Positions 1 through 64,000 of a DNA stretch of 64,000 nt are shown piece by piece. A program made the translations under genes and the position numbers. The DNA comes from an uncultured Chloroflexia bacterium (GTDB taxonomy: Bacteria > Chloroflexota > UBA6077 > JACCZL01). Position 1 is the stretch's first letter, and every line of letters begins with the position of its first letter. The notes beneath the pieces were generated by a model that was not told the origin of the DNA, made no database searches, and saw nothing but the letters and a program-made list of their open reading frames with translations. Location of the stretch: positions 192,001 to 256,000 of the forward strand of contig CAVXYC010000019.1 in assembly GCA_963765765.1 (NCBI GenBank). Direction: 5' to 3'.

Positions 1-34
1 GCGCTGCCCGCGAGATGTCGAGTCGGCTCGTCAT
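1..34 (-). CDS. 5' end of a gene running off the window (MTSRLDISRAA...)
   Basis: ATG at 34 on the minus strand with AAGGAG upstream; too short to assign a product. Confidence 0.5.
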   Translation of the reverse strand, partial: MTSRLDISRAA

Positions 35-55
35 TGAGAGTTCTCCTTAGAGGGA

Positions 56-160
56 AGGCTCCCTCGCTCTTCGGAGAGAGGGTTGGGGTGAGGGTCTCGC
101 GATGGGGGATATCGACCACCCTTCACCCTAACCCTCTCCCAAAGGGCGAGGGAGGATTCC
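56..160. repeat. Intergenic palindrome of the CCCTCACCCTAACCCTCTCCC / GGGAGAGGG type (REP/boxC-like)
   Basis: gagagggttggggtgagggt ... acccttcaccctaaccctctc inverted arms. Confidence 0.75.
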
Positions 161-1238
161 TAAAGTTTCAGTGCCCTTGCCAGATTGCCACCGAGGATAT
201 TCATCTTGTCCTGCTCGCTCAGGCGAGGCTTATCGGTGATGTCCGTCGTCGCATTGGGCAGGTACTGAAACTCTGGGTGCGGGAAGTCAGTACCGATGAT
301 GAAGTTCTCGCTGCCATAGGCCGAGACCAGATCCTCCAGCGGCTCCAGACTCTCAACGGCTGTCATGCAATGCTTTTTGATGAGCTCGCTCGGGCGGTTT
401 TTGTTCGCGCGCAGTTGGGCTCGATGTAGAAAGCCCGATCCGCCCCGAGCATGGCGTACGTCATCCAGGTAGCGCCGGCCTCGTAGAACACGAAGCGCAG
501 ATTAGGGAACTCATCCAGGACGCCGCCCAGGCTGAGCGCCGTAGCCGCCACCGTGTAGTCGATACCGAATCCGACATACGTCCCGATGTGCAGTCGGTGA
601 TACCGCTCATGTCCGACCATTGGGTAGCTCGTGTCGTGATCGGCAATCGTCGCGTTGCAGCCCTGGGTCGTATTGTGCACCAGACACGTCAGATCAAGTG
701 CGTTGACCGCCTCCCAGAACGGATACAGGTCGGGATCGTCATAGCTTCGATCCATGTAGCTGCCTTTGATCTGCACGGCTTTCAGGCCCAGACCCTTGAC
801 CCGCTCCAGCTCTTTCACCGACGCGTCGATGTCATCCCAGGCTACCGTGGCCATGGGGATGTAACGGCCGGCGTACTGGTTCTGAATCCTGACGGCCTCA
901 TTGTTGTAGAGCACGGCCAGCGCTTTGCGAAGCCAGAGCGGCTTGCCAAGCTCCGGCAGGAGCGGCGACGGCATCGCGTCCTGCGTCATGAGCACCTGGG
1001 TATCGAAGCCCAGACGGTCCATCTCTTCGAGCCGCGCGTCTGCATTGTTCTCGGGATCGGCTTTTTCGCTCTTCTTCGGCTGAGCTCGGCTGGAGCGCAC
1101 GGTGGTCGTCCGCCGCAGGATATCTCGCGCCTCGTGAAGCTGAGCGCGCGTAAGCATGTCTTTTAGCTCTTCGGAATCAATGGTGTGATTGAAATGCGTA
1201 TCGCCATCGATTTTTCTGATGGCTGTCGCGATAGCCAT
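160..1238 (-). CDS. Amidohydrolase_2 family protein (decarboxylase/hydratase-like), frameshifted near 390
   Basis: IDGDTH metal motif, FPNLRFVFYEAG; C-terminal GTDFPH motif lies in ORF 160..366. Confidence 0.85.
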
Positions 1239-1271
1239 TGTTCTGGCTCCTTCTGTGTGCGCGCTTCTTCG

Positions 1272-2297
1272 TTAAACAGAGATGCGATAGATCCTCGCCG
1301 CCGTATCGTGGAACATCGCCGCGCGCTCGGTAGGCGAATAGTCACGCGAGAGGCGCTTGAAGGCGTTGTACAGCACGTTATACGAGTAGGACACCTTATC
1401 CACCGGGAAGTTGCTCTCGAACATGCAGCGGTCCGGACCGAACTGCTCGATGCAGTAGCTCATGAGCGGTGACATCGACTCCGCGAGCTCTTCCGAGCCG
1501 ATCGGCTCCTTGCGGGTGTGCCAATCGAATCCGGTGCGCGGCATGCCAATGCCGCCGAGCTTTACCACCACATTCGGGCACGCCGCCGCGGCGGCAATGC
1601 CATTGCGCCAGGTGGTCATGACCTCATCGTCACGGTTCGCGTACGGGCCGTCGCGCAGGAGTCCACCAATGTGGTTCAGGATGATCTGGAGATCGGGCAC
1701 GGCTTTAGCAAATTCCACGAGCTCCGGTAGCTGCGGAAAGAACAGCCAGGCGTCGTACGAAAGCCCCATTCTTGCAAGAACACGGGCACCAGCCTGGAAT
1801 TCTCTGCTCACCAGCTGGTGAGGAATCTTGTGCGCCGCCGTGTTCTCCACCTCCGGATTTGGGTCCCAGGTGCACGAATGGCGGATCCCGTGAAATCGAT
1901 TCGGGCTGGCCGCCTGGAGCGCTTCCAGCACCGGCTCCACGCGCTCGCCCAGATTCAAATTGGCGTGGCCGATAATCGTGGCGGCGGCTCGGCCAGGTCC
2001 GTAAAGGCCGCTGGCACTTGCCGCGGCAAGACCCTGGACGAATTCCACTTCACCCACGGGACGCATCTCTTCGGAAGCGCCGGCTCGGTACATTGAGCGC
2101 GCTTCGATGAAAACGGTGGATCGTACGTTGTGGCCGCTGCCGATGTCAGCGACCAACTCATGGAGCAGATATCGCTGATAGGGCAGTCGCTCGGTACGGA
2201 AGTCCCAGAAATGGTGATGCGGATCGCAGATCGGCAGATCCGGCTCGAGGCTCGGCTCTTGAGTCAGCGCGAGCCAGTCATTGCCTCCGAACGGCAT
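1272..2297 (-). CDS. Amidohydrolase family protein (L-fuconolactonase-like)
   Basis: ICDPHHHFWD, LNHIGG and RCMFESNFPVD motifs. Confidence 0.9.
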   Translation of the reverse strand: MPFGGNDWLALTQEPSLEPDLPICDPHHHFWDFRTERLPYQRYLLHELVADIGSGHNVRSTVFIEARSMYRAGASEEMRPVGEVEFVQGLAAASASGLYGPGRAAATIIGHANLNLGERVEPVLEALQAASPNRFHGIRHSCTWDPNPEVENTAAHKIPHQLVSREFQAGARVLARMGLSYDAWLFFPQLPELVEFAKAVPDLQIILNHIGGLLRDGPYANRDDEVMTTWRNGIAAAAACPNVVVKLGGIGMPRTGFDWHTRKEPIGSEELAESMSPLMSYCIEQFGPDRCMFESNFPVDKVSYSYNVLYNAFKRLSRDYSPTERAAMFHDTAARIYRISV

Positions 2298-2434
2298 GGC
2301 ACTCCCCTTACGGTGTGATGGCTCGGAGTGACTCCGCGTGTGGGCTGACCGCCGCTGCCCGGCGCACTGCCAGAACCGATCGCAGCCTACAAGGTGGGCG
2401 TAGCGGTGTCAATCGGGGTTAAGCTCGACCACCA

Positions 2435-2545
2435 CTTTTAGAGTGCGGCGGTCTTCGCCGCTTTCGTACCGAGCGGAGCGTCACAGCGATAGTGAGCTCG
2501 GCTTCCAGCCGGCGTGAAAGCGGCGAAGACCGCCGCAGTCCAAAG
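2435..2545. repeat. REP-like inverted repeat (GAGTGCGGCGGTCTTCGCCGCTTT ... AAAGCGGCGAAGACCGCCGCAGTC)
   Basis: Two internally palindromic units in inverted orientation between MATE and amidohydrolase genes. Confidence 0.75.
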
Positions 2546-2555
2546 TTGGCCAACG

Positions 2556-4007
2556 CTACGCTTCGACGCCAGCAGCAACCGGTTGAGCTGAGTGTCTGGG
2601 ACGCGGGCTGGGACTCGAACGAAACGTCCAGTACACACCGGCCGCCTGCATTCCGCCGAAGACTACGAACGAGAGCGCGATCACAATACTGAGCGATCCC
2701 AGTCCACCGCCGAGGACACTCACGACAATCGTGCCGCCGACCACAGCGACAATCAATCGAGCAAACCCTGCGCCAAGCGGCGCCCAGAGTCGGCCGGCTC
2801 CCTGCGAAGCAAAGTAGAGTGCCAGGCCGAATCCGAAGAGCACATAGGTGGGACCGACGTTGTGGAGATACGTCGCGCCATAGCTCAGCACCTCGGGCTG
2901 ATCGCTAAACATCCCCAGCCAGAGATTAGGGGCCAGCGCGGCGACCAGACCGACCGTTCCGGTCACTCCTCCTGCCAGGAGCGCGCCGGTCCAGGCGATG
3001 CGGCGCGCTCGATCGATCTGCCCAGCGCCAACATTAGTACCCACCATCGTGACTAACGCCGACCCGAGACCGAAGACCAGTGGTATGAGCAAATATTCCA
3101 AACGGCTTGCCAGACCATAGCCAGCGAGCGCGTAGATTCCAAACGAGCCGACCAGTCCGGTGACCGCCGCGACGTTTGCGTTTGTCAGGATGGTGTTGAT
3201 GGACCCCAGAAAACCGACCCGCAGGATGTCCGCAAAGTGGTGGCGCTGAAGTGACGTCCAGCCGATACTCAGTCCGCCTTTCGATCGTCGGCTGGACGCG
3301 TACCAGGTGAGTACGACCGCCCGAAGAACGTTTGAGATCACCAGTGAAATCGCCGCGCCGGAGACACCGAGGCCTTGAAGCGGTCCGAAACCGAAGATGA
3401 GAGCCGGAGCAAGGCTGATATGCACTAGCTCGCCGAACACGACAACCATCGCGGGGACATTCATGTCGCCCGATCCGCGCAGAATGCTGGCCCACGTGTT
3501 GACCAGCCAGAGCGCGGCCGAGCCACTAAAGAGAATGGCTGAATAAGTGATAGCTGCATCAAGCGAGGCGCCCGCGCCGCCCATGGTGCGATAGAGCGAC
3601 GGTCCGGCAAGGAGTCCACCCGCTGTGAACAACACGGACAGTCCCAGGCCGATGACCAACGCGTGTGTCACAAGGGCGTTTGCATCGGCGCGCCGACCCG
3701 CGCCCAGGGCGCGAGCGATGGCGGAGGAGATACCCCCGCCGATGCCCCCCGCGGACATCGTGACCATGAGCATCCAGGCGGGCAGCACCAGCGACACGCC
3801 GGCCAGCGCATCAGGTCCCAGCCGTCCCACAAACCACGCGTCGAACGTGCTGGATGCTGCCAACACCATCACGACCACGATGTTGGGTGCGGCGAGCCGC
3901 AGCAGACGAGGCAAAATCGGCCCCTCCAACAGAATTCGCGTCTGAGCGCCAACCTGTTTCGGCTGGCGCTGGACGTTGGGTGGCACTTCTAGCGTGGATG
4001 ATGGCAC
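2556..4007 (-). CDS. MATE family efflux transporter
   Basis: ~12 TM segments; DAWFVGRLG, ILRGSGD and MVGTNVGAG motifs; start uncertain. Confidence 0.92.
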   Translation of the reverse strand: MPSSTLEVPPNVQRQPKQVGAQTRILLEGPILPRLLRLAAPNIVVVMVLAASSTFDAWFVGRLGPDALAGVSLVLPAWMLMVTMSAGGIGGGISSAIARALGAGRRADANALVTHALVIGLGLSVLFTAGGLLAGPSLYRTMGGAGASLDAAITYSAILFSGSAALWLVNTWASILRGSGDMNVPAMVVVFGELVHISLAPALIFGFGPLQGLGVSGAAISLVISNVLRAVVLTWYASSRRSKGGLSIGWTSLQRHHFADILRVGFLGSINTILTNANVAAVTGLVGSFGIYALAGYGLASRLEYLLIPLVFGLGSALVTMVGTNVGAGQIDRARRIAWTGALLAGGVTGTVGLVAALAPNLWLGMFSDQPEVLSYGATYLHNVGPTYVLFGFGLALYFASQGAGRLWAPLGAGFARLIVAVVGGTIVVSVLGGGLGSLSIVIALSFVVFGGMQAAGVYWTFRSSPSPRPRHSAQPVAAGVEA

Positions 4008-4039
4008 GAGCGACTCCGCAGGCCTTGACGATGGACGTG

Positions 4040-4056
4040 ACTTGCGATATGCAAGT
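4040..4056. promoter_or_regulatory. Palindromic operator ACTTGC-N5-GCAAGT, probably for the divergent HxlR regulator
   Basis: Perfect 6-bp inverted repeat between divergent MATE and HxlR genes; partial second copy near 4077-4094. Confidence 0.55.
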
Positions 4057-4263
4057 TAGTGACAGATTAGCAGTGTACCTTGTAAAATGCAAGTGACTTC
4101 GTTGAGCGGTGTCCCTGCAAGTGACGGAGTTGATGACAGGGCGGCCACGACTGAGAGCATGGAGTTTTGAGCGGAGATGCTCAGGCCGGAAATTTGGTGC
4201 GCCTCGACGCGCCCGACGCGCGGCGAGATAGGAAAGGCTATATCCAAAGAAAGGACCAAGCCA

Positions 4264-4683
4264 TTGCCACTGTCCCGATCCAATCTCAAACACCAGACTG
4301 AGGAGCAAGCAACAACTCGTTCGAACTGTCCCATTGCCTGCACGCTTGACCTCGTTGGGGATCGTTGGACGCTGCTTGTCATCCGCGACTTGATGCGGCA
4401 GCGCAGTCGCTTCGGCGAGCTGCTCAATTCGCCTGAGCGCATCCCGACCAACATCCTGGCTGATCGGCTCAAACGGCTCGAGCGCGCAGGAGTCATCTCC
4501 AGTTCGCGGTACAACGAGCATCCTCCGCGTTACGAATACGCGCTTACGGAAAAGGGGCTGGAGCTCGGCCGGGCCATCAATGCGCTCGCATCCTGGGGCC
4601 TGAAGTACGTTCCGGGCACGAGAGTCGGTGAAGGCCTGGTGCATCACGATGAACACGAGCGCCACCTGGATCACCAATCCTGA
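4264..4683 (+). CDS. HxlR family winged-helix transcriptional regulator
   Basis: CPIACTLDLVGDRWTLLVIRDL and EYALTEKG motifs; start uncertain (ORF open from 4177). Confidence 0.92.
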   Translation: MPLSRSNLKHQTEEQATTRSNCPIACTLDLVGDRWTLLVIRDLMRQRSRFGELLNSPERIPTNILADRLKRLERAGVISSSRYNEHPPRYEYALTEKGLELGRAINALASWGLKYVPGTRVGEGLVHHDEHERHLDHQS

Positions 4684-4698
4684 CAGGAATTGTCAGGA
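4678..4698. promoter_or_regulatory. Palindromic operator TCCTGACA-N5-TGTCAGGA upstream of VOC gene
   Basis: Perfect 8-bp inverted repeat. Confidence 0.5.
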
Positions 4699-4762
4699 CC
4701 ACCTCCTAGCCTAGAAATTGACCGTCTCGTGTCGCGGTCAGATCAAAGGAGGCATCTATAAC

Positions 4763-5278
4763 ATGGCCGAGACAGATGAGAAGCGCCCGGAGGAAGCCGC
4801 TCAATCAGCACCCGACGGCTATGCGACGGTTACCCCATGGATCATTTCGCGCGATACGTCGGCCCTCATCGATTTCATGAAGAAGGCCTTTGGCGCCGAA
4901 GAGATCGCTCGAGTGGTGGATGAACGCGGCGTCATTGGCCATGCTGAAGTGCGGATCGGCGACTCCGTAGTATTGGGATTCGATGCCCGTCCCGATTGGC
5001 CGGATACGCCTGCCTTTCTACGCTTGTATGTAGCCGATTGCGACGCGGTGTACGAGCGTGCCCTCGCAGTTGGCGGCACATCAGTGACCAGGCCGACCAC
5101 GCTTTTCTTTGGGGATCGAGTAGCGCGAGTGCGGGATCCGCTCGGCAACCTATGGTGGATCCAGACGCGTCTCGAAAATTTGACGATGGAAGAGATGGAG
5201 CGTCGCGCCACGCTGCCTGAGTACGTCGAGGCGATGGAGTACGTCACCGGAGCGGAGTTCTTCCCAGCAACCAAGTGA
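4763..5278 (+). CDS. VOC/glyoxalase family protein (PhnB-like)
   Basis: HAEVRIGDS and GDRVARVRDPLGNLWWI motifs; AAGGAGG RBS. Confidence 0.9.
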   Translation: MAETDEKRPEEAAQSAPDGYATVTPWIISRDTSALIDFMKKAFGAEEIARVVDERGVIGHAEVRIGDSVVLGFDARPDWPDTPAFLRLYVADCDAVYERALAVGGTSVTRPTTLFFGDRVARVRDPLGNLWWIQTRLENLTMEEMERRATLPEYVEAMEYVTGAEFFPATK

Positions 5279-5333
5279 TGCTCCGCGTGCCATGATGGTG
5301 TAGATTCAATAGGTCCAGTCCGCGGAGGGATCT

Positions 5334-6251
5334 ATGCCTATTTCGATCATGTCCGGCAATCGCTACGCCACCAAGCAGCTCGTGAACGGCAACGTAAAGG
5401 TCCAGGGCTTTGACGTGGACTTTCCGGATTGGGGCACCGTGGCGCCGCTGTTCAATAGCTTCTATCACAACCTCGACCAGGACGCGGTCGACCTGCCACT
5501 CAGCAACTACATCATCGCGCGCGATCTCGGGAAGCCGATTACGGCCGTTCCGACTTTTCCGACTCGCTTCCAGCCGCTGATGGGCCCGATGGTGAATCGT
5601 AAGTCGGGCATCAAGACGGTCAACGACCTCATCGGCAAGAAGGTCGGCGTTCAGGGCTTTGCTTTCAACCCGGCTGTCTATCTCCGCGGGATGCTGACGC
5701 AGATGTACAACTTTCCTGTCGAAGAGATCATCTGGGTGGAAGGGGAGCCGAACTCGACCAGCAATATTGCTTACGGGCGCGATAGCAGATTCAAGATCGA
5801 GAAGGCGCCGCGCAGCATCATGGACATGGTCAACGATGGTGAGCTCGACGCGGTATTCATGTCTGATGGCGGTCTCGATCCGACCGACAAGTTGGATCGG
5901 TTGTTCGAGGACCCGTGGGTCGAGATCCGCAAGTTTTACGAGAAGACCGGCGTCTTCCCGGTGAACGCGGCCGTGGTCTTCCGCAACGAGATACTCGAGG
6001 CCAACCCCGGTCTGGATAAGGCTCTGGTGAAAGCCTACCAGGAAGCCTGGGACCGCTACGTCGCGGAAGAGCCCGACAGCAAGCACATGATGCTGGCGCT
6101 ATCGGAGATGAAGAAGCTGGGCGTTATGCCGCTCAAAGAAGGCTTCAGCGCCAACCGGAAGAACATTGCCTGGATCGCCAAAGCCTGCCACGACCAGGGC
6201 CTTACGAAGCGCCTCTGGGAGCCCGAGGAGCTGTTTCCGCAAATCGACTAG
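5334..6251 (+). CDS. Periplasmic-binding-fold protein, 4,5-dihydroxyphthalate decarboxylase-like
   Basis: LSNYIIARD, PTFPTRF, DLIGKKVGV and FYEKTGVFP segments; no signal peptide. Confidence 0.75.
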   Translation: MPISIMSGNRYATKQLVNGNVKVQGFDVDFPDWGTVAPLFNSFYHNLDQDAVDLPLSNYIIARDLGKPITAVPTFPTRFQPLMGPMVNRKSGIKTVNDLIGKKVGVQGFAFNPAVYLRGMLTQMYNFPVEEIIWVEGEPNSTSNIAYGRDSRFKIEKAPRSIMDMVNDGELDAVFMSDGGLDPTDKLDRLFEDPWVEIRKFYEKTGVFPVNAAVVFRNEILEANPGLDKALVKAYQEAWDRYVAEEPDSKHMMLALSEMKKLGVMPLKEGFSANRKNIAWIAKACHDQGLTKRLWEPEELFPQID

Positions 6252-6256
6252 GAGTG

Positions 6257-6289
6257 GGTGGGACAGGCAGGTACCTGCCTGTCCCACCC
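6257..6289. terminator. Hairpin between convergent genes (GGGTGGGACAGGCAGG ... CCTGCCTGTCCCACCC), REP-like or terminator
   Basis: Near-perfect long inverted repeat. Confidence 0.6.
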
Positions 6290-6298
6290 AGGAAGGTC

Positions 6299-7102
6299 TT
6301 ACTGCGGGAATGGGAAGTGCTCGGACATCCAGGCTTGCCAGCTTGCTTCAGCATCGGCCGTGCCATTGGCTCCATCCGGGCCATAGAGAAACAGCCGCAC
6401 GGACACGTAGACCTGGTCCATTTGGATCGGAAAGAAGTGAGCTAGCCCAGGCGCCGGCTGAGTAAGTCGGAGCAGGGCGGACGGAAATTCAGCCGGGCCA
6501 AGCTCCTCCACGATTCCGCTCAAGACGGGTGCACCGCTCGCTGATGCTACGGGCTGGCCATTGGCGACGTCCGCTATCCCGAGTGCCGCGGTGAATGTCC
6601 GCCAGGTTGTCGGAACGTCTTCTGGGCTCACGCCCATGACCTGGAACGCTGAGCACTGTTGCCCCGAGAAGTGCTGAAGGTAGAGCCGCAGTATCTTGAA
6701 GAATCCGATCCAGCCCCATTCGTGCCCCTCGAACTGACTGTCCCAGTCGTCCGTGTCGGCGAACCAGCTATGGACGACCCGAACAACGCACGTTCCACCT
6801 GAGTGCGCTTCCACGCTCCATTCGGTCGCAACGGTGGGCGAGCCAGGGCCCATGTCATCCGTGTTTTCAGCGACGAATCGATGTGGCGGGTTCCATGTGG
6901 TGATGACTGACGCCGAGTCCATGCCCGGTCCAAAGCTGGACGTCGTGATCCCTCCTTCACGTTGCTCCACGGTTGAAGGCACGAACCACGATGAGATCCC
7001 TGGCCCCGATGCGATTGCGTTCCAGACGTCTTCCGGAGAGCCGGGGACTTCCACCTCCGCTTGAACAAACCGACGACCTGACTCGTCTTTCCTCACAGGC
7101 AT
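6299..7102 (-). CDS. SRPBCC/AHSA1 domain protein
   Basis: EDVWNAIASGPGISSWF and WNPPHRF motifs. Confidence 0.88.
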   Translation of the reverse strand: MPVRKDESGRRFVQAEVEVPGSPEDVWNAIASGPGISSWFVPSTVEQREGGITTSSFGPGMDSASVITTWNPPHRFVAENTDDMGPGSPTVATEWSVEAHSGGTCVVRVVHSWFADTDDWDSQFEGHEWGWIGFFKILRLYLQHFSGQQCSAFQVMGVSPEDVPTTWRTFTAALGIADVANGQPVASASGAPVLSGIVEELGPAEFPSALLRLTQPAPGLAHFFPIQMDQVYVSVRLFLYGPDGANGTADAEASWQAWMSEHFPFPQ

Positions 7103-7108
7103 GCGCGT

Positions 7109-7702
7109 CTACTCCTCTCCCTCTTCAATAAGTAGGGGGTGAGCCACCAGCACGATGCGATGCGGCCGCCCGCCGGGCGCCGATTCGTCGTGATACTTGG
7201 CGGCGAGTGTTGTAATCGATTGGGTTAGCTCGCGACTGAACGCAGCGCGCTCTGCGGCCGAACGAAATCGAATCTCCGTATCGATCGAGAGCGTGGCCAG
7301 ATACTTGCCCGCGGCTTCCGAGCGGTGGATGAGATTGCTCACCTCGCGGACAATTCGGGCGCCGAGTGCGATGAGATAGCTTGCGGAGAGCCGATCACGC
7401 GCGCGGGCCGGATCGCTAGCCACAGGTCCCAGAGCCCCGGGAGAGACGACGTACGACGTCGCTGTGGCAACTAGCTTGCGCTCGGTAAGGCCCCCCCAGC
7501 GGCGCTCTTCCGCCACGTGAACGAGTCCACTCGATTCCAGCGCCCGCAGATGATAGTTGAGCTTTTGCCGGGCAATTCCCAACCTCGCCGAGAGCGCCGC
7601 CGCGGAAGCCGGCTCGGACAGCTCGGCCAGGAGCCGGCTCCGAATCGAGTCCAGCGCAACCGTCGCCACGGCCGGGTTCTCGATGACTTCCACGTCAAGC
7701 AT
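7109..7702 (-). CDS. ArsR-like HTH transcriptional regulator
   Basis: RSRLLAELSEPASAAALSARLGIARQKLNYHLRALE helix-turn-helix. Confidence 0.88.
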   Translation of the reverse strand: MLDVEVIENPAVATVALDSIRSRLLAELSEPASAAALSARLGIARQKLNYHLRALESSGLVHVAEERRWGGLTERKLVATATSYVVSPGALGPVASDPARARDRLSASYLIALGARIVREVSNLIHRSEAAGKYLATLSIDTEIRFRSAAERAAFSRELTQSITTLAAKYHDESAPGGRPHRIVLVAHPLLIEEGEE

Positions 7703-7708
7703 GGTGTG

Positions 7709-7737
7709 ATTCTAGCCTTGACAAGAAATATTGTCAA
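7709..7737 (-). promoter_or_regulatory. Sigma70 promoter TTGACA-N17-TAGAAT overlapped by operator TTGACAA-N6-TTGTCAA; probably leaderless
   Basis: Near-consensus -35/-10 with 17-bp spacer; ATG lies 6 nt after the -10. Confidence 0.75.
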
Positions 7738-8019
7738 TGCCACGAAACGGCAGTGCGCGGTGGGCATCATGCAACTGACCAAACACCACGACGTACTGAC
7801 CATCCTGGCATGTCAATGGAAGATCTGTCAAGACCTTCGCTGCACTCAGGATGACAGCAGCCGGGGACGATGCCTGATACCTGGCAATCGTCTAACAGCC
7901 CGCCGGCCTGCGGCATCTAGTTGAACAACCACCCGTCCGCTGCTAGGATAGGTTGCAATCACCCCGTAGCAAGTGGCCCTGTGAACGTGGACCGGGCGAG
8001 AGCCCGGCAGGAGCGAACG

Positions 8020-9724
8020 ATGCAATACGACCTGCTCATTCGGAATGGCCTGGTAGTGGATGGCTCCGGAATGCCGGGCTTCCGCGCTGACGTCGGTATC
8101 AAGGACGGCAAAGTCGTTGAGATTGGCCGATTAGCCGGCTTCGCGACGCGCGTCATCGATGCCGACGGCATGGTCGTGTCGCCCGGCTTCATCGACCACC
8201 ACACTCACCTGGATGCGCAGATGCTCTGGGACCCCTACGGGACGTCCGAGCCGCAGCACGGCGTGACCACCGTGGTGATGGGTAATTGCGGTCTCACGCT
8301 GGCCCCAACTCGAGACCAGGATCACGATGCACTTGTGGGCTGTTTCGTGCGGGTCGAGGCGATTCCAAGAATCGCATTTAATGAGGGCGTGCCGTGGAAC
8401 TGGCACACCTTCGGTGAGTACCTCGACGCGTTCGAGGGCAAAGTTGGCATCAACGTCTCGGGCATGGTGGGCCACATGGCGCTCCGCCAGATCGTAATGG
8501 ACGAGGAGTCCGTTGAGCGCGCCGCTCGTCCAGACGAAGTCGAGAAAATGCAGGAGCTGCTGCGCGAATCGATGCGCGGCGGAGCTCTCGGGCTTTCCAC
8601 AAATCGGAACCCTCAGCATATGCGCGAGGACGGCAAGCCCGTTCCCAGTCGCCTCGCTGATGATGATGAGATGTTCGCCCTTGCCGACGTCCTTGGTGAG
8701 ATGAACGCCGGTATCGTGGAGACGGTCGGTCTAGCCGACCCGTCGTATGTACCGTGGCACGGCGAGATCGCCCGTCGAACCGGTCGAGCCGGTGTGCTGG
8801 CAGAGCGTTCAGACGCGCTGGTCCGAAGGCGATAAGTGGCAGCGTCAGCTCGACGCGATGGCCGCCGAGTTCTCCGAGGGGCGGCGCACGTTTGCATTAG
8901 CCAACTCCATCCCGCTCATGCGCTACTTCAACCTCGACAATACGCAGTTCTTTGATGAGCTACCCACCTGGAAGACCCTGACCTTCCTGCCGCCGATGGT
9001 GCGCAAGCAAGCGCTCAAGGATCCTGAGACGCGGGCGAAGATGCGCGCAGATTGGGACGAGCCGCGCCAGATCCAGATGCATCGTCGCTGGGATCTCATT
9101 GTGATCGACAAGGTGGCGCTGCCCGAGAACGAGAAGTACGTCGGCAAGAGCGTGGCCGAGATGGCGGCAATGCGCGGCCAGGATCCCATGGATGCGTTCC
9201 TGGATCTCTCACTCGAGGAAGATCTTCGTACAGAGTTCAAGACTTCCAACGCGCGTGACGACGCCGAAGCCATGGGCGCGGTGCTCAACAGTCCATACAT
9301 CCTGATCGGAGTTTCGGACGCGGGGGCGCACGTTCAGTTTGGCGTTGACTTCGGCTATGCCACCAGCTTGCTGGGCATCTGGGTACGGGACCGCGGCGTG
9401 GTGGCGCTGGAGCAGGCCATCCATAAGCTCACTTTCCAGGTGGCATCGGTCTACGGCATGCAGGAGCGGGGACTATTGCGTCCGGGCTATGCGGCGGACG
9501 TGACAATTTTTGATCTCAATACTGTGCGCGCCCTGCCCGCGGAATGGGCACAGGATTACCCCGCGGGCACCAAGCGACTCATTCAGCGGTCCGAGGGCAT
9601 TCACTACACGATCGTCAACGGCCAGGTGATCTATGAGAACGGCGAGTTGAGTGGCGCCCTCCCCGGATCGGTAATCCGTGGCGCGGCCTACTCGGGTGCT
9701 CGTGAGCTCGTGGGGGCGCGGTAA
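8020..9724 (+). CDS. N-acyl-D-amino-acid deacylase family amidohydrolase, frameshifted near 8790
   Basis: PGFIDHHTHLD and GVTTVVMGNCG in ORF 7921..8835; SDAGAH and RGLLRPGYAAD in ORF 8747..9724. Confidence 0.9.
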
Positions 9725-9730
9725 CTTTCT

Positions 9731-10048
9731 ATGGGTGTTGCCTACGTTCCGGTTGGCCGACCGGATGAGATTCAAGAAGGCAAGATGAAATCCGCCGACC
9801 TCGGAGGTCGGCGGATTCTTGTCACGTCAGTGGACGGCGAGTACTTCGCATTCTCCAGTCAGTGCCCGCACGAAGGCACCGACCTCGACACAGGCGAGAT
9901 CAATGGCAAGCGCATTGTGTGTGAGGCTCACAACTACTGGTTTGAGCTCCAAACCGGTGAGTGCGTGATGCCCCGCGGCGGTCCAGCCCTGGCCGTTCTG
10001 CCGCTCGAGCTGCGCGACGGTGAGCTGTGCGTGCGGTTGGAGTGGTAG
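9731..10048 (+). CDS. Rieske-type ferredoxin
   Basis: CPH ... CEAH ligand motifs in a 105-aa protein. Confidence 0.9.
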   Translation: MGVAYVPVGRPDEIQEGKMKSADLGGRRILVTSVDGEYFAFSSQCPHEGTDLDTGEINGKRIVCEAHNYWFELQTGECVMPRGGPALAVLPLELRDGELCVRLEW

Positions 10049-10097
10049 CCGAACTGCGGAAACTTAGCGCCACGTACATGGCGTATCAACCCTGCCA

Positions 10098-10577
10098 ATG
10101 ATCCAGGACGGAACAAAGTGGCTACGGGCCAGGCTGCGAAGCACACCTTCGCGCACGTTCGTTCTCTATCCGATTGTCGCCTGCGTGTTAAGCGCTCTGA
10201 CTCATCGCGGCGGACCGCGCTTCGATCTCCGCTTTCTGCCAATTCTCATCTGGGGCTACCTGCAGTACCGTTTCTGCGGCGACTACCGGCAGCGCTTGCA
10301 CGCGGGCAGCCGTGGTATGGAGAACCTGCCGAATCACATCATTCGATCGGGCCCGTACGCCCTCACCCGCAATCCAATGTACCTCGGCCACCTGGTCTTT
10401 CTGTTCGGCCTGGCACCATTCACAAGATCGAAGCTAGCCTGGGTGCTATTGGCTGCCAATGCGCCATGGTTTCACATGCGGGTGCTTCAGGATGAAGCAC
10501 GTCTGCGAGAGCAATTCGGCGCCGAGTACGAGGCGTATTGCACCGACGTCAAGCGCTGGATCCCGTTCGTAGCGTGA
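10098..10577 (+). CDS. Isoprenylcysteine carboxylmethyltransferase / PEMT family membrane protein
   Basis: GPYALTRNPMYLG and FGAEYEAYC motifs. Confidence 0.88.
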   Translation: MIQDGTKWLRARLRSTPSRTFVLYPIVACVLSALTHRGGPRFDLRFLPILIWGYLQYRFCGDYRQRLHAGSRGMENLPNHIIRSGPYALTRNPMYLGHLVFLFGLAPFTRSKLAWVLLAANAPWFHMRVLQDEARLREQFGAEYEAYCTDVKRWIPFVA

Positions 10578-10608
10578 TTTGGCTGCTCATGTGGCGATCG
10601 AGAGCCTT

Positions 10609-10697
10609 GTCATCCTGAGCCCGCAGGCGAAGGATCTTCCCCGCCGGTGACATGGATGCCGGCGGGGAAGATCCTTCGCCTGCGGGCTCAGGATGAC
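10609..10697. repeat. GTCATCCTGAG...GAAGGATCT palindromic repeat, copy with perfect 39-bp stem
   Basis: Arms checked by hand as exact reverse complements, 11-nt loop. Confidence 0.9.
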
Positions 10698-10836
10698 CGG
10701 GAGGCGATGTTCCGGAACTGTTGTGGGCTGCTCAGGATGACAGGGACGGAGGTGCCCGGGAACTGTTATCCCTGATCAAGGCCACCATTGCGGCAACGGT
10801 ACCGCCCGCCACTACGCCGGCGGCAGTATTTGCACC

Positions 10837-12174
10837 TCACGCCGCTTGGAGAGATCGATCTCGTACTCCGGTGCCTCTAAGCGGTGGCAGGATCTCGCCG
10901 TGCCCGGTGGCCACTCTTCGCTCCGCTTCCGCAAATAGCTCCTGGACTTCATCGAAGATCGGGCTGAAATGCGCCTCGGCTTGTTCGCGACGATAGCCAC
11001 CGCCGGTGCCGCGGATGCGCCGCTTCATGCGCGCGTCGTAGGAGATGCCTTCCTGGGGTAAGCGGATGCATCTGTTCTGGGCCGGGTCGCGATAGACCTC
11101 CATCGGCTCCTCGCCGCGCTCCAGCTTCTCGAGCTGTTCGGCAAGCAGCTCGCGATACATGATGACACCGACGTCTGACTGCCCCAGCTTCTCCAGATCG
11201 CGTCGAGCGACATCTCCTTGCGTGGACCAGGCCCAGAAATCCTGAACCAGGCTTACTTCAGTCAGGTATTCGCCGGTCTCGTCCTTCAGCGGAATCTCGT
11301 ACATCGGGATAGACTGCTGTCGCGGGATTGGCACGCCAGGTCGATAACAGGAATAGACCACGTGCATCGTGTGGGTATCGTCCACAGGGACGCGATATTG
11401 AAACTGAAAGCCGCCATTGCCGCCCACGCGCAGGATGTTCGGGAAGACGACGGGGTGGCCCTCACGCCAGGGATCGTCCGCTTCTGAGCCGCCTTCAACG
11501 ACTCGACGCTTGATCATCCCGTGCTCAAATCGGTCGAATCCGATCTTGGCGTGGCGACCGCGACGGATGGGCTCGGTATTCACGCCACCGTCCTTCTGCG
11601 TCCAGATGTGATCCATGAAGTACCCGTGCAGCCATTCCACGTGTACCGGGTCCAGCGAGTTCTCCATGCATTGCATCCAGTTACACGGCAGCAAGGTGAC
11701 GCCGATGTGGCGGATGAAATCGTCGAGGACGAAGAGATCGTAGTTCGGTAGCAGTGGAATCGGCTCAGGGCCAAGGTAAGTAAAGATCAGGCCTGTAAGC
11801 TCCTGGACCGGGTAATGCTTGACCTGGATGCGGTCTTTGAATGTTGAATCCCAGGGCTCGCCCGGCTGTTCCAGGCATCGGCCTTCATGATTCATGACCC
11901 AGCCGTGGTAGGGACAACGAATGCCCTCTTCCTCGGGAATGCCCCACAGCATCGAGACGCGGCGGTGCGGGCAAGGAACGTCGATCAACCCCAACGTCCC
12001 TGAGCGGTCGCGGAAGAGGACCATGTCTTCACCCAGGATGCGCACCAGCTTCGTGGGTTTCTTGTCCAGCTCCACAGAGGCGGCAATGGGATGCCAATAG
12101 CGCCGCATGAGATCGCCCATGGGCGTACCGGCGCCCACGCGCGTCAGTTTCTCGTTCAGCTCTGCACTTAGCAT
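10837..12174 (-). CDS. Rieske aromatic ring-hydroxylating oxygenase alpha subunit (phthalate 4,5-dioxygenase/LigXa-like)
   Basis: CPHR and CPYHGW Rieske ligands; ENSLDPVHVEWLH and QD non-heme iron site. Confidence 0.92.
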   Translation of the reverse strand: MLSAELNEKLTRVGAGTPMGDLMRRYWHPIAASVELDKKPTKLVRILGEDMVLFRDRSGTLGLIDVPCPHRRVSMLWGIPEEEGIRCPYHGWVMNHEGRCLEQPGEPWDSTFKDRIQVKHYPVQELTGLIFTYLGPEPIPLLPNYDLFVLDDFIRHIGVTLLPCNWMQCMENSLDPVHVEWLHGYFMDHIWTQKDGGVNTEPIRRGRHAKIGFDRFEHGMIKRRVVEGGSEADDPWREGHPVVFPNILRVGGNGGFQFQYRVPVDDTHTMHVVYSCYRPGVPIPRQQSIPMYEIPLKDETGEYLTEVSLVQDFWAWSTQGDVARRDLEKLGQSDVGVIMYRELLAEQLEKLERGEEPMEVYRDPAQNRCIRLPQEGISYDARMKRRIRGTGGGYRREQAEAHFSPIFDEVQELFAEAERRVATGHGEILPPLRGTGVRDRSLQAA

Positions 12175-12231
12175 GGTGACCTCCGAACCGCGCCGACGGG
12201 CTTGGCGGAATCCAGTATACGACCGAGCGGC

Positions 12232-12328
12232 GAGAGGTCGGAGGTCAGAGGCGAGAGGCCAGGGGTAGTCGTGGAGATCGGAGCCTCACCTTGACCTCTA
12301 GCCTCTGACCTTTGACCTCTGGCCCCTC
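12232..12328. repeat. Inverted blocks of degenerate 7-mer tandem repeats (AGAGGTC / GACCTCT)
   Basis: gaggtcggaggtcagaggcgagaggcc ... gacctctagcctctgacctttgacctct; related tract at about 38503-38530. Confidence 0.65.
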
Positions 12329-12383
12329 GTCTGTGGCCCTTTTCGGGCGCTATGATGCGCGCCATAAACGTAGGGAGTAGATC

Positions 12384-12698
12384 ATGGCGAGTTATATCTA
12401 CCTGGTTCAGATGGACGTGCCGGCGGACAAAGAGGCGGAGTTCAACCGCATCTACGACACCCAACATGTCCCGGAGCTGTCGAAGGTCCCGGGTGTGCGC
12501 GGAGTGAGCCGATATCGATTAGTTGCCAGTGACGTAGATGGCACGGCGAAATACGCCGCAATCTACGAGCTAGACGCGCCTGACATCCCGGACGGCGACG
12601 CTTGGAAGGCCGCCGCGGATCTCGGCGACTGGGTGACTCAAATCCGCCCGCACACCACGAACCGGCAGCACCATACGTTTGAGAAGATCGGCGGGTAG
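12384..12698 (+). CDS. EthD/DUF4286-like dimeric alpha-beta barrel protein
   Basis: EFNRIYDTQHVPELSKVPGV and YAAIYEL motifs. Confidence 0.8.
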   Translation: MASYIYLVQMDVPADKEAEFNRIYDTQHVPELSKVPGVRGVSRYRLVASDVDGTAKYAAIYELDAPDIPDGDAWKAAADLGDWVTQIRPHTTNRQHHTFEKIGG

Positions 12699-12741
12699 TG
12701 GGAGAGCGGCTGCTGCCGGAAGAGTAAGGACTCTGGCGAAC

Positions 12742-13527
12742 TCAGTCCCCGCCACCACCACCATCTCCGCCGCCGCTGCCACCACCATCGCTGAACCCGC
12801 CGGAGTCCCCGCTGCCGAAGCTCGAATCTAAAGCTTCGGTGGCGCTGCTAAAGGCGTCCCAGTCCAGACTTGCCAGGCCGGTGTCGTCTAACCCCGAGAC
12901 ACCACCCGCGCCGGAGGTATCACCAGTGCTGTACTGACGAAGCTCCGGCCACAGGTCGTCCATAAGAAGCAGCATGATGCCCAGGCCCGCGATGGTAGCC
13001 ACGGCGCCGGCCGGATTGCGGGCGAGCACGTCGGGCAGCAATCGCGCTTCCTCGACCTGTGATTCGAGCCGCTGTCGCTCGACCAGCCCGGCATCGGTGA
13101 GTCGATAGCGCATTGGGCCAAGCAGGCCGAACAATTGACGGCCACGCTCTTCGATGAGCCCGCGCTCCATGAGCGAAGGGATGATCCGTTGGCTTTTGTA
13201 GCCTTCAAGGTTGGCGCCGAAATGAGCGTGGAACGAGCTCATCAGATCCTTCATGGACCTTTCACCGATGCTGCAAGCGTCCTGGATCACACGATAGACC
13301 TCGCGCGTGTGGTCGGTGACCTCGGCGAGCTGCTCTGGCTTCTGGTGACATGTCACCATGGTGACGTTGCCACCAAAGACGCCGAGAAAAGCGGATTGGC
13401 GTTTCTGTTCCATGGATACGAGTCCGCGCCAGACAAGCTCGAGGAGTGTCCGCCTTAGGGCTTCCTGGCCGGTGGAATTGTCCAGGTCCAGCAGCGTGGC
13501 GGCTTCAGCGGCGGATAAGTCGGGCAT
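12742..13527 (-). CDS. Hypothetical protein with C-terminal hydrophobic segment and Gly/Ser/Asp-rich tail (GPP34/TIGR04222-like)
   Basis: TLLELVWRG, hydrophobic AGAVATIAGLGIMLLL, GGGSGGGDGGGGGD tail. Confidence 0.6.
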   Translation of the reverse strand: MPDLSAAEAATLLDLDNSTGQEALRRTLLELVWRGLVSMEQKRQSAFLGVFGGNVTMVTCHQKPEQLAEVTDHTREVYRVIQDACSIGERSMKDLMSSFHAHFGANLEGYKSQRIIPSLMERGLIEERGRQLFGLLGPMRYRLTDAGLVERQRLESQVEEARLLPDVLARNPAGAVATIAGLGIMLLLMDDLWPELRQYSTGDTSGAGGVSGLDDTGLASLDWDAFSSATEALDSSFGSGDSGGFSDGGGSGGGDGGGGGD

Positions 13528-13567
13528 TGGGCACCCCCTGCGCCATGATGGTACAGCGCCAAGCCGT

Positions 13568-13600
13568 TCGGGACCGCCGATAGGATATCGGTGGTCCCGA
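13568..13600. repeat. Short hairpin GGACCGCCGATA...TATCGGYGGTCC (second copy at 50183-50219)
   Basis: Same palindrome found twice in intergenic positions. Confidence 0.7.
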
Positions 13601-13809
13601 CTCTCAGGACATCGAATTTAGTTTGGGGAGGCCTCACTATGTTAGGCTGGTTTAGAGGGCTTTCACAGCCCAGGTGCCGGCCGTACGATGGTGTTTGAGT
13701 CGCGCCACGGAGAACTTTTCAGTGCAGCGATCCACCATAGCGACGGAACAATCTCCGCCGGTCCTGAGTTGACCGGCCAGAATATCTCAGCCACCAGCAG
13801 ATTCTTGTA

Positions 13810-15300
13810 GTGCTGGCGGGCTTGCTTGCGGGCATGCTGTTGGCCGCCCTGGATCAGAGCATCGTCGGCGTGGCGCTGCCGCAGATAGTCAGTGAACTGG
13901 GGGGCCTGGATCAACTCTCCTGGGTGGTCATCGCGTATCTGCTGGCTACCACTGCCACCACGCCGCTCTGGGGGAAGATTTCCGACCTCTACGGTCGAAG
14001 GCTCATTTTCCAGGTAGCCATTGGTCTGTTCCTCGTGGGCTCGGCCTTGTCCGGTCTCAGCCAGAACATGCCGCAGCTTATTGCCTTTCGGGCGATTCAA
14101 GGGATTGGTGGCGGCGGCCTATTCGCCATTGCGTTCGCCATCCTCGGTGACGTGATCCCGCCGCGGGATCGCGGTCGATACCAGGGCTACTTTGGCGGAA
14201 TGTTCGGCATGGCAAGTGTCGCCGGCCCTCTACTGGGTGGCTGGCTTACTGATGGGCCGGGCTGGCGTTGGATATTCCTCATCAACATCCCGGTGGGGCT
14301 CGTTGCGCTCATTGTGACCTCCTGGGCGCTGCGGTTGCCGGTGGTGAGACGCGAGCACCGAATCGATTACCTGGGCGCTGCCCTCATCGTTCTGTCTTCG
14401 TGCGCGCTCATCCTCTACCTGGACTGGGCCGGGCGGGACTATGGTTGGACGGCGCCCGTGGCGCTTGGTTTGCTCGCTACGTCAGTAGTCCTGGCGGTGT
14501 GGTTCATCATGGTTGAGGCGCGTGCGGCCGAACCGATCATTCCGCTCGGCCTGTTCCGCAACGCCGTCTTCAGGATGGGCAACATCTTCGGATTTCTGGC
14601 CGGCGTCACGATGTTCGGCGCATTGATTTTCCTGCCGCTGTACTTCCAGGGCGTGATGGGCTTTTCGCCCACGATGTCCGGCCTCGCCATGCTGCCCACG
14701 GTCGTCGGTATCTTTGGGGCGTCCATCGGTTCTGGTCAGCTCATCTCGAAAAATGGCCGCTATAAAATCTATCCGATCCTGGGCGCTGGCACTATAGTGA
14801 TTGGATTGCTCCTATTGGCGCGACTCGAGCCAACTACGCCGTACTGGCAGATTGCGCTTTTCACATTCATGTTCGGCGCAGGCCTGGGTCTCACCATGCA
14901 GACGATCCTCACGGCCGTTCAGAATGCTGTTGACGTGCGTGACATGGGCACGGCAACCGCGTCTACCACGTTCTTCCGTCAGCTCGGTGCGGCTATTGGC
15001 GCGGCGGTGTTCGGGAGCGTGCTGGCTTCGCGGCTCAACCACTACCTGACGGACGTGACTGGTGGCGCGCTTGGCGGCGGACTCACCAGTGGCATCAATA
15101 CCAACAACATCGAGTCCATCCGGGCGCTGAGCGGCCCGGTGCGCGACTTCGTACTCGCCGCTCTGACGCACGCGCTGAACGATGTGTTCCTCACTGGCGT
15201 GCCCTTCGCCGCGTTAGCGTTGGTAGTCGCGTTCTTCATTCCCGAGGTGCCGCTGGCGTCGCGGCGTCCTGGTGCGGCGCCACCGCCATCCGCGGATTGA
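13810..15300 (+). CDS. DHA2-family MFS multidrug transporter
   Basis: LAALDQSIV, GKISDLYGRR motif A, ~14 TM; true start probably further upstream. Confidence 0.93.
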   Translation: MLAGLLAGMLLAALDQSIVGVALPQIVSELGGLDQLSWVVIAYLLATTATTPLWGKISDLYGRRLIFQVAIGLFLVGSALSGLSQNMPQLIAFRAIQGIGGGGLFAIAFAILGDVIPPRDRGRYQGYFGGMFGMASVAGPLLGGWLTDGPGWRWIFLINIPVGLVALIVTSWALRLPVVRREHRIDYLGAALIVLSSCALILYLDWAGRDYGWTAPVALGLLATSVVLAVWFIMVEARAAEPIIPLGLFRNAVFRMGNIFGFLAGVTMFGALIFLPLYFQGVMGFSPTMSGLAMLPTVVGIFGASIGSGQLISKNGRYKIYPILGAGTIVIGLLLLARLEPTTPYWQIALFTFMFGAGLGLTMQTILTAVQNAVDVRDMGTATASTTFFRQLGAAIGAAVFGSVLASRLNHYLTDVTGGALGGGLTSGINTNNIESIRALSGPVRDFVLAALTHALNDVFLTGVPFAALALVVAFFIPEVPLASRRPGAAPPPSAD

Positions 15301-15350
15301 GTTTCCGGTAGAGCTGGACTCGTCCCGCCCGGCCGTCGAGGCCGCCCTTA

Positions 15351-15433
15351 TCATTCTGGAGCGCAGCGAAGGTCTTTCCCACTGGAGGTATTGATTCCGG
15401 CGGGAGAGGGCCTTCGCTGCGCTCCAGAATGAC
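15351..15433. repeat. GTCATCC-family palindromic repeat copy
   Basis: tcattctggagcgcagcgaagg ... ccttcgctgcgctccagaatga. Confidence 0.85.
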
Positions 15434-15477
15434 AGAGGATTTCGCGGCGTGTCTAGATGTTCTGTATTTGACTTCCG

Positions 15478-16740
15478 CTAGTCCAATAGCGCCTTGGCGA
15501 TATCTTGCGTCTTCTGGATCTCCTCCAGCACTTCCTCGAGATCGATCCGCACGTAATCCACGCCCTTCTGCGGTAGGCTCTCTGGGTCAACCACGGGCAC
15601 GTCCGTGCGTCGACTGTCGAAGCCGATGTTTTTGGAGAATATGGTGCTGCCCTCTTTGGTGAGCACCCAGTTGACGAAGAGCTTGGCGGCGTTAGGGTGC
15701 GGCGCCTTCGTCACCAGCCACAGCATGGTGGAGCCGGCATTCAGGTACTCAGTCTCCTTAACGGTGTTCACCTGAATGTTCTGGCCCATGCCCTGAGAAC
15801 GGAAGTCCTCGATGATGACGCGGTCCACCGCGCCAAAGCCGATGGGGAAGCGCCCGCGCACCATGAACTCCGTGAGCTGGCGCGCGTCCGTGCTGATGGT
15901 GGGCTCCTGGTCCTTGAAGAGTTGCCGCACCACGTCATCGCTCTTCGTGTGGATGCGCGCCGCCGTGAGCGGCAGGAAGCCCGAGCCCTTGGTGCGTGGA
16001 TCGCCGGCGATGATCTTGCCCTTCCACTTGGGGTCGAGCATGTCCTTCAGCGTGGTGAGCTCGCCGTCCTTGATCACGTCCCGGTTCACCCACACCGGCG
16101 TATCCCGCTGGCGACCTATGGCGTAGCCCCACTTCTTCTCCGTGTCGTTGAAGCCACCATCGAATGCCCCGTCCAACCAGACGGCGTCGTCCAGCACGTC
16201 CGGCCGAATGATGAGCGGCCGAATGGGATCCAGCCCGCCGGCTACGCGCACCTGTCGGAGCTGTTCCTGGGTGGGCATGATGGACAAATCCCAGGTGTAG
16301 ATGCCGGCCTTCAGCTCAGGCAGCAGCCGCGGCACGAAGTCGCGCGACGACGACTGGAACTGCTGGTGCTCCACCTGCATGCCGGGGAACGCCTCCATGA
16401 AGGCTTCCATGACTTTGCGGTAACCGGTGCCGGCGTAGGTGGCAATGCTCAGGGTCTTCTCTTGTTTGGCAGACTCAACCAACTTGTCCCATTCCGCCTG
16501 GAATCCCGAGTTTGGGACGGCCGCTGGTGCAGGGGCGGCTGGCGCAGCGGGTTTGGCAGGCGCCGCGGCGGCTGCGGCTGTTGGTGGCGGCGCTGCGGGG
16601 GCTTGAGTGGGCTTGGCGGGCGCGGCCGTTGGTGCCGCTGCTTGCTGGCTGCAGGCCGCTAGTAAAGCTGCAGCGCCGGTAATGCCCGCGGTGAGCAGTA
16701 GCTGACGCCGCGTCCATAGCTGAGGTCGATCGGACTCCAC
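15478..16740 (-). CDS. ABC transporter extracellular solute-binding lipoprotein (Tat signal, iron/thiamine-type cluster)
   Basis: TRRQLL twin-arginine, LAAC lipobox, Ala/Pro linker, LDPKWKGKI and APHPNAAKLFVNW. Confidence 0.9.
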   Translation of the reverse strand: MESDRPQLWTRRQLLLTAGITGAAALLAACSQQAAAPTAAPAKPTQAPAAPPPTAAAAAAPAKPAAPAAPAPAAVPNSGFQAEWDKLVESAKQEKTLSIATYAGTGYRKVMEAFMEAFPGMQVEHQQFQSSSRDFVPRLLPELKAGIYTWDLSIMPTQEQLRQVRVAGGLDPIRPLIIRPDVLDDAVWLDGAFDGGFNDTEKKWGYAIGRQRDTPVWVNRDVIKDGELTTLKDMLDPKWKGKIIAGDPRTKGSGFLPLTAARIHTKSDDVVRQLFKDQEPTISTDARQLTEFMVRGRFPIGFGAVDRVIIEDFRSQGMGQNIQVNTVKETEYLNAGSTMLWLVTKAPHPNAAKLFVNWVLTKEGSTIFSKNIGFDSRRTDVPVVDPESLPQKGVDYVRIDLEEVLEEIQKTQDIAKALLD

Positions 16741-17004
16741 GGTGACCTCCTCCTGCGACGGTGCTTGCGTCGCATCTGTCGGGTCATGCGGGCGTTACGG
16801 ATCCTCGATTCGGAGAACATAACACTCTGTCAAGTTGTCCACAACAAAATATCGCGGCATTTCCCTGGTGCCCGCTCTACGGACTTGTTAATGGTTGCCA
16901 GACGTATCACGTCGTTCCTTGTGTCCGCGCCCTTTTACAGGCAATCTGGCGTTTCAATGTTCGGACAGATCGGCCGGTGGTGGCTGATAGCCATGGAGGA
17001 TCAA

Positions 17005-18544
17005 ATGACGCGGACTGTGGAGCGGCTTGGTCGGGTCGTGGGCGTGTTGTTGGGACTGGCCGTGCTTGTTGGCGTCCCCCGGACTTTTCAGTCCGCATGC
17101 AGCGCAGGCGGCGGACGAGGCGGAGCAGCGCACGGCGGCCTATTTCGATACTTCCCGAGGGAATCCGCTTCTGCTCTACGCGTTTCTGCGCGCCATGCCA
17201 AAGGGCAGCGATCTTCACAATCATCCCAGTGGCTCCGAGTACGCGGAGCAGCTTATTTCCTATGCGGCGGAAGACGGGGCGTGCCTGCTGCGGGAGACCA
17301 TGACACTCGTTCCGCCGCCATGTGACGCTGGTGCTGGCAAGCCGCCGGTTAGCGATGCGCTGCGTCAGCCGATGCTGTACAGCCAGATCGTGGACGCCTG
17401 GTCGGTGCGTGGAGTCTTGCCTGGCAGCGATGTCTCCGGCCATGACCAGTTCTTTGCATCGTTCGATCGCTTTGGTCTCACATCATCACGTCGAATCGCT
17501 GACATCATCGCTTCCATCCGCTCGCGGGCCGCGGCCGAGGGGCTCACCTACCTGGAGCTGATGTTTGGCGTGGATCGCGGCGCGGCTAGCGACCTGGGTA
17601 CGCGGATTGGTTGGAACGACGATCTGGCAGCGCTGTACGCCCGTTACGAGTCGGAAGGCCTGAGCGACGTCGTTGCCCAGACGCGCACCGGCCTTGATTC
17701 GATCGAAGTGCGGGTGAGCGAAGTGCTGGCCTGCGGCACCCCCAACGCGGACGCCGGCTGCGCCGTGACCACACGGTATATCCAGACCGGCACGCGGGTG
17801 ATTCCGCCAGAGCGAGTCTTTGCTCAGCTCGCCGCCGGATTTGCGCTCGTCCAATCAGATCCACGCGTCGTCGGCGTAAATCTCGTGGCGCCCGAAGATG
17901 CATATCCGGCACGGCGCGACTACAAGCTGCACATGAGCATGTTCGGCTTCCTGCACGATAGAGCTCCGGGCGTGCCCATTGCGCTCCACGCCGGAGAGCT
18001 AGCTCCGGGTCTGGTACCGCCCGAGGATCTGCGATTTCACATTCGAGACGCCGTGCAGGTGGCGCACGCGCGGCGGATCGGCCACGGAGTAGACGTGTTT
18101 TACGAGGACGATCCGTTTGCACTTATTGCTGACATGGCCCATCGGAAGGTCGCCGTAGAGATCGCCCTCATGAGCAATAAGCAGATCCTCAACGTGGAGG
18201 GCGAGCGCCATCCGTTTCCGCTGTATCGATCGCTGGGCGTGCCCGTCACGCTGGTGACGGACGACATGGGCGTCTCCCGCTCCAACATGACCGAGCAATA
18301 TCAGCTTGCCGTGGAGCAGCACGGATTGGATTACCCCGCGCTCAAGCAGATTGCCCGGGCGAGCCTGGAGTACGCGTTTCTCCCGGGTCCCAGCCTCTGG
18401 CAGGACTTTGGCTCGGCAATGCCGGTGTCCGGATGCTCCGTGCTGGCATCAGCCGAATGTGAGGCATTTCTGCAAGCGAGCGAGCGTGCCCGCGAGCAGT
18501 CGCGACTCGAGCGCGCCATCGAGACATTTGAGCGGCAGTTCTAG
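17005..18544 (+). CDS. Adenosine deaminase family protein, probably secreted; frameshift near 17075
   Basis: MPKGSDLHNH, ALHAGE, RIGHG and TDD motifs; RBS-backed ATG 17005 encodes a signal peptide in another frame. Confidence 0.88.
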
Positions 18545-18549
18545 CCACC

Positions 18550-18584
18550 CCTGGGAGCGCGGGCGGGACGCCCGCGCTCCCAGG
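18550..18584. repeat. REP-like hairpin GGGAGCGCGGGC...GCCCGCGCTCCC between convergent genes
   Basis: Inverted repeat; related units at about 30940-31062. Confidence 0.65.
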
Positions 18585-19923
18585 CTAATCCCGGCCGCGC
18601 TTGGCCTTTGACTCGGCTTCCGCCTTCCTTTCCTGACCGGGCGGCTCCTTCTCCTTTTCCGCCTTTTTCTCATCTTGCGCCTGGGCCGGCTTGGCTTGCG
18701 GCGGAGGCCCGGGGTTGGACAGGCCCGCCGGCGGGTCGTTCCTCGGTGGGACTGGGGGAGGCGCAACCGGAGCTGCCGGCTCGACGGCCGGCGCTGGCCG
18801 CGGCGTGGCAGTAGGCTCCGGCGCTGCCGAGGACACGGTTGGTTCAGACGGAGCCGTTGATTCAGTTGCTGCCTCATCCGGCGCCGCATCCGAAGCGCCT
18901 CGATTTGGCCATGCCCCCGCCGATACGAGGCCAATCAGCGCGGCGGTCAAGATCCCGGCGAGCGCTAATGCCAGAAGTGGTACAGGTGCTCGCCCACGTT
19001 TCGCGGGCGGAACCCGGCGCACCGTGGCAACATCTTCGCGCACCGGGTCTGACATAACGCTGCGTCAGTGCTTCGTTGCCGGCTGACGGAGCAATTGAGT
19101 TACGGAGCGCGTCGCGAAATGCGCCGGCGGTCTGGAAGCGATCTGAAGCATGCGTGGCCAGCGCCGTGAGCGTCACCGACTCGAGCGCGGCGGGAACATG
19201 CGGATTCAGCGAACGAGGCGACGGTGGGCTGGAGGTAAGCCGCTTGCGTAGCGATTCGTCCGGGTCGTCAGCCTTGAATGGTGTCTCGCCCGTGAGCAGC
19301 TCGAATAGCACCACGCCAAGGGCATACACGTCCGCTCGCCCATCGATGGGCTCTCCCCGAACCTGCTCCGGAGCGACGTATGGGATGGAGCCCAAAAACT
19401 CTGCCGCCCCGTTGCCCTGTGCCGCGGCCGAGAATCGCTGGGCGATTCCGAAATCAAGCAGCTTCGGAACGCCGTCGTCGGTCAGCATGACGTTTTGCGG
19501 TTTTACGTCGCAGTGAATCACGCCCGCACGATGAGCATGCTCTAGCGCGTCTGCAAGCTGCGCCACGATCTCCACAATGCCGTCTGTCGATCCCGTCCGT
19601 CCCGGCGATTGGCTCAGCAGCGCGCCGGAAACGAGCTCCATCACGACAAAATCGACGCCACCGTCCGTGCCCACGTCATAGACACGCACGATATTGGGAT
19701 GCACGAGCCGCGCGGCCATGCGCGCCTCGTCTATCGCGGCAGAGACCTCACTAAGCTGGCCGCTCTCGGCGTGCAGGAGCTTGATTGCAACATCGCGCTC
19801 GAGCTGTTCATCGCGCGCTCGCCAGACCTCGGCCATGCCACCCGAGCCAAGAAGGCCCAGGAGTTGGTATCGATCGGCGATAAGCCGGCCATTGACGAGG
19901 GGCGCGTTGGTAGTGCTGGCCAT
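18585..19923 (-). CDS. Hanks-type Ser/Thr protein kinase with TM and Pro-rich tail; frameshift near 19055
   Basis: LGSGGMAEV, VAIK, HCDVKPQN, DFG and APE motifs; TM and tail in ORF 18585..19055. Confidence 0.88.
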
Positions 19924-20058
19924 GATTCTCCGATCGTTCATGGGGGCAAGATCGGGGCCGATCGCAGTCGAGCGTACCAAAACGCCATAAACGCAGGCTG
20001 CAATTCCTACCTCGGGATGACCGGGTCGTTGGGTGAGTAAACGAACTCAGTGAGCGGT

Positions 20059-20146
20059 TGTCAATCCTGGAGCGCAGCGAAGGATCTTACCCACCGGGGC
20101 CCTGGACCCCATCGGGTAAGATCCTTCGCTGCGCTCCAGGATGACA
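20059..20146. repeat. GTCATCC-family palindromic repeat copy
   Basis: atcctggagcgcagcgaaggatcttaccc ... gggtaagatccttcgctgcgctccaggat. Confidence 0.88.
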
Positions 20147-20236
20147 GGGAGGCCGGCGTTGACGACAGGGAGACCAGCGTTGCGTTAATGATTCGTGGAA
20201 GGTCAAAAGTGCTGCACGGGGATTCCCGTCAACCGC

Positions 20237-21343
20237 CTACTTCACCAACCGATACACCCTGAAGAAATCATGCTCGATCGGCAAAATCTTCACATCGCTG
20301 AAGCCTGCCTCCTGGGCGTAGCGACGAAGCGTGTCTGGTCGCATGACTGTGCCGGTGCCGGCGGAGGGCGATTCGGAGAGCCCCGCGGGTAGGCAGCACA
20401 GCACGCTGTAGGCGTACATGAGTCGCTCGATCTCGTCGCCGGGTGCTGTGAAGGTCTCGGCCACACGCTCGTCCATGACCAGAACCGTCCCGCCCTCGGC
20501 GCTGAGCAGATGCATAGTGTGGAGCACCTCCACCGGCTGGGAGAGATCGTGAATCATCTCGAAGGCACACACCAGATCGTACCGGCCGGCCAGATCAGGA
20601 TCGGCGGCGTCATGGATGTGGAACTTCACACGGTCGCTGAGTCCCTGGGCCTCGGCGTTACTCCGCGCGAGCTCGACGGACGGCTCGTCCACGTCAAACC
20701 CATCCACCAGCACGTTTGGATACGCCTGTGCGATGCCAATACTCGCCCAGCCGCCGCCGCAGCCGATATCGGCTATGCGCGCTGGGGGATTCGACTGAAG
20801 TCGGGCATGTAGCTCCGGCAGCGAAGGCAGCCACTCCTTTCCTAGGAGGTTCAGGAAGACCGGCCGGTTCATATCCGATTGTGCCTCGCGGCCATCCTCG
20901 CCGTAAGCTGACCACGGCACGCCGCCGCCAGATCGATACGCTGCCAGGAGTATCGGTAGCACCGAAGCCATCGATCCGCCGAAGCGAGACAGCGGCATGA
21001 TGAAATTTAGGCTCTGTGTATCCAGTAATGCCTCGCGATGAGCCATCGGCAGGCGATATTGGCGCGAATCCGGCGCCGCGGCCACATCGTGCACGTCGAT
21101 GATCGCCGCGGCGGCTTGCTGCTCCAGCCACTCACGCGCGTACCGCGGTGCGACGCCGGCGCGTCCGCCAATCTCGGGAGGTGTGGACCACTCCTGCTCG
21201 GCCAGCGCGCGATAGAGTCCCAGACGATCGCCCAAGTAGATCGTCATCATCTCGAACATCCCAATGCCGGACTGGAAAAGCCGACCCACGAACGCGTCGC
21301 GCTGCTCTTCAATGCTCTGAGCTGGTGTCTCTTCTATAGCCAT
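20237..21343 (-). CDS. Class I SAM-dependent methyltransferase with N-terminal wHTH (Rv2258c-like)
   Basis: IYLGDRLGLY, RYAREWL, ADIGCGGG and AGTGTVM motifs. Confidence 0.9.
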   Translation of the reverse strand: MAIEETPAQSIEEQRDAFVGRLFQSGIGMFEMMTIYLGDRLGLYRALAEQEWSTPPEIGGRAGVAPRYAREWLEQQAAAAIIDVHDVAAAPDSRQYRLPMAHREALLDTQSLNFIMPLSRFGGSMASVLPILLAAYRSGGGVPWSAYGEDGREAQSDMNRPVFLNLLGKEWLPSLPELHARLQSNPPARIADIGCGGGWASIGIAQAYPNVLVDGFDVDEPSVELARSNAEAQGLSDRVKFHIHDAADPDLAGRYDLVCAFEMIHDLSQPVEVLHTMHLLSAEGGTVLVMDERVAETFTAPGDEIERLMYAYSVLCCLPAGLSESPSAGTGTVMRPDTLRRYAQEAGFSDVKILPIEHDFFRVYRLVK

Positions 21344-21553
21344 GGTTTGAGGCGCTCCTTCATGCTCTGACGGGCTGTCCAAAGAAGTCCCCCTACGATA
21401 TCGCACATCGCCGCTCGGAGAGCATTCGGAAGGTTGCGCCGTCCCCTGTTGGACTGTGGCGGTCCTTCGCCACTTTCAACAAGCGCGGAGCGCGTTCTGC
21501 TCGGTTCGCCTTGACCATGGACCCGCATTCCAAACGCAGCCACCAAAGTACCC

Positions 21554-21582
21554 TTGACGGACGACTCAACGCGCGCTACTAT
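21554..21582 (+). promoter_or_regulatory. Sigma70 promoter TTGACG-N17-TACTAT for the ArsR-SRPBCC operon
   Basis: Near-consensus hexamers with 17-bp spacer. Confidence 0.65.
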
Positions 21583-21617
21583 ACCAACAAGTTAATTAAC
21601 CCAGTGGAATAATGCCG

Positions 21618-21955
21618 ATGGAACAAGACCACCTCAGCACTGTGTTCTCGGCCCTAGCCGACCCACGAGGAGAGCCATCATCGCCCGCCTGACCTCCGGT
21701 GAGGCCACGGTGAATGAGCTGGCTCAGCCTTTTGCCATGACCCTGCCGGCCGTCTCCAAGCACCTCAAGGTGCTTCAGCGCGCCGGTCTGATCGAGCAAG
21801 GACGCCAGGCCCAGTGGCGGCCCTGTCGATTGAAAGCCGCCCCGCTCAAGGACGCGGCCGAGTGGATAGGGAGCTATCGAGAGTTCTGGGAAGAGAGCTA
21901 CGACCGCCTGGACGAACTGCTCCAGGAGCTAAAAGGAAAGGAAATCGAACGATGA
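21618..21955 (+). CDS. ArsR/SmtB regulator, frameshifted near 21665
   Basis: VFSALADP upstream; VSKHLKVLQRAGLI and QWRPCRL downstream. Confidence 0.85.
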
Positions 21956-22439
21956 CTCAGAGTGACGCCAGCAAATTGACCATCGACCACGCTGTCTGAT
22001 CGCGAGATTCAGATGACGCGCACGTTCAATGCGCCCCGCGAGCTCGTGTTTCGAGCCATGACCGAACCCGATCTCATGGCCCGCTGGTGGGGATCCCGCC
22101 GATCCACCACGGTAATCGAGAAGCTCGAGCTACGACCTGGTGGCCCGTACCGATTCCTCAGTCGCGGCGAAGACGGGACCGAGTACGCATTCCGCGGCGA
22201 GTTCCGGGAGGTCGTCCCGCCCGAGCGCTTCGTCTGGACATTTGAGTTCGAGGGCATGCCCGGCCACGTCTGCCGTGGACACGCATGACACTGAAGGAGC
22301 ATGACGGCCAGACCACCATCACCACCACAAGCCCTTCGACAGCAAGGAAGATCGCGACGGCATGCTCAGCTCCGGCATGGAAGAAGGCGCCGCCGAGTCC
22401 TACGACAAGCTGGACGAGCTGCTGGCCGAGCTGGGCTGA
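21952..22439 (+). CDS. SRPBCC family protein, several frameshifts
   Basis: [27 protein letters not shown] and [17 protein letters not shown] spread over frames. Confidence 0.85.
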
Positions 22440-22485
22440 CGCTACAGAGCCCTAGCCACAATTGCTGAGTGCAGCTCTCGAAAGC

Positions 22486-22571
22486 TGTCATCCGGAGCGC
22501 AGCGAAGGATCTTCCCGCCGGTGTCATGGGATCCCGGTGGGGAAGATCCTTCGCTGCGCTCCAGGATGACA
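22486..22571. repeat. GTCATCC-family palindromic repeat copy
   Basis: tgtcatccggagcgcagcgaaggatcttccc ... gggaagatccttcgctgcgctccaggatgaca. Confidence 0.88.
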
Positions 22572-22794
22572 ATCGCTGTCCTCGGGATGACAATGCCGTC
22601 TAAAACAGGCATGCCGCTAACGGGTATCGCCGATGGCATGTCCTGGCGTCCAACGCATGCGCATCTCAGGGTGGCCAGGATCTACATCGTAAGAGCTCAT
22701 TCGAGCTCGGCGGACGCCTGAAGCTGGGCACTCTCTCTAGGCCGCTGGCTACAATGCCGCCACCTCGTAGCGACACAAACCCGGGAGTGGACGC

Positions 22795-24160
22795 ATGTCA
22801 GACGCGGATCCCAAGGTCCCAGCCGTCGAGCTGGATGAGGAAGCCAGGCAGCTTCAGCTTGACCGGATTAAGGCTGAAGCGCGCAAGACGATCGCCGAGG
22901 CAAGCGATCACCACGGCAAGGCCATCACTCCCACTGTCGGCGACGATGCGCTCAGGAGCACCGTGGACTTAGGCGAAGGGACTGGCTCCACCCTCACCAC
23001 CATCGTTGCCTCCGAGCAGCTTTCCAGAGTGGCTCGCCGAATCGCCGAGGGCGTTGCGGCTGATGCTCGTGACGCACGCGTATTCATCATCGATGATCTG
23101 TCCATCGCGGATGACGATACCGTGTACCTCCTGGTCACCGATCGACCTCGAGTCTTTTCGGGAGGCCCTGGAGAAGGCCCGATCTCCGTTCGCAACACAT
23201 GAGGAGCGCCATGGATGCCTACGCACTTCCATGCCCCTGGCTGCGCTTCCTACCGTCATCCCCGGAAACCTCGTCATTGGTCTCCAGCATGGGCGGGTTC
23301 CTCAAGTCCGAAATATTCAGTGTCATCCACCAGGGTGGCAATAAGCCGCACCGCCTTGCTCGCCACGCTGTTGACGCAGCTTCGCAGGCAGGGAATCCAT
23401 GCGGAGCTTCCCGGACTGCGATTGATCAAAGCTTCCAAGCTCGTCGAATCTCTGCACACCCTGATTCGGATGCGATACGAGCTGGATAACTTGGTCGCGC
23501 GAGCGGAAGCCTATGAGCTCCAGCCGCGAGATCCAGGAGAGCGAGGCGCTCATCAAGTACATCGGCGACCTGCGCACCGCCCACGTCAAGCTGCTCTCTG
23601 AAGGCAAGCTCACCGAAGCCGAGAAGGTGAAAGAGATCATTGATAGGGAAGCAGTCGAGCTCGCGAATCTCACCGGGCAAGAGTCCTTCCAGAAGACTCG
23701 CGCGGCGGCGACCGCCAGGTCGCTCATCACCGCATTCGACGCCTTTCTCACCAGCATCAATACGGCGCCCCAGGGCGGTGGATTTACGCCCGCTCATGGG
23801 CGCCGTACTCGGAGAGCAGCTCCATCCCGGCGGTGACGAGACGTATCTGCTCTATGTGGAGGTGACAGCTGCGGGCGGTGAGGTGATCAATAAGCCCGGC
23901 CTCCGCGGGGAACGAGCCATTCACATCGTTCCTGGGCGCCGTGGAAGCGAGCTACATCCTGGCGTCACCCGACGGAACGATCAAATCGAGCGCACGAGTG
24001 ACCAGGTATGGCTCGGCCACATTCGACTTCAAGAAATGCGAGCTGGACCTGAAAGACCAGGCACGGCGGCCAACGTCGCCCGCAGGGCCCGCCACCCGCG
24101 TGATTCTCGCCTGTCGAAGGCGAAGACGGGACAGGCTGAGACGCCGTCCCACTGGAAGGC
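22795..24160 (+). CDS. Hypothetical helical/coiled-coil protein (~440 aa), multiply frameshifted
   Basis: Protein-like segments chain across ORFs 22795, 23006, 23199, 23215, 23513, 23640 and 23941; GGGAG RBS; end uncertain. Confidence 0.5.
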
Positions 24161-25036
24161 TCAGGACGACTCTTCCGCAAAATCAATCGGGGGCACCACC
24201 AATCCCGTAATCGCTCCGCCGCTGATTGTCATGCACGCCTGTACCTCGGGAATTGTCGCGAAGAAGCGCACTTGGACTTCGCTCGCGGACACGGTGCTGG
24301 CACTGTAGCCCGAGTTGGTTAGTTCCAGCACAATGTTGGCAATGCGCGTCACCGCGACATCGAGCTGATGCTCCACGGCTTCCTTGATCATTCGATCCAG
24401 CACCGCCGCGTGTAAGAGCACGTTGGCGCCGATATTCTGGGGTGGTCCTTGAAACTGCGCCAGCACAGGCAGCGCCGGCCGTCCGGGATCCAGGTTGCCA
24501 ACCAGACGCACGGCTCGTCGATAGGCGAAGGGCCTCCTCAGGAAGAAGAATACGCGTAGATTCCCGCGCACCGTGATGACGTAGTTACCGGCGTTGTCGC
24601 CAGACAGGTCCACGCGCGTGAACTCCAGCGGTGGGGCAGGTCCTGCAGGTGCTGCCCCACCAGCTCGGGCACGCCATCACTCCCGAGTCTGGTTCAGGCT
24701 GAAGCACGCGCCGCTGGCGAGCAATGACACTCGGCCCGTCGGCACAATCGGTGACGGCGGTGGAAACAGCTTCTCCCGCGGTCCCGATCGGAATACCGCG
24801 CCCGGCACGCTGGACTTCTGAATTCGAAATGCCCAGCGGAGCTGCGTTGGCAATGGCGGTACATCAAAGTGCGCCACGCCATTCACCACCGGAGCCCGCC
24901 CCAGGTCTTTGGCAATCCGCCCGTCCGTCTGGACCTGGAATAAATCGACGATCAAATCGTTCAACGGCACCGGCGGATCGCCCAGCGGCACGCTCGGATC
25001 CACCTGCTTCGCGGAAACCGGAATTTGGACGTTCAT
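24161..25036 (-). CDS. Hypothetical protein, probably one gene split near 24680
   Basis: ORFs 24677..25036 and 24161..24613 are collinear and protein-like. Confidence 0.5.
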
Positions 25037-25216
25037 CGGACAGATCCAGTGGAGAGGATTAGCTGCCGATTGCTCGGGACAAGCGGTCTACGGTCAAGTG
25101 TAGTCCCGAGCCTCGCGGGACGCGCGACACCAGAATGGACCGCTGTCGCACACTTCTTTCATTGTATCCGTTGACCCTTCTCTCGACGGCAGCGCTGTCC
25201 GAGATGATCAATCTAA

Positions 25217-25324
25217 TCTCTGTCGTCTTGTCATCCTGAGCCGCGAAGGATCTTCCGGCCGGCTCCATCAGACGCCGGTGGGAAAGATCCTTCGCCGCGG
25301 TTCAGGATGACAAGACGACAGAGA
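25217..25324. repeat. GTCATCC-family palindromic repeat copy with extended stem
   Basis: tctctgtcgtcttgtcatcctgag ... ttcaggatgacaagacgacagaga. Confidence 0.85.
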
Positions 25325-25499
25325 ATGTGACCGGAGCCACAGTCTCTAAAGCCCTGCCCCTTAGAACGACAGCCCCGGTGATCGGGAGCCCCCGCCGCGG
25401 CATAAACACCCCAGCGCGAAAAAATTCCCCGGTCTCCACAGGCCGACTGTTATGCTCAACTCTAATCGCGATCCCTCAACAGAAGGCAGCAACAGATAT

Positions 25500-25916
25500 A
25501 TGGCCGCACAAGCCGCCTACCACATCCAGCCCAACGCTCCCAACCTGCTCATCCGGACTCTCTGGTTCGTCTTAATCGGCTGGTGGCTCGGCGGAGTTCT
25601 CACCGCCATCGCCTGGTTTCTCTTCGTCACCATTATCGGTCTGCCGCTGGGCCTGTACATCGTCAATCGATTGCCCACCGCCATGACCCTCCGCCCTCAA
25701 GAACAGCAGTTCCGAGTGGAGAATGGCATCGCGGTCCAGGGCCAGGAGCAGTTGCCGTTTCTGTTGCGTGCCCTCTACTTCTTCCTGATCGGCTGGTGGC
25801 TCACGGGCGTATGGATGGCCGCCGCCTATGCCTGCCTGACCACCATCATCCTTCTCCCGGTCAGCTTCTGGATGTACAACCGCATCGGCGCGGTGACGAC
25901 GCTGTACCGGTCATAG
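25500..25916 (+). CDS. YccF-domain inner membrane protein, copy 1
   Basis: LWFVLIGWWLG ... TIIGLPLG unit occurring twice. Confidence 0.88.
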   Translation: MAAQAAYHIQPNAPNLLIRTLWFVLIGWWLGGVLTAIAWFLFVTIIGLPLGLYIVNRLPTAMTLRPQEQQFRVENGIAVQGQEQLPFLLRALYFFLIGWWLTGVWMAAAYACLTTIILLPVSFWMYNRIGAVTTLYRS

Positions 25917-26016
25917 CCCGAACGGGGTCCAGAGTGATCCCGGTCAGGCCCGGGACTGGACAGGCAGAGATGCCTCTCCCACCGGATCCGGATGACAAGC
26001 TACGAGCATCGCGGCG

Positions 26017-26445
26017 CTATTCAGACGGAAAGCGTCGCCTAAATTCCTGCGCCAGCGTTTCGCCGGCTGCCTCTACGAGCTTGCCTACTATTGGGTTGAC
26101 GATCACTCCCGTTACGGCTCCCGCGAGCGCGGGGACATTCTTGGCAAACCAGTTCCGCACGTACTCCATTGTGGTGAGGTCGGGCTTCTCCTCCGCCACG
26201 GCCTGCTGTAGCTCGTTCACTCGCTCCAGCGCCGCCCCCTGGAGCTCCGGTGGAGCCTCGACAGCGATCCGAGCACGGACGCCCTCGATGGCGCCGAGCA
26301 GCTCGTTCAACTCACTCTCGGTGACGCCGCTTGACGTCACCGTGGTCTGACTTTGACTGATGCCCTTGCCGATCGCTACCTGGCCACTGATGTCTCCGGT
26401 CACGGTTCCGTGGATGACATCGCCTTCTCGAGATTGTTCGCTCAT
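26017..26445 (-). CDS. Small helical protein with N-terminal GDISGQVAIGKGISQ motif (putative amyloid-motif effector/partner)
   Basis: Intact 142-aa ORF, AGGAGG RBS, 16 nt downstream of the STAND gene stop. Confidence 0.8.
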   Translation of the reverse strand: MSEQSREGDVIHGTVTGDISGQVAIGKGISQSQTTVTSSGVTESELNELLGAIEGVRARIAVEAPPELQGAALERVNELQQAVAEEKPDLTTMEYVRNWFAKNVPALAGAVTGVIVNPIVGKLVEAAGETLAQEFRRRFPSE

Positions 26446-26461
26446 GAGTCCTCCTGATGGG

Positions 26462-28863
26462 CTAGTTGATGATGACTCGACCGGGGGTTGGAGTGCGTGT
26501 CGGCGTCGGCTGAAGTACGCGTGTTGGTGTCGGCGTCGTCTGAGGTACGCGTGTTGGTGTTGGCGTCATCGTCCGCGTTGGTGTCGCCGTCGCCGCGGCG
26601 GGAAGCTCCACCTGGAGCGCCGCCGAGGTGTTGTTGGACTCGTCTCCTTCCTGCACGCGGCAGGTCGGCGGCTGAAACTCCTCGCCGGCACAGCTATCCG
26701 CGGTGATCTGGAGCGCAACCGATTGACCCGCCAGCGAGAGCGGCAGTACGATGGTGCCGGCAAACGAGACGGCGCTGCCGGCTGCCAGGGGGCCATCGGT
26801 GAACGGGTAGCTGGGGGAGCGCTGTCCGGGAACCACAAACGGCGCCTCGAAGGTATCGCGGCCGACGCTTCCGATCCGCCCGGTGAAGCTGGCTGAGAGC
26901 TTGAAGATTGGAGCGGGCTGTCCCCCCTGATTTCGAACATCGACACGAACCGGCACGAGGAGACGTTCATCCTGCTGCGTAAATCCGGGCGCCGCGCCAG
27001 ATGTAGGCCTGCCCGTGAGCTCGAATCGCTGGGCGATCACGTCAGGCGCCGCAACGCTGCTCGGCGAGACCGTCGGGCCCGCTCCGTCCCGCGTCGGTGA
27101 GGCCGTGGGCGTGCGTGGGGCTACGGCCGTAGTAGGTGTAGGGGTGGTGAGGCCGACCACAACGGCTACGGGCGTGCTGGAGGCGACGAGCGCCACGGCG
27201 CTGGGCGTTGTGGGCGGGGTTGGAGTGGGCACTATCGGATCAACGGGCGCGTCCGAAACGCCAGAGCGCCAGCGCCCCCACTCCGACGATGGCGGCCAGC
27301 CCGAGCAGCAGTTTGCTGGTGGTCCAATGCGCTTGCTGGCCGTTGGTCGGCGCCTGCGCTGGCGGGACGTCCAGTGCCAGCGTAAGGTTGTGGCGCGTGG
27401 CGGCCGCGCCGGCATCGTCACCCAGAGCCTCGCGCAGTCGAAGCGCGCTATCGAGGCTTGACTGCGCGGTGCCAACATCGTTCAGACAGAGCGCACGGGT
27501 GCCAAGCTGGTGCAGCGCCCAGGCTTCGGCCGCCTGATCGCCCACGGCGCGCGCCGACTCAAGCTGCCACCCCAGCACGCGGCTCCAGGCCCCCCAGGAG
27601 CCGGACAGCGCAAATGCTGCCTCGGCGTGGCGCGCAAGATCGAGCGTTTCGCTCGGCATATTCGCACCGGCGCCCCATTCCAGCATGCGCAGGATCGCAT
27701 CGCCGTTCGCCTGGATGTCAGATGGGGTGCGCGTCTCGTCTCTGGCCCAGCCGGTGATCTGGCTGAGTGTCTCCTGGGGCTGCGTGCTCGACGCAAGCAC
27801 GGCCGTCTCATACTCGGAGAAGCTGCCGGCCTGGCGATAGCCTCCCGCGTCCGCCTCCACCAGCCCGCGAGCGACAAGGGAGTCCAGCGCGGCCTGGGGT
27901 TCCAGGCCGGTCAACGGGCCCAGCATGTCTGCCGTGAGACGTATCCCCGCGGGAGCGGACAGCGCGCTCAGGACGCGGCGCTCGTCGGGCGGCAGCGCGG
28001 CCATTGCCAGCCCCGCCGGTGTCGTCGCGGAGCCGGCCGCCTGCATGCGCTGGAGCATCGCGGCCGCGGTGGTTTGCTCATCGCGCATCATCGCGGCCGC
28101 CTGCAGGATGCGCAGCGGGTGGCCGTCAAGCGCCAGGCACAGATCCCGCGCTGACGGGAGCTCATCGTCGCGCAGCTCGCGTCCCAGGCCGCGCTCCAGC
28201 AAGCGTAGTGCCGCGTCGATCGGCAGCCCATGAATGGGAATGGAACGACCTTCCCCCAGGAGCCTCGGGGCGGTGCCGGACAGGACTATCGAGCACGCTG
28301 GCGCCGCGTCCAGGAGCGCGTTCACGTCATCGTGCTCCAGCTCGCAATCGTCGATGACTAGTAGGAAGCGCTTTTCCTGGAGGGCCGAGCCGGAGCTCCG
28401 CAGCGCTCGGCTTGTACGGATTCGGAGACTCGTAGAACCCGTCGAACACCGTCTGGAGAAGATCGTCCACCGATCGCCCGGCCACCAGCGCCTGGCCCAG
28501 GCAGATGACGCCGTCCGAGTACGCGGGCAGCCCGGTCGCGTTTGCCAGGTGGCGCAGCAGGGCGCTCTTCCCGATCCCGGCCTCGCCAGTGAGCTCCACG
28601 GGCGCCAGCTCGCCCAGGCCCTCCAGAGCGCCCGCGAGCTCCGCCTCTCGATCCAGCAGGTCGCGGAACGGTCGGAACCGGAACGGCACCGGCGTGACGC
28701 GTGGCTTGGGTCGAGGCGCCTCAGCCGCCGGCCCCAGGTTCACCACGCCACCATGATTGGTGAGCTGCAGCGTCTGGACCTGGAAGATGTCTTTCCCGAC
28801 CGCGATCTGCCCGCTAACATCGCCGCGGATAACGGCATCGATCGTGTCAGATGTTCCTGACAT
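26462..28863 (-). CDS. Membrane-anchored STAND/NLR-like ATPase (N-terminal motif, P-loop, TPR, TM, CARDB, Pro/Thr tail); frameshifts near 28388 and 27265
   Basis: Walker A LTGEAGIGKS, Walker B FLLVIDD, TPR-like EAWALHQLG, TM LLLGLAAIVGVGALAL, CARDB-type VRNQGG and VQEGDESNN. Confidence 0.78.
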
Positions 28864-29157
28864 GGGCAGCGCCCTCTCATTGATCGGGGGAACTGTGCGA
28901 ATTCAGCCCCCGTAGTGCGCCGCGGATCGCTCAATGTGCGTCAGGATGCCGGGGGAGTCGCGCTAGCTCCAGTCTACGCGGCGCGTGGAATGACGTGAAG
29001 CCCCGTGTGGGTGAGCGCCAAGGGGCCGACTGCCTTCCGCTCTGACCCAGACGGAAATCATTGAAGCATCGATCAGGCAATTACGATTCCTTGCAGGCAC
29101 GAAGGCGCTACTATGCTCACTGAGTCCCCCGAAACAATTATTCGCAGGTGGCCAGAA

Positions 29158-29575
29158 ATGTCCGATCAGCCCTCCGTACGATATTCAACCCAGTGCCCCC
29201 AACATCATCATCCGCATCCTATGGTTCGTTCTCATTGGATGGTGGCTCGGGGCCATCGTCTCGGCGATCGCCTGGTTCCTGAACATCACGATCATCGGGC
29301 TCCCGCCGGGCCTCTATCTGATAAACCGACTCCCCACCATCATCACACTCCGCCCGCAAGAGCAGAACATCCGAGTGGAGCACGGTGTGGTCAAGCACGG
29401 CCAGGACCAGCAACCGTTCATGTTGCGCGCGCTCTACTTTGCGCTCGTCGGCTGGTGGCTCTCCGGCCTCTGGCTGGTCGCCGCCTACGCCGCCCTGATG
29501 ACCGTCATTTTGATCCCCGCCAGCTTCTGGATGTACAACCGCATCGGCGCGGTGACGACGCTCTATCGGTCGTAG
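29158..29575 (+). CDS. YccF-domain inner membrane protein, copy 2 (frameshift near 5' end)
   Basis: Paralogous to copy 1; ends SFWMYNRIGAVTTLYRS identically. Confidence 0.85.
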
Positions 29576-29624
29576 CCTGACTATGGTGAGACCTGCCGCT
29601 CACCATCTGGAACGGCAACGAAGG

Positions 29625-30810
29625 TCAGCTCACGTGAGCCGCTTGACCCTGGAGGAACTTCCAGCATCAGGCGGCTGACGGCCTCGGGCTGTTCCTGCTG
29701 GACCCAGTGCCCGGCTCCTTCCAGCAGGTGGATGCCCCGCAGATCGGTGCAGATCTGTGTCGCGCATCGCCTCCAGACGCCCGGCCCGCTGGTAGACGCC
29801 CCAGTCGCTCGTACCGCTGATGAACAACGAGGGCACGTCGATGGTGCGGTCGGAGTACACCCGCAGCTCAGCCGAATAGGCGGGGTCCGTTTGCAGGCGG
29901 TACGAATTGAGACCGCCCTGGAAGCCCGTGCGCGTGTACTCATCCGAGCACACGCGCAGCTCCTCCTCCGTGAGCCACTGATTCGCCGCGATCTCCTCGG
30001 GCGTGGGCATGTCCAGGGCCACGTTCTCCGGCATCGTCTTGTCGAGGTCCATGACGTAGTAGCGCGGCATCTTGGCGAGCTCGGTTGCGCTGAACGCCGT
30101 CAGCGGGTGCGGCGCGTTTCCCTTCCAGTCGGCGCTCTTCACGTGGTAGTAGGCGCGCAGGAAATCGTGGATGCCCTGCTTCGCACCCATCCACTCGTCG
30201 TTCGCTTCGCGTCGCGCGTTGTACCAGTGGTAGTGCTTGCGCGGTTGGGGCAGCGCCGCCAGGTCGTCGTGGACGCTCGGGCCCGCCGGGGCTGGGGCTT
30301 CGGCGGCTCGTTCGCGGTGTTGAACGGGAACGCTGGCGCGCCCTCGAACGGCGCCGTCATCAGCACCATCGAGCGAAACACGTCCGGTCGGATCAGCGTG
30401 GACCAGCCCGTGACTCCCGCGCCGAAGTCATGCCCCACAATCATCGCCACGTTGCGATACCCGAGCGCGTAGACCAGCCCGAGGGTATCGCGCACGCGCT
30501 CCATGGGCCGCCACGGCCAGAGGCTATCGTCAAAGGTGACGTCGGTGCCGCCCGAGCGACCGTAGCCGCGATGATCCGGTGCCACCACGTGGTAGCCGGC
30601 CTCGGCCAGCGGCAGCATCACCTTGCGCCAGCTATACGCCAGCTCCGGATAGCCGTGCATCAGGAGCACCAGTGGCCGCCCGGGCTCCTCGAAGCCGGCC
30701 TCCAGGATGTGCATGGTGATGCCGTTGTTGTTGTCCACGAAGCGGGAGCGAATCCCGACGGGGATGGTGGTCTGGCCGTAGGCGACGTCGCGGTTGATGG
30801 TTCCTGACAT
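29625..30810 (-). CDS. Alpha/beta hydrolase (epoxide hydrolase-like), several frameshifts
   Basis: LMHGYPELAYSW, GHDFGA nucleophile elbow, GAGHWVQQE. Confidence 0.88.
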
Positions 30811-31401
30811 GGTCCCCTCGTCGCGCGTAGAGCGTCCTGAAGATGCGCTCCCGATTATGGTGGCTACAGGTGTCTCCTGCACCGTGAGTGCGACGTACCG
30901 CCGCTCATTCGGTCCGACGATATCGAGCCGGCAACTCGTAGAGCGGGCATCCCTGCCCGCTGCGGCCGTCTCTCCCAATCTGCCCAGGCCAACGGTCTCG
31001 CGCCATCAACCAACACTGGGAGCGCCGCCGTTTCGGCGGCCCGGCCGTGGAGGCCGCGCTCTCAAAGACTCCTCATGACAGTTGCGGCTTCCGTGAAGGT
31101 GCGGCCTCGACGGCCGGGCCCGCCGGGGACAGCGGCGGTCCCAGTCTCAAGCAGGCGCACCCTCGGTCGCATTGCTATGCTCGATCATCGGTTCCTAGAG
31201 CAAATCGGATCTAGCACTCAGTCCGCCTACGTCCTTGAGCCGCGCGCCAAGATAGCCGCCACTTACGCCGGCCTCATGACCGTCGACCACATTCCAGTTG
31301 GCTTCAGTGCGATCGTCGCAAGACAAAGGCTGGCCCGTCGAATGAGTACAATCGCCACGGTCTTCTTAACTTATTGGCATTGAAACCGTCTGATTACATC
31401 C

Positions 31402-31929
31402 GTGGCTATTGAATATGCGGTTCTCCGCAAGGATAACCCTCGCTCGCCTGAGACTCTCGCCATAGTTGAACAGTTGGCGCAGCAGTTCCATGCATACTTA
31501 GCAGGTACCGAGATTCTAGCTGGAATAGCATCTGTACACAGGCTCGGCGCATCCAGTGTCGAGGTGCAGACCATCATCCAACCCGGCGCTGAAGCGCTGG
31601 GCTTTGTGTCAGAGAAGAGGGGGCTGTTTCTAGACTATCCCGTCGCTGCACTTAGACCTGACTACTTCCTGGCCGTACGGGACTCGGGAATAATCCTAGA
31701 GGTGGAGCGTGGGAAAACCACGATCAACAACATGGATATTCTCGATTTCTGGAAGTGTCATATTTGTGAGAGCGCGGACTACTTGTTTCTTCTCGTTCCC
31801 CAGCTTAGGACAACGCTGAATGGCCGAGTTGTCATGCGCCCATTCAACCACGTTTACAATCGGTTGAGCACTTTTTTCGCACCCAGGAACTACGTCAATG
31901 TTGAAGCAGTCTTCTTGTTCGGCTACTGA
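31402..31929 (+). CDS. Putative PD-(D/E)xK nuclease, restriction-endonuclease-like
   Basis: LRPDY ... ILEVERGK motif; more AT-rich than flanks. Confidence 0.6.
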   Translation: MAIEYAVLRKDNPRSPETLAIVEQLAQQFHAYLAGTEILAGIASVHRLGASSVEVQTIIQPGAEALGFVSEKRGLFLDYPVAALRPDYFLAVRDSGIILEVERGKTTINNMDILDFWKCHICESADYLFLLVPQLRTTLNGRVVMRPFNHVYNRLSTFFAPRNYVNVEAVFLFGY

Positions 31930-32011
31930 TGGGCCGAGTGACACTCGCTTTGCGAGACTGCGGGGCGCAGCTTCGCCGCCGAGCACTCTCACGCTGGTAG
32001 AATTCATACCA

Positions 32012-32189
32012 ATGGAAACCACCAAGCAGCGCGCCATTCAAGCCCTGAGCACGTTGCCTGACGATGCCACGATTGATGATGCGATCGATCAGCTGTGCTT
32101 CCTCGCAAAAGTGGACAAAGGCCTCCGCGACTCGGACAGCCGGGCAGCCGAGCTCTCATGAGGAGATTCGCGAACAGTTCCTGGCGTGA
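32012..32189 (+). CDS. Putative type II antitoxin (frameshift near 3' end)
   Basis: METTKQRAIQALSTLPDDATIDDAIDQLCFLAKVDKGLRD ... SHEEIRE; stop overlaps toxin start (GTGA). Confidence 0.75.
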
Positions 32190-32467
32190 GACGCCTGCGT
32201 TGGGCTGATCGGGGCCCGACGAGATCTCGGCGCGATTAGGGACTTCGTGAGCGGCGATTCATCCCAGTACGCTCCCTTATTCTGGCAAGGTTGATTGCGC
32301 GGGCGGTCCGAATTCCCCGAGGCTGGCAGGGTTGTCCCATCTCAGATCCCCAGATTCGCGAGATTATCGTTCGTCCATACTGCATCGTTTACCGTTTTGT
32401 CGGTGATGACGAGACCCATCTCATCACAGTGCACCACGGAGCCAGGCAGTTTCCCGAGACTCTCTAA
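32186..32467 (+). CDS. RelE/ParE family toxin, frameshifted or degraded
   Basis: Read across frames: LRWADR..RDLGAIRDFV ... FPEAGRVVP ... IREIIVRPYCIVYR ... VHHGARQ. Confidence 0.75.
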
Positions 32468-32582
32468 CTTGCCCTTCGGGATCTGCGCCGCAACCGTCGC
32501 TGACCTCATCCCCATAAGTCCGGTACTTTTCGCGCAATGCTGGACTCCAGTATCGACCCGCATGAGCTAGGGAGTCTCAGCC

Positions 32583-32745
32583 ATGGACCGCTCAACGCGT
32601 CTACGTTCTTCAGCCGTGCGGACCTAACCTGCTCAGAACCCTCTAGTTCGTTTTCATTGCCGGGTGGCTAGGCGGACTTGCTTCGGCTGTCATCTTGTTA
32701 CTGTTCATCACGATCATTGGTCTGCCGCTGGGCCTCTGTGCGACC
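32583..32745 (+). pseudogene. Truncated third YccF-like copy
   Basis: VLQPCGPNLLRTL*FVFIAGWLGGLASAVILLLFITIIGLPLGL: in-frame TAG replaces the Trp codon, then truncation. Confidence 0.75.
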
Positions 32746-32803
32746 TGGGCCAAAATCCTCGTCTAAATTCGCCCTCACTTCGGCCGCTTAACCAGCCCGC
32801 ACC

Positions 32804-33948
32804 TCAGAATCGCGCCAAACATCCTCGAGCAAAGTCTCGAGGGCTTGGGGCCCGCCTCTTGCGATTTGAGATGTCTGATGCAGCTCGCTGTACAGCTTCC
32901 GCATATGCCACCGCGAGTTCATGATGGGGCGACGCGAGACTGACCTGTGTTTCTGACGGCGGATCTGTGGTCATATCGACCACCGTGATGTCCAACTCGA
33001 TTTCGTCATCCTCATCTGACGCACCTTCGGAAGTGCCCGATCTAGCGGAAAGCACAGAGTCAACCTCATAGCTGAACTCGTTAAGTCGGGTTGCTGCCAG
33101 GAGCCGACCTCCTTGGTCAGCGGGAGAGCTTCGATGTGTGTCGCGAATACGAGGAAGAGCGTGTAGAAGTCGGACTTTTTTCTCCATCGAAGTAACTTGA
33201 CGTTAGGAAGCACCTGCCTAAGCTCACCAAGAACTTCAGCGAACAATTCTAATAGTCTATCGCTGTCATCGAATTCGTCTTCATAGGTTCTATACCATGA
33301 GTCAATTGATTGCTTCTTGTTTTGTATGCCATGGAGACTTGCAACAGCAATCTCGCTAACAAACTCACGATCTAACATTCTTCTGATGTCATTAGCGCTG
33401 AATATCCCAAAGTTAATCCAGATAGGATTATCAGATATCGTATCGATAACTTGTATGAATTTCCCCCAATAAGTTGAATGACGCAACTCTTGCTGATTTA
33501 ATGCGATAGTATTTCTATTTAACCTCTGAAAAATCGTGCTCAAAATATCTCTAGAAAGATCGGGTAATATTCTGACAACAAAGTTATACCCAAAGAGCCT
33601 CCTCCTGTCTTCAGAAGATAGATCATCAAAGGACATGTCGGGCCAATCTCCGGAATCTTGGCTTCGTATCTCAAATTGACCCTCGATGAACTCAAGGCAG
33701 GTCCTAACCCTTTGCTGGCCGTCGACAACGATGAATCGCTCTTTCCCCTCCTCGTCGACCAGCTCTTGAATGTAGAGTTCGGGAACTGGATAGCCCTGAA
33801 GTATGGTGTCGATTAAGAGGCTTTTCTGTGGGGTAAGCCAGACTGGATTTCTTTGGAATGGCGGAGCAATCTCTAGTTCTCCGGCGTCGGATCTAGTCTT
33901 CAGCCAGCTGACCGTGCGATTAGTGTTCCGGAGGAAATCCTGAGCCAT
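32804..33948 (-). CDS. DUF262 (ParB/Srx-fold, GmrS-like) protein; frameshift near 33110
   Basis: PPFQRNPVW, VVDGQQR and FQRLN..LNQQELR motifs; C-terminus YAEAVQRAASD in ORF 32804..33187. Confidence 0.88.
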
Positions 33949-33954
33949 GACGAA

Positions 33955-34539
33955 TCAAACCCCCTCTGAAAGAAGTTGTTGCTGGAGGTCCCGTATTCCT
34001 GCGGAGTGGTATGAGCGCAGCGAATCTGAGTCTCGGTAGAGTCGGATGTTAACGGACCTACCCTCGGCAGGTGACTCTCGAGACGCCTTGGACAAAGCTT
34101 CCATCCAAACGCGACCGAAAGGGAGGTAAGGAAGGATTCGATCAGTCGCGATCGTTCCGGAGAAGACGTAATTGGCCCGGTGCGAGTTAACTGCGATTTT
34201 GGTCTTTTTGGGGAGAGCGTGGTAGGCGGCGCCGAGGTTCCTCAGGTATCGCCACGAAACATCAAAGTGATGAATGGAAATAACTGCTACATCAATATCG
34301 GAGCTAGCGCCAAAGGATTTGAACCTCTTCTGCGGGCTGAGACTGACGCCAACTGCCGCACTCCCTATGATCAGCATGTCCCGCGGGTCAATTTCTAAAG
34401 CTGACGCGAGTTTCATCCGCCAGTCAAGATAAGCGCGAGCATCTCCCTGGAAGAGATGCGGAACAGATTCGAAAAGCCATTGCGAGCAGAATACGTCAGG
34501 ATGCTCGGCAAGGATTGCTTGTCGCAGTGGGTCTTCCAA
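33955..34539 (-). CDS. Pol-beta-superfamily nucleotidyltransferase-like protein
   Basis: IIGSAAVG ... SDIDVAVIS (hGS + DxD) signature; AGGAG RBS; 6 nt upstream of the DUF262 gene. Confidence 0.72.
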   Translation of the reverse strand: MEDPLRQAILAEHPDVFCSQWLFESVPHLFQGDARAYLDWRMKLASALEIDPRDMLIIGSAAVGVSLSPQKRFKSFGASSDIDVAVISIHHFDVSWRYLRNLGAAYHALPKKTKIAVNSHRANYVFSGTIATDRILPYLPFGRVWMEALSKASRESPAEGRSVNIRLYRDSDSLRSYHSAGIRDLQQQLLSEGV

Positions 34540-34692
34540 AGCGCTCTCCTGGTTAGCATCAAGATACTAAGTTCGGGATGGATCGGCACCACAGCGCATT
34601 CTAGTCCAACATCTGCAGCCGCGGAAGTTGGCCACTCGGTTTCATGACTCCGGAGCCCTCGATATCATTGGTCGGGATGAATAGACCCTCTC

Positions 34693-35870
34693 TCATGGGG
34701 CGGTTAACACCTGCCACCCGCACGGCTCAACCCTCAGCTGGGCGTTGAGCCGTGCGGCCTGTCGCGTGAGGTGCTCGCGTTCAGGGAGGTTGGGTGCTGA
34801 TCGGGCAGCTTCGGCGTAGAGCCGCGCCGCGATGACCGGGTCGCCGTCCCGCTCATGGAGGTATGCCGCGACGGCGGCGTATCGGGGTAAGGCGGGATCG
34901 AGCTCTGCCAGGGCGGCGAGGCCAGCCCGCGGGCCATCGGCCTCTCCGACCGCGACTGCCCGGTTGAGGCGGGCCACCGGGCTGTCGGTGAGGCGCACCA
35001 GCTCGTCATACCATTCGACGATCTGCACCCAATCGGTCTCATCGGGCGTCTGGGCGTCGGCGTGGAGCGCGGCGATGGCGGCCTGGGTCTGGGACTCGCC
35101 CAGGCGGTCGCGGGCGAGGGCTGTCTGGAGGATGTCGACGCCCTCGGCGATCAGGCGGGTGTCCCACAGGCCGCGGTCCTGCTCGGCGAGAGGCACGAGT
35201 CTGCCGTCTGGAGCCGGTTCGCGCCGGGCGCCGGGCGTGGTGGAGCAGCATGAGCGCGAGCAGGCCGGCGACCTCCTCATGGTCGATCTGGCCGCTAGCT
35301 GGCGGGTGAGCCGGATCGCCTCCTCGGCGAGGTCGACCTCGCCGGAGTAGCCCTCGTTGAAGACCAGGTAGAGCACGCGCAGCACCGTGGCGACGTCACC
35401 GGGCTGGTTGAGCTGGACGTCTGAGACGGTCCGCTTGGCCCGGCTGATCCGCTGGGCCATGGTTGCCTCGGGCACGAGGTAGGCTTGCGCGATCTGACGC
35501 GTGGTCAGGCCGCCGACCGCGCGCAGCGTGAGCGCGACGGCCGAAGCCGGTGTGAGTGATGGGTGCGCGCACAGAAAGTACAGCTGGAGTGTGTCGTCTA
35601 CGACGTCCCCGGTTCGGACATCGGCTCGCTCTCGACGCGTACCTCGCGGAGCCCTCGGGCGCTATCGGCGCGGGTGGCGTCGAGGAACTTCCGCCAGGCC
35701 ACGGTGATCAGCCAGCCTTTGGCGTCCCGCGGCGGGTCGTCCGGCCACACGCGCACGGCCTCGACCAGGGCGTCCTGCACGGCATCCTCGGCCGCCGCGA
35801 AGTCAGCTCCGCGACGGACGAGGATGCCAATCACGATGGGGGTGAGGGTCCGCAGCAGGGCCTCGTCCAC
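34693..35870 (-). CDS. ECF sigma factor with DUF6596/TPR extension, frameshifted
   Basis: AEDAVQDAL, EATMAQRISRAK, LYLVFNEGY and LNRAVAV motifs. Confidence 0.9.
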
Positions 35871-35876
35871 CGTGCG

Positions 35877-36284
35877 TTACTCCGTGATGGTCGGCGGCGC
35901 GGTCAGGAACGGGCGCACCTCGAGCCACTCGTGGATCGGCTTCCCACCCGCGCCCGGAGCCGCGGACAGCTCGCCGGCCAGCTCCAGCGCTCGTTCATAG
36001 GTGTCAACGTCGATCACCATCCAGCCGGCGATCAGGTCCTTGGTCTCCGCGAACGGGCCGTCCGTGACGGGCGGCCGGCCCTCGCCGTCGTAGCGAACGA
36101 ACGTGCCCTCCGGGGAGAGCGCCTGTCCATCGACGAGCTCGCCGGTGGCCTCGAGCCGAGCGGCGAAATCCTGCATGTACTGACAATGGGCCGAATACTC
36201 CTCCGGCGTCCACTGGTCCATCGGCACGTCGTTGACCGATGCCGGCGCGCCTCGGTAGTGCTTGAGTAGCAGGTACTTGGCCAT
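35877..36284 (-). CDS. YciI family (DGPF) protein
   Basis: VTDGPFAETKDLIAGW and LEVRPF motifs. Confidence 0.92.
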   Translation of the reverse strand: MAKYLLLKHYRGAPASVNDVPMDQWTPEEYSAHCQYMQDFAARLEATGELVDGQALSPEGTFVRYDGEGRPPVTDGPFAETKDLIAGWMVIDVDTYERALELAGELSAAPGAGGKPIHEWLEVRPFLTAPPTITE

Positions 36285-36387
36285 TGTTCTGCTGCCTTTG
36301 CTGGCTGTTCACTTCTGGGACGGAGCCCGGACGCGGGTTCTCGACATCCCCCACGACTTTTGCTGTGGATTGCGCGAGCAGAACGGG

Positions 36388-36511
36388 ATCCGCAGATTGA
36401 CGCAGATTGCGCAGATTAAAGACGTGTATCGAATCCCCTAGCCATGCGATGCCTGGCAGGCGTTCTCGATCCAAACGCAACAATCTGTGCAAATCTGCGT
36501 CAACTGCGGAT
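36388..36511. repeat. Inverted short tandem-repeat element (CGCAGATT)n ... (AATCTGCG)n
   Basis: atccgcagattgacgcagattgcgcagatt ... aatctgtgcaaatctgcgtcaactgcggat. Confidence 0.75.
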
Positions 36512-36546
36512 CTCGTCTTTCTTGGAGTCCCGTCATTACGCGATCG

Positions 36547-37045
36547 CTACACGCGGCGGAGCCCTGTTAAGCGAAGCAATTCATCGACCACCTCGTTGAG
36601 GGGCTGGGTAGCGTCGATATCTATCGCTCCCGCCGGTTTTTCGTCGCTTCGATTGAGCTCGAGCATGAGCTCGAGCTCCCAGGGCTGCTTGCCAAAGGTG
36701 TTGTCGGTGCGCTCTTGGAGGCGGCGACGCATGGTGTCATCGTCGATGCGGAGGTTGAATACCCTGGTGAAATAGGGCAGAAAGTCGTCGCGATTACGGC
36801 TGCTCCCACAGACGAATAACACGTCTGGTTCCGGGCTTTCGAGCTCGCTGACAGCTTTTTGCTCGTCCCACCTATGGTTGTCGTATTGAGCGGGCCCACC
36901 GGGGAGGCCGGTGTCGGGATCAACGAAGTATTTCCAGGCACGATCGGTACTCACGGCTTTGTAGCCGCGTCGGATCAGCTCCTCGTAGACCGAGGATTTC
37001 CCGGTAGCCAGATAAGCCTTCCACCAGATAGTTCCGTTTAGCCAT
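36547..37045 (-). CDS. Small P-loop kinase (AAA_18-like), frameshift within Walker A
   Basis: MAKRNYLVEGLSG-GKSSVYEEL read across a shift, then LFVCGS and IDATQPL. Confidence 0.8.
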
Positions 37046-37453
37046 GTTGATGGTCCGAGATCATGTTCATATAGCCAGGAAGTCGCACATGATCTGCGCG
37101 TGCGCGTCAGCCTCGTCCGGTCTTTCGTCGAGGTTGCCGTTGCGCTCGATCAGTGTGACGACGGGCCTACTGGACGTAAAAATGGAGGGCTCCGCGAGAG
37201 CTTGTCTGGCGGCTCCGGCCTCGGCCACCATCCGCCAATGGGTTACGATGTCCGCGGACCACCTCGACTTCGAAATGCAGAACCCCTCGTAGTTCTCTGC
37301 GAATGGAAGTGCCAGCAGGACCGCAAATGCAAACGTGGACTTTCGTGAAGCCCGGCCACCAGGGCCGCAACGCGCGTTGTTGGCTGAAGTACGCCGTACC
37401 GCGCCTCGTGAAGAATCCCTGCTGTGATTCCGGCACTCCCTAAGGCGCATCGC

Positions 37454-37664
37454 TTGGAATTCAAATTAGAAGGTGAAGAGTTCATCACACTTCAGTCGCT
37501 GCTGAAGGTCACTGGCCTGAGCGACACGGGTGGCAACGCCAAGCAGCGCCATCACGGGCGGCGAAGTGAAGGTGGACGGTGAAGTGGAGCTCCGTCGCGG
37601 AAAGAAGATCCGCGCCGGGCAAGTTGTCTCGTTCGGCGGGCAGGAAGTTACGGTAGTTGCCTAA
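37454..37664 (+). CDS. RNA-binding S4 domain protein (YbcJ/YaaA-like), frameshifted, absent from ORF track
   Basis: EFITLQSLLKVTGLSDTGGNAK / ITGGEVKVDGEVELRRGKKIRAGQVVSF. Confidence 0.85.
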
Positions 37665-37926
37665 TTCTGCGCGTCCACTTTCATGATGTTCGCGACCAGC
37701 TGATGCTCGAGGCCACGAGGCCTCGTCCGTCGTCCACTGATCTACCGGCGCCCAGTACACGGGCGGGGACCGGGACACTCCGGCGGTGCCTGAGCAGGGG
37801 GTACTGGGCCATCATGTTCTCCTTGCGCGTACGGCCCATTGTGGCCGTGTTCCAGAGCGACAGCTTCTTCCCCCTTCGATGCCCTCCCGGCTACAGTAGC
37901 CTGGAGGCGATGGATGGAGATCGAAG

Positions 37927-38502
37927 ATGTCAAGAATACCTGACCTGACTCGGGAGAACCTCCCCGAGGATCTGCGCGCGGCCTTTGATGAGGTGATGGC
38001 GTCGGGTCCCGTGATTGGCCCGAGCAAGATTGCCATCAACAGCCCGGAGATGGCGCTTCGGCGGCGGCCGCTGAGCGATTACCTGCGGTTCGAGACGGGG
38101 ATCGAAGAGCGTTTCCTGGAGCTGGCGATCTTGCTGACGGCGCGGTGCCTGGATTGCGCGTACATCTGGAGCGCACACGCGGAGCCGGGGCGGAAGGCGG
38201 GGTTGGACAATGAGCTGGTTCGAGCGTTGTGCTGGAACAAGGAGGTTCCGAAGAGCACTCCGGAGGATGAGCTGGCGCTGATCGCGTACGGCCAGGAGCT
38301 GCTTCGGACGCACACGGTCCGTGAGAAGACATTTAATGATGCGCAGGCGATCTTTGGTACGAAGACGCTGGTTGAGCTGACCGCGCTCATGGGCCAGTAC
38401 GCGCAAAACGCGTTCTTCCTGAACGCGTTCGGTGTGGAAATCCCTCAGGATCGGACGGAGCCGAAGATGCCGGTGGGGTTGGAGCTGGAGGAGGAGCTCT
38501 AA
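37927..38502 (+). CDS. Carboxymuconolactone decarboxylase/AhpD family protein
   Basis: ELAILLTAR, YIWSAH and LVELTALMGQY motifs. Confidence 0.85.
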   Translation: MSRIPDLTRENLPEDLRAAFDEVMASGPVIGPSKIAINSPEMALRRRPLSDYLRFETGIEERFLELAILLTARCLDCAYIWSAHAEPGRKAGLDNELVRALCWNKEVPKSTPEDELALIAYGQELLRTHTVREKTFNDAQAIFGTKTLVELTALMGQYAQNAFFLNAFGVEIPQDRTEPKMPVGLELEEEL

Positions 38503-38636
38503 CCAGAGGTCAGAGCAGAGGCTAGAGGTCGGGGGCATGCGAGGACCTCTCAGCAGCCCTAGACACGGATGAAGGAACAACCGCTACCGCTGGCAGGTAC
38601 GGCTGGTCCAACGGCCCGTATGACATATGGACCGGG

Positions 38637-39017
38637 CTAGCCGGAGAGGCGGTCATGCTCCACTAGCCAGCGGGCGAAGGCGAGGTGTTGTTCGTCCGCG
38701 GGTGTTTCGTCGCTTTCTGGTGAGAGCTCTATCTCGGGCAGGCTTGCTGTTCGCGGTGAGTCCCAATCAGACTCGGATGCGCTGACTGTCATCGAATCGA
38801 CGTCGTCTGCCGGGCGATCAAGCGTCAGCGTGCGTTGGGTGCCGACGCTCGCGGCAGTGACGGGTTCGGGCTGGCGTTCGCCGGACAGGTACGTGAACAG
38901 GATGGCCAGAGCGAACTCCGCCAGGATGACAACCACAACGGCCAACAGTGCGAGCTGCAGCGCGTTAGCGATGGTGAATAGCTCGGATCCGGATTGAGCT
39001 GTGTCACTCGAGTACAT
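38637..39017 (-). CDS. Hypothetical single-pass membrane protein
   Basis: N-terminal hydrophobic helix, acidic tail ending FARWLVEHDRLSG; AAGGAG RBS. Confidence 0.6.
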   Translation of the reverse strand: MYSSDTAQSGSELFTIANALQLALLAVVVVILAEFALAILFTYLSGERQPEPVTAASVGTQRTLTLDRPADDVDSMTVSASESDWDSPRTASLPEIELSPESDETPADEQHLAFARWLVEHDRLSG

Positions 39018-39106
39018 GGAGTATCTCCTTCACTCCGTGCGTTACGCGGAGGCCCGGATACGACCGGTGGCGGGTAGAAGGCTGGAATCTGCGGCGGGGC
39101 CTTGGT

Positions 39107-40233
39107 GTGCTCCGTACGGTGCTGTCACCGGAATCGGAGCCTGGCACCACCTGGAGTCGGCGGACGCGCATGGCCACCGGGGCGACCTCAATGGCTACAG
39201 GCTCGGCCGGTCTCCTGAGTACGGATTCGGAATCCTGGCCCAGAAATGGAGCGGCACGCCCGATCCCTCAATCAGGACGAACATTGGCTACCAGATCGAT
39301 CTGGAGCGGATGGGCGAGTTCAGCGAGCCGCTGAAGCGGCTCGAGCCGCTGATAATCGATAACGTGTGGGGCGATTCGCCCGGTGCTCGGGCCTGGCGGC
39401 ACACAGTCCAGGATCTTTTGGACGTACCGCCGATCCCGCTCATCAAGTCGTTCATGACTGTGGGTATGGGGGTGCAAGGGCGGCTGGTGGGCATTCTCAC
39501 CTCTCACACGTTCAGGCGGGATACTTCACCCCGCGGCACGCCAAGGTGGCTCAGGCGGTGGCGCGGCAGGCTGCCATCGCCATCGAAAACGCGCGTCTCT
39601 ACCAGCAGGCGCAGTCGCTGGCCATTCTGGAAGAGCGTCAACGGCTGGCCCGCGAGCTTCATGACTCCGTCTCTCAGGCGCTGTACGGGATTGGTCTTGG
39701 CGCCAAGACAGCCCGGGCATTGCTTGAGCGCGATCCTCAACAGGCGACGGACGCGGTGGATTATGTGATTGGCCTGGCGGAGGCCGGGCTTACCGAGATG
39801 CGGGCGCTCATCTTCGAGCTGCGTCCGGACACGATCGAGCGGGAGGGCCTCGTAGCGGCGCTGGACCGCCAGGTTCAGGCCGCCCAAAGGCGACACGAGA
39901 TTCGGGTGACCACCAGTCTCGGAACGGAGCCGGACATCCCACTAGCGGTCAAAGAATCGCTCTACCGCATCACCCAGGAGGCGCTGCAGAACGTGGTCAA
40001 GCACGCGCCGGCCAGCGCCGTGCAAGTCACGCTGCAGCAAAGCGCCGATGAGCTGACGCTGGAGATCCGCGACGACGGTCCAGGTTTCGATTCCACGCTG
40101 CCGTATCATGGGCACCTGGGTTTGAGATCGATGCATGAGCGCGCCAATCGCCACGGCGGCCGGCTGAGAGATCGTCTCTGCGCCCGGAGCGGGCACGCGC
40201 ATTTATGCCCGGATTCCGCGTGGGGCTGCCTAG
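39107..40233 (+). CDS. GAF-HisKA_3 sensor histidine kinase, frameshifted; 5' end uncertain
   Basis: AIAIENARLY, EERQRLARELHDSVSQ, QEALQNVVKHA, DDGPGF and GLRSMHER motifs. Confidence 0.85.
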
Positions 40234-40400
40234 GATGGACTCTACCCAGTCGGCCTGTCCGAGGGACCAGACCCAAACGCTGTCATAGTCAATGGCCGCG
40301 TTGTCATCCTGAGATGCGCCATGCGCTCCGCGCACCAACACACCAATGAAAATATCATCACGTCTTGTCAGTCGTCTGCTGACTTAGTCTATCTTCATGA

Positions 40401-40475
40401 GAGTGCAGCGAAGGATCTTCGCCGCTGATCCTCAGGACTCCGGTGGGAAGATCCTTCGCTGCACTCAGGATGACA
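40401..40475. repeat. GTCATCC-family palindromic repeat copy
   Basis: gagtgcagcgaaggatcttc ... gaagatccttcgctgcactcaggatgaca. Confidence 0.85.
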
Positions 40476-40524
40476 GGGAAACAAGTGGCAGACAAGCCTG
40501 CCAGCGGGTCTCGTGTGCTGGCGT

Positions 40525-41214
40525 CTACCGCTCCAACAGCGCCGTGACTTCGATCTCCACTAACTTGCCCTCTGTGGAGTAGCCGTCGGCAAAGGCGTAC
40601 TCACTCTCCTTGGGCTGGCCTGGGAGAGCTGATGTGAGGGCGGAGCGCAGATCATCCAATGATTGGCTGCGATGCACGATGGCGGAAAGCTTGGTTACTT
40701 GATCCCACCGGACGTCGGCGTGTGATAGCGCGCTGGCGACATTGCCGAGGATCTCGGCCACTTGATCACGAAGATCGGGCAGGACGGAGGTCATCCCGGA
40801 GAGCGCAACCAGGCCGTCACGCTTCAGGTAGCGGAGAGGGACGATGGGCGGATCGTATTCCACCAGGGCCTTCTTGCTGCCGGGTGTAGTGGGGCGCATG
40901 GCCCAGAGCTGGATGGCGATGGCGGCTTCGGACTCGAAGAAGTCGGGCGCGATAAAGCTGGAGCTGGCGGAACGGGCAGCACCGCTGAGGATGGCTACTC
41001 TCGCCTTGCTGCCGACATCACGGCTGGCTCGGTCACGCGCCCACAGACGCGTGCGAATAGTGTCGTCAAGCGAGAGGCTCAGACCACGCAGCGCCCCGTC
41101 GAGTCGCTCGAAGATGTCCCGAGTCTGCTCAGCGGGATCCAGCGCGGCGCGTCCCTCGGCGCTGAGCGCAACGATCTCATGTCCGCGCCAGGAACTCACT
41201 GTCATTCGCATCAT
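40525..41214 (-). CDS. Tandem RidA/YjgF-like protein
   Basis: EQTRDIFERL, LSGMT..DQVAEIL and KLVEIEVTA segments. Confidence 0.7.
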   Translation of the reverse strand: MMRMTVSSWRGHEIVALSAEGRAALDPAEQTRDIFERLDGALRGLSLSLDDTIRTRLWARDRASRDVGSKARVAILSGAARSASSSFIAPDFFESEAAIAIQLWAMRPTTPGSKKALVEYDPPIVPLRYLKRDGLVALSGMTSVLPDLRDQVAEILGNVASALSHADVRWDQVTKLSAIVHRSQSLDDLRSALTSALPGQPKESEYAFADGYSTEGKLVEIEVTALLER

Positions 41215-41417
41215 GGTCTCCTTACTGACGGGTGCTGGAGTCTAATGAATGTCGACATCATGGCGGTGCGCGAAGCACTGCTGTCGGCCGTCGAGCCGAA
41301 TCTTGGTGAGCCGTATGATATCCGCGGGCAGCGTCCGTTGTGGCAGGTATCCGGGTGAGTTTCCGAAACTGAAGCCGAACGGGCGCACCACCATACTCCA
41401 GCCCGCGGAGCGCGACC

Positions 41418-42002
41418 ATGACCGAGCCGAGCCGTAGCCCAACAACCTTCGATGAAGAGAGAGCAACTTCGGTATTGATGCTGGCATTCAGCGCAGACCC
41501 GGCCGTCCGCTGGGTATGGCCTGATCCGCGTCAGTACCTGGAAGACTTTCCGAGCTTCGCACGCGCGTTCGGAGGCAGCGCGTTTACCCAGGGCACTGCT
41601 TACTGTCTGCCCGGCTACGTCGGCGCCGCACTCTGGCTGCCGCCGGGGATTGGGCCGGACGAGGATGCGATAGTCGATCTCTTCAAGCGCAGCACCACTG
41701 AGAAGAGGCAGGCCGAGGTATTCGAGGTGTTGGAGCAAATGGGCCGCTACCATCCGACCGAGCCTCACTGGTATCTGCCGCTTATCGGCGTGGATCCGTC
41801 ACGCCAGGGCGAGGGACTGGGCGCGGAGCTAATGCGGCCGGTTCTGGCTACATGTGATCGCGATGGCCTGCCCGCGTATCTCGAATCTTCCAACGCGCGG
41901 AATGTTCCATTCTATGAGCGGCTGGGGTTTGAGGTGCTGGGAACGATTCAGTCGGGAGGATCGCCGGAGCTTTATCCGATGCTGCGGAAAGTGCGGGGGT
42001 AG
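41418..42002 (+). CDS. GNAT N-acetyltransferase
   Basis: HWYLPLIGVDPSRQGEGLG, AYLESS and NVPFYERLGF motifs. Confidence 0.92.
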   Translation: MTEPSRSPTTFDEERATSVLMLAFSADPAVRWVWPDPRQYLEDFPSFARAFGGSAFTQGTAYCLPGYVGAALWLPPGIGPDEDAIVDLFKRSTTEKRQAEVFEVLEQMGRYHPTEPHWYLPLIGVDPSRQGEGLGAELMRPVLATCDRDGLPAYLESSNARNVPFYERLGFEVLGTIQSGGSPELYPMLRKVRG

Positions 42003-42039
42003 GCGAGGGCAATTTCAAGATTGCAGTGGTCTTGAAGAG

Positions 42040-42142
42040 GACCCCACCCCGGCCCTCCCCGCTGCGGCAGGGAGGGAGCCGGATTCCCCTTTCACTAAAC
42101 ACGCTCCCTCCCTGCCGCAGCGGGGAGGGCCTGGGTGGGGTC
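42040..42142. repeat. Palindromic repeat CCCTCCCCGCTGCGGCAGGGAGGGAG, copy 1
   Basis: Inverted arms between convergent genes; second copy at 47734-47851. Confidence 0.85.
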
Positions 42143-42204
42143 GTTTCTCCTGACGTGAGGGTCGAGCGCTCACTTTTTAGTTGTCGACTGCTAACGGCTA
42201 CCGG

Positions 42205-43173
42205 TCAACCCTTTTTCCCGAACCTCCGGCTCAACACCGCCCCGACATCGCGGACTTCTTCGGGCATGGCGTTGGGCATGAGGTTGAAGATCATGCCGTT
42301 CAGGCCGGCGTCGAAGTAGGGCTGGACCTGGTCACCGATTGAGCTCGGGTCACCCACTATCGTTGTGGCGCGCACCATCTCGCGCATTTGCGATGGGACG
42401 TTCGCGAGCATCGCTTCAAAGCGGCGGCTAGCCTCATCTTGAGTTGAAGCGAAGATCATGCTGCCGAGGCGAGTGCGCGTGATCTCGGACGGATCGCGCC
42501 CAACGTCACGGCAATGCTGGTCGAGTACGTCCAGCTTGCGCCGGATCTCATCGGCCGAGCCGAAGATGTTGCAAGCGTCGGCGTACTGAGCCACAAGCCG
42601 CAGCGTGCGTTTCTCGCCGCCTCCACCAATCATGATTCTCGGACCGCCAGGCTGGACCGGCCGCGGATTGTTCAGGGCGTTATGGACGCTGTGGTACTTG
42701 CCCTCCACGGTTGCGGATTCTTCAGTGAACATGGCTTTACAGATCCGCAGCGTGTCTTCCAGGCGGTCCATACGCTCACCGGTGGACGGCCAATCGTAGC
42801 CGTAGCGGCGGGCTTCGTCCTCATTCCAGGCGGCACCGATGCCCAGGATGGCACGGCCATTGGAGACGATGTCAAGCGTGGTGATCATCTTTGCCAGCAG
42901 GGCGGGATTGCGGTAGACGACGCCGGTCACGAGCGCACCGAGCTTGATTTTCGATGTGCATGCTGCAATGGCCGGGAGCAGCGAATAGGCCTCCAGCATG
43001 GGCTCCTCGGGCGGCCCGATCATGCCGATCTGCTGGAAATGGTCCATCACGAAGAACGAGTCGAATCCGGACTCCTCGGCAGCGCAGGCAATGGCCAGGA
43101 CGCGTTCGAACAGCCGGTCGTTGGGGACATCGGAGTAGGTAAAGCGCGGGAGCTGGAAGCCGAGTCTGAGCAT
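42205..43173 (-). CDS. LLM class F420-dependent oxidoreductase
   Basis: GFDSFFVMDHFQQI, YRNPALLAK and IGGGGEKRTL motifs. Confidence 0.92.
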   Translation of the reverse strand: MLRLGFQLPRFTYSDVPNDRLFERVLAIACAAEESGFDSFFVMDHFQQIGMIGPPEEPMLEAYSLLPAIAACTSKIKLGALVTGVVYRNPALLAKMITTLDIVSNGRAILGIGAAWNEDEARRYGYDWPSTGERMDRLEDTLRICKAMFTEESATVEGKYHSVHNALNNPRPVQPGGPRIMIGGGGEKRTLRLVAQYADACNIFGSADEIRRKLDVLDQHCRDVGRDPSEITRTRLGSMIFASTQDEASRRFEAMLANVPSQMREMVRATTIVGDPSSIGDQVQPYFDAGLNGMIFNLMPNAMPEEVRDVGAVLSRRFGKKG

Positions 43174-43385
43174 GGTGGGTCTCCGTGGCGGGGAAGCTAC
43201 GGGCGCGCGGTGCAGAGAATGTGCCGTGGGCGCGATCAGCCAACGTAGTGGCATTCCCTCGTGGGCGCCACCCAGAAATCCTGGCTCCCGATCGCTGTCA
43301 ATGATTTCTAGGTCGCGCCCACAAGGGAATGCCACTACATTGGTGGCAGTATGCGGCGGTCGGTCCGCGTTATGGGCGCGATGTA

Positions 43386-43414
43386 TTGCGCATTAACGAA
43401 AATATCGTTACGAT
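43386..43414 (+). promoter_or_regulatory. Promoter TTGCGC-N17-TACGAT containing palindrome TAACGA-N5-TCGTTA
   Basis: Palindrome at 43394-43410 lies in the spacer; start codon 6 nt after the -10. Confidence 0.6.
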
Positions 43415-43420
43415 GATGGT

Positions 43421-44948
43421 GTGATGACTGCCGATCAGGACAATCCTGCTGCTTCGATCATCCGCCGCTTTGGCGGGCAGTCGGCGTTGGCGGCGCTGCT
43501 GGGGCGGCGGCAGAGCACCGTGGAGCATTGGGCTCAGACCGGGCGCATTCCGGCGCAGTGGCAGCAACCGCTCATGTCGTTAGCACGAACGCGAGGTATC
43601 GTCTTGGAAGCAAAAGATTTCGCACCCACTCAGCCGCAGCCGATCAAGCCTGCCAACGGCAAGCTGGGCGTCCTGGTGGTGGGGCTGGGCGCGGTGGCGT
43701 CCACGTTCATCGCCGGGGTTGAGCTGGCGCGCCAGGGCAAGGGCCAGCTCGTGGGCTCGCTCACGCAGATGGGCACCATTCGGCTGGGCAAGCGGACCGA
43801 GCAGCGCTCGCCGTTGATCAAGCAGTTCGTGGACCTGGCCGGCCTGGACGATCTCGTCTTCGGCGCGTGGGACCCGTTTCGGGACAACGCGTACGAGGCA
43901 GCGCTCAAATGCGGCGTGCTGAACAAGTACGAGCACATCTACCCGATCCGCGAGTTCCTCGAGAGCATCGAGCCGATGCCGGCCGCGTTCGACCAGTTCT
44001 ACGTGAAGCGGCTGGACGGTCCGAACACGAAGAGCAAGAAGAACAAGCTCGAGGTGGCCGAGGCGATCCGCCAGGATATCCGCAACTTCAAAGAGAAGAA
44101 CAACTGCGATCGGTTGGTAATGATCTGGGCAGCCTCCACCGAGATCTTCATGGACGAGCACGAGGTTCACGCCACGCCGGAGAGTCTGCGCGCCGCCATG
44201 GAGGCGAACGACCCGAACATCCCCTCGTCCATGCTCTACGCCTACGCCGCGCTGATGGAGGGCGTGCCGTTTGCCAATGGCGCGCCGAACCTGACGGTGG
44301 ACGTGCCGGCGATGATGGAGCTTGCCAATTGAGAACGGCGTGCCGATCTGCGGCAAGGACTTCAAGACGGGTCAGACGCTGATCAAGACGGCCGTGGCGC
44401 CGATGCTGAAGGCCCGCATGCTGGGCGTGAAGGGCTGGTACTCCACCAACATTCTGGGCAATCGCGATGGCGAGGTGCTGGACGATCCCGAGAGCTTCAA
44501 GACGAAGGAAGAGTCCAAGCTGGGCGCGCTGGAGTACATCCTTCAGCCTGAGCTGTATGCCGAGCTCTACAACGATCTCTACCACAAGGTGCGGATCAAC
44601 TATTACCCGCCCCGCGGCGACGAGAAAGAGGGCTGGGACAACATCGACATCTTCGGGTGGCTGGGTTACCCAATGCAGATCAAGATCGATTTCCTGTGCC
44701 GGGACTCAATCCTGGCGGCGCCGCTGGTGCTGGATCTGGTGCTCTTCCAGGACCTGGCGCAGCGCGCGGGACTCAAGGGCATTCAGGAGTGGCTCAGCTT
44801 CTACTTCAAGAGCCCCCAGCACGCGCCCAAGGTGTACCCCGAGCACGATCTCTTCATTCAGCAGACCAAGCTGAAGAACACGCTCCGCTGGCTCATGGGC
44901 GAGGAGCAGATCACCCACCTGGGCATGGAGTACTACCAGGACGAGTAG
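43421..44948 (+). CDS. ino1: Inositol-3-phosphate synthase with N-terminal Cro-like HTH; frameshift near 44328
   Basis: GLGAVAST, NGAPN, GKDFKTGQT, NILGNRDG, RGDEKEGWD and DSILAAPLVLD motifs. Confidence 0.93.
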
Positions 44949-45085
44949 AGGCGCCCTGGCGGGCGCGGTGAAGAGTTAAGGGTGAGGGCTGGCCTTAGGT
45001 CCAGTACCCTCCTTCGTCACTCTTCAGTCCCGGCACGCGGTCTGCCGATCTTTACCGGCTGTCAATGAATGCCGGGAGGTGATGT

Positions 45086-45529
45086 ATGACGGCGGGATTT
45101 TCAGCGGTGGATCGCTTCGCCGATACGAGAACTATCCTTCTCACCACGTACCGCCGCGACGGCTCGCCTGTGGGGACGCCCGTGAACGTCGTTGTGGAAA
45201 ACGGTCGGGCGCTCATACGCACCTGGGATACGGCGGGCAAGCTCAAGCGAATGCGCAACAATCCGGAAGTCGAGATTGCTCCCTCGACATTTCGGGGCAA
45301 GGTGACCGGACCGGCAATGCGCGCCCGGGCGCGCGTACTGAGCGGTGCACAATCAGAGCGGGCGCGCAAGCTCCTCGGTCGGAAGTACCCGTTCCTGCAA
45401 GGATTCCTGGTGCCGTTGATCCACCGTCTTCAGCACCAAGAAACGATGCACATCGAGTTGATGCCACTCGATGATGGGTCTACCCTGGAGGCGGCCGCGG
45501 CGGGCACGCTCAGAACCACCGCTGAGTGA
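45086..45529 (+). CDS. PPOX class F420-dependent oxidoreductase
   Basis: LLTTYRRDGSPVGTPV and GKLKRMRNNP motifs. Confidence 0.9.
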   Translation: MTAGFSAVDRFADTRTILLTTYRRDGSPVGTPVNVVVENGRALIRTWDTAGKLKRMRNNPEVEIAPSTFRGKVTGPAMRARARVLSGAQSERARKLLGRKYPFLQGFLVPLIHRLQHQETMHIELMPLDDGSTLEAAAAGTLRTTAE

Positions 45530-45663
45530 GCTGCTCAAGCATGGTTCACGGACGGGCTCCAGGACAAATGTCGCCTAATTGACAGCGTCGATGTCCACGA
45601 TCTGACACCGCTTGTGTGAGAACGGAGCGACGATACCGAGAGAGAAATAGAAGGGTATCGTCC

Positions 45664-46260
45664 ATGACCCCCCAATGCAGACGATATGCATCGGCGGCGT
45701 GTGCCGCCCTGGCGCTTGCCTCTGTCACACTTCAATTCCCGCCACAGGCCGGCGCGCATCCGTGCGCACCTGCACTCGAGTCAGAATTCGATCCGGAGCT
45801 CGGCGGGTCGCCCACCCAAGGGCGGGGTCCTGACCTGGTCATTCGCAATCTCAGCATTGAACTGCTAAGTCAACGGCGCATGGACGGCGCTCCACCGTTG
45901 TTGATCTGGGTGCAAGTGGAGAACATCGGCGATCAGATTGCCGAGCCCGCAAGCGTGCATTTCCGCTATCGCGAGTATGACAGCCGTGCGCCATATGACG
46001 GAGAGTGGGCAGACGTCGGCAGGCACGCGCTGGACAGTGTGGGCCTCGCGCCAGGCACGTTCAAGCAATATCCGTTCATCGCGTCTCTGGAATACCACGC
46101 CTCGGATGACGCCCGCTATTCGCAGGTTTTCGAGGCCATCGTGGACCATGACGGCCTGGTTCAGGAGCGCTGCGGCGTGGGCGAATCGAACAACGCTTAT
46201 ACCGAGACGATCTCGTTAACGCAGCCTGAGGCGCCGATGCTCTGGGGCCGTGGCGGGTGA
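45664..46260 (+). CDS. Secreted CARDB/Ig-like domain protein
   Basis: Signal peptide ending AGA-H; PDLVI, VENIG and VD..GLVQE....ESNN. Confidence 0.7.
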   Translation: MTPQCRRYASAACAALALASVTLQFPPQAGAHPCAPALESEFDPELGGSPTQGRGPDLVIRNLSIELLSQRRMDGAPPLLIWVQVENIGDQIAEPASVHFRYREYDSRAPYDGEWADVGRHALDSVGLAPGTFKQYPFIASLEYHASDDARYSQVFEAIVDHDGLVQERCGVGESNNAYTETISLTQPEAPMLWGRGG

Positions 46261-46298
46261 GCGGGCCTCGGCGGGCTCTCGTCATTTGCTCACGAAAT

Positions 46299-46390
46299 CC
46301 CTGTCATCCTGAGCGGCGGCGAAGGATCTTCCCCACCGGGGGTCAGGAGTTCGATGGGGAGATCCTACGCCGCCGCTCAGGATGACAGGG
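46299..46390. repeat. GTCATCC-family palindromic repeat copy
   Basis: ccctgtcatcctgagcggcggcgaaggatct ... agatcctacgccgccgctcaggatgacaggg. Confidence 0.88.
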
Positions 46391-46538
46391 CTAACGGTGG
46401 AGAAGGGTGGTGGACTAAGCGCGTTGGCAGATTTGCCCGTCGTCCTCAGCTTATGCTGAGGTCGTTCATCTCCGTAAGAGTGCTAGTGCGGAGTACTGTT
46501 AGGCTCACCTCGTTAGCTCCTCAAATAGGAGGAATGTC

Positions 46539-47711
46539 ATGACTGCAGTGACGGATACTGACCGCGACCGCGTTTCGGCTGCCGTGGCCAAGGCGGCGCC
46601 CACTATTCAGGAGCATCGCGACGAGGCGGAGCTAGATCGGCAACTGCCAGCGAGCGTGATGAGCGCCATGTTGGATGCCGGGTTGTTCACCATGTGGACC
46701 GCGCGCGAATACGGTGGGGCGGAAGTCGAACTTTCCAGCTTCATGGAGGGTGTCGAAGCGGTTTCGCGCATCGATGCCGCCTCGGGCTGGGTTCTGGCCA
46801 ACCTGGTTGGTGGCGCGGTGCTGGCAGCGTATCTACCAGAACAGAGCGCTCGTGAGATCTATGCGAACGGGCCAAACGTGCCAATTGCCGGATCGGTGAT
46901 TCCCAATGGCCACGCGGTTCCAGCGGACGGCGGATACCGACTCAGCGGGCGGTGGCCTCTGGCAAGTGGTTGCCAGCACGCTGCCTGGCTGGCGTGCGTT
47001 GCGCTTGTGTTCGATGACGATACGCCTCGCATGAGCCCTCACGGAGGTCCCGACTTCAAGAACATGTTCTTCAAGCGCGAAGACTGCCAGATCCTGGACA
47101 CGTGGAATTCGGTGGGGCTGCGAGGCACAGGTAGTACGGACATCACCGTAAGCGAGATCTTTATTCCTGAGGAGCGTGTGTACTCGGTGTTCACGGCTCC
47201 GCCGACGGCGTCCGGCCCCCTCTACAAGATCGGCATCCTGAACCTCTTCAGCATGGTGCTCTCAATCGTGTCCTTGGGCATTGCTCGTGCGGCCATCGAT
47301 TCGTTCGTCGAGCTTGCAAAGGCGAAAACACCAACCCTGAGTCAGACAGGGCTGGCAAATCGTGCGACTATCCATGCCGAGGTTGCGCGCACGGAGGCGC
47401 TGGTGCAGTCGGCGCGTGCGTATCTCTACGAGGTCGCCAGAGATCTCATGGCCGCGGTGTCGGCCGGGGACGGCGTGTCGGAAGACGTCGAGGCACGGCG
47501 TAGGCTGGCCTGCGTCAATGTCGGTGAGAGCAGCCGCAAGGCTGTTGACACGATGTTCGCCTTGGCGGGCGCAACGCCGGTCTACTCTGGGCATCGCCTG
47601 GAGCGCTGCCTACGAGACGTTCACACGGCCAGCCAGCACCTGGTGGTGTCACCAGTCTGGTGGGAGAAGACCGGGCAATTCTATTTTGGACACGGCTTGG
47701 GGATGCCTTAG
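46539..47711 (+). CDS. Acyl-CoA dehydrogenase-like flavin-dependent hydroxylase (HsaA-like)
   Basis: GRWPLASGCQHA, WNSVGLRGTGS and LERCLRDVH motifs. Confidence 0.9.
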   Translation: MTAVTDTDRDRVSAAVAKAAPTIQEHRDEAELDRQLPASVMSAMLDAGLFTMWTAREYGGAEVELSSFMEGVEAVSRIDAASGWVLANLVGGAVLAAYLPEQSAREIYANGPNVPIAGSVIPNGHAVPADGGYRLSGRWPLASGCQHAAWLACVALVFDDDTPRMSPHGGPDFKNMFFKREDCQILDTWNSVGLRGTGSTDITVSEIFIPEERVYSVFTAPPTASGPLYKIGILNLFSMVLSIVSLGIARAAIDSFVELAKAKTPTLSQTGLANRATIHAEVARTEALVQSARAYLYEVARDLMAAVSAGDGVSEDVEARRRLACVNVGESSRKAVDTMFALAGATPVYSGHRLERCLRDVHTASQHLVVSPVWWEKTGQFYFGHGLGMP

Positions 47712-47733
47712 GGCTTGTTTGTTGCGAGAGAAT

Positions 47734-47851
47734 GACCCCACTCCAGCCCTCCCCGCTGCGGCAGGGAGGGAGCCGGATCGAGAGAAAATCTGGCTGCGCA
47801 CGGAAGCCGCGGCTCCCTCCCTGCCGCAGCGGGGAGGGCTGGGGTAGGGTC
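47734..47851. repeat. Palindromic repeat CCCTCCCCGCTGCGGCAGGGAGGGAG, copy 2
   Basis: Same arms as 42040-42142 with a different spacer. Confidence 0.85.
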
Positions 47852-47868
47852 GTTCTTCTTGGACTCCT

Positions 47869-49128
47869 TTAGTCAGCCGCCTGCACCTCGCGCAATCGCC
47901 GCTCCAGATATCGACGCTCGCTCTCATTGGTCACCATCTCGAGGGCGCGCTGGTAGGCCTGGGCGGATTCGGACAACGATCCCAGGCGGCGCAGGAGATC
48001 GGCCCGGGAGGCGTGGAGGAGGTGGTACTCTTTCAAGTCGCCGCTGGAATCCAACTCATCGATGAGCTCCAGGCCACGTTGCGGTCCCTGCGCCATAGCC
48101 ACGGCGACAGCGCGATTGAGCGAGACCACGGCGGATGGCTGCACGGTCGCCAGCACGTCATACAGCCTCATGATCTGCGGCCAGTCCGTTTCTTCCGCGT
48201 GAGCAGACTCACAATGCAGCGCCGCAATAGCGGCCTGTAGCGCGATAGGCGCCGGACCGCCGGAGAGTGCCTCTTCAACGAGAGGTAGCGCCTCGGCAAT
48301 CTGAGCCCGATTCCAAAGCGAGCGGTCCTGGTCTTCGAGCACGATGAGATCGCCCGACGCGTCCAGGCGAGCCTCGCGTCTGGAATCCTGCAGCAGCATG
48401 AGCGCCAGGAGCGCCGTGACCTCCGTCGGCGGGTCTGGCTTCAGTAGATCGCGTAGCAGTCGTCCTAGCTGGATCGCCTCGGCGCACAGGTCGGTGCGCA
48501 CTAGCTGGTCACCCCGCGTGGCCGCGTATCCCTCATTGAAGATCAGGTAGATAACGCTGAGCACCGCCTCCAGACGTTCCGGTAAATCCGGGGCGCTGGG
48601 AACCTTGAACGGGATGCCAGCATCGCGAATCTTGCGCTTGGCTCGCACAAGGCGCTGCGCCATGGTGGCGGTGGGCACGAGAAACGCGCGTGCTATCTCG
48701 TCCGTCTCCAGGCCACCCAGGGAGCGCAGCGTGAGGGCCACCTGCACTTCCGGCGCAAGAGCGGGGTGGCAGCAGGTGAAGATTAGTTTGAGGCGGTCGT
48801 CGGGGATGTCGCCCGTTTCCTCGAGCGTCTCACTTTTCTCGGCGCCCAGTTCCGTGGACGCATAGTCGACGAGCTTTTCCTGGTAGCGCTTGCGCCGGCG
48901 CAGATTGTCGATCGCTTTGTTGCGGGCTGTCTGGACGATCCAGGCGCGGGGAGAGTCCGGGATGCCTGAGATGCGCCACTGTGTGACCGCGGTGGCAAAG
49001 GCTTCCTGCGCGGCGTCCTCCGCCACCTCGAAATCGCCCAGGTGGCGAATCAGTGTGGCAACGATCCGACCCCAGTCCTCACGATAGACAGTGTCAACGG
49101 CGAGCTCGGCTGCATCGATGGACAACAT
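47869..49128 (-). CDS. ECF sigma factor with DUF6596/TPR extension, second paralog
   Basis: [24 protein letters not shown] and YLIFNEGY motifs. Confidence 0.93.
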
Positions 49129-49192
49129 TGCGTGATTGTAATCATTGTCGATCTCGAATCTCGCCGTTCGTCACACCAGTGGAGGCACTTCC

Positions 49193-49591
49193 ATGCAGTA
49201 CATGCTGCTCATTCATTTTGAAGAACCGATCTGGGACGAGTTTAGTGACACGGTGCACAAGCAGGTCCTGGATGAATACATGGGAATCATCAGCGACCTG
49301 GAGGTCAAAGGACAGTATCTGAGCGCAAGCCCACTCTATCCGACCTCCGCAGCTACCAGCGTGAAGGTGCGTGAGGGAAAGCCGCTGGTGACAGATGGGC
49401 CCTTCGCCGAGACTCGCGAACAGCTTGGGGGCTATTTCCTCATCGATGTGAATGACCTGGATGAGGCGCTGGCAGTAGCCAAGAGGTTGCCCGGCGCACG
49501 CTACGGCACAGTGGAGGTCCGCCCACTGATGTCAATTCCCGAGCATTTCGGAGTATCTGAAGAGGCCGCGGGCCACGCTCCGCGAGTGTAA
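49193..49591 (+). CDS. YciI family (DGPF) protein
   Basis: TDGPFAETREQLGGYF and VEVRP motifs; GGAGG RBS. Confidence 0.92.
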   Translation: MQYMLLIHFEEPIWDEFSDTVHKQVLDEYMGIISDLEVKGQYLSASPLYPTSAATSVKVREGKPLVTDGPFAETREQLGGYFLIDVNDLDEALAVAKRLPGARYGTVEVRPLMSIPEHFGVSEEAAGHAPRV

Positions 49592-49621
49592 CGTCACGAT
49601 AGCACGCTATAGGGAGATTTC

Positions 49622-50023
49622 ATGATTTCAAAGATTCACTCCACCGCCATTGTCGTATCCGATCAGGAAGCCGCTCTCAAGTTCTATACGGAGATTCTGG
49701 GCTGGGAGAAGCGCACTGAGTTCAGGATGGATGAGAACTATCGATTCCTCACCGTGGCACCCGTCGGTGCGGACACGGAGCTTGCGCTCGAGCCGGGCAG
49801 ACTTCATGGGGTTCAAGCCGGCATCTGCATCTTCCCCGAGACGCCCATGAGCCCGCCGTCCACGGGGATCTCTCTGGCCGTGGAGGATATCGAGGCGACG
49901 TACAGCTCACTCGTGGAAAAAGGCGTCAAGTTCTCAGGCCCGCTTCAGGACATGCCCTGGGGTGATAAAGCGACCTGGTTGATCGACCCGGATGGGAACG
50001 CATTCTTCTTCGTCGGAAGCTGA
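49622..50023 (+). CDS. VOC family protein
   Basis: VSDQEAALKFYTEILG and MPWG...DPDGN motifs. Confidence 0.9.
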   Translation: MISKIHSTAIVVSDQEAALKFYTEILGWEKRTEFRMDENYRFLTVAPVGADTELALEPGRLHGVQAGICIFPETPMSPPSTGISLAVEDIEATYSSLVEKGVKFSGPLQDMPWGDKATWLIDPDGNAFFFVGS

Positions 50024-50284
50024 GGCAGGCGGGCCGCCAATGTGGCAACGCCGTTTACAGATTCTCCGCCTTGATCGTATCCACAATGTTGCCGTTGCGG
50101 ATCAACGCCCCCGGAGACCGTCCGAGCACGTATGCGGATTTCGGCAAACCGGCGTATGCCCTCGGCTCGTATCTTGGCGCAGGGCTAGGACCGCCGATAG
50201 AATATCGGCGGTCCTAGCCTAGTGCGGGCCGGTAGGGCGAGCGTGTAGTCTCGGATTTAGGACTCGGGCCAACAAGCTCAATGG

Positions 50285-50842
50285 CTACCTTCTCGCCTCA
50301 TACCGCAGCGCTACCGCCCCTGAGTTGAACTCCAGCCGGCTCACGAGCTTCAAGTCGATGTATGTCGATAGTCCCGCGAACAACGTCGGCCCATGGCCCG
50401 CTATTCTCGGCTGCACCACAAACTCGTACTCATCAATCAATCCCAGCTCAGCCAGCGCCAGCGGGAGCTGTACGCCCCCCACGAACAGCCCTCGACCCGG
50501 CTCATCTTTGAGCTGTTGAACAGCCTTCCCCAGATCCCCGCGCACGAGCTCCGCGTTCCAATCGACCCGATCGAGGGTGCTCGAAACGACGTACTTCTTC
50601 GCCGCGTCGATCGACCGGGCGAAGGGTTCCATCCAGTCGGCCATCCAATCAGGCATCGCTCCCGTCGCCGACGGCCGCCACGCTGACTCCATCAGTTCGT
50701 AGGTCACCCGGCCAAAGAGTAGGGCATCGGCCTGCGCGAGGTTCTCGGCCCAGTAACGATGCTGCTCTTCGTCCGGCAAGCCCGCCTGATGATCGACGCA
50801 TCCGTCCAGGGTGACGTTGATGGAATACCGAAGGGGTCGCAT
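50285..50842 (-). CDS. Dihydrofolate reductase / RibD C-terminal family protein
   Basis: INVTLDG, LFGRVTYE and LIDEYEFVVQP motifs. Confidence 0.9.
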   Translation of the reverse strand: MRPLRYSINVTLDGCVDHQAGLPDEEQHRYWAENLAQADALLFGRVTYELMESAWRPSATGAMPDWMADWMEPFARSIDAAKKYVVSSTLDRVDWNAELVRGDLGKAVQQLKDEPGRGLFVGGVQLPLALAELGLIDEYEFVVQPRIAGHGPTLFAGLSTYIDLKLVSRLEFNSGAVALRYEARR

Positions 50843-51181
50843 TGCGTGTACCGTCCGTAGTCGTAGGATGCTCAACACTAGCAGCACAACCTGAGGGAAT
50901 GCCGCCAATGGGCGGTTCAGCAGGGCGGCCCCGCTTCAGACGAAGCCTCTAACGATTGAGCATACGCTCCGCGTCGCCACCTGACAGTACAGCCGCCCGG
51001 GCAGTTACCGAAGATATGCCATGGCGTCTCGCCATCCTCGACCCAGCTGTGCGGTACCGGATATTGCGCCCTGGAGATCAAACCGCCGCGCCCGAGCGCC
51101 GGCGTCCAGTTCACGGTGCAGCTACCCACCGCGCGCCGCACACTGGTATATGACGATCAGGGGATGCGCAGCGTGCCTCGG

Positions 51182-51705
51182 GCGTAAGAGGGTCCAGGGT
51201 AAACAGCGCCACCAACGCTTCCAGGAGCCGGTGCTGGTTGTCTTTGACCGCCCAGAAATACGCGCCGCCCGCCGCGACCACCTGATGACTCAGGGCACGC
51301 TGGGAAAATTGGGCGTCACCGGTGACCGTGACGCCGTGGAGGCGAGATCGGCCAACAGCGCCTCCGCCAGGCGCAGCTCGTGCTCCTTCAGCGTCCCCCT
51401 TTTTGGCCCAGCACCTGCCCATCCCGAGGCGCGAAGGCGGCCACCAGATGCACGCCCGGAATCTGTTCGCCGTGGATCCCGCGGAGGTGCTTGCCGTCCA
51501 GCGCCACCGCCCCCGTGGAACCGGCCCCCTGGACGCGGGCCCACTCGGCCAGCACCCGTTCGAAGGCGTCGCGGTCGAGATCGCGAAAGACCCGAAACAC
51601 CGTCGCCACGCTCGGGGTGGTGGCCCGGGTGATGCCGAACGCCCCGCGGATCTCGGCCGAGCCCTGATCCCGCCCCCACTGGGCGATGGCATACGCGTAA
51701 GAGGG
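51182..51705 (-). mobile_element. Internal fragment of an ISAs1-family (H-repeat) transposase
   Basis: IAQWG, PSVATVFRVF, VALDGKHLRG, VTGDAQFSQR and YFWAVKDNQ motifs; both ends missing. Confidence 0.85.
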
Positions 51706-51769
51706 GCGGAGTCCCGACTTCGGAGAGCGCCGACCGGTAAGATGTGTCTCTACATTGGGAGGCTCATTT

Positions 51770-52141
51770 ATGCGCTTCATGTTGCTGATCTACCTGGATG
51801 AGAAGTCCCTGACCAAAGCCGAGTACGAAGAGTGCTACGGGAAATCCGTGGCGTTGGCTCAGGACCTCCAGGCAAGCGGTAAGTTTCTCGCCACGGCTCC
51901 GCTTCAGCCGTCGGACGGGGCCAGGACCGTGCGCATACGGGAAGGGCAACGCATATTGATGGACGGCCCGTTCGCCGAAACGAGGGAGCAGCTCGGCGGC
52001 TACTTCCTGGTTGATGCAGAAAACTATGACGAGGCTGTGGAGATTGCCACGCGTATACCCGGAGCCCAATTCGGCACCGTTGAAGTGCGGCAGGTGACGG
52101 AGATAGGCGATCGGTTCGAAGTGCCAGCGGATACCGTCTGA
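51770..52141 (+). CDS. YciI family (DGPF) protein, third copy
   Basis: DGPFAETREQLGGYF motif; GGGAGG RBS. Confidence 0.92.
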   Translation: MRFMLLIYLDEKSLTKAEYEECYGKSVALAQDLQASGKFLATAPLQPSDGARTVRIREGQRILMDGPFAETREQLGGYFLVDAENYDEAVEIATRIPGAQFGTVEVRQVTEIGDRFEVPADTV

Positions 52142-52259
52142 GATGCTTTCATGAGGCGCTTCGCGTCCCACAGTCCGGCGGCACAGGACCGCGAGATCAT
52201 CGATTCAGGCCACTGAGCTGCCATTTCGTTCTTTTGAGTGGCTTGGGGGCCTGAGCCGC

Positions 52260-53414
52260 CTACCGCCGGGTCGCGATCTTCTCCAGAAGGGCCACACACT
52301 CCGCTGGGTTCGGAAGTGCGGCGATGTCGCCCGCGATGCGGCGGGCCACGGTGCGATGGGTGTCCGATTGGAGTATTCGCTCGAGCGCCTCGCGAACGTT
52401 GCTCTCTGCGTTCGGACCCTGCTGAACGGTGATGCCGGCACCGATGGATTCGGTGCGGTGGGCATTGGCATGCTGGTCCGTGGTGAACAGTGGGACGTTG
52501 ACTATTGGAACTCCGGCGCTCAAGGCAAGCATCGTCGTGCCGAAACCGCCGTGGCCCACGATTGCCGCGGCCCTCGGCATGACTCGCTCCTGGGGAAACC
52601 AGCGTTCGACGTGCGCGTTGGTAGGGAGCGGCTCAAGCTCCCGCGGGTCGGCGGCTTCGCCAAGTGTAAGCAGCACCCTGACTGGCAGATCGGCGGCGGC
52701 CTTCAACATGGTTCGATAGAGCTCCGGATAGAAGCCCAGACTGGCTGTCACGCTGCCGAAGGTCATATAGACTAGCGGGTCGGCGCGGTTGGTCCACCAC
52801 TCTTCGGGAATCGGATCGCGGTTCGCGGTGCCGGGGGGATAGCGGAATCGGTGGGGAGCGGCGCCATCTGTCTGGGCGTCATCGTCAAAACTCGCTGGTA
52901 CCAGCGTGAGTCGCGGCACGGTCGCTAGACTGCCCGCGCCGCGGTCCAGGCCGAGAGCACGGAGTGGCTCATCCACGAGTGGCCGAACTGCAAGTTCCAC
53001 CGAATTGAGGGAGAGGGCAACCTGAGCGTGGGGGATGCCGGCGCGCTCCGCCACCACGAGCGAAGAAAACTCCGCCACCTCGCGCAGCACGAGATCTGGA
53101 CGCCACTGGTTGGCCAAAGCCTGCATCGCAGGCAGGGCTGAGCGCGCGTCGATGCCACAGAACACCTCCTTGAAGATCACGGCGTTGGCCTCTTCTAAAG
53201 AGAGCGAGGGCAGACGGGAGAAGATAGGTCCGAGAACTTCCGGTGGCGCGTCTGCCACGGCGACGTGGTCAAGGCCCGTACGCCGCACGGATGCTTCGAA
53301 TGACGCCGGGGCCGCCACGCGTACCTCGTGACCCGCGTCGCGCAGAGCGATCGCGAAGGGAACGACCGGTCCGAAGTGGCCTTCCCCGGCGGTGGTGGCT
53401 ACCAGTATGCGCAT
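52260..53414 (-). CDS. GT1 family glycosyltransferase
   Basis: GEGHFGP, HGGFGT and DQHANA motifs. Confidence 0.9.
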   Translation of the reverse strand: MRILVATTAGEGHFGPVVPFAIALRDAGHEVRVAAPASFEASVRRTGLDHVAVADAPPEVLGPIFSRLPSLSLEEANAVIFKEVFCGIDARSALPAMQALANQWRPDLVLREVAEFSSLVVAERAGIPHAQVALSLNSVELAVRPLVDEPLRALGLDRGAGSLATVPRLTLVPASFDDDAQTDGAAPHRFRYPPGTANRDPIPEEWWTNRADPLVYMTFGSVTASLGFYPELYRTMLKAAADLPVRVLLTLGEAADPRELEPLPTNAHVERWFPQERVMPRAAAIVGHGGFGTTMLALSAGVPIVNVPLFTTDQHANAHRTESIGAGITVQQGPNAESNVREALERILQSDTHRTVARRIAGDIAALPNPAECVALLEKIATRR

Positions 53415-53449
53415 CGTCCGCACTTCTCCATCATCACAGCTGACGCTCG

Positions 53450-54700
53450 CTAGAATCCCTCGGGCACGGAGACCTGGTGCTGTAGTTTGATCTCCTCGTG
53501 GCGGCGGGCGGATTCCATGATTGCCCATTGCGCTTCGGCGGTGGCCAGTCCCCAGCGGCCGTCATGCAGCATGGGCTTATCGTCGCGAATGGCATTGACC
53601 AGCTCCATGGCTTCCTCGTCCATGAAGACCATGCCTTCGCCTTTTCTTTGAGAGATGGGAATCTCCCGCAGGCCATCCTCACCGTAGAAGTACAGGCCAT
53701 CGGCTGACGCGCGGATGTCGCCCTTGTCAAAGCTCATGATGAAGACGCCCTGGTTGCCGGGTAGCCATGGGCCACCGCGACTGGTTACTACGGCTCGGCC
53801 GGTCTCCCAGGGAATCTGGGGACCGCCCTCGCCCTCAATGAGCGCTCCGAAGCGACTGGCTTCCTTGCCCTTGGACTCATCCATCTCGCCACTCAAGAGC
53901 GCCTGACGTGAACGGGCGCGAGAGCTGATGTCCTTGTCCTCTGCCCATGGCAGCAATCCGAGGGTGTCAAAAAATCCGTACGCGTTATAGGTAACGGTCG
54001 CGGGCGTGCCGTTTTCAAACTCCATCAGGGCGGTGAAATAGCCTGTGCCGTTCGGACGCTCCGGTCGCCAGGTGCCCGTCACGGCGCGCACGCTTTTTAA
54101 CTTGCCTCCGCCGATCCATCGAATCGTTTCAAGCTGGTGCGGTGCCTGTCGCCAGACGATGCCGCCGCCCTGGCTATCGTCCACTTCCTGCGGCTCGCGC
54201 GGACGCAGCATCCAGCCGGTGAAGGCCCACATATTGATCGCGCGAAGCTCGCCCAGCTCATCGTTCAGCATCATCTTGCGAATCGTCTGGATGAGCGCGT
54301 TGGTGCCCTGAGTCTGACCGCCGGCCAGGATTTTGGCGCCCGTCTTGTCAGCGGCGTCCAGCACCTTCTGGCAGTCCTCTACCGTGAGCCCAAACGGCTT
54401 GCGGACACACATGTGTTTGCCAGCCTGCGCGGCGAGGAGAGCGTGCTGCGCGTGGAACTTGTTCGGCGTGGCGATCCAGATGGCGTCCACATCAGGGTCG
54501 GCGCACAGGTCTGCCACATCCTGGTAGGTGCGTGCGCCGTCATAGCGAGCCTTGAAGGCGTCCAGGGCGTGGGGCCGATAAAGATCCGCCGCCGCGACCA
54601 GCTTGATCTCCGGCATTCTTTCGAGCGCCGGCATGAATTCCGTACACCCGAAACCGAGTCCCGCCACTGCCACGCGGAGTGGCTCTTGATTGCTTGCCAT
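53450..54700 (-). CDS. Gfo/Idh/MocA oxidoreductase (phthalate cis-dihydrodiol dehydrogenase-like)
   Basis: VAGLG, IATPNKFHA and GGGIVWRQAPHQ motifs. Confidence 0.85.
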   Translation of the reverse strand: MASNQEPLRVAVAGLGFGCTEFMPALERMPEIKLVAAADLYRPHALDAFKARYDGARTYQDVADLCADPDVDAIWIATPNKFHAQHALLAAQAGKHMCVRKPFGLTVEDCQKVLDAADKTGAKILAGGQTQGTNALIQTIRKMMLNDELGELRAINMWAFTGWMLRPREPQEVDDSQGGGIVWRQAPHQLETIRWIGGGKLKSVRAVTGTWRPERPNGTGYFTALMEFENGTPATVTYNAYGFFDTLGLLPWAEDKDISSRARSRQALLSGEMDESKGKEASRFGALIEGEGGPQIPWETGRAVVTSRGGPWLPGNQGVFIMSFDKGDIRASADGLYFYGEDGLREIPISQRKGEGMVFMDEEAMELVNAIRDDKPMLHDGRWGLATAEAQWAIMESARRHEEIKLQHQVSVPEGF

Positions 54701-54839
54701 CGCGCATGCACCTACCTTTTAGTGATCGATGAGCGCCCGTCGGCGCGCACGTCGTCCATCGTACTCGCTCATGACGGGCGCATGTAGTGAGGTTGTTAGC
54801 GGTTTACGCTCAGATTTTTGAACGGGTGCCAGACATCTC

Positions 54840-54946
54840 GTAGCGCGGTGGTGTTACGCCCCACGCCCGTAGGGATCCTGATGTCCGAAGACGATTTATC
54901 GGCCTGAGGATCCCTCGGGCGCGGGGCGCAACACCACCGCGCTACG
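54840..54946. repeat. GTAG-type REP doublet (REPIN-like)
   Basis: cgtagcgcggtggtgtt ... aacaccaccgcgctacg long inverted repeat. Confidence 0.75.
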
Positions 54947-55038
54947 GGTGGATCGATTTCGAGCAGAGGCGATCCAGTGAATCCCTAAAGCGCTCACTAC
55001 ATGCACTGGGCACGCGATCACAGGACGGGTTGACGGTT

Positions 55039-56513
55039 CTAGGGCAGGGGAGAGCCGAGGGCGATGGTCAAGACCTGACTTCGGTGGCCTTCGCCGATAT
55101 TGTTGCCGCTCTTATCGAATTTGCCCACGTCGAAATCGTTGTCGTTGGCCACCATGATGGTTGATCTGTCCAGGAGCACAACGCTTTCGATCTTTTCAGG
55201 CACCTTGCCAATGGTGGAGAGGTCGAGCACGAGCGACTTTGAGAGCACCTGCACACCCGTGGTGCTCAAGTCGCGGATAGTTTCAATGCTGGGTCGCCGA
55301 TTCGGATCGTCCCATACTGTCCCGAGCACGTTCGTTGCAGGGCGAAGATCGACTCGGTAGATTTTGGCAACCTTGTCCGTTCGTTCGAGCACGAGCAGGC
55401 TGTCGTTTCCGGCGGAGGCGAGCGCTGAGATCCTCATCTCTTCCGGCTCGTTCTTTACAGACGGATCGAAGTCGGCCACCAGCTCCAGACGGTACACGTA
55501 CTCGGCGGTGGTGCGCTCTGTTGCAATGTCAAACGCGAGAATCCGAGTGTTTCGAGGGTAGAAATCGTTCTTGCCCGTATTCGAGAGCGCGCTCTGGGTG
55601 GCGAGATAGATGGTTCGACCATCATCACTGATCGCGATTCCCTCGAAGCCGCGATTGTCAGCACGCTGGCCGAAAATACTCGGTAGGGTTTCCACTACCG
55701 GATAGTCAGCGTCCTGGAGGCGAAGACCCTCTGGTGTAAAGCGTTTCTGGACCTTTCCGCCGGCGCCCACGCGAACCAGGGATGGTCCATATTCATCCGC
55801 CAGCCAGAATTCCCCGGATGGCGCACGCACAATGCCCTCCGTATCGATACCGGAAGGATTGAAGGGCAGTGGTCGTTCGCCGGTGTAGTCGTAGAGCGGC
55901 TCGTTGTGCTTCTCCAGATTCGGAAGGCCGGTCACCGGACGACCAGACTGGCCGACGATCGGGACGACATCCATGACGGCGATATTGGGCCCATCGACTC
56001 GAGCGTGAATCATTATGGGCGTGTAAGAGTCAATTGGGTAAGTCCGGCGATCCTTCCCGTCTATTCTGGCGCGCCCGTTCGGCCCGCGGTCGGTGATCAT
56101 CCAAAGCTCGTTGGGTGGATCGACGGGGGAATGCCACAGATCGCTGCCCACGCCGCCCACCATGAGTTTGTGATCGTTGTCAATGAGTCCTGGAAAGACG
56201 TCGTTCAGTACTTTCCCGATGGGCAAGTCAGGAAACGTCGCGGTCTGTACGAGCCGCGGTTTCGACTCAGCCGGGGATTGAATCGGTTCGCCTCTTTGCG
56301 CCGGCCTGTCTCTGTGGTGGGTGCGGGCTGGGGTTGCGCGGTGGCCGGCGGGCTCGCGCCCGCCCTCGGTGCAGTCCGTGACGAGGCGGCTGTGGGCTCG
56401 GGCGGAGTTTGGGTTGGCGCGGTGGTTGAAGATTGCGCAGTGCAGGCAGTCAATCCAACGATCATGACCGTTGCGAGGAGATGCGCGCCGCGCGAAACGG
56501 ACTTGCTATTCAT
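55039..56513 (-). CDS. Esterase-like activity of phytase family lipoprotein, frameshifted near 56230-56290
   Basis: LTAC lipobox in ORF 56205..56594; TDRGPN, DTEGI, DEYGPS, NRGFEGI and NDNDF motifs. Confidence 0.85.
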
Positions 56514-56660
56514 GGGATTCGGTTCGGCAAATCGATTAAAAGCACTGATAGTCCCAGCCTGGCTGATACATATCTGAACGAATGCCAATGGCATTCCGGG
56601 AACTAAGTGCTGGCAAAGGCGGTCTCACCTCGGGGCCTATGTCGATGCGTCGTCGACCTA

Positions 56661-56706
56661 AAGAGAGAAAGGGCCAGGGGATTGTGTCCCCTGGCCCTTT
56701 CTTTTT
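56661..56706. terminator. Intrinsic (possibly bidirectional) terminator downstream of the zinc-ribbon gene
   Basis: gaaagggccagggga-loop-tcccctggccctttc followed by a T-run. Confidence 0.8.
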
Positions 56707-56732
56707 CGAGTACTGATACTCTGGTGCGCGAT

Positions 56733-57095
56733 TTAGCGGTATGAGCCTCGCTGCTTGGAGAAGCAGTCTGAGCAATAAACGGGCTTGTCACCGCGCGGCT
56801 GGAAAGGCACGCGGGCTTCATTGCCACAGTCTGAGCATACGGCGGAGTACATCTGTCGCTCGGAGCGACCATATCCGCCGCCGCCACCACCACTGCTGTA
56901 GCCGCCAGAGCTATAGCCACCGGAGCTATAGCCACCGGTGTCGCCCCGGGAAGCCTTTCGGGCCGCACGACAATCGGGACATCGGGAGGGCTCGTTATTG
57001 AAGCCCTTCATCGCGTGGAACTCTTGTTCCCCGCTCGTGAATACAAATGCCTGTCCGCAATCGCGGCAGGAGAGGGTCTTGTCGGCGTAGGTCAC
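56733..57095 (-). CDS. Double zinc-ribbon protein (zf-trcl + CxxC-x17-CxxC)
   Basis: DKTLSCRDCG...EQEF...PSRCPDCR; Gly/Ser/Tyr linker; CSDCG...VPFQP...VYCSDCF; AGGAG RBS with GTG start. Confidence 0.93.
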   Translation of the reverse strand: MTYADKTLSCRDCGQAFVFTSGEQEFHAMKGFNNEPSRCPDCRAARKASRGDTGGYSSGGYSSGGYSSGGGGGGYGRSERQMYSAVCSDCGNEARVPFQPRGDKPVYCSDCFSKQRGSYR

Positions 57096-57543
57096 GCTGA
57101 CTCCTATACGTGGGCTTGGTGGTTCCGTCAGCGCGAGTCTACACGGGGAACAGGAGCGGCCAATGGTTGCCGCGGCGTAATCCCGACCAGTTGGCCGTCC
57201 TGCGAAACTATCCAGCGGTACAAGTATACGCGATAACCACCAAGTTTTCATGCAACCTTCATGCAAAGTTGCCCGGAATCTTGTCCAGATGGCGGGTATT
57301 GGCCTAGAAATGGCATTCGAGCGGTTCAAAAGCTAGTCTCGGTAGGTCATCGGTCAGTACGCTTCTCACCATATTTACGCGGCTCCGCGGTGTGAGCCCC
57401 GCGCCTGGACAGCCTCAGAGACGGCACGTAAGCTGCTCAACGCGCCGCTTCCGCGACCGTCGCGATGTGAGATTCGGCCTCAGTTCAATCGTATGCGAGC
57501 ACATAATCCGTCACGGAAGCAGGAGGATAGGTTGTTGGAATCA

Positions 57544-57759
57544 ATGGTTGGGAGTCGCCGCACATGGCGACGAGCAGTTGCTGGCGCGGCGCTTTTGGCC
57601 TTGCCAGTCCTGATGGCCTGCCAATCGTCCGCTCCTACAGCGTCGCCAACTACAAAGCCTGTGGCCGCGACCTCTGCGCCCCCGTCTCCCGCGCCGTCTC
57701 CGGCGGCTTCCCCTGTTGCTTCTCCGGCCGCTTCCCCCATCGCGCCGGCTCCCCGCTAG
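57544..57759 (+). CDS. Small Pro/Ala/Ser-rich lipoprotein
   Basis: RR-containing N-region, LMAC lipobox, SPAASP repeats. Confidence 0.6.
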   Translation: MVGSRRTWRRAVAGAALLALPVLMACQSSAPTASPTTKPVAATSAPPSPAPSPAASPVASPAASPIAPAPR

Positions 57760-57841
57760 CCCACGGTGGCGGAGATCGGCGGCAATGTCGGATTGGGCCG
57801 CTTTCGTAAACAGGTGTGAACGAAGCACCAAGGATTTCTCC

Positions 57842-58648
57842 ATGAGCGGTATCGCCAACGTCGCGACTCAATTTCGGTTGGACGGGAAGTGTGCCCTGGT
57901 GACGGGCGCTTCCCGCGGGATAGGCCGTGGCATTGCGCTGGGGCTGGCGGAAGCCGGAGCGGACATTGCTCTGATCAGTCGCGACCGCGATGCGCTGGAG
58001 TCAAGCGCGTTGGCGGTGCGTGCCCTCGACAGACGCGCCGTTGTGCTCCCGACGGATATGTCTCGAATCGACGAAGTACGAAAGCTTCCTGATCGAGTTG
58101 AGCGTGAGCTTGGGTCCGTTGATATTCTCGTGAATGTGGCCGGTTTCAATCGCAAAACGCCGGCGCTGGAGATGACCGAGGAATCCTGGGACGATGTGCT
58201 GACAGTGAATTTACGCTCGGTCTTCTTCCTGTGCCAGGGCGTGGCGCGCCGTTGGATTGAACGAAAACGGTTTTCCGCGGAGGCTGGGGCTTCCAAGGGG
58301 AAGATCGTGAGTATCGGCAGCCTTGCGGGGGCCATCGGCTTTCCCGGCCAGGCCCAGTATGCTGCCTCCAAGGCCGGCCTGGTTGCCATGTCGCGGGTGC
58401 TCTCGTCAGAGTGGTCTCCGCATGGCATCAACGTGAACGTTGTTGCGCCGGGCTATATCGATACTGAATTGACGGCTCCAATCTGGAGAGACCACGAGCG
58501 CTCCGCCCGCGTGATGAGCCGGACGCCGGCGGGGCGTCCGGGACAAGTCTCTGAGATCGTTGGCACTGTCGTCTATCTCGCCTCGCCCGCCAGCGACTTC
58601 GTTAGCGGGCAGACGATTTTCGTGGATGGTGGCTTCCAGGCCGGCTAG
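57842..58648 (+). CDS. SDR family oxidoreductase (KduD/gluconate 5-dehydrogenase-like)
   Basis: TGASRGIG, YAASK and VDGG motifs. Confidence 0.92.
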   Translation: MSGIANVATQFRLDGKCALVTGASRGIGRGIALGLAEAGADIALISRDRDALESSALAVRALDRRAVVLPTDMSRIDEVRKLPDRVERELGSVDILVNVAGFNRKTPALEMTEESWDDVLTVNLRSVFFLCQGVARRWIERKRFSAEAGASKGKIVSIGSLAGAIGFPGQAQYAASKAGLVAMSRVLSSEWSPHGINVNVVAPGYIDTELTAPIWRDHERSARVMSRTPAGRPGQVSEIVGTVVYLASPASDFVSGQTIFVDGGFQAG

Positions 58649-59558
58649 GTGACTTCATCTTGAAACCGCAGCGTGGTGGTCTTCAAATCCTCACCGAGCT
58701 CAGTACCAGGGAAGATAGCTGTAGCCGTGGGTAAGTGATCCGCGGGACGCGAGATGGAAGCCGAATAGTGGGTGAGCCAGAGTCGGCGGGCGGACGATCT
58801 GCGGGCCAGCTCAGCCGCCTCGCTGAAAAGCATGTGTCGTCTTTCACGCGCCTTTGGCCGATCGATCTCCTGAGCGTAGTTTGCTTCGCAGATCATCAGA
58901 TCGACATCTCGAGCAAAGTCCACGATCGAATCGATTGGGTTGGTGTCAGTGATGAAGGCGAAACTTAAGCCGCGGCGGTACGAGCCCAGCACGTCGTCTG
59001 GCGCAATGGTCCGATTGCCGATGCGAACCTCCCGACCATGCTGCAGCTCCTTCCAGTGAGCCACTGGAATGCCAAGGGCCGATGCCCGTTCCGGCAGAAA
59101 TGGCCGCGCACGCTCCACACCGAACCGGTAGCCGATACATGGGACGCTGTGCTCCAACGGAAGCACGCCCACAGAAAGCTCGCCAACGCGGAATTCCGCC
59201 GGGGCCCGGACCTCGTGAACTTTCACGGTGAATGGCAGATACGGGGCGATGGAGAGAAGCGCACGCACGACGCGTCGGATACCAGGAGGCCCATAGATAT
59301 CCACGGGCTCGTCCCGGCCGCGTTGCCCAACGTCAACAGGAGCCCAGGGAGTCCTCCCACGTGGTCCCCGTGGAAGTGCGTGATGAGGATCGTGCCGAGC
59401 GCACGAAATCCCCAGCCTAGCCGCCGCATTGAGACCTGCGTCCCCTCACCGCAGTCGATAAGTGAAAGGTGGCCGTTGACTCGGAACAGAAGCGCGCTGA
59501 GGGCTCGCTCAGGCAGGGGCATTGCGCCACCGCTGCCTAGAAGACAGAGATCGATCAT
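58645..59558 (-). CDS. rnz: Ribonuclease Z, frameshifted near 59315
   Basis: [23 protein letters not shown], flexible-arm GP-like segment, CEANY and LTHYS. Confidence 0.9.
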
Positions 59559-59613
59559 TCGGCAGGAGCAATGCGGACAAACAACGTAAATCTGCCTTAA
59601 ACTTCGCACAACG

Positions 59614-59994
59614 ATGGCTGGCAAAGGAGCATACGCGCAGGACTTCGATAGGGAGCAAGTCGACCTCCAAACGCGCCGTAACGTCGAGGCACTCGCGCTC
59701 GAGGGTGAAGGGCGAACGGAAGAAGCAATCGCGCTCTACGAACAGAATATCGCTGATGGCTTTGAAGGTGATTGGCCCTACGGGCGCCTGGTCGCTTATT
59801 ACGAGCGACTCGGCCGACTGGATGATGCACAGCGAGTGCTCGAGCGCGGCATCGAAGTGTTCAATGCGTCGAAGCGTCGAACGCCGTTAGATCGTCGATC
59901 TGTGCTGCGCGCTTTCAAGGGGCGGCTCAAGCTCGTGTTGAAGCGAATGCGAGACGAAGCCAAAGCAGGGGCTCTCAAATCTCGGTCTGATTAA
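59614..59994 (+). CDS. Small TPR-like hypothetical protein
   Basis: [11 protein letters not shown] and [21 protein letters not shown] helical repeat pattern. Confidence 0.7.
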
Positions 59995-60030
59995 TCCGGG
60001 ACACAGGTCTGCCCTGGATACGCACCACGG

Positions 60031-60279
60031 CTAGCGTGCCGCGCCAGCCACCCCGGCTAACAAGATCACAACGCATGACCCCACAATCGACAGGGCAAGC
60101 GGCACTGCGCCGAGTAACTGCGCACCTGCAACCACGACGATGATCGATGCCGCCGCCCAGATACCGACGCTTCTCAGAACGAGTGTGCGGCGTCGACCCA
60201 GCCAACGCTGCTTCAGACTCAAAACCATCGCAAGTGCCGTGATCGCAACGCTCAGGGCCATGAAGACGATTGCCTGCAT
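60031..60279 (-). CDS. Small membrane protein (about 3 TM)
   Basis: Hydrophobic 82-aa ORF directly downstream of the ABC gene. Confidence 0.55.
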   Translation of the reverse strand: MQAIVFMALSVAITALAMVLSLKQRWLGRRRTLVLRSVGIWAAASIIVVVAGAQLLGAVPLALSIVGSCVVILLAGVAGAAR

Positions 60280-60341
60280 GTAAATCGATCAGTGGAGCGT
60301 CTGGTGGGTCAGATGAGTTGAGGTTCGCTTATCCTGCCTGA

Positions 60342-63076
60342 TCACGGTGTTCTTTCCGGAGTCCTGGCTTCGCGATCGGGATCCATTTCGGACGAACTCT
60401 GTGAGTCGTGGCCATTGGTCATCGCTGCGATGATGATCTGATTCTGATCGTCGAATAACTTTCGATAGACGCCACCATTCACCATCAGCTCGGCGTGCGT
60501 GCCCGACTCGGCAATCTCGCCACGATCCACCACGTAGATGCGGTCGGCGCGCATGGCCAGCGCAAGTCGATGGGTGATGCTAATGACAGTCTTATCACGA
60601 GTGACCTCGTCAAGCTCCTCCAGAATCTCCCGTTCCGTCTCGGCATCCAGGGCGCTAGTCGCCTCATCCAGGATGAGGATCGACGGATTGCGCAGGAGCG
60701 CTCGAGCCACGGCGATGCGTTGGCGCTGTCCACCCGAGAGCCGAGAGCCCCGCTCACCTACGAGCGTGTGGTAGCCGGATGGCAATGACATGATGAATTC
60801 ATGGATGCGGGCGCGCTTCGCCGCGGTGATGATCTCCTCGTCCGTCGCGCCCAGTTTCCCGAGACCGATGTTCTCGCGGATGGTCATGTTGAACAGGAAG
60901 GTGTCCTGGGAGACGAGACCGATCTCAGCACGGAGCGCGTGAAGCGCAATGTTTGTCGTGGGCACGCCGTCGATCCGGATCACGCCTTCTGTCGGGTCGT
61001 AAAAACGTGGAACCATGTTGACCAGGGTTGACTTTCCAGCACCGGTAGGACCGACAAATGCCACGCTGTCGCCGGCCGGTATCTCGAGGCTGACATTGCG
61101 CAAGATCTGGTCGGCACCGTTGTACGAAAACCAGACGCCGTCGAATTGGACCGTTGACGACCCTTGCCAATTCGGCCGAATGGGAGCGCGCTCCGGAGTC
61201 TCATCAAGGGGCTCGACCTCGAACTTCAGAACTTCCTCAACGCGTTGGAGGACCGCGGCCGAGAGCGCAACATACCGATAGATGTTAAGAAGCGAGTGCA
61301 TCCGGGAGATGCCACGCGTCGTTTGAGTGACGAATGCCAGGATTGTTCCGACGGTGATAATTCCGAACACCGCGAGGATCCCACCGACGAGGTAGACGAG
61401 CTTTCCAAAGAACTGGTCCACCAATTGCAGCGTCTCGGCGAAGAGTCCGGTGTAGAAGTCCGACCGGATCTCAACCCTTCTGGAGTGCTCAATTCCCGGC
61501 TCGGATCGGCGACGCAGGAATCGTTGGAGGTTGCCAATTTGAATCAGCGGGTGAGCATCCACCATCTGCTTGAGGTCTGCGTTGAGCTGGGCCAATCGTT
61601 CCTGCCGTGCGCGAGTCGCGCGCTGGAGTTTTGGTCCGAGCCACGCCGCAATCGCAATGTAGAGGGGTGAGGCGAACACGAGCACAAGTGTCAACTGCCA
61701 GGAAAGTAGGAACATTGCCCAGATGACCGCGATGAGGAAGGTAATGTGATAGATGCTGTACGAAACGATCTGAGTCATAGGGTCCGCGAGTCGCACAAGA
61801 TCGCTCAAAAATCGCGCTTGGAGATCACCTGTGGATGTGCGATTGAAGTTCGTTGCGCTCAGCCCATTGACTCGGTCGAGGTACCGTAGGCGAAAGTCCC
61901 GCAAGACGTTCTGGCCCAGGACGTTGACGTAATAAACCAAGAGAATCTGGGTACCCGCTGCGAGAAGATTTGCTCCCAGCAACGCGAGAACCAGGCGGAT
62001 GATTCGCGCCGTCTTGATGAGACGAAGCTCATCTGGGTCTTGACCGAGGAAGTGTGCAACCCCCTCCATCGCAAATCCCAAACCTGTCCAGGGTTCCTGA
62101 GTGATAGCGGGTGCATCTGGCTGCAACGCGATCGTATCGGTGATGTCCCGTATAAGAAACGGCGAGAACTGGGCAACAAAGCTGGTGACGAAGACCAGCG
62201 CCATGCACCAGGTCACTAGCTTGGGATATGGGCGGAAGTATGGTAGCGATCGTTTCAGAAAATTGAGCCAGCCAACGGTCTTCCGCCCAGTGCCCAGCTT
62301 GAGCTGAAATTCGATCCACTCAACCGTAAGACCTTCGATGTACTTGCCATAGGCCACCGCTGATGCGTAAGAGATGTCACCGCCAGCTGTTTCCCGGATG
62401 AACTCGACGCATGGCTTTGGGCCCATCGCGCGTCAGGAGATAGTCGCCAAACGATTCCGCGATGGGCCAGTAGGAGTCTTCGGTCGGTGCGTGCTGCAGG
62501 ACCACCGATCAGGCAGTCGTAGACTGGTAGCTTCCAGTCGTTCTCCCGGCCGATCTCGCGGCAGATGTCGTCCGCTCGCTGAACCTCGATAGGCCGACTG
62601 GAGAATGGCAGCCCGGGTTCGACTCGCGCGGCAATCGCTCGCGCGATGCCGCCGATGAGGAAGTCGAGCCCCTTGGGCTGGGTGAGTGCTACGGCACGTG
62701 CTGAGACATCAGCAGTCGTGCCCTCACTCTGGATCCGATACAGGATGACTCGCGCGATCTCCCGTGCAAGACCGTAGGCAGGAACGTCTCGTGTGAGTAC
62801 AACGTTCACTTCGCCGTCAATTGGATCGCTGGACGCTTCATCGGAGCCGTCCGGCTGCGACTCGCGGCAGATAATCCGGATTGGAGCTGGTTGAGTGGCC
62901 AGCCTGGACTTAAGCTGGAGCTGCTTTAGAACGGCTGAAAGCACCTGCCGGGCATGCTGCCCGAACTGCTGCCGTACACTCTCCGCGTGGGATCCCGGGA
63001 GGTAGGCGACCTCGAGATCCTTGTACTGTTCAGTCCGATAACCGGCGGGAAGCCCCCTACCACTGGATCCGTTCAC
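60342..63076 (-). CDS. ABC exporter (TMD+NBD) with N-terminal peptidase-MA-like domain; frameshift(s) near 62430-62480
   Basis: GPTGAGKST, LSGGQRQR and ILDEATSALD motifs; upstream ORF 62255..63076 is contiguous. Confidence 0.85.
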
Positions 63077-63288
63077 GAGGTCCTTTCAGCGCAAGCGTCG
63101 CCGCGTGCGAGTGCCACGAGCCGATAATACCGATAGGAATACGTCCATGCAATCGATTCCATGGTGACAGTAACGCTGTCACGTACGATTGTCCTCCATA
63201 TTGGTGATGGTTGCTCTCTCGTGCAACAATGAGCGTCCACAACGATGCTGACGTGATGACCGTGAAGGACACCGAGAAAGGAGGCTCC

Positions 63289-64000
63289 ATGAGTGATGAC
63301 GACTTAGTAACGCGCACGGATGGGCCTCTGGTATTCCATGTGCGGCCTGGGTCCTACGCTGAGGAGCGATTGGGTGGCTTGTCGGCGGCCTTCGTCGCCG
63401 CGGCAGCGCGCATCGCGGAACACTTCGGCAAACATTCCTCTGATCTGAATCCCATCCATCTCTGTTTCGTGGACGTTCCTCACTCGCACGAGGAGAGCTC
63501 CGACCCGGCGGGCACTGTCTACTGCTTGCAGATCAACTCCGAATCACCTGGCCAGCCGGCGGAGATTGTGCTCACGCCGATCGTGGCTGACCAGCTCGTC
63601 GGACCAGGACACCCGTTTGGGCGATTCTGGATCGATGGCCTGGCTGGCTATCTCGCCGCTCAAGCCGGATCCACCGAATACGCTGAGATGCCGGCCAGGG
63701 TCAACAGGATGAGGGAAGAGGGCCAGCTCCAGTCGGTGCTGGAATATATCCGTCAGCGCGCTGAGCGCCGGTCTCCTTTGGCATCCTATGTGGCCTCGGC
63801 CTTCGTCACGTATCTCATCACCTGGCGTGGCCCCGAACGATTTCAACGGCTCCTGCTCGAGGCGCGGAAGGGGAATCCCGATGCGTTTCGCAGCGCCTAT
63901 CGTCCCCCGCTGCAGGTTGTGGAAGGACAGTGGCTGCGCAAGCTAGAGGCGGCCAACCAGACAGGCGGCGGGTCGATGATTGACGCTGTACGACGAGTTG
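63289..64000 (+). CDS. Divergent paralog with peptidase-MA-like N-terminal domain, runs off the window
   Basis: AAGGAGG RBS; hand translation open to the window end; PGSYAE, FWIDGLAGYL, SAFVTYLITWRGPERF and AYRPPLQVVEGQW parallel the minus-strand gene. Confidence 0.75.
   Translation, partial: MSDDDLVTRTDGPLVFHVRPGSYAEERLGGLSAAFVAAAARIAEHFGKHSSDLNPIHLCFVDVPHSHEESSDPAGTVYCLQINSESPGQPAEIVLTPIVADQLVGPGHPFGRFWIDGLAGYLAAQAGSTEYAEMPARVNRMREEGQLQSVLEYIRQRAERRSPLASYVASAFVTYLITWRGPERFQRLLLEARKGNPDAFRSAYRPPLQVVEGQWLRKLEAANQTGGGSMIDAVRRV

Follow-up and report, generated by a model that had tools for sequence, protein, structure and literature searches.

Do a STAND-like ATPase and the small protein encoded directly behind it form a receptor and an effector that are coupled by a motif present at the N-terminus of both and, if so, is this coupling amyloid-like? 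The locus that raises the question lies on a 64,000-nt stretch of DNA from an uncultured Chloroflexia bacterium (here called the window), and an earlier note on this DNA had proposed such a pair, joined by homotypic β-aggregation. That NLRs signal to cell-death effectors by an amyloid-type route is established for fungi and has experimental support in a few bacterial systems; to our knowledge, every description so far places the motif at the effector C-terminus.

The shared motif and its two genes

As the earlier note had claimed, the N-termini of the ATPase (the receptor) and of the small protein (the partner) align without gaps at 14 of 26 positions, with four additional I/V exchanges, and the small gene has a ribosome-binding site of its own (AGGAGG) in the 16-nt gap that precedes it (Table 1). 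Neither BLASTP nor profile–profile comparison finds any likeness beyond the motif. When the receptor family was compared with the small-protein family by hhalign, a single match was obtained, spanning 32 columns at both N-termini (probability 95.5%, E 1.5e-08). A motif profile trained on 19 relatives of the small protein alone, without receptors, was then run against all six-frame ORFs of the assembly that are 60 aa or longer (60,022 in number); its sole matches at E<=1 were the small protein (E 8.8e-14) and the N-terminus of the ATPase (E 1.2e-10). The likeness exceeds chance because the profile matches, genome-wide, these two products only. A chance match between low-complexity sequences, or a common sorting signal on proteins that make no contact with each other, would be in keeping with a motif that is short and compositionally biased, but is highly improbable in view of this genome-wide scan, the profile–profile E value, the recurrence of the motif, on receptor and partner alike, in eight phyla or more (see below) and a motif sequence that has neither the hydrophobic core nor the basic N-region typical of export signals.

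Table 1. Features of the receptor–partner locus (window coordinates).
Feature	Position	Strand	Basis
Receptor gene, piece 1: N-terminal motif, Pro-rich linker, NB-ARC-type Walker A	28327..28863	-	ORF list, translation, alignment with 24 homologues
Shared motif, receptor copy (residues 6-31)	28771..28848	-	Motif profile, E 1.2e-10
First frame break: one extra base in the window relative to related contigs	28381..28390		Three-frame translation; homologues go on in the other frame
Receptor gene, piece 2: Walker B region, helical/winged-helix part, TPR-like repeats, membrane helix	27240..28386	-	ORFs, collinear P0351, AF2, Foldseek
Predicted single transmembrane helix of the receptor	27264..27320	-	Kyte-Doolittle 19-residue window, score 1.91
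Second frame break	27240..27252		Three-frame translation; P0351 reads through
Receptor gene, piece 3: Pro/Thr-rich linker, beta-rich C-terminal domain (about 26600-27043), Pro/Thr-rich tail, stop	26462..27250	-	ORF, translation
16-nt spacer with AGGAGG ribosome-binding site	26446..26461	-	Sequence
Partner gene, 142 aa: motif, short variable linker, compact helical domain	26017..26445	-	ORF and translation, AF2
Shared motif, partner copy (residues 9-34)	26344..26421	-	Motif profile, E 8.8e-14
Partner helical domain, residues 43-138, six helices	26032..26319	-	AF2

Architecture of the receptor

The description of the receptor as a STAND-like ATPase holds for its type (NB-ARC/STAND), but the window gene is not one open frame: three-frame translation places shifts near 28385 and near 27240-27252, which divide it into three ORF pieces (28863-28327, 28325-27240 and 27250-26462) and of which the earlier note says nothing; an intact relative, P0351 (784 aa), is collinear with it. 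Base 28387 is absent from every covering contig of the related metagenome runs X1, X2 and X3, and covering contigs omit one base at 27249 (run X2) or at 27252 (run X3). Among the sequencing runs listed as carrying the sequence, none was of RNA. A hydrolase gene and a YccF-like gene close by also appear frame-broken. A dead receptor gene, though a possible meaning of the breaks, was set aside because related contigs lack the extra bases and nearby genes look frame-broken as well.

In Pfam scans, the window pieces gave sub-threshold P-loop matches only (AAA_16, E 6.7e-05; NACHT, E 0.003) and piece 3 matched no family, while among nine homologous receptors scanned the cut-off was passed in five for NB-ARC and in one for NACHT, and TPR_12 matches below cut-off were seen in four. 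The AF2 model of P0351 is confident over residues 73-498 (pLDDT 80-98), with paired helices at residues 363-498, and its best Foldseek match is 6mfv (E 5.8e-11), followed by Apaf-1, NRC2/3 and CED-4 (E 6e-11 to 1e-08 across 6mfv, these proteins and Avs3); the top list is made up of a STAND-TPR protein, Apaf-1, plant NRC NLRs and CED-4. On the strength of its P-loop and of the modelled fold of its relative, the receptor is classed as an NB-ARC/STAND NLR-like ATPase. PADLOC gave no match for the intact receptor or the partner, and an NCBIfam scan nothing meaningful.

A hydrophobic segment occupies the equivalent position in 24 of 24 homologous receptors examined, with a helix in this membrane region of the P0351 model (residues 522-535), and from this segment the receptor is predicted to be a single-pass membrane protein, a trait that the earlier note had overlooked. 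The part beyond the membrane helix is the variable one. In P0351 it contains strands that span residues 610-725 with disordered stretches on both sides, and among homologues the C-terminal domains vary between PASTA, LysM, fn3, Ig-like and other types, a Geodermatophilus receptor having eight PASTA stretches after the membrane helix. The types of domain suggest that they are extracellular. PASTA-type membrane Ser/Thr kinases such as PknB have a cytoplasmic signalling domain, one membrane helix and outer wall-binding repeats; the layout predicted for the receptor is similar, with an NB-ARC ATPase and its N-terminal motif in place of the kinase.

The partner and its helical domain

The partner was modelled by AF2 at a mean pLDDT of 90.8, with helices at residues 43-63, 66-84, 90-103, 105-115, 118-127 and 129-138 (pLDDT 94-98). 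Conservation peaks in the C-terminal third of the domain, which is hydrophobic and rich in Gly and Pro, and W99 and P118 are invariant in 101 partner sequences. No DSSP strand is assigned to the motif in the monomer model, and residues 11-30 could pack on the helical domain, because their pLDDT is 84-86. The most hydrophobic 17-residue window of the protein scores 1.45 only.

Fold searches with the helical domain yielded nothing at E<=0.001 with Foldseek against the PDB and only generic helical bundles with VIA-align (best Z 8.0), and a PDB sequence profile search with the partner gave a best E of 0.025; as far as sequence and model tell, the domain resembles no known pore-former. The window copy has no match to DUF4404 (PF14357), whereas 14 of 19 relatives match at E<=1, weakly and over the first helices of the partner domain, with P0037 barely above the cut-off (27.4 vs 27) over residues 36-100 only. 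TCAD2 was also considered as the identity of the partner and rejected: it appeared as an ESM Atlas cluster (0.86, the rest being unnamed clusters) and is absent among the 25 listed of 38 Pfam families for the 19 relatives.

Recurrence of the pair

The small-protein family comprises 511 matches at E<=0.01 among 789 candidates, and 370 cluster representatives at E<=0.001. We examined 40 loci from Chloroflexota, Actinomycetota, Acidobacteriota, Gemmatimonadota, Planctomycetota, Cyanobacteria, Armatimonadota and one Dadabacteria MAG. An adjacent large ORF carries the motif at a score of at least 10 bits in 24 of the 40 (upstream in 23, downstream in L030), most of these ORFs having a Walker A 70-80 residues past the motif, and in L015, L022 and L039 the adjacent protein has a variant motif, spotted by eye. 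Ten loci with less than 2.2 kb of upstream DNA were left out, and 27 of the 30 informative loci have an adjacent NB-ARC protein with an N-terminal motif, the exceptions without a receptor neighbour being L037, L042 and L043. Locus L016, with an intact pair, belongs to a culturable carrier, Geodermatophilus africanus DSM 45422. The expected recurrence as adjacent pairs that keep the motif in both partners was therefore borne out. Searching 30 related genomes at E<=1e-10 did not find the receptor, a result that does not show its absence and would fit a sporadic distribution.

The motif also recurs in other architectures. It stands at the N-terminus of a protein with TIR_2 (P0342), and in two tandem copies ahead of TIR_2, a P-loop and a hydrophobic segment in P0271, and the module of motif plus helical domain is found behind CHAT (P0170, P0209 and L030), DUF4062 (P0210), protein kinase (P0260, P0261 and L043) and EAD7 (P0139) domains. 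That fusions keep the helical module together with CHAT or kinase enzymes suggests that the module is not the sole output, and raises the alternative that the small protein regulates the receptor, either as a silencing cap that occupies the motif or as an adaptor that ties it to the membrane or to enzymes from other loci. Such a role would also suit a partner that has no likeness to pore-forming or enzymatic folds and no strong transmembrane segment. However, no conserved third gene that might provide the output was found downstream of the pair at 10 loci, where the downstream genes differ, the motif occurs in no other protein of the window genome, and the fixed layout, in which a short linker always separates the motif from the helical domain behind it, along with the highly conserved C-terminal third, fits a domain that is switched by its motif. 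We therefore consider a regulator to be quite unlikely.

Position, composition and variation of the motif

A search with a motif-only profile added 112 proteins, among which two classes stand out. The motif begins by residue 40 in 49 of 50 small helical proteins and by residue 80 in 47 of 47 proteins of at least 400 aa; a C-terminal motif was seen in none of these 50 small and 47 large proteins. In the motif, G14, G18, Q19, A21, G23, I26 and Q28 are invariant or nearly so, and alignment with 24 homologues reveals a conserved Pro-rich linker after the receptor motif. The possibility that the motif is a strand of a globular domain, which would have counted against templating, is not supported on the receptor side, where the motif lies outside the folded part, next to the Pro-rich linker and in a region of low confidence (residues 1-50 of P0351, pLDDT 41-51, with a small hairpin only).

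Two 16-residue pseudo-repeats are present on the receptor side in 16 of 25 receptors, and the partner has one. This is the reverse of HET-S, an effector with two motif repeats, and NWD2, which has one: here two usually reside on the receptor and one on the partner. The core tetrad of RHIMs has the consensus (I/V)Q(I/V)G, and the likeness to RHIM-type motifs that the earlier note had pointed out did not hold for the window pair, which has no Pfam RHIM match at E<=0.1 and is missing the tetrad. An LQIG, VQIG or VQVG tetrad does follow the shared part in most receptor copies, though not in the window receptor and not in the small proteins.

Co-variation within pairs was slight. Cognate motifs are barely more alike than non-cognate ones (12.08 vs 11.47 identical positions out of 29, for 25 pairs, after exclusion of three in which the receptor-side motif scored weakly), and 417 of 20,000 shuffles reach the observed within-pair identity, a figure in which kinship is not controlled. 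All four Pyrinomonadaceae loci have a two-residue, lineage-specific insertion in both partners, and discordant indels occur at L021 (insertion in the small protein only) and L029 (in the receptor only).

Measured against the rest of the same proteins, the motif (1,226 residues) is enriched in G (2.4x), Q (3.2x), I (3.4x), N (2.9x) and V (1.5x) and depleted in P (0.05x), L (0.2x) and K (0.6x). This composition matches the bias that the accessible text of Dyrka 2020 (10.1101/2020.01.06.895854) gives for the motifs known as bacterial amyloid signalling sequences (BASS), in which Q, N, G, V and I are enriched and K, P and L depleted.

Could the motif be a homotypic adaptor that is not an amyloid, akin to the effector-associated domains (EADs) of conflict systems in multicellular bacteria, and one that makes a defined, stoichiometric β-strand contact in the oligomeric receptor and recruits the partner without templating or open-ended polymerisation? 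The weak pair-specific co-variation would be compatible with it, and so would the architecture, which obeys the rule set out for EADs in the part of Kaur 2020 (PMC7159879) available to us: the same small element is present on a core NTPase and on neighbouring effectors, one copy on the core component and another on the product of the adjacent gene, N- or C-terminally. This duplication pattern is shared, and the present module is itself fused to CHAT, TIR-like and kinase domains typical of the EAD network and directly to EAD7. Yet the EADs described in that source are small folded α or α+β domains, whereas the piece shared here is a short, β-type motif of ~25 residues that is modelled as disordered on the receptor, and its make-up, rich in G, Q, N, I and V and poor in P, L and K, is of the amyloid signalling motif type. 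We thus regard a non-amyloid adaptor as rather unlikely.

Proposed mechanism

What stands of the original proposal is a receptor and a partner that have an N-terminal motif in common and whose homologues are co-located. The motif probably couples the two proteins through direct homotypic contact. As to the form of this coupling, we lean towards a two-gene, NLR-like signalling module that works by amyloid-like templating, the cross-β nature of the contact being inferred. A complex prediction with two copies each of receptor residues 1-52 and partner residues 1-45 scored 0.18 (mark 0.32) and is counted neither way.

In the templating model, the cytoplasmic part of the receptor would consist of the G/Q/V/I-rich motif (~25-33 residues), a Pro-rich linker, the NB-ARC ATPase and TPR-like repeats, followed by the membrane helix and the variable C-terminal domain outside the cell. 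A signal at the outer domain would bring about nucleotide-dependent oligomerisation of the NB-ARC modules, and the N-terminal motifs thus gathered would form a stacked β (amyloid-like) template, by which the small protein's matching motif would be captured and converted in its turn. Polymerisation at the membrane would then turn on the helical domain, whose action would most likely be to disturb the membrane or to halt growth.

A bolder version, which we put forward tentatively and think somewhat doubtful, is that these are cell-surface NLRs, single-pass NB-ARC receptors that read outside signals and relay them to the inside through prion-like templating of their N-terminal motif onto a small helical executioner of a new class, a mirror image of HET-S and Bell. 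The signals might be peptidoglycan fragments, bound through PASTA or LysM, or other ligands bound through Ig-like, fn3, PAN or SH3 domains. If true, a single pair of bacterial proteins would combine pattern recognition outside the cell with NOD-type oligomerisation and amyloid signalling.

The receptor is unusual in that a membrane-tethered NB-ARC protein carries variable domains of types that are usually extracellular, among them the PASTA and LysM repeats, which bind the wall. Should both topology and templating prove true, the pair would constitute an NLR-like switch whose input comes from the cell envelope or from the surroundings, not from the cytoplasm, and a new small helical domain would join the short list of amyloid-controlled effectors.

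Comparison with known systems

The Bell-BASS/NLR pairs of filamentous bacteria, as presented in the accessible text of Dyrka 2020 (10.1101/2020.01.06.895854), are alike in several respects: the genes are adjacent and collinear, a motif of ~25 residues is common to the N-terminus of an NB-ARC/TPR protein and to a small helical protein, this motif is G/Q/N/V/I-rich and P/L/K-poor, the hosts include Chloroflexi and Actinobacteria, and TIR and CHAT serve as alternative partner domains. They differ in that here the partner motif is N-terminal, the partner gene lies downstream of the receptor gene and the receptor is predicted to span the membrane. The helical domain, moreover, shows no sign of Bell or HeLo in the fold searches, a point that the earlier note had missed, and the order of HeLo and Bell proteins (helical bundle with a hydrophobic helix at its N-terminus, then prion-forming region) is reversed in the AF2 model of the partner. 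According to the same text, the screen of Dyrka 2020 compared Bell C-termini with NLR N-termini only, and so could not have detected the present arrangement.

The rule stated in the accessible parts of PMC12261475 and PMC13506858 places the motif at the effector C-terminus and the NLR N-terminus, and against it the N-terminal motif of the partner is indeed atypical, as had been claimed. Widespread pairs (370 partner cluster representatives; at least eight phyla) thus break the C-terminus rule, and this is why screens built on it missed them; full-text literature searching found no prior description of the arrangement. The Kibby 2022 preprint, in the portion available, remarks on transmembrane segments at the C-terminus of some bacterial NACHT proteins, and that work may bear on the newness of a membrane-bound receptor.

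Bab/Agp with BASS11, an antiphage system of E. coli (10.1101/2024.11.07.622273, accessible text), is likewise a two-gene module with a common amyloid motif. The BASS11 residues named in that text (I87 G88 S89 V90, Q92, D99 and N100), on which alone the comparison is based, cannot all be laid on the present motif.

In HET-S/NWD2 of Podospora, as outlined in the accessible part of PMC13506858, the N-terminal motif of the NLR templates a motif beside a helical domain and so switches that domain on, much as we propose here; the order within the effector is mirrored, however, with the motif placed before the helical domain. Our reading of the pairs described here is that they represent a novel form of amyloid-type signalling between an NLR and its effector.

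A shared N-terminal motif in adjacent genes

The earlier note had claimed that a STAND (NLR-like) ATPase, here the receptor, and the 142-aa protein encoded beside it, here the partner, begin with one motif and are dissimilar elsewhere, and that the second gene follows after 16 nt with its own ribosome-binding site. These points were reproduced: the two copies align without gaps at 14/26 identities plus four I/V exchanges, and the 16-nt spacer separating the receptor stop from the partner start contains AGGAGG. BLASTP between the partner and an intact large-protein relative showed no similarity beyond the motif, and profile-profile comparison of the two families returned one match, of 32 columns at both N-termini (probability 95.5%, E 1.5e-08). 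As a chance control, a motif profile built from 19 small-protein relatives only was searched against 60,022 six-frame ORFs of at least 60 aa from the whole assembly; at E up to 1 it recovered the small protein (E 8.8e-14), the ATPase N-terminus (E 1.2e-10) and no third match. The sharing of the motif by the two genes is real.

Features of the module and its surroundings in the window
Feature	Position	Strand	Basis
Receptor ORF, start	28863	minus	ORF list and translation
Receptor motif copy	28848-28771	minus	ORF list and translation
Partner ORF, start	26445	minus	ORF list and translation
Partner motif copy	26421-26344	minus	ORF list and translation
First receptor frame shift	near 28385		ORF list
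Second receptor frame shift	near 27240-27252		ORF list
Base lacking in contigs, first site	28387		metagenome contigs
Base lacking in contigs, second site	27249 (X2) or 27252 (X3)		metagenome contigs
In-frame junction	26587/27092		one X2 contig
30-nt tandem duplication	26497-26556		
YccF-like gene	25452-25916	opposite to module	
YccF-like gene, apparently frame-broken	29113-29580	opposite to module	
Alpha/beta-hydrolase gene	29581-30978		
Antitoxin/toxin-like ORFs	31898-32467		by eye
GmrSD_N (DUF262) protein	32971-33948		

The module is flanked by two YccF-like membrane-protein genes with a spacing of 3,659 nt and 71% identity across 300 nt. This arrangement could reflect insertion of the module either between the copies of a duplicated gene or jointly with such a gene. 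A restriction-type GmrSD_N protein and two small ORFs with the look of an antitoxin/toxin pair lie nearby, together hinting at a defence-island setting.

The receptor gene is divided by two frame shifts into three pieces, the first break falling just ahead of the Walker B region in an alignment with 24 homologues. The metagenome protein P0351 (784 aa), in contrast to this broken gene, is one open frame collinear with all three pieces and 87% identical over the N-terminal query. When contigs from four soil-metagenome runs were aligned to the region (likeness 90-99%), all those covering the first site had one base fewer (depth 6/6 in run X1, 4.25/4.25 in X2 and 3/3 in X3), and those covering the second site were also one base short. 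Because these contigs lack the extra base and P0351 is unbroken, an intact receptor exists in close relatives, and the window's two breaks represent lesions particular to this strain or else indels introduced by assembly. Assembly error is favoured because one YccF-like gene also appears frame-broken and the coding sequence of the neighbouring hydrolase occupies two or more frames; together the breaks suggest frequent single-base indels in this assembly. We treated the three pieces as one receptor gene.

Conservation of the gene pair

Scanning one genome per species gave 40 loci, spread over at least eight phyla; these we sorted by searching their six-frame ORFs with the motif profile derived from small proteins only. 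At 24 loci a neighbouring large ORF scores at least 10 bits for the motif and lies upstream of the partner in 23 (including L005, L009 and L019, where the receptor itself is divided into two ORFs) and downstream in one (L030, whose partner is fused behind a CHAT domain). Three Pyrinomonadaceae loci (L015, L022, L039) have a variant motif that is weak in or missed by the profile and plain by eye; ten loci, with less than 2.2 kb of upstream DNA, are uninformative; the exceptions are L037 and L042, which have no such neighbour, and L043, where the module is fused to a two-kinase protein. The recurrence of the two genes as neighbours, which the earlier note had proposed as a check, thus extends to 27 of 30 informative loci, and this comparative evidence gives good support to the receptor-partner reading. 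No conserved third gene was evident downstream in 10 loci (RecF/SMC-like, 5'-nucleotidase, HNH and unknown products). At the Pyrinomonadaceae locus L038, a second, inverted small-protein gene (8100-7681, minus) lies just downstream of the first (7001-7420, plus), near the contig end.

Co-variation within pairs, also proposed as a check, was weak. Across 25 pairs, cognate motifs were identical at 12.08 of 29 positions versus 11.47 for non-cognate ones, a slight excess reached by 417 of 20,000 shuffles in a count that omits three Pyrinomonadaceae pairs whose receptor motifs score weakly and does not control for relatedness; the effect is small. Both partners share an identical two-residue insertion at all four Pyrinomonadaceae loci, which amounts to about one event per gene because the lineage is single, and insertions are discordant at L021 (partner only) and L029 (receptor only). 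The weak co-variation and discordant indels therefore indicate one conserved motif family, not many pair-specific variants.

The motif as an independent unit

A motif-only profile from 53 sequences of both sides, searched against proteins of 80-2000 aa, gave 300 matches at E<=10 from the 8,000 candidates that were scored. The best 120 of the 300 comprised 8 small proteins already stored and 112 new ones: 50 small helical proteins (motif starting by residue 40 in 49/50), 47 proteins of at least 400 aa (by residue 80 in 47/47) and 15 others, 12 of them with a Walker A and resembling receptor fragments. The other three of these 15 are a motif followed by TIR_2 (P0342), a zinc ribbon with two motif copies (P0272) and a fragment (P0280). 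In P0271 (901 aa), receptor-type and partner-type motifs in tandem precede TIR_2, a P-loop module and a hydrophobic segment, an all-in-one form with both motif types, TIR and ATPase in a single protein. Nine of the 19 small-protein relatives longer than 200 aa were scanned for domains, together with the L030 ORF; in these the motif-plus-helical module is C-terminal behind CHAT (P0170, P0209, L030), DUF4062 (P0210), protein kinase (P0260, P0261) or EAD7 (P0139); the scan found no family in P0237 or P0218 and a sub-threshold match only in P0206. P0261 and L043 (4124-6658) have two Ser/Thr kinase domains before the module.

The core consensus is IxAxIxGxVSGQVAVGxxIxQ, with G14, G18, Q19, A21, G23, I26 and Q28 (receptor numbering) invariant or nearly so. 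Conserved hydrophobic positions alternate with variable ones and are interrupted by Gly, a pattern that looks like strand-arc-strand units. G, Q, I, N and V are over-represented in the motif compared with the rest of these proteins, and P and L are nearly missing; Dyrka et al. (10.1101/2020.01.06.895854) describe this bias for bacterial amyloid signalling sequences (BASS) and point out that beta-helical proteins share it. Two Gly/hydrophobic units stand exactly 16 residues apart in 16 of 25 receptors, the window copy having one. AlphaFold2 (AF2) modelled residues 1-50 of P0351 at pLDDT 41-51, with a small hairpin (18-22 and 25-29), and the ATPase and repeats confidently; a conserved Pro-rich linker directly follows the motif on the receptor. 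This low confidence and the linker argue that the receptor motif is not an integral strand of a globular domain, the alternative raised previously.

Receptor and partner architecture

Among nine receptors Pfam placed NB-ARC above cut-off in five, NACHT in one and TPR_12 below threshold in four, and the AF2 model of P0351 resembles a bacterial STAND-TPR protein, Apaf-1, plant NRC NLRs, CED-4 and Avs3. A set of 24 receptor ORFs was inspected, made up of 21 undivided receptors whose motif reaches 10 bits together with L015, L022 and L039 (the split L005, L009 and L019 omitted), and all 24, like the window's second piece, have a hydrophobic segment about 430 residues past Walker A. The Pfam domains that follow vary: the Geodermatophilus receptor has an ASH-type Ig domain and eight PASTA stretches, and HYDIN/ASH/DUF1573 Ig-like, fn3 and PAN domains also occur, as do sub-threshold SH3_3 and lectin-like matches. 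Precomputed Pfam accessions among database matches include PF01476, labelled 'LysM repeat protein' by one source, and PF07705, which we take to be CARDB. The P0351 model has a membrane helix (522-535), a disordered Pro/Thr-rich stretch and a beta domain (610-725); the outer domain of the window receptor matches no Pfam family. These C-terminal domains are of types normally found outside the cytoplasm and, because the receptor has a single membrane helix and lacks a signal peptide, the simplest predicted topology is N-terminus in, C-terminus out. PASTA kinases are oriented in the same way. A membrane-bound, probably outward-looking receptor was an unexpected addition to the earlier observation.

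One X2 contig skips 504 nt in frame, which would yield a receptor variant without the outer beta domain; this single contig (259 nt, 90% likeness) may represent another organism or recombination between Pro/Thr-rich stretches. The Pro/Thr-rich tail of the window gene also contains a tandem duplication (93% identical).

One search found 511 partner relatives at E<=0.01 among 789 candidates, and an exhaustive search 370 cluster representatives at E<=0.001, 220 at 1e-10 and 20 at 1e-30, the usual length being 135-150 aa. The window protein matched no family in Pfam, NCBIfam or PADLOC; DUF4404, which no paper in the full-text literature searched mentions, matched weakly over the first helices in 14 of 19 relatives at E<=1, one just above cut-off. 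Conservation resides in the motif and the C-terminal part. From 101 sequences (the window copy and, among 150 listed representatives, the 100 with a length of 130-160 aa), AF2 gave a mean pLDDT of 90.8, with six helices within residues 43-138 (94-98) and no regular secondary structure in residues 1-42 (65, 84, 86 and 71 per ten-residue block). The domain is a confident predicted helical bundle whose C-terminal third is Gly/Pro-rich, hydrophobic and highly conserved; structure and sequence-profile searches yielded no specific structural relative.

Proposed mechanism and comparison with known systems

A three-step mechanism is the best-supported reading, its amyloid part being plausible: a signal at the outer domain would oligomerise the NB-ARC modules, the clustered N-terminal motifs would form a stacked beta template, and this template would recruit and convert the partner motif, switching the adjoining helical domain. 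The motif always comes first, then the short variable linker and the helical domain, and fusion to CHAT, kinase or EAD7 does not alter this order. The order is the mirror image of that in HET-S, whose helical domain is disturbed when the neighbouring prion-forming region folds (PMC13506858). What the partner does once switched is the least secure part of the scheme. Our preferred guess is action on the membrane, near the membrane-bound receptor; the hydrophobicity of the partner domain is moderate, and a role as regulator or adaptor is a serious alternative.

Among known systems, the Bell-BASS/NLR pairs described in filamentous bacteria come closest, along with their fungal and E. coli counterparts; in common are the adjacency of the genes, the short motif shared with the NLR N-terminus, its composition, and the company of TIR, CHAT and EAD7 domains. 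The present pair differs in gene order and in the position of the motif on the partner, which the earlier note had rightly called atypical: PMC12261475 and PMC13506858 place such motifs at NLR N-termini and effector C-termini, and the original BASS screen (10.1101/2020.01.06.895854) compared Bell C-termini with NLR N-termini only. The arrangement was not found described in the full-text literature searched; the BASS tables, BASS11 logo and Kibby 2022 supplement may overlap with it. Unlike in those pairs, the partner domain is not recognisably Bell or HeLo (known helical cell-death domains) and the receptor is predicted to span the membrane; C-terminal transmembrane segments form one category among bacterial NACHT proteins in the Kibby 2022 preprint.

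Follow-up and report, generated by a model that had tools for sequence, protein, structure and literature searches.

The window analysed here is a 64,000-nucleotide stretch of a contig from an uncultured Chloroflexia bacterium. At 26462..28863 it contains three minus-strand ORFs (28863-28327, 178 aa; 28325-27240, 361 aa, hereafter ORF2; 27478-26462, 338 aa), the last of which follows the true coding frame only from about 27247 downwards. Reading through two one-base insertions joins them, as the initial annotation had described, into one receptor of about 798 residues (159 + 380 + 259). The three pieces align collinearly with the intact homolog P0001 (784 aa) at 75, 67 and 52 % identity, and ORF2 alone matches residues 181-538 of this protein with E = 1.1e-138. 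As the pieces match intact P0001 end to end, the join is not a product of chance. A further homolog, P0271, is of similar length (804 aa) and shares 60 % identity with P0001 over 98 % of the latter. All the motifs named in the initial annotation, from the N-terminal motif through Walker A, Walker B, GHPL, the hydrophobic helix, the stalk, VRNQGG and DSC...C.VQEGDESNN to the tail, were located in the sequence (Table 1). Intact homologs show the same order of parts, namely the N-terminal motif, the NTPase, a wHTH/TPR-like region, one transmembrane helix, a Pro/Thr stalk and an ectodomain, and the NLR-like architecture proposed for this protein is thus a trait of the family. The receptor gene is followed by a small gene for a 142-aa protein.

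Table 1. Features of the receptor gene and its downstream partner, in the direction of transcription (positions are those of the window)
Feature	Position	Strand	Basis or remark
Whole receptor gene	26462..28863	minus	N-motif, NB-ARC-like NTPase, wHTH/TPR-like region, TM helix, Pro/Thr stalk, CARDB-like ectodomain, Pro/Thr tail
N-terminal beta-type motif, residues 7-43, core GDVSGQIAVGKDI...HGGVVNL	28735..28845	minus	family-conserved
Pro/Arg-rich linker from motif to NTPase	28666..28731	minus	direct reading; consensus P..P.PRPRP.PV..RPRPF among homologs
Walker A, GEAGIGKS	28564..28587	minus	weak Pfam AAA_16/NACHT/nSTAND matches over the site
First frame break, one surplus base separating ...AAELRL from ALQEKRFLLVIDD	28387	minus	three-frame reading
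Walker B, FLLVIDD	28347..28367	minus	D171 invariant
GHPL motif, helical/winged-helix part of NB-ARC-like module	28113..28124	minus	NB-ARC Pfam matches of homologs cross it
TPR-like helical end AEAWALHQLGTRALCL...TRHNL	27384..27530	minus	highest conservation within the family
Single predicted transmembrane helix LLLGLAAIVGVGALALW	27261..27311	minus	Kyte-Doolittle 19-mer score 2.06
Second frame break, one surplus base within or beside the CCC run that precedes TGA 27242-27240	27240..27250, ~27245-27249	minus	three-frame reading
Pro/Thr/Ala/Ser-rich stalk	27047..27247	minus	67 % P+T+S+A; counterparts in homologs
CARDB-like beta-sandwich ectodomain, two conserved cysteines	26600..27046	minus	AlphaFold2 and Foldseek
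VRNQGG	26921..26938	minus	located in sequence
DSC...C.VQEGDESNN	26630..26698	minus	located in sequence
Pro/Thr-rich C-terminal tail, 30-nt tandem units (repeats D2/D3), end VIIN	26465..26599	minus	54 % P+T
142-aa partner gene	26017..26445	minus	starts 16 nt past receptor stop, behind AGGAGG

Both frame changes go in the same direction, each being caused by one surplus base with a +1 shift. The first break had been correctly placed in the initial annotation, whereas the second lies just before the TGA rather than at 27265. At the first site P0001 is continuous, reading AAELRLALGSKRFLL, and the surplus base is absent from soil-metagenome contigs of two studies that are 98-99 % identical to the window (X1 record 5, 518 nt with 10 mismatches, and X3 record 14, 151 nt with 1 mismatch). 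In a further run (X6) there was depth at this position but the omission was not shown, and the contig or contigs behind the depth are not among the listed pieces. At the second site P0001 has no stop, and in X1 record 1, a contig about 92 % alike, one base is missing at 27249 and the frame, as read here, continues into the stalk. Programmed +1 frameshifting was also considered and rejected, since the homologs are continuous at both sites.

We regard it as probable that the two insertions are assembly errors rather than true mutations, and the receptor gene is probably intact in the organism itself. An assembly error is the likelier cause because two other genes in the window, for an Amidohydro_3 and an Abhydrolase_1 protein, are also split. 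That both insertions are real mutations, and the locus a decaying receptor remnant next to a small gene that is perhaps still active, appears possible but unlikely. This reading draws on the occurrence of two independent breaks within one gene, on the genome having no paralogue able to complement the receptor, and on the fact that the contigs lacking the extra bases stem from samples and strains other than those of the source assembly; the cassette also looks foreign (GC of 68-70 % as against 60-62 % in its surroundings) and was not found with this query in a genome of the same genus. Against this, the three pieces show no further decay, with every motif intact and no in-frame stops inside them, the splitting of at least two more genes within the same 64 kb points to an indel-prone assembly, and near-identical DNA from two studies keeps the frame at the first site. 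It is very improbable that the stop at 27240 is genuine, which would make the locus encode a tail-anchored receptor and a separate secreted CARDB-like protein. The assembled ORF does terminate two codons past a basic stretch behind the helix (WRFGRAR*), and a GTG is available in the downstream frame (27232-27230). However, the separate protein would begin straight in the Pro/Thr stalk, with no sign in the sequence of a signal peptide or a ribosome-binding site, the related contig reads through, and no break occurs at the site in P0001 or in the other homologs examined. Moreover, at least 150 residues are fused behind the helix in 128 of the 142 helix-bearing representatives of the family.

The cytosolic part of the receptor belongs to an unnamed NB-ARC-like STAND family, for which 2752 representatives were recovered at E<=1e-3 and 546 at E<=1e-30. 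Across 30 homologs G96, G98 and K99 of Walker A and D171 of Walker B are invariant, and in the stretch GHPLRILQAA, which begins at 28124, P249 and L250 are invariant too, with G247 and H248 nearly so. The GxP motif, which belongs to the helical and winged-helix modules behind the P-loop domain, defines the NB-ARC (AP-ATPase) family of STAND NTPases. NB-ARC profile matches in the homologs extend across GHPL up to about position 213 of the 248 positions of the profile. Their scores straddle the Pfam threshold of 23.5 (P0001, 21.8; P0010, 24.1; P0004, 27.1; P0003, 31.8; P0007 and P0012, about 31; further homologs also exceed it), and the pieces from the window match AAA_16, NACHT and nSTAND only, all below threshold. 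Judged by these profiles, the receptor family as a whole is at the edge of the Pfam NB-ARC model. The helical end that follows gave sub-threshold matches to Pfam TPR_12 in P0003, P0004 and P0042.

The transmembrane helix had been predicted in the initial annotation and was found, at a place that is conserved in the family. Its score was equalled in 83 of 1000 shuffles of ORF2, and in such an Ala/Leu-rich protein it is by itself not rare; the helix carries weight because of its position, since 142 of 150 representatives have a hydrophobic 19-mer (score >=1.6) behind the TPR-like end, the median distance from TRHNL being 29 residues. The combined count of lysine and arginine is 256 on the N-terminal and 154 on the C-terminal side of the helix. 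Fewer than 150 residues follow it in 14 of the 142 representatives. We infer that the domain behind the helix faces the cell exterior. A second, moderately hydrophobic stretch, AVALVASSTPVAVVVGLTT, is present within the stalk (score 1.81) and is not conserved in P0001; were it to span the membrane, the CARDB-like domain would face inside.

The AlphaFold2 model of the ectodomain has a pLDDT of 91 and a pTM of 0.86, and the top Foldseek matches include the CARDB domain of PF1109 (3idu_A, E 5.2e-4, TMt 0.61) and 2kl6 (E 1.1e-3, TMt 0.60), with generic Ig-like domains of integrins and GH3 enzymes scoring like these CARDB entries. The CARDB assignment made earlier is thus borne out in terms of fold. 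In terms of sequence it is visible in relatives only: the window piece itself had no match at E<=1 in Pfam including CARDB, and in P0019 a domain related to it by jackhmmer (residues 857-967) overlaps a CARDB match above threshold (34.7 bits). P0004 and P0010 match CARDB (PF07705, cut-off 22.7) below threshold with 17.8 and 16.8 bits, covering profile positions 2-99 of 101. The tail of P0001 is similar to that of the window receptor and ends in VVVIN. The window-type ectodomain is common to 18 of the 150 representatives. Elsewhere in the family the domains behind the helix are LysM, CBM96, fn3, cadherin/Big_9, ASH-type Ig, PASTA, PAN, PKD and, in P0309, a solute-binding-protein domain (SBP_bac_1), so that the swapping of extracellular domains for which a survey had been proposed is indeed seen.

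At the other end of the receptor, the N-terminal motif has G18, Q19, A21, G23, Q28, G38 and V41 nearly invariant in 30 homologs. A profile of this motif run against the 99,334 six-frame ORFs of the 6.5-Mb genome gave two matches only, the receptor and the small ORF downstream. One motif copy has a weak match to bactofilin, which hints at a beta-helical repeat in the motif. In the 142-aa protein the motif is at the N-terminus (residues 8-33; 26424-26347), with a helical bundle next and a conserved Gly-rich hydrophobic part at the C-terminus (26151-26029). AlphaFold2 leaves residues 1-37 of this protein disordered and places helices at 43-138 (pLDDT 70.7). The protein belongs to a conserved family with 511 relatives, every one of them annotated as hypothetical, and the alignment A4 of this family has a mean column identity of 66 %. 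Foldseek returned nothing for it at E<=0.001 and a search of NCBIfam no family match; at E<=10 Pfam gave only weak DUF4404 matches in 8 of 11 members (best E 0.0021). The best VIA-align match was to a helical part of the Sr35 resistosome chain, but the Z of 8.1 is within the range common for helical bundles and the likeness was discarded. A lead from the ESM Atlas to TCAD2 (0.91) was likewise dropped, being unconfirmed by Pfam, and the name is absent from the main text of PMC7159879. The 142-aa protein is probably the executioner of the receptor.

Contextual analysis was extended to the loci of the homologs. Of the 67 receptor ORFs for which 500 nt or more of downstream sequence is available, 19 have a motif-bearing ORF that begins within 700 nt; these comprise the small protein (12), caspases (3), an EAD7 protein (1) and another receptor-type ORF (3), while in the remaining 48 loci there is no motif-bearing gene downstream. 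Locus L054 has an ORF that combines the motif with TIR. Only the caspase partners bear the motif towards the C-terminus, and one of these (L041) has an NCBIfam match to the EACC1-associated type of caspase which, at 93.2 bits, stays below the cut-off of 140. In two acidobacterial loci (L027 and L045) an identical two-residue insert is present in both motif copies. Motif identity is 0.54 in cognate pairs versus 0.51 in non-cognate ones, a value reached in 82 of 10,000 permutations; cognate motifs are barely more alike than non-cognate ones, and therefore a strong pair-specific co-evolution was rejected, the difference being too small and the loci too related.

The surroundings of the locus provide further context. 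Neither paralogues of ORF2 nor of the ectodomain were found in the genome itself, and in 40 relatives there are weak matches to the TPR-like part only (best E 2.7e-6). Neither the two window pieces nor the small protein, P0001 or P0004 matched any family of PADLOC-DB 2.0; matches came solely from caspase, TIR and CHAT segments in relatives. A GmrSD-type restriction gene is encoded about 4 kb from the receptor locus, and no phage or mobile-element genes were recognised directly beside it. YccF was not found in five relatives. A scan of 21000-33000 gave no Rfam family, one of 15000-40000 no tRNA and one of 25850-29250 no terminator-like site; there is one weak promoter-like site at 29164-29137.

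On balance we lean towards the view that the locus encodes a two-gene module, in which a single-pass transmembrane NB-ARC-type STAND receptor would sense outwards and recruit a small death effector via the shared motif. In this scheme the ectodomain might bind a surface, cell-wall or contact cue outside the cell. Ligand-driven clustering there could then promote nucleotide-dependent oligomerisation of the NTPase inside, which would gather the N-terminal motifs into a beta-sheet nucleus. The nucleation of this motif, already suggested in the initial annotation, is indirectly favoured by two things not noticed there, the copy of the motif at the start of the downstream gene and its occurrence on caspase, TIR and EAD7 proteins of other loci. 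This nucleus might recruit, and perhaps template, the same motif on the 142-aa protein, whose helical bundle would open and allow the Gly-rich hydrophobic helices to attack the membrane. The outcome would be growth arrest or death as part of an immune or conflict response.

Two other interpretations of the module have to be set beside this proposal, and they differ from it in the place of sensing and in the nature of the response. The ectodomain might merely anchor the receptor to the cell wall or surface layer, with the signal, for instance a phage protein, being detected inside the cell by the TPR-like region, in the manner of Avs and other STAND receptors. Many of the ectodomains are indeed wall- or glycan-binding or adhesin-like (LysM, PASTA, CBM96, CARDB, cadherin/Ig), conservation is highest in the cytosolic TPR-like end, and an anchoring role would also suit the representatives with a short segment behind the helix and the one environmental relative that apparently lacks the CARDB-like domain. 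Yet this helical part in the cytosol is short and strongly conserved, whereas known STAND receptors sense through variable repeats, and it is the ectodomain that varies, as expected for a ligand-facing end; the solute-binding-protein ectodomain of P0309, furthermore, is a ligand binder and not an anchor. We therefore consider anchoring rather unlikely. Slightly less likely still is a non-immune role, in which the module would serve filamentous or aggregating bacteria as a signalling device in development, kin recognition or envelope stress and the small protein would be an adaptor or regulator. The titles of the locus records are mostly those of filamentous Cyanobacteria, Chloroflexota and Actinomycetota and include Nostoc and Scytonema strains, the cadherin-like and Ig-like ectodomains suggest cell-cell contact, and both the missing PADLOC match and the lack of recognised phage or mobile-element genes directly beside the locus would agree with such a role. 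Against such a role speak the motif partners in other loci, which belong to well-known types of conflict effector or adaptor (caspase, TIR, EAD7) and include the L041 caspase with its sub-threshold match to the EACC1-associated type, and also the patchy distribution, the foreign GC content and the proximity of the GmrSD-type gene.

If the preferred reading of an outward-sensing receptor with a recruited death effector is correct, STAND signalling could be driven from outside the cell. Characterised bacterial NLR-like receptors sense phage proteins in the cell, whereas here the variable end consists of wall-, glycan- and ligand-binding domains behind a helix, and the receptor family offers a simple system for studying how a single helix transmits a signal. 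Through the shared motif the receptor is tied both to the 142-aa protein, a highly conserved and so far uncharacterised one, and to caspase and TIR effectors, and the recruitment or templating step is therefore directly testable. A more far-reaching idea, which we put forward tentatively and consider a good deal less secure, is that a single polypeptide might unite a surface pattern receptor with an intracellular NLR, two things that are separate in plants. An outside ligand, such as a wall fragment, a phage particle or a neighbouring cell, would then bind the exchangeable ectodomain and cause NOD oligomerisation across one helix, and a prion-like beta-motif would be templated by the clustered N-termini on separate executioners, namely a new small membrane-attacking protein, caspases or TIR enzymes. 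Were this union real, infection or attack could be sensed before anything enters the cell.

The overall layout has a precedent in the PASTA kinases of the PknB type and the plant LysM receptor kinases, in which a binding domain outside is connected by one helix to an inside module that acts by oligomerisation. In those receptors the inside module is a kinase, whereas in the window receptor it is a STAND NTPase with an adaptor motif. With Avs and bNACHT the receptor shares a P-loop STAND NTPase, a winged-helix/helical part, a C-terminal sensing end and an N-terminus that couples to effectors, but its module is NB-ARC-like instead of NACHT as in bNACHT. The initial annotation had treated the known bacterial STAND receptors as cytosolic. 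This statement has to be softened, as membrane-spanning forms are already in print: Kibby et al. (bioRxiv 10.1101/2022.07.19.500537) list a class of bacterial NACHT proteins with TM regions, for which intramembrane or periplasmic sensing is proposed, and Evans et al. (bioRxiv 10.1101/2025.11.14.688446) mention transmembrane STAND ATPases. The printed class has multiple TM regions, sometimes inside the NTPase, whereas in the window receptor a single helix comes behind the cytosolic module and leads to a stalk and folded domains of extracellular type. The accessible portions of both preprints describe no characterised membrane-spanning STAND protein, although their supplements may list members of the family. 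A literature search for transmembrane or membrane-anchored NLR or STAND proteins gave a single passing mention for bacteria.

The pairing of receptor and small protein resembles amyloid-motif signalling, which in bacteria is described as passing from NLRs to adjacent effectors (10.1101/2020.01.06.895854) and is represented among phage defences by the Bab/Agp system of E. coli (10.1101/2024.11.07.622273). As presented in the available parts of these sources, fungal NWD2/HET-S and bacterial BASS/Bell and Bab/Agp likewise have the N-terminal motif of an NLR repeated in a small protein encoded by an adjacent collinear gene, and the partner has a helical domain and is a proposed membrane-active executioner. 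However, in the effectors of these systems the motif is C-terminal, behind an N-terminal Bell or HeLo domain, whereas in the 142-aa protein the motif is N-terminal and the hydrophobic part C-terminal. The window motif, whose amyloid nature is only putative, differs from these pairs also in being found on caspase, TIR and EAD7 proteins. Searches of the full-text literature with the motif strings found no paper; the consensus logos of BASS1-11 exist as figures only.

A second parallel is provided by the effector-associated domains (EADs) of NTP-dependent conflict systems (Kaur, Burroughs, Iyer, Aravind, eLife 2020, PMC7159879). The window motif was not found by name in the passages and two supplementary files searched, and a search of these two files for CARDB, LysM, PASTA and TM architectures gave nothing. 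In the parts of that work considered here, EADs are folded domains, mostly alpha-helical with three mixed alpha+beta ones, whereas the window module is a Gly/Val/Gln-rich beta-type motif of about 25-40 residues. The logic is nonetheless alike, in that the core NTPase and separate effectors, caspase and TIR among them, have in common a small non-enzymatic module by which the effectors are recruited; and one of the motif partners identified here has an EAD7 domain behind the motif.

The three receptor ORFs follow one another on the minus strand, each in a different frame, and three-frame reading places the first frame change between ...AAELRL and ALQEKRFLLVIDD and the second between ...ALWRFGRA and VDPIVPTPTPP, directly ahead of the TGA at 27242-27240. 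Both changes are +1, i.e. one surplus base each, and the product read through them is about 798 aa long. ORF2, the middle piece, retrieves an intact 784-aa homolog, P0001 (E = 1.1e-138, P0001 residues 181-538), on which ORF1, ORF2 and ORF3 lie end to end (alignment A1; identity 75, 67 and 52 %) and which is unbroken at the positions of both breaks. A further relative, P0271, has a comparable length (804 aa) and 60 % identity to P0001 across 98 % of the latter. The alternative is a separate gene for the CARDB-like part; given the collinearity with intact P0001, joining the three ORFs into one gene, as the initial annotation had done, is on sequence comparison not arbitrary. All the receptor motifs listed there were likewise found, and their coordinates are now fixed.

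Features of the window
Feature	Position	Strand	Remark
Receptor ORF1	28863-28327	minus	178 aa
Receptor ORF2	28325-27240	minus	361 aa
Receptor ORF3	27478-26462	minus	
Small protein	26445-26017	minus	142 aa
First YccF-family paralogue	25452-25916	plus	
Second YccF-family paralogue	about 29102-29575	plus	
Inverted repeat	25217-25245 / 25296-25324		29 nt, 97 % complementary, arms 50 nt apart
Short overlapping ORFs only	21400-25400		about 4 kb
ORF chain, frames changing	22795-24308	plus	
Amidohydro_3 gene, part 1	7921-8835	plus	profile positions 1-176
Amidohydro_3 gene, part 2	8747-9724	plus	profile positions 319-472
Abhydrolase_1 gene	29581-30978	minus	match ends at profile position 116 of 245
Adenosine-deaminase gene	16761-18544		possibly split
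Histidine-kinase gene	39001-40349		possibly split
GmrSD_N gene (DUF262-type restriction)	32971-33948	minus	in 46-51 % GC patch

The origin of the two breaks was addressed by comparing Logan contigs from four soil-metagenome runs of four studies with 26400-28900. Base 28387 is absent from X1 record 5 (518 nt, 10 mismatches) and X3 record 14 (151 nt, 1 mismatch), and dropping it restores ...AAELRLALQEKRF..., identical to P0001 there; run X6 has depth at 28387 without the omission, the source of that depth not being among the pieces listed. X1 record 1, which is about 92 % alike, is one base shorter at 27249, near the second break, and, judged from its listed differences, appears to stay in frame from helix into stalk. 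The assembly looks indel-prone: the Amidohydro_3 gene is split, and the Abhydrolase_1 gene, as read from translations, seems to carry on in two other frames. No further decay was seen in the three receptor pieces. Because of the shorter contigs, the other split genes and this lack of decay, assembly error is the probable cause of the receptor breaks, while true mutations, which would make the window copy a true pseudogene, are rather doubtful. Programmed frameshifting is unlikely, as the homologs have no shift. The two probably artefactual breaks lessen the value of the window copy. In X6, record 24 (27112-27241) matches the stalk and becomes unlike precisely from the second break point, so that in this sample a similar stalk may follow a different upstream part.

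The window helix, LLLGLAAIVGVGALALW, has a Kyte-Doolittle score of 2.06, which proves little alone because 83 of 1000 shuffles of this Ala/Leu-rich ORF reach it; its weight comes from conservation in the family's sequences. Among the best 150 of 2752 representatives, 142 carry a 19-mer of at least 1.6 after the conserved TRHNL end of the cytosolic module, at a median spacing of 29 residues (range 13-77) and with a median of 372 residues C-terminal of the helix. Some of the eight without one (P0041, P0086, P0095, P0125, P0135, P0146, P0149, P0150) are short or marginally below the cut-off. In the 15-residue flanks, Lys and Arg number 256 N-terminal versus 154 C-terminal of the helix; this bias and the extracellular-type domains behind the helix argue for a predicted N-in, C-out orientation. 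A caveat to this topology is a second moderately hydrophobic stretch in the window stalk (1.81), which is not conserved in P0001.

The domains behind the helix are types found in extracellular proteins, and a survey of homologs for swapped domains, as the initial annotation had envisaged, recovered a broad range of them.

Domains behind the helix (Pfam, P0001-P0052, E<=1e-6, unless placed by residue) and motif-bearing ORFs downstream of receptors
Type	Place	Share	Proteins or loci
CARDB	behind helix		P0015, P0016, P0019, P0039, P0045
LysM	behind helix		P0015, P0027, P0034, P0046, P0048, P0051
CBM96	behind helix		P0008, P0009, P0019
ASH/HYDIN/Cep192-type Ig	behind helix		11 proteins
fn3	behind helix		P0007
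Big_9/cadherin	behind helix		P0017, P0050
SBP_bac_1	C-terminal to about residue 540		P0309
PASTA	C-terminal to about residue 540		P0347, P0351
PAN	C-terminal to about residue 540		P0320
PKD	C-terminal to about residue 540		P0324
Small protein	downstream	12/19	L013, L018, L019, L027, L036, L038, L039, L044, L045, L046, L065, L066
Peptidase_C14 caspase, motif and zinc ribbon at C-terminus	downstream	3/19	L021, L041, L043
Two motif copies, then EAD7	downstream	1/19	L025
Second receptor-type ORF with motif	downstream	3/19	L011, L028, L054

The window ectodomain core (26600-27061), modelled from 16 aligned domain sequences, is predicted to be an all-beta sandwich (pLDDT 91, pTM 0.86). The CARDB of PF1109 is twice among its best Foldseek matches (3idu_A, E 5.2e-4, TMt 0.61; 2kl6, E 1.1e-3, TMt 0.60), alongside generic Ig-like domains of integrins, GH3 enzymes and a Bacillus lipoprotein. 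Pfam gave no match for the window piece; P0004 and P0010 have sub-threshold CARDB matches that nevertheless cover nearly the whole profile, the jackhmmer-related domain of P0019 overlaps an above-threshold one, and the two-cysteine version is common to 18 of the 150 representatives. On the modelled fold, the relatives' profiles and this shared domain, the initial name "CARDB-like" seems fair, even though Pfam does not recognize the window's own piece. In X1 record 1 (26587-27092; a single contig, depth 4.3) the Pro/Thr tail is joined straight to the stalk, 504 nt being skipped in frame, and the CARDB-like domain is thus missing; this suggests that ectodomains may be lost or swapped via recombination in Pro/Thr-coding repeats.

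The small-protein ORF starts 16 nt past the receptor stop, after AGGAGG, and in its residues 8-33 the N-terminal motif of the receptor recurs (GDISGQVAIGKGI versus GDVSGQIAVGKDI), which the initial annotation had missed. Of the genome's 99,334 six-frame ORFs (at least 40 aa; 6.5 Mb in all), only these two match a motif profile built on 30 receptors (E<=0.01). Across 79 loci, 67 receptor ORFs have at least 500 nt downstream; in 19 a motif-bearing ORF starts within 700 nt, and in 48 no such partner was seen downstream. L036 and L038, both counted among the small-protein loci, are identical. L054 has an additional motif-TIR_2 ORF; L011, where two receptor genes stand in tandem, has behind them a caspase gene whose copy of the motif is weak. 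Motif copies are only slightly more alike within a locus than between loci, and the acidobacterial loci L027 and L045 share an identical two-residue insert in both copies. One motif pair weakly matches bactofilin (E 0.0064), a hint of a beta-helical repeat that would fit the alternating hydrophobic/Gly pattern. Of 789 candidates, 511 are relatives of the small protein at E<=1e-3; none of them is named, most are 141-145 aa long, one subgroup has 211 aa, and mean column identity is 66 % across phyla. AlphaFold2 predicts disorder over residues 1-37 and six helices over 43-138 (pLDDT 70.7); conservation is highest in the C-terminal WF.KN.P.LAGAVTGVVVHPIVGKLVEAAGDALA.EFRRRF, where the best 19-mer scores 1.69. 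No solved fold or named family matched it convincingly.

Representative relatives of ORF2 number 2752 at E<=1e-3, 1512 at <=1e-10 and 546 at <=1e-30. The locus scan, with a single genome for each species, confirmed 127 of 131 candidate stretches; the 79 loci kept come, per record titles, from Chloroflexota (Anaerolineae, Thermoflexia), many filamentous Cyanobacteria, Actinomycetota, Acidobacteriota, and one MAG each of Armatimonadetes, Dadabacteria and Nitrosopolaris (archaeal). The Nitrosopolaris pair of receptor and small protein (L066) lies on a contig that binning assigned to an ammonia-oxidising archaeon, reflecting either gene transfer or a binning error. Sources name these proteins "hypothetical", "NB-ARC domain-containing", "LysM repeat protein", "PASTA domain-containing" or "AAA family ATPase"; Pfam NB-ARC is above threshold in several and just under it in P0001, and no PADLOC model matched them. 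P0002, P0009 and P0013 carry a CHAT (caspase-like) domain or zinc ribbons N-terminal of the NTPase. The own genome yielded no paralogue and a same-genus genome no match with the window query, while in other related genomes only the TPR-like part was matched, and weakly; GC content is 68-70 % in the cassette versus 60-62 % around it. The cassette is flanked by two paralogues of the YccF family (71 % alike over 300 nt), the second with an open, conserved frame from about 29102 yet no ATG/GTG/TTG before 29375; a search of five related genomes did not recover YccF. The inverted repeat lies upstream of the first, and Rfam had no match within 21000-33000. The short ORFs of 21400-25400, without Pfam matches, may represent a badly broken gene or non-coding DNA, and the GmrSD_N gene, separated from the cassette by about 4 kb, may be a further defence gene that was acquired.

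The analysis establishes a conserved order of domains, a set of exchangeable extracellular-type domains and a motif common to receptor and adjacent effector-type genes. Nucleotide-dependent oligomerisation is the defining trait of STAND proteins. We infer that the ectodomain binds something outside the cell; ligand-driven clustering, relayed through the helix as in other single-pass receptors, would favour such oligomerisation of the STAND module. Once gathered, the N-terminal motifs could form a beta nucleus that recruits or templates the same motif on the partner: caspase or TIR partners would be activated by proximity, whereas the small protein's Gly-rich hydrophobic helices might be freed for membrane attack. 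Alternatively, the ectodomain could be a mere anchor, with sensing in the cytosol, or the role might be developmental or in kin recognition instead of immune. Precedents for the proposed relay, as far as the consulted portions go, are bacterial NLR-to-effector amyloid motifs (10.1101/2020.01.06.895854) and the E. coli pair Bab/Agp (10.1101/2024.11.07.622273).

No paper with the motif strings was found, nor, in the texts covered, a description of an NB-ARC-like module combined with one helix, stalk, folded ectodomain, motif and 142-aa partner; a phrase search of the same texts for transmembrane bacterial NLR/STAND proteins returned a passing mention alone. Membrane-spanning bacterial STAND proteins as such are already mentioned in print: in the portions consulted, Evans et al. 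list "transmembrane STAND ATPases" among sensors of Pepco-protease modules (10.1101/2025.11.14.688446), and Kaur et al. report both transmembrane segments and wall-binding domains for other NTPase conflict systems, together with the logic by which EADs recruit effectors (PMC7159879). The family should be of real interest to researchers of bacterial immunity, and we rate it a variant, not wholly new, since such proteins have been mentioned, yet its architecture appears to be undescribed. The "TM regions" class of Kibby et al., which may sense intramembrane or periplasmic signals, has, in the part of that work consulted, multiple transmembrane segments (10.1101/2022.07.19.500537), whereas the window family has one helix.
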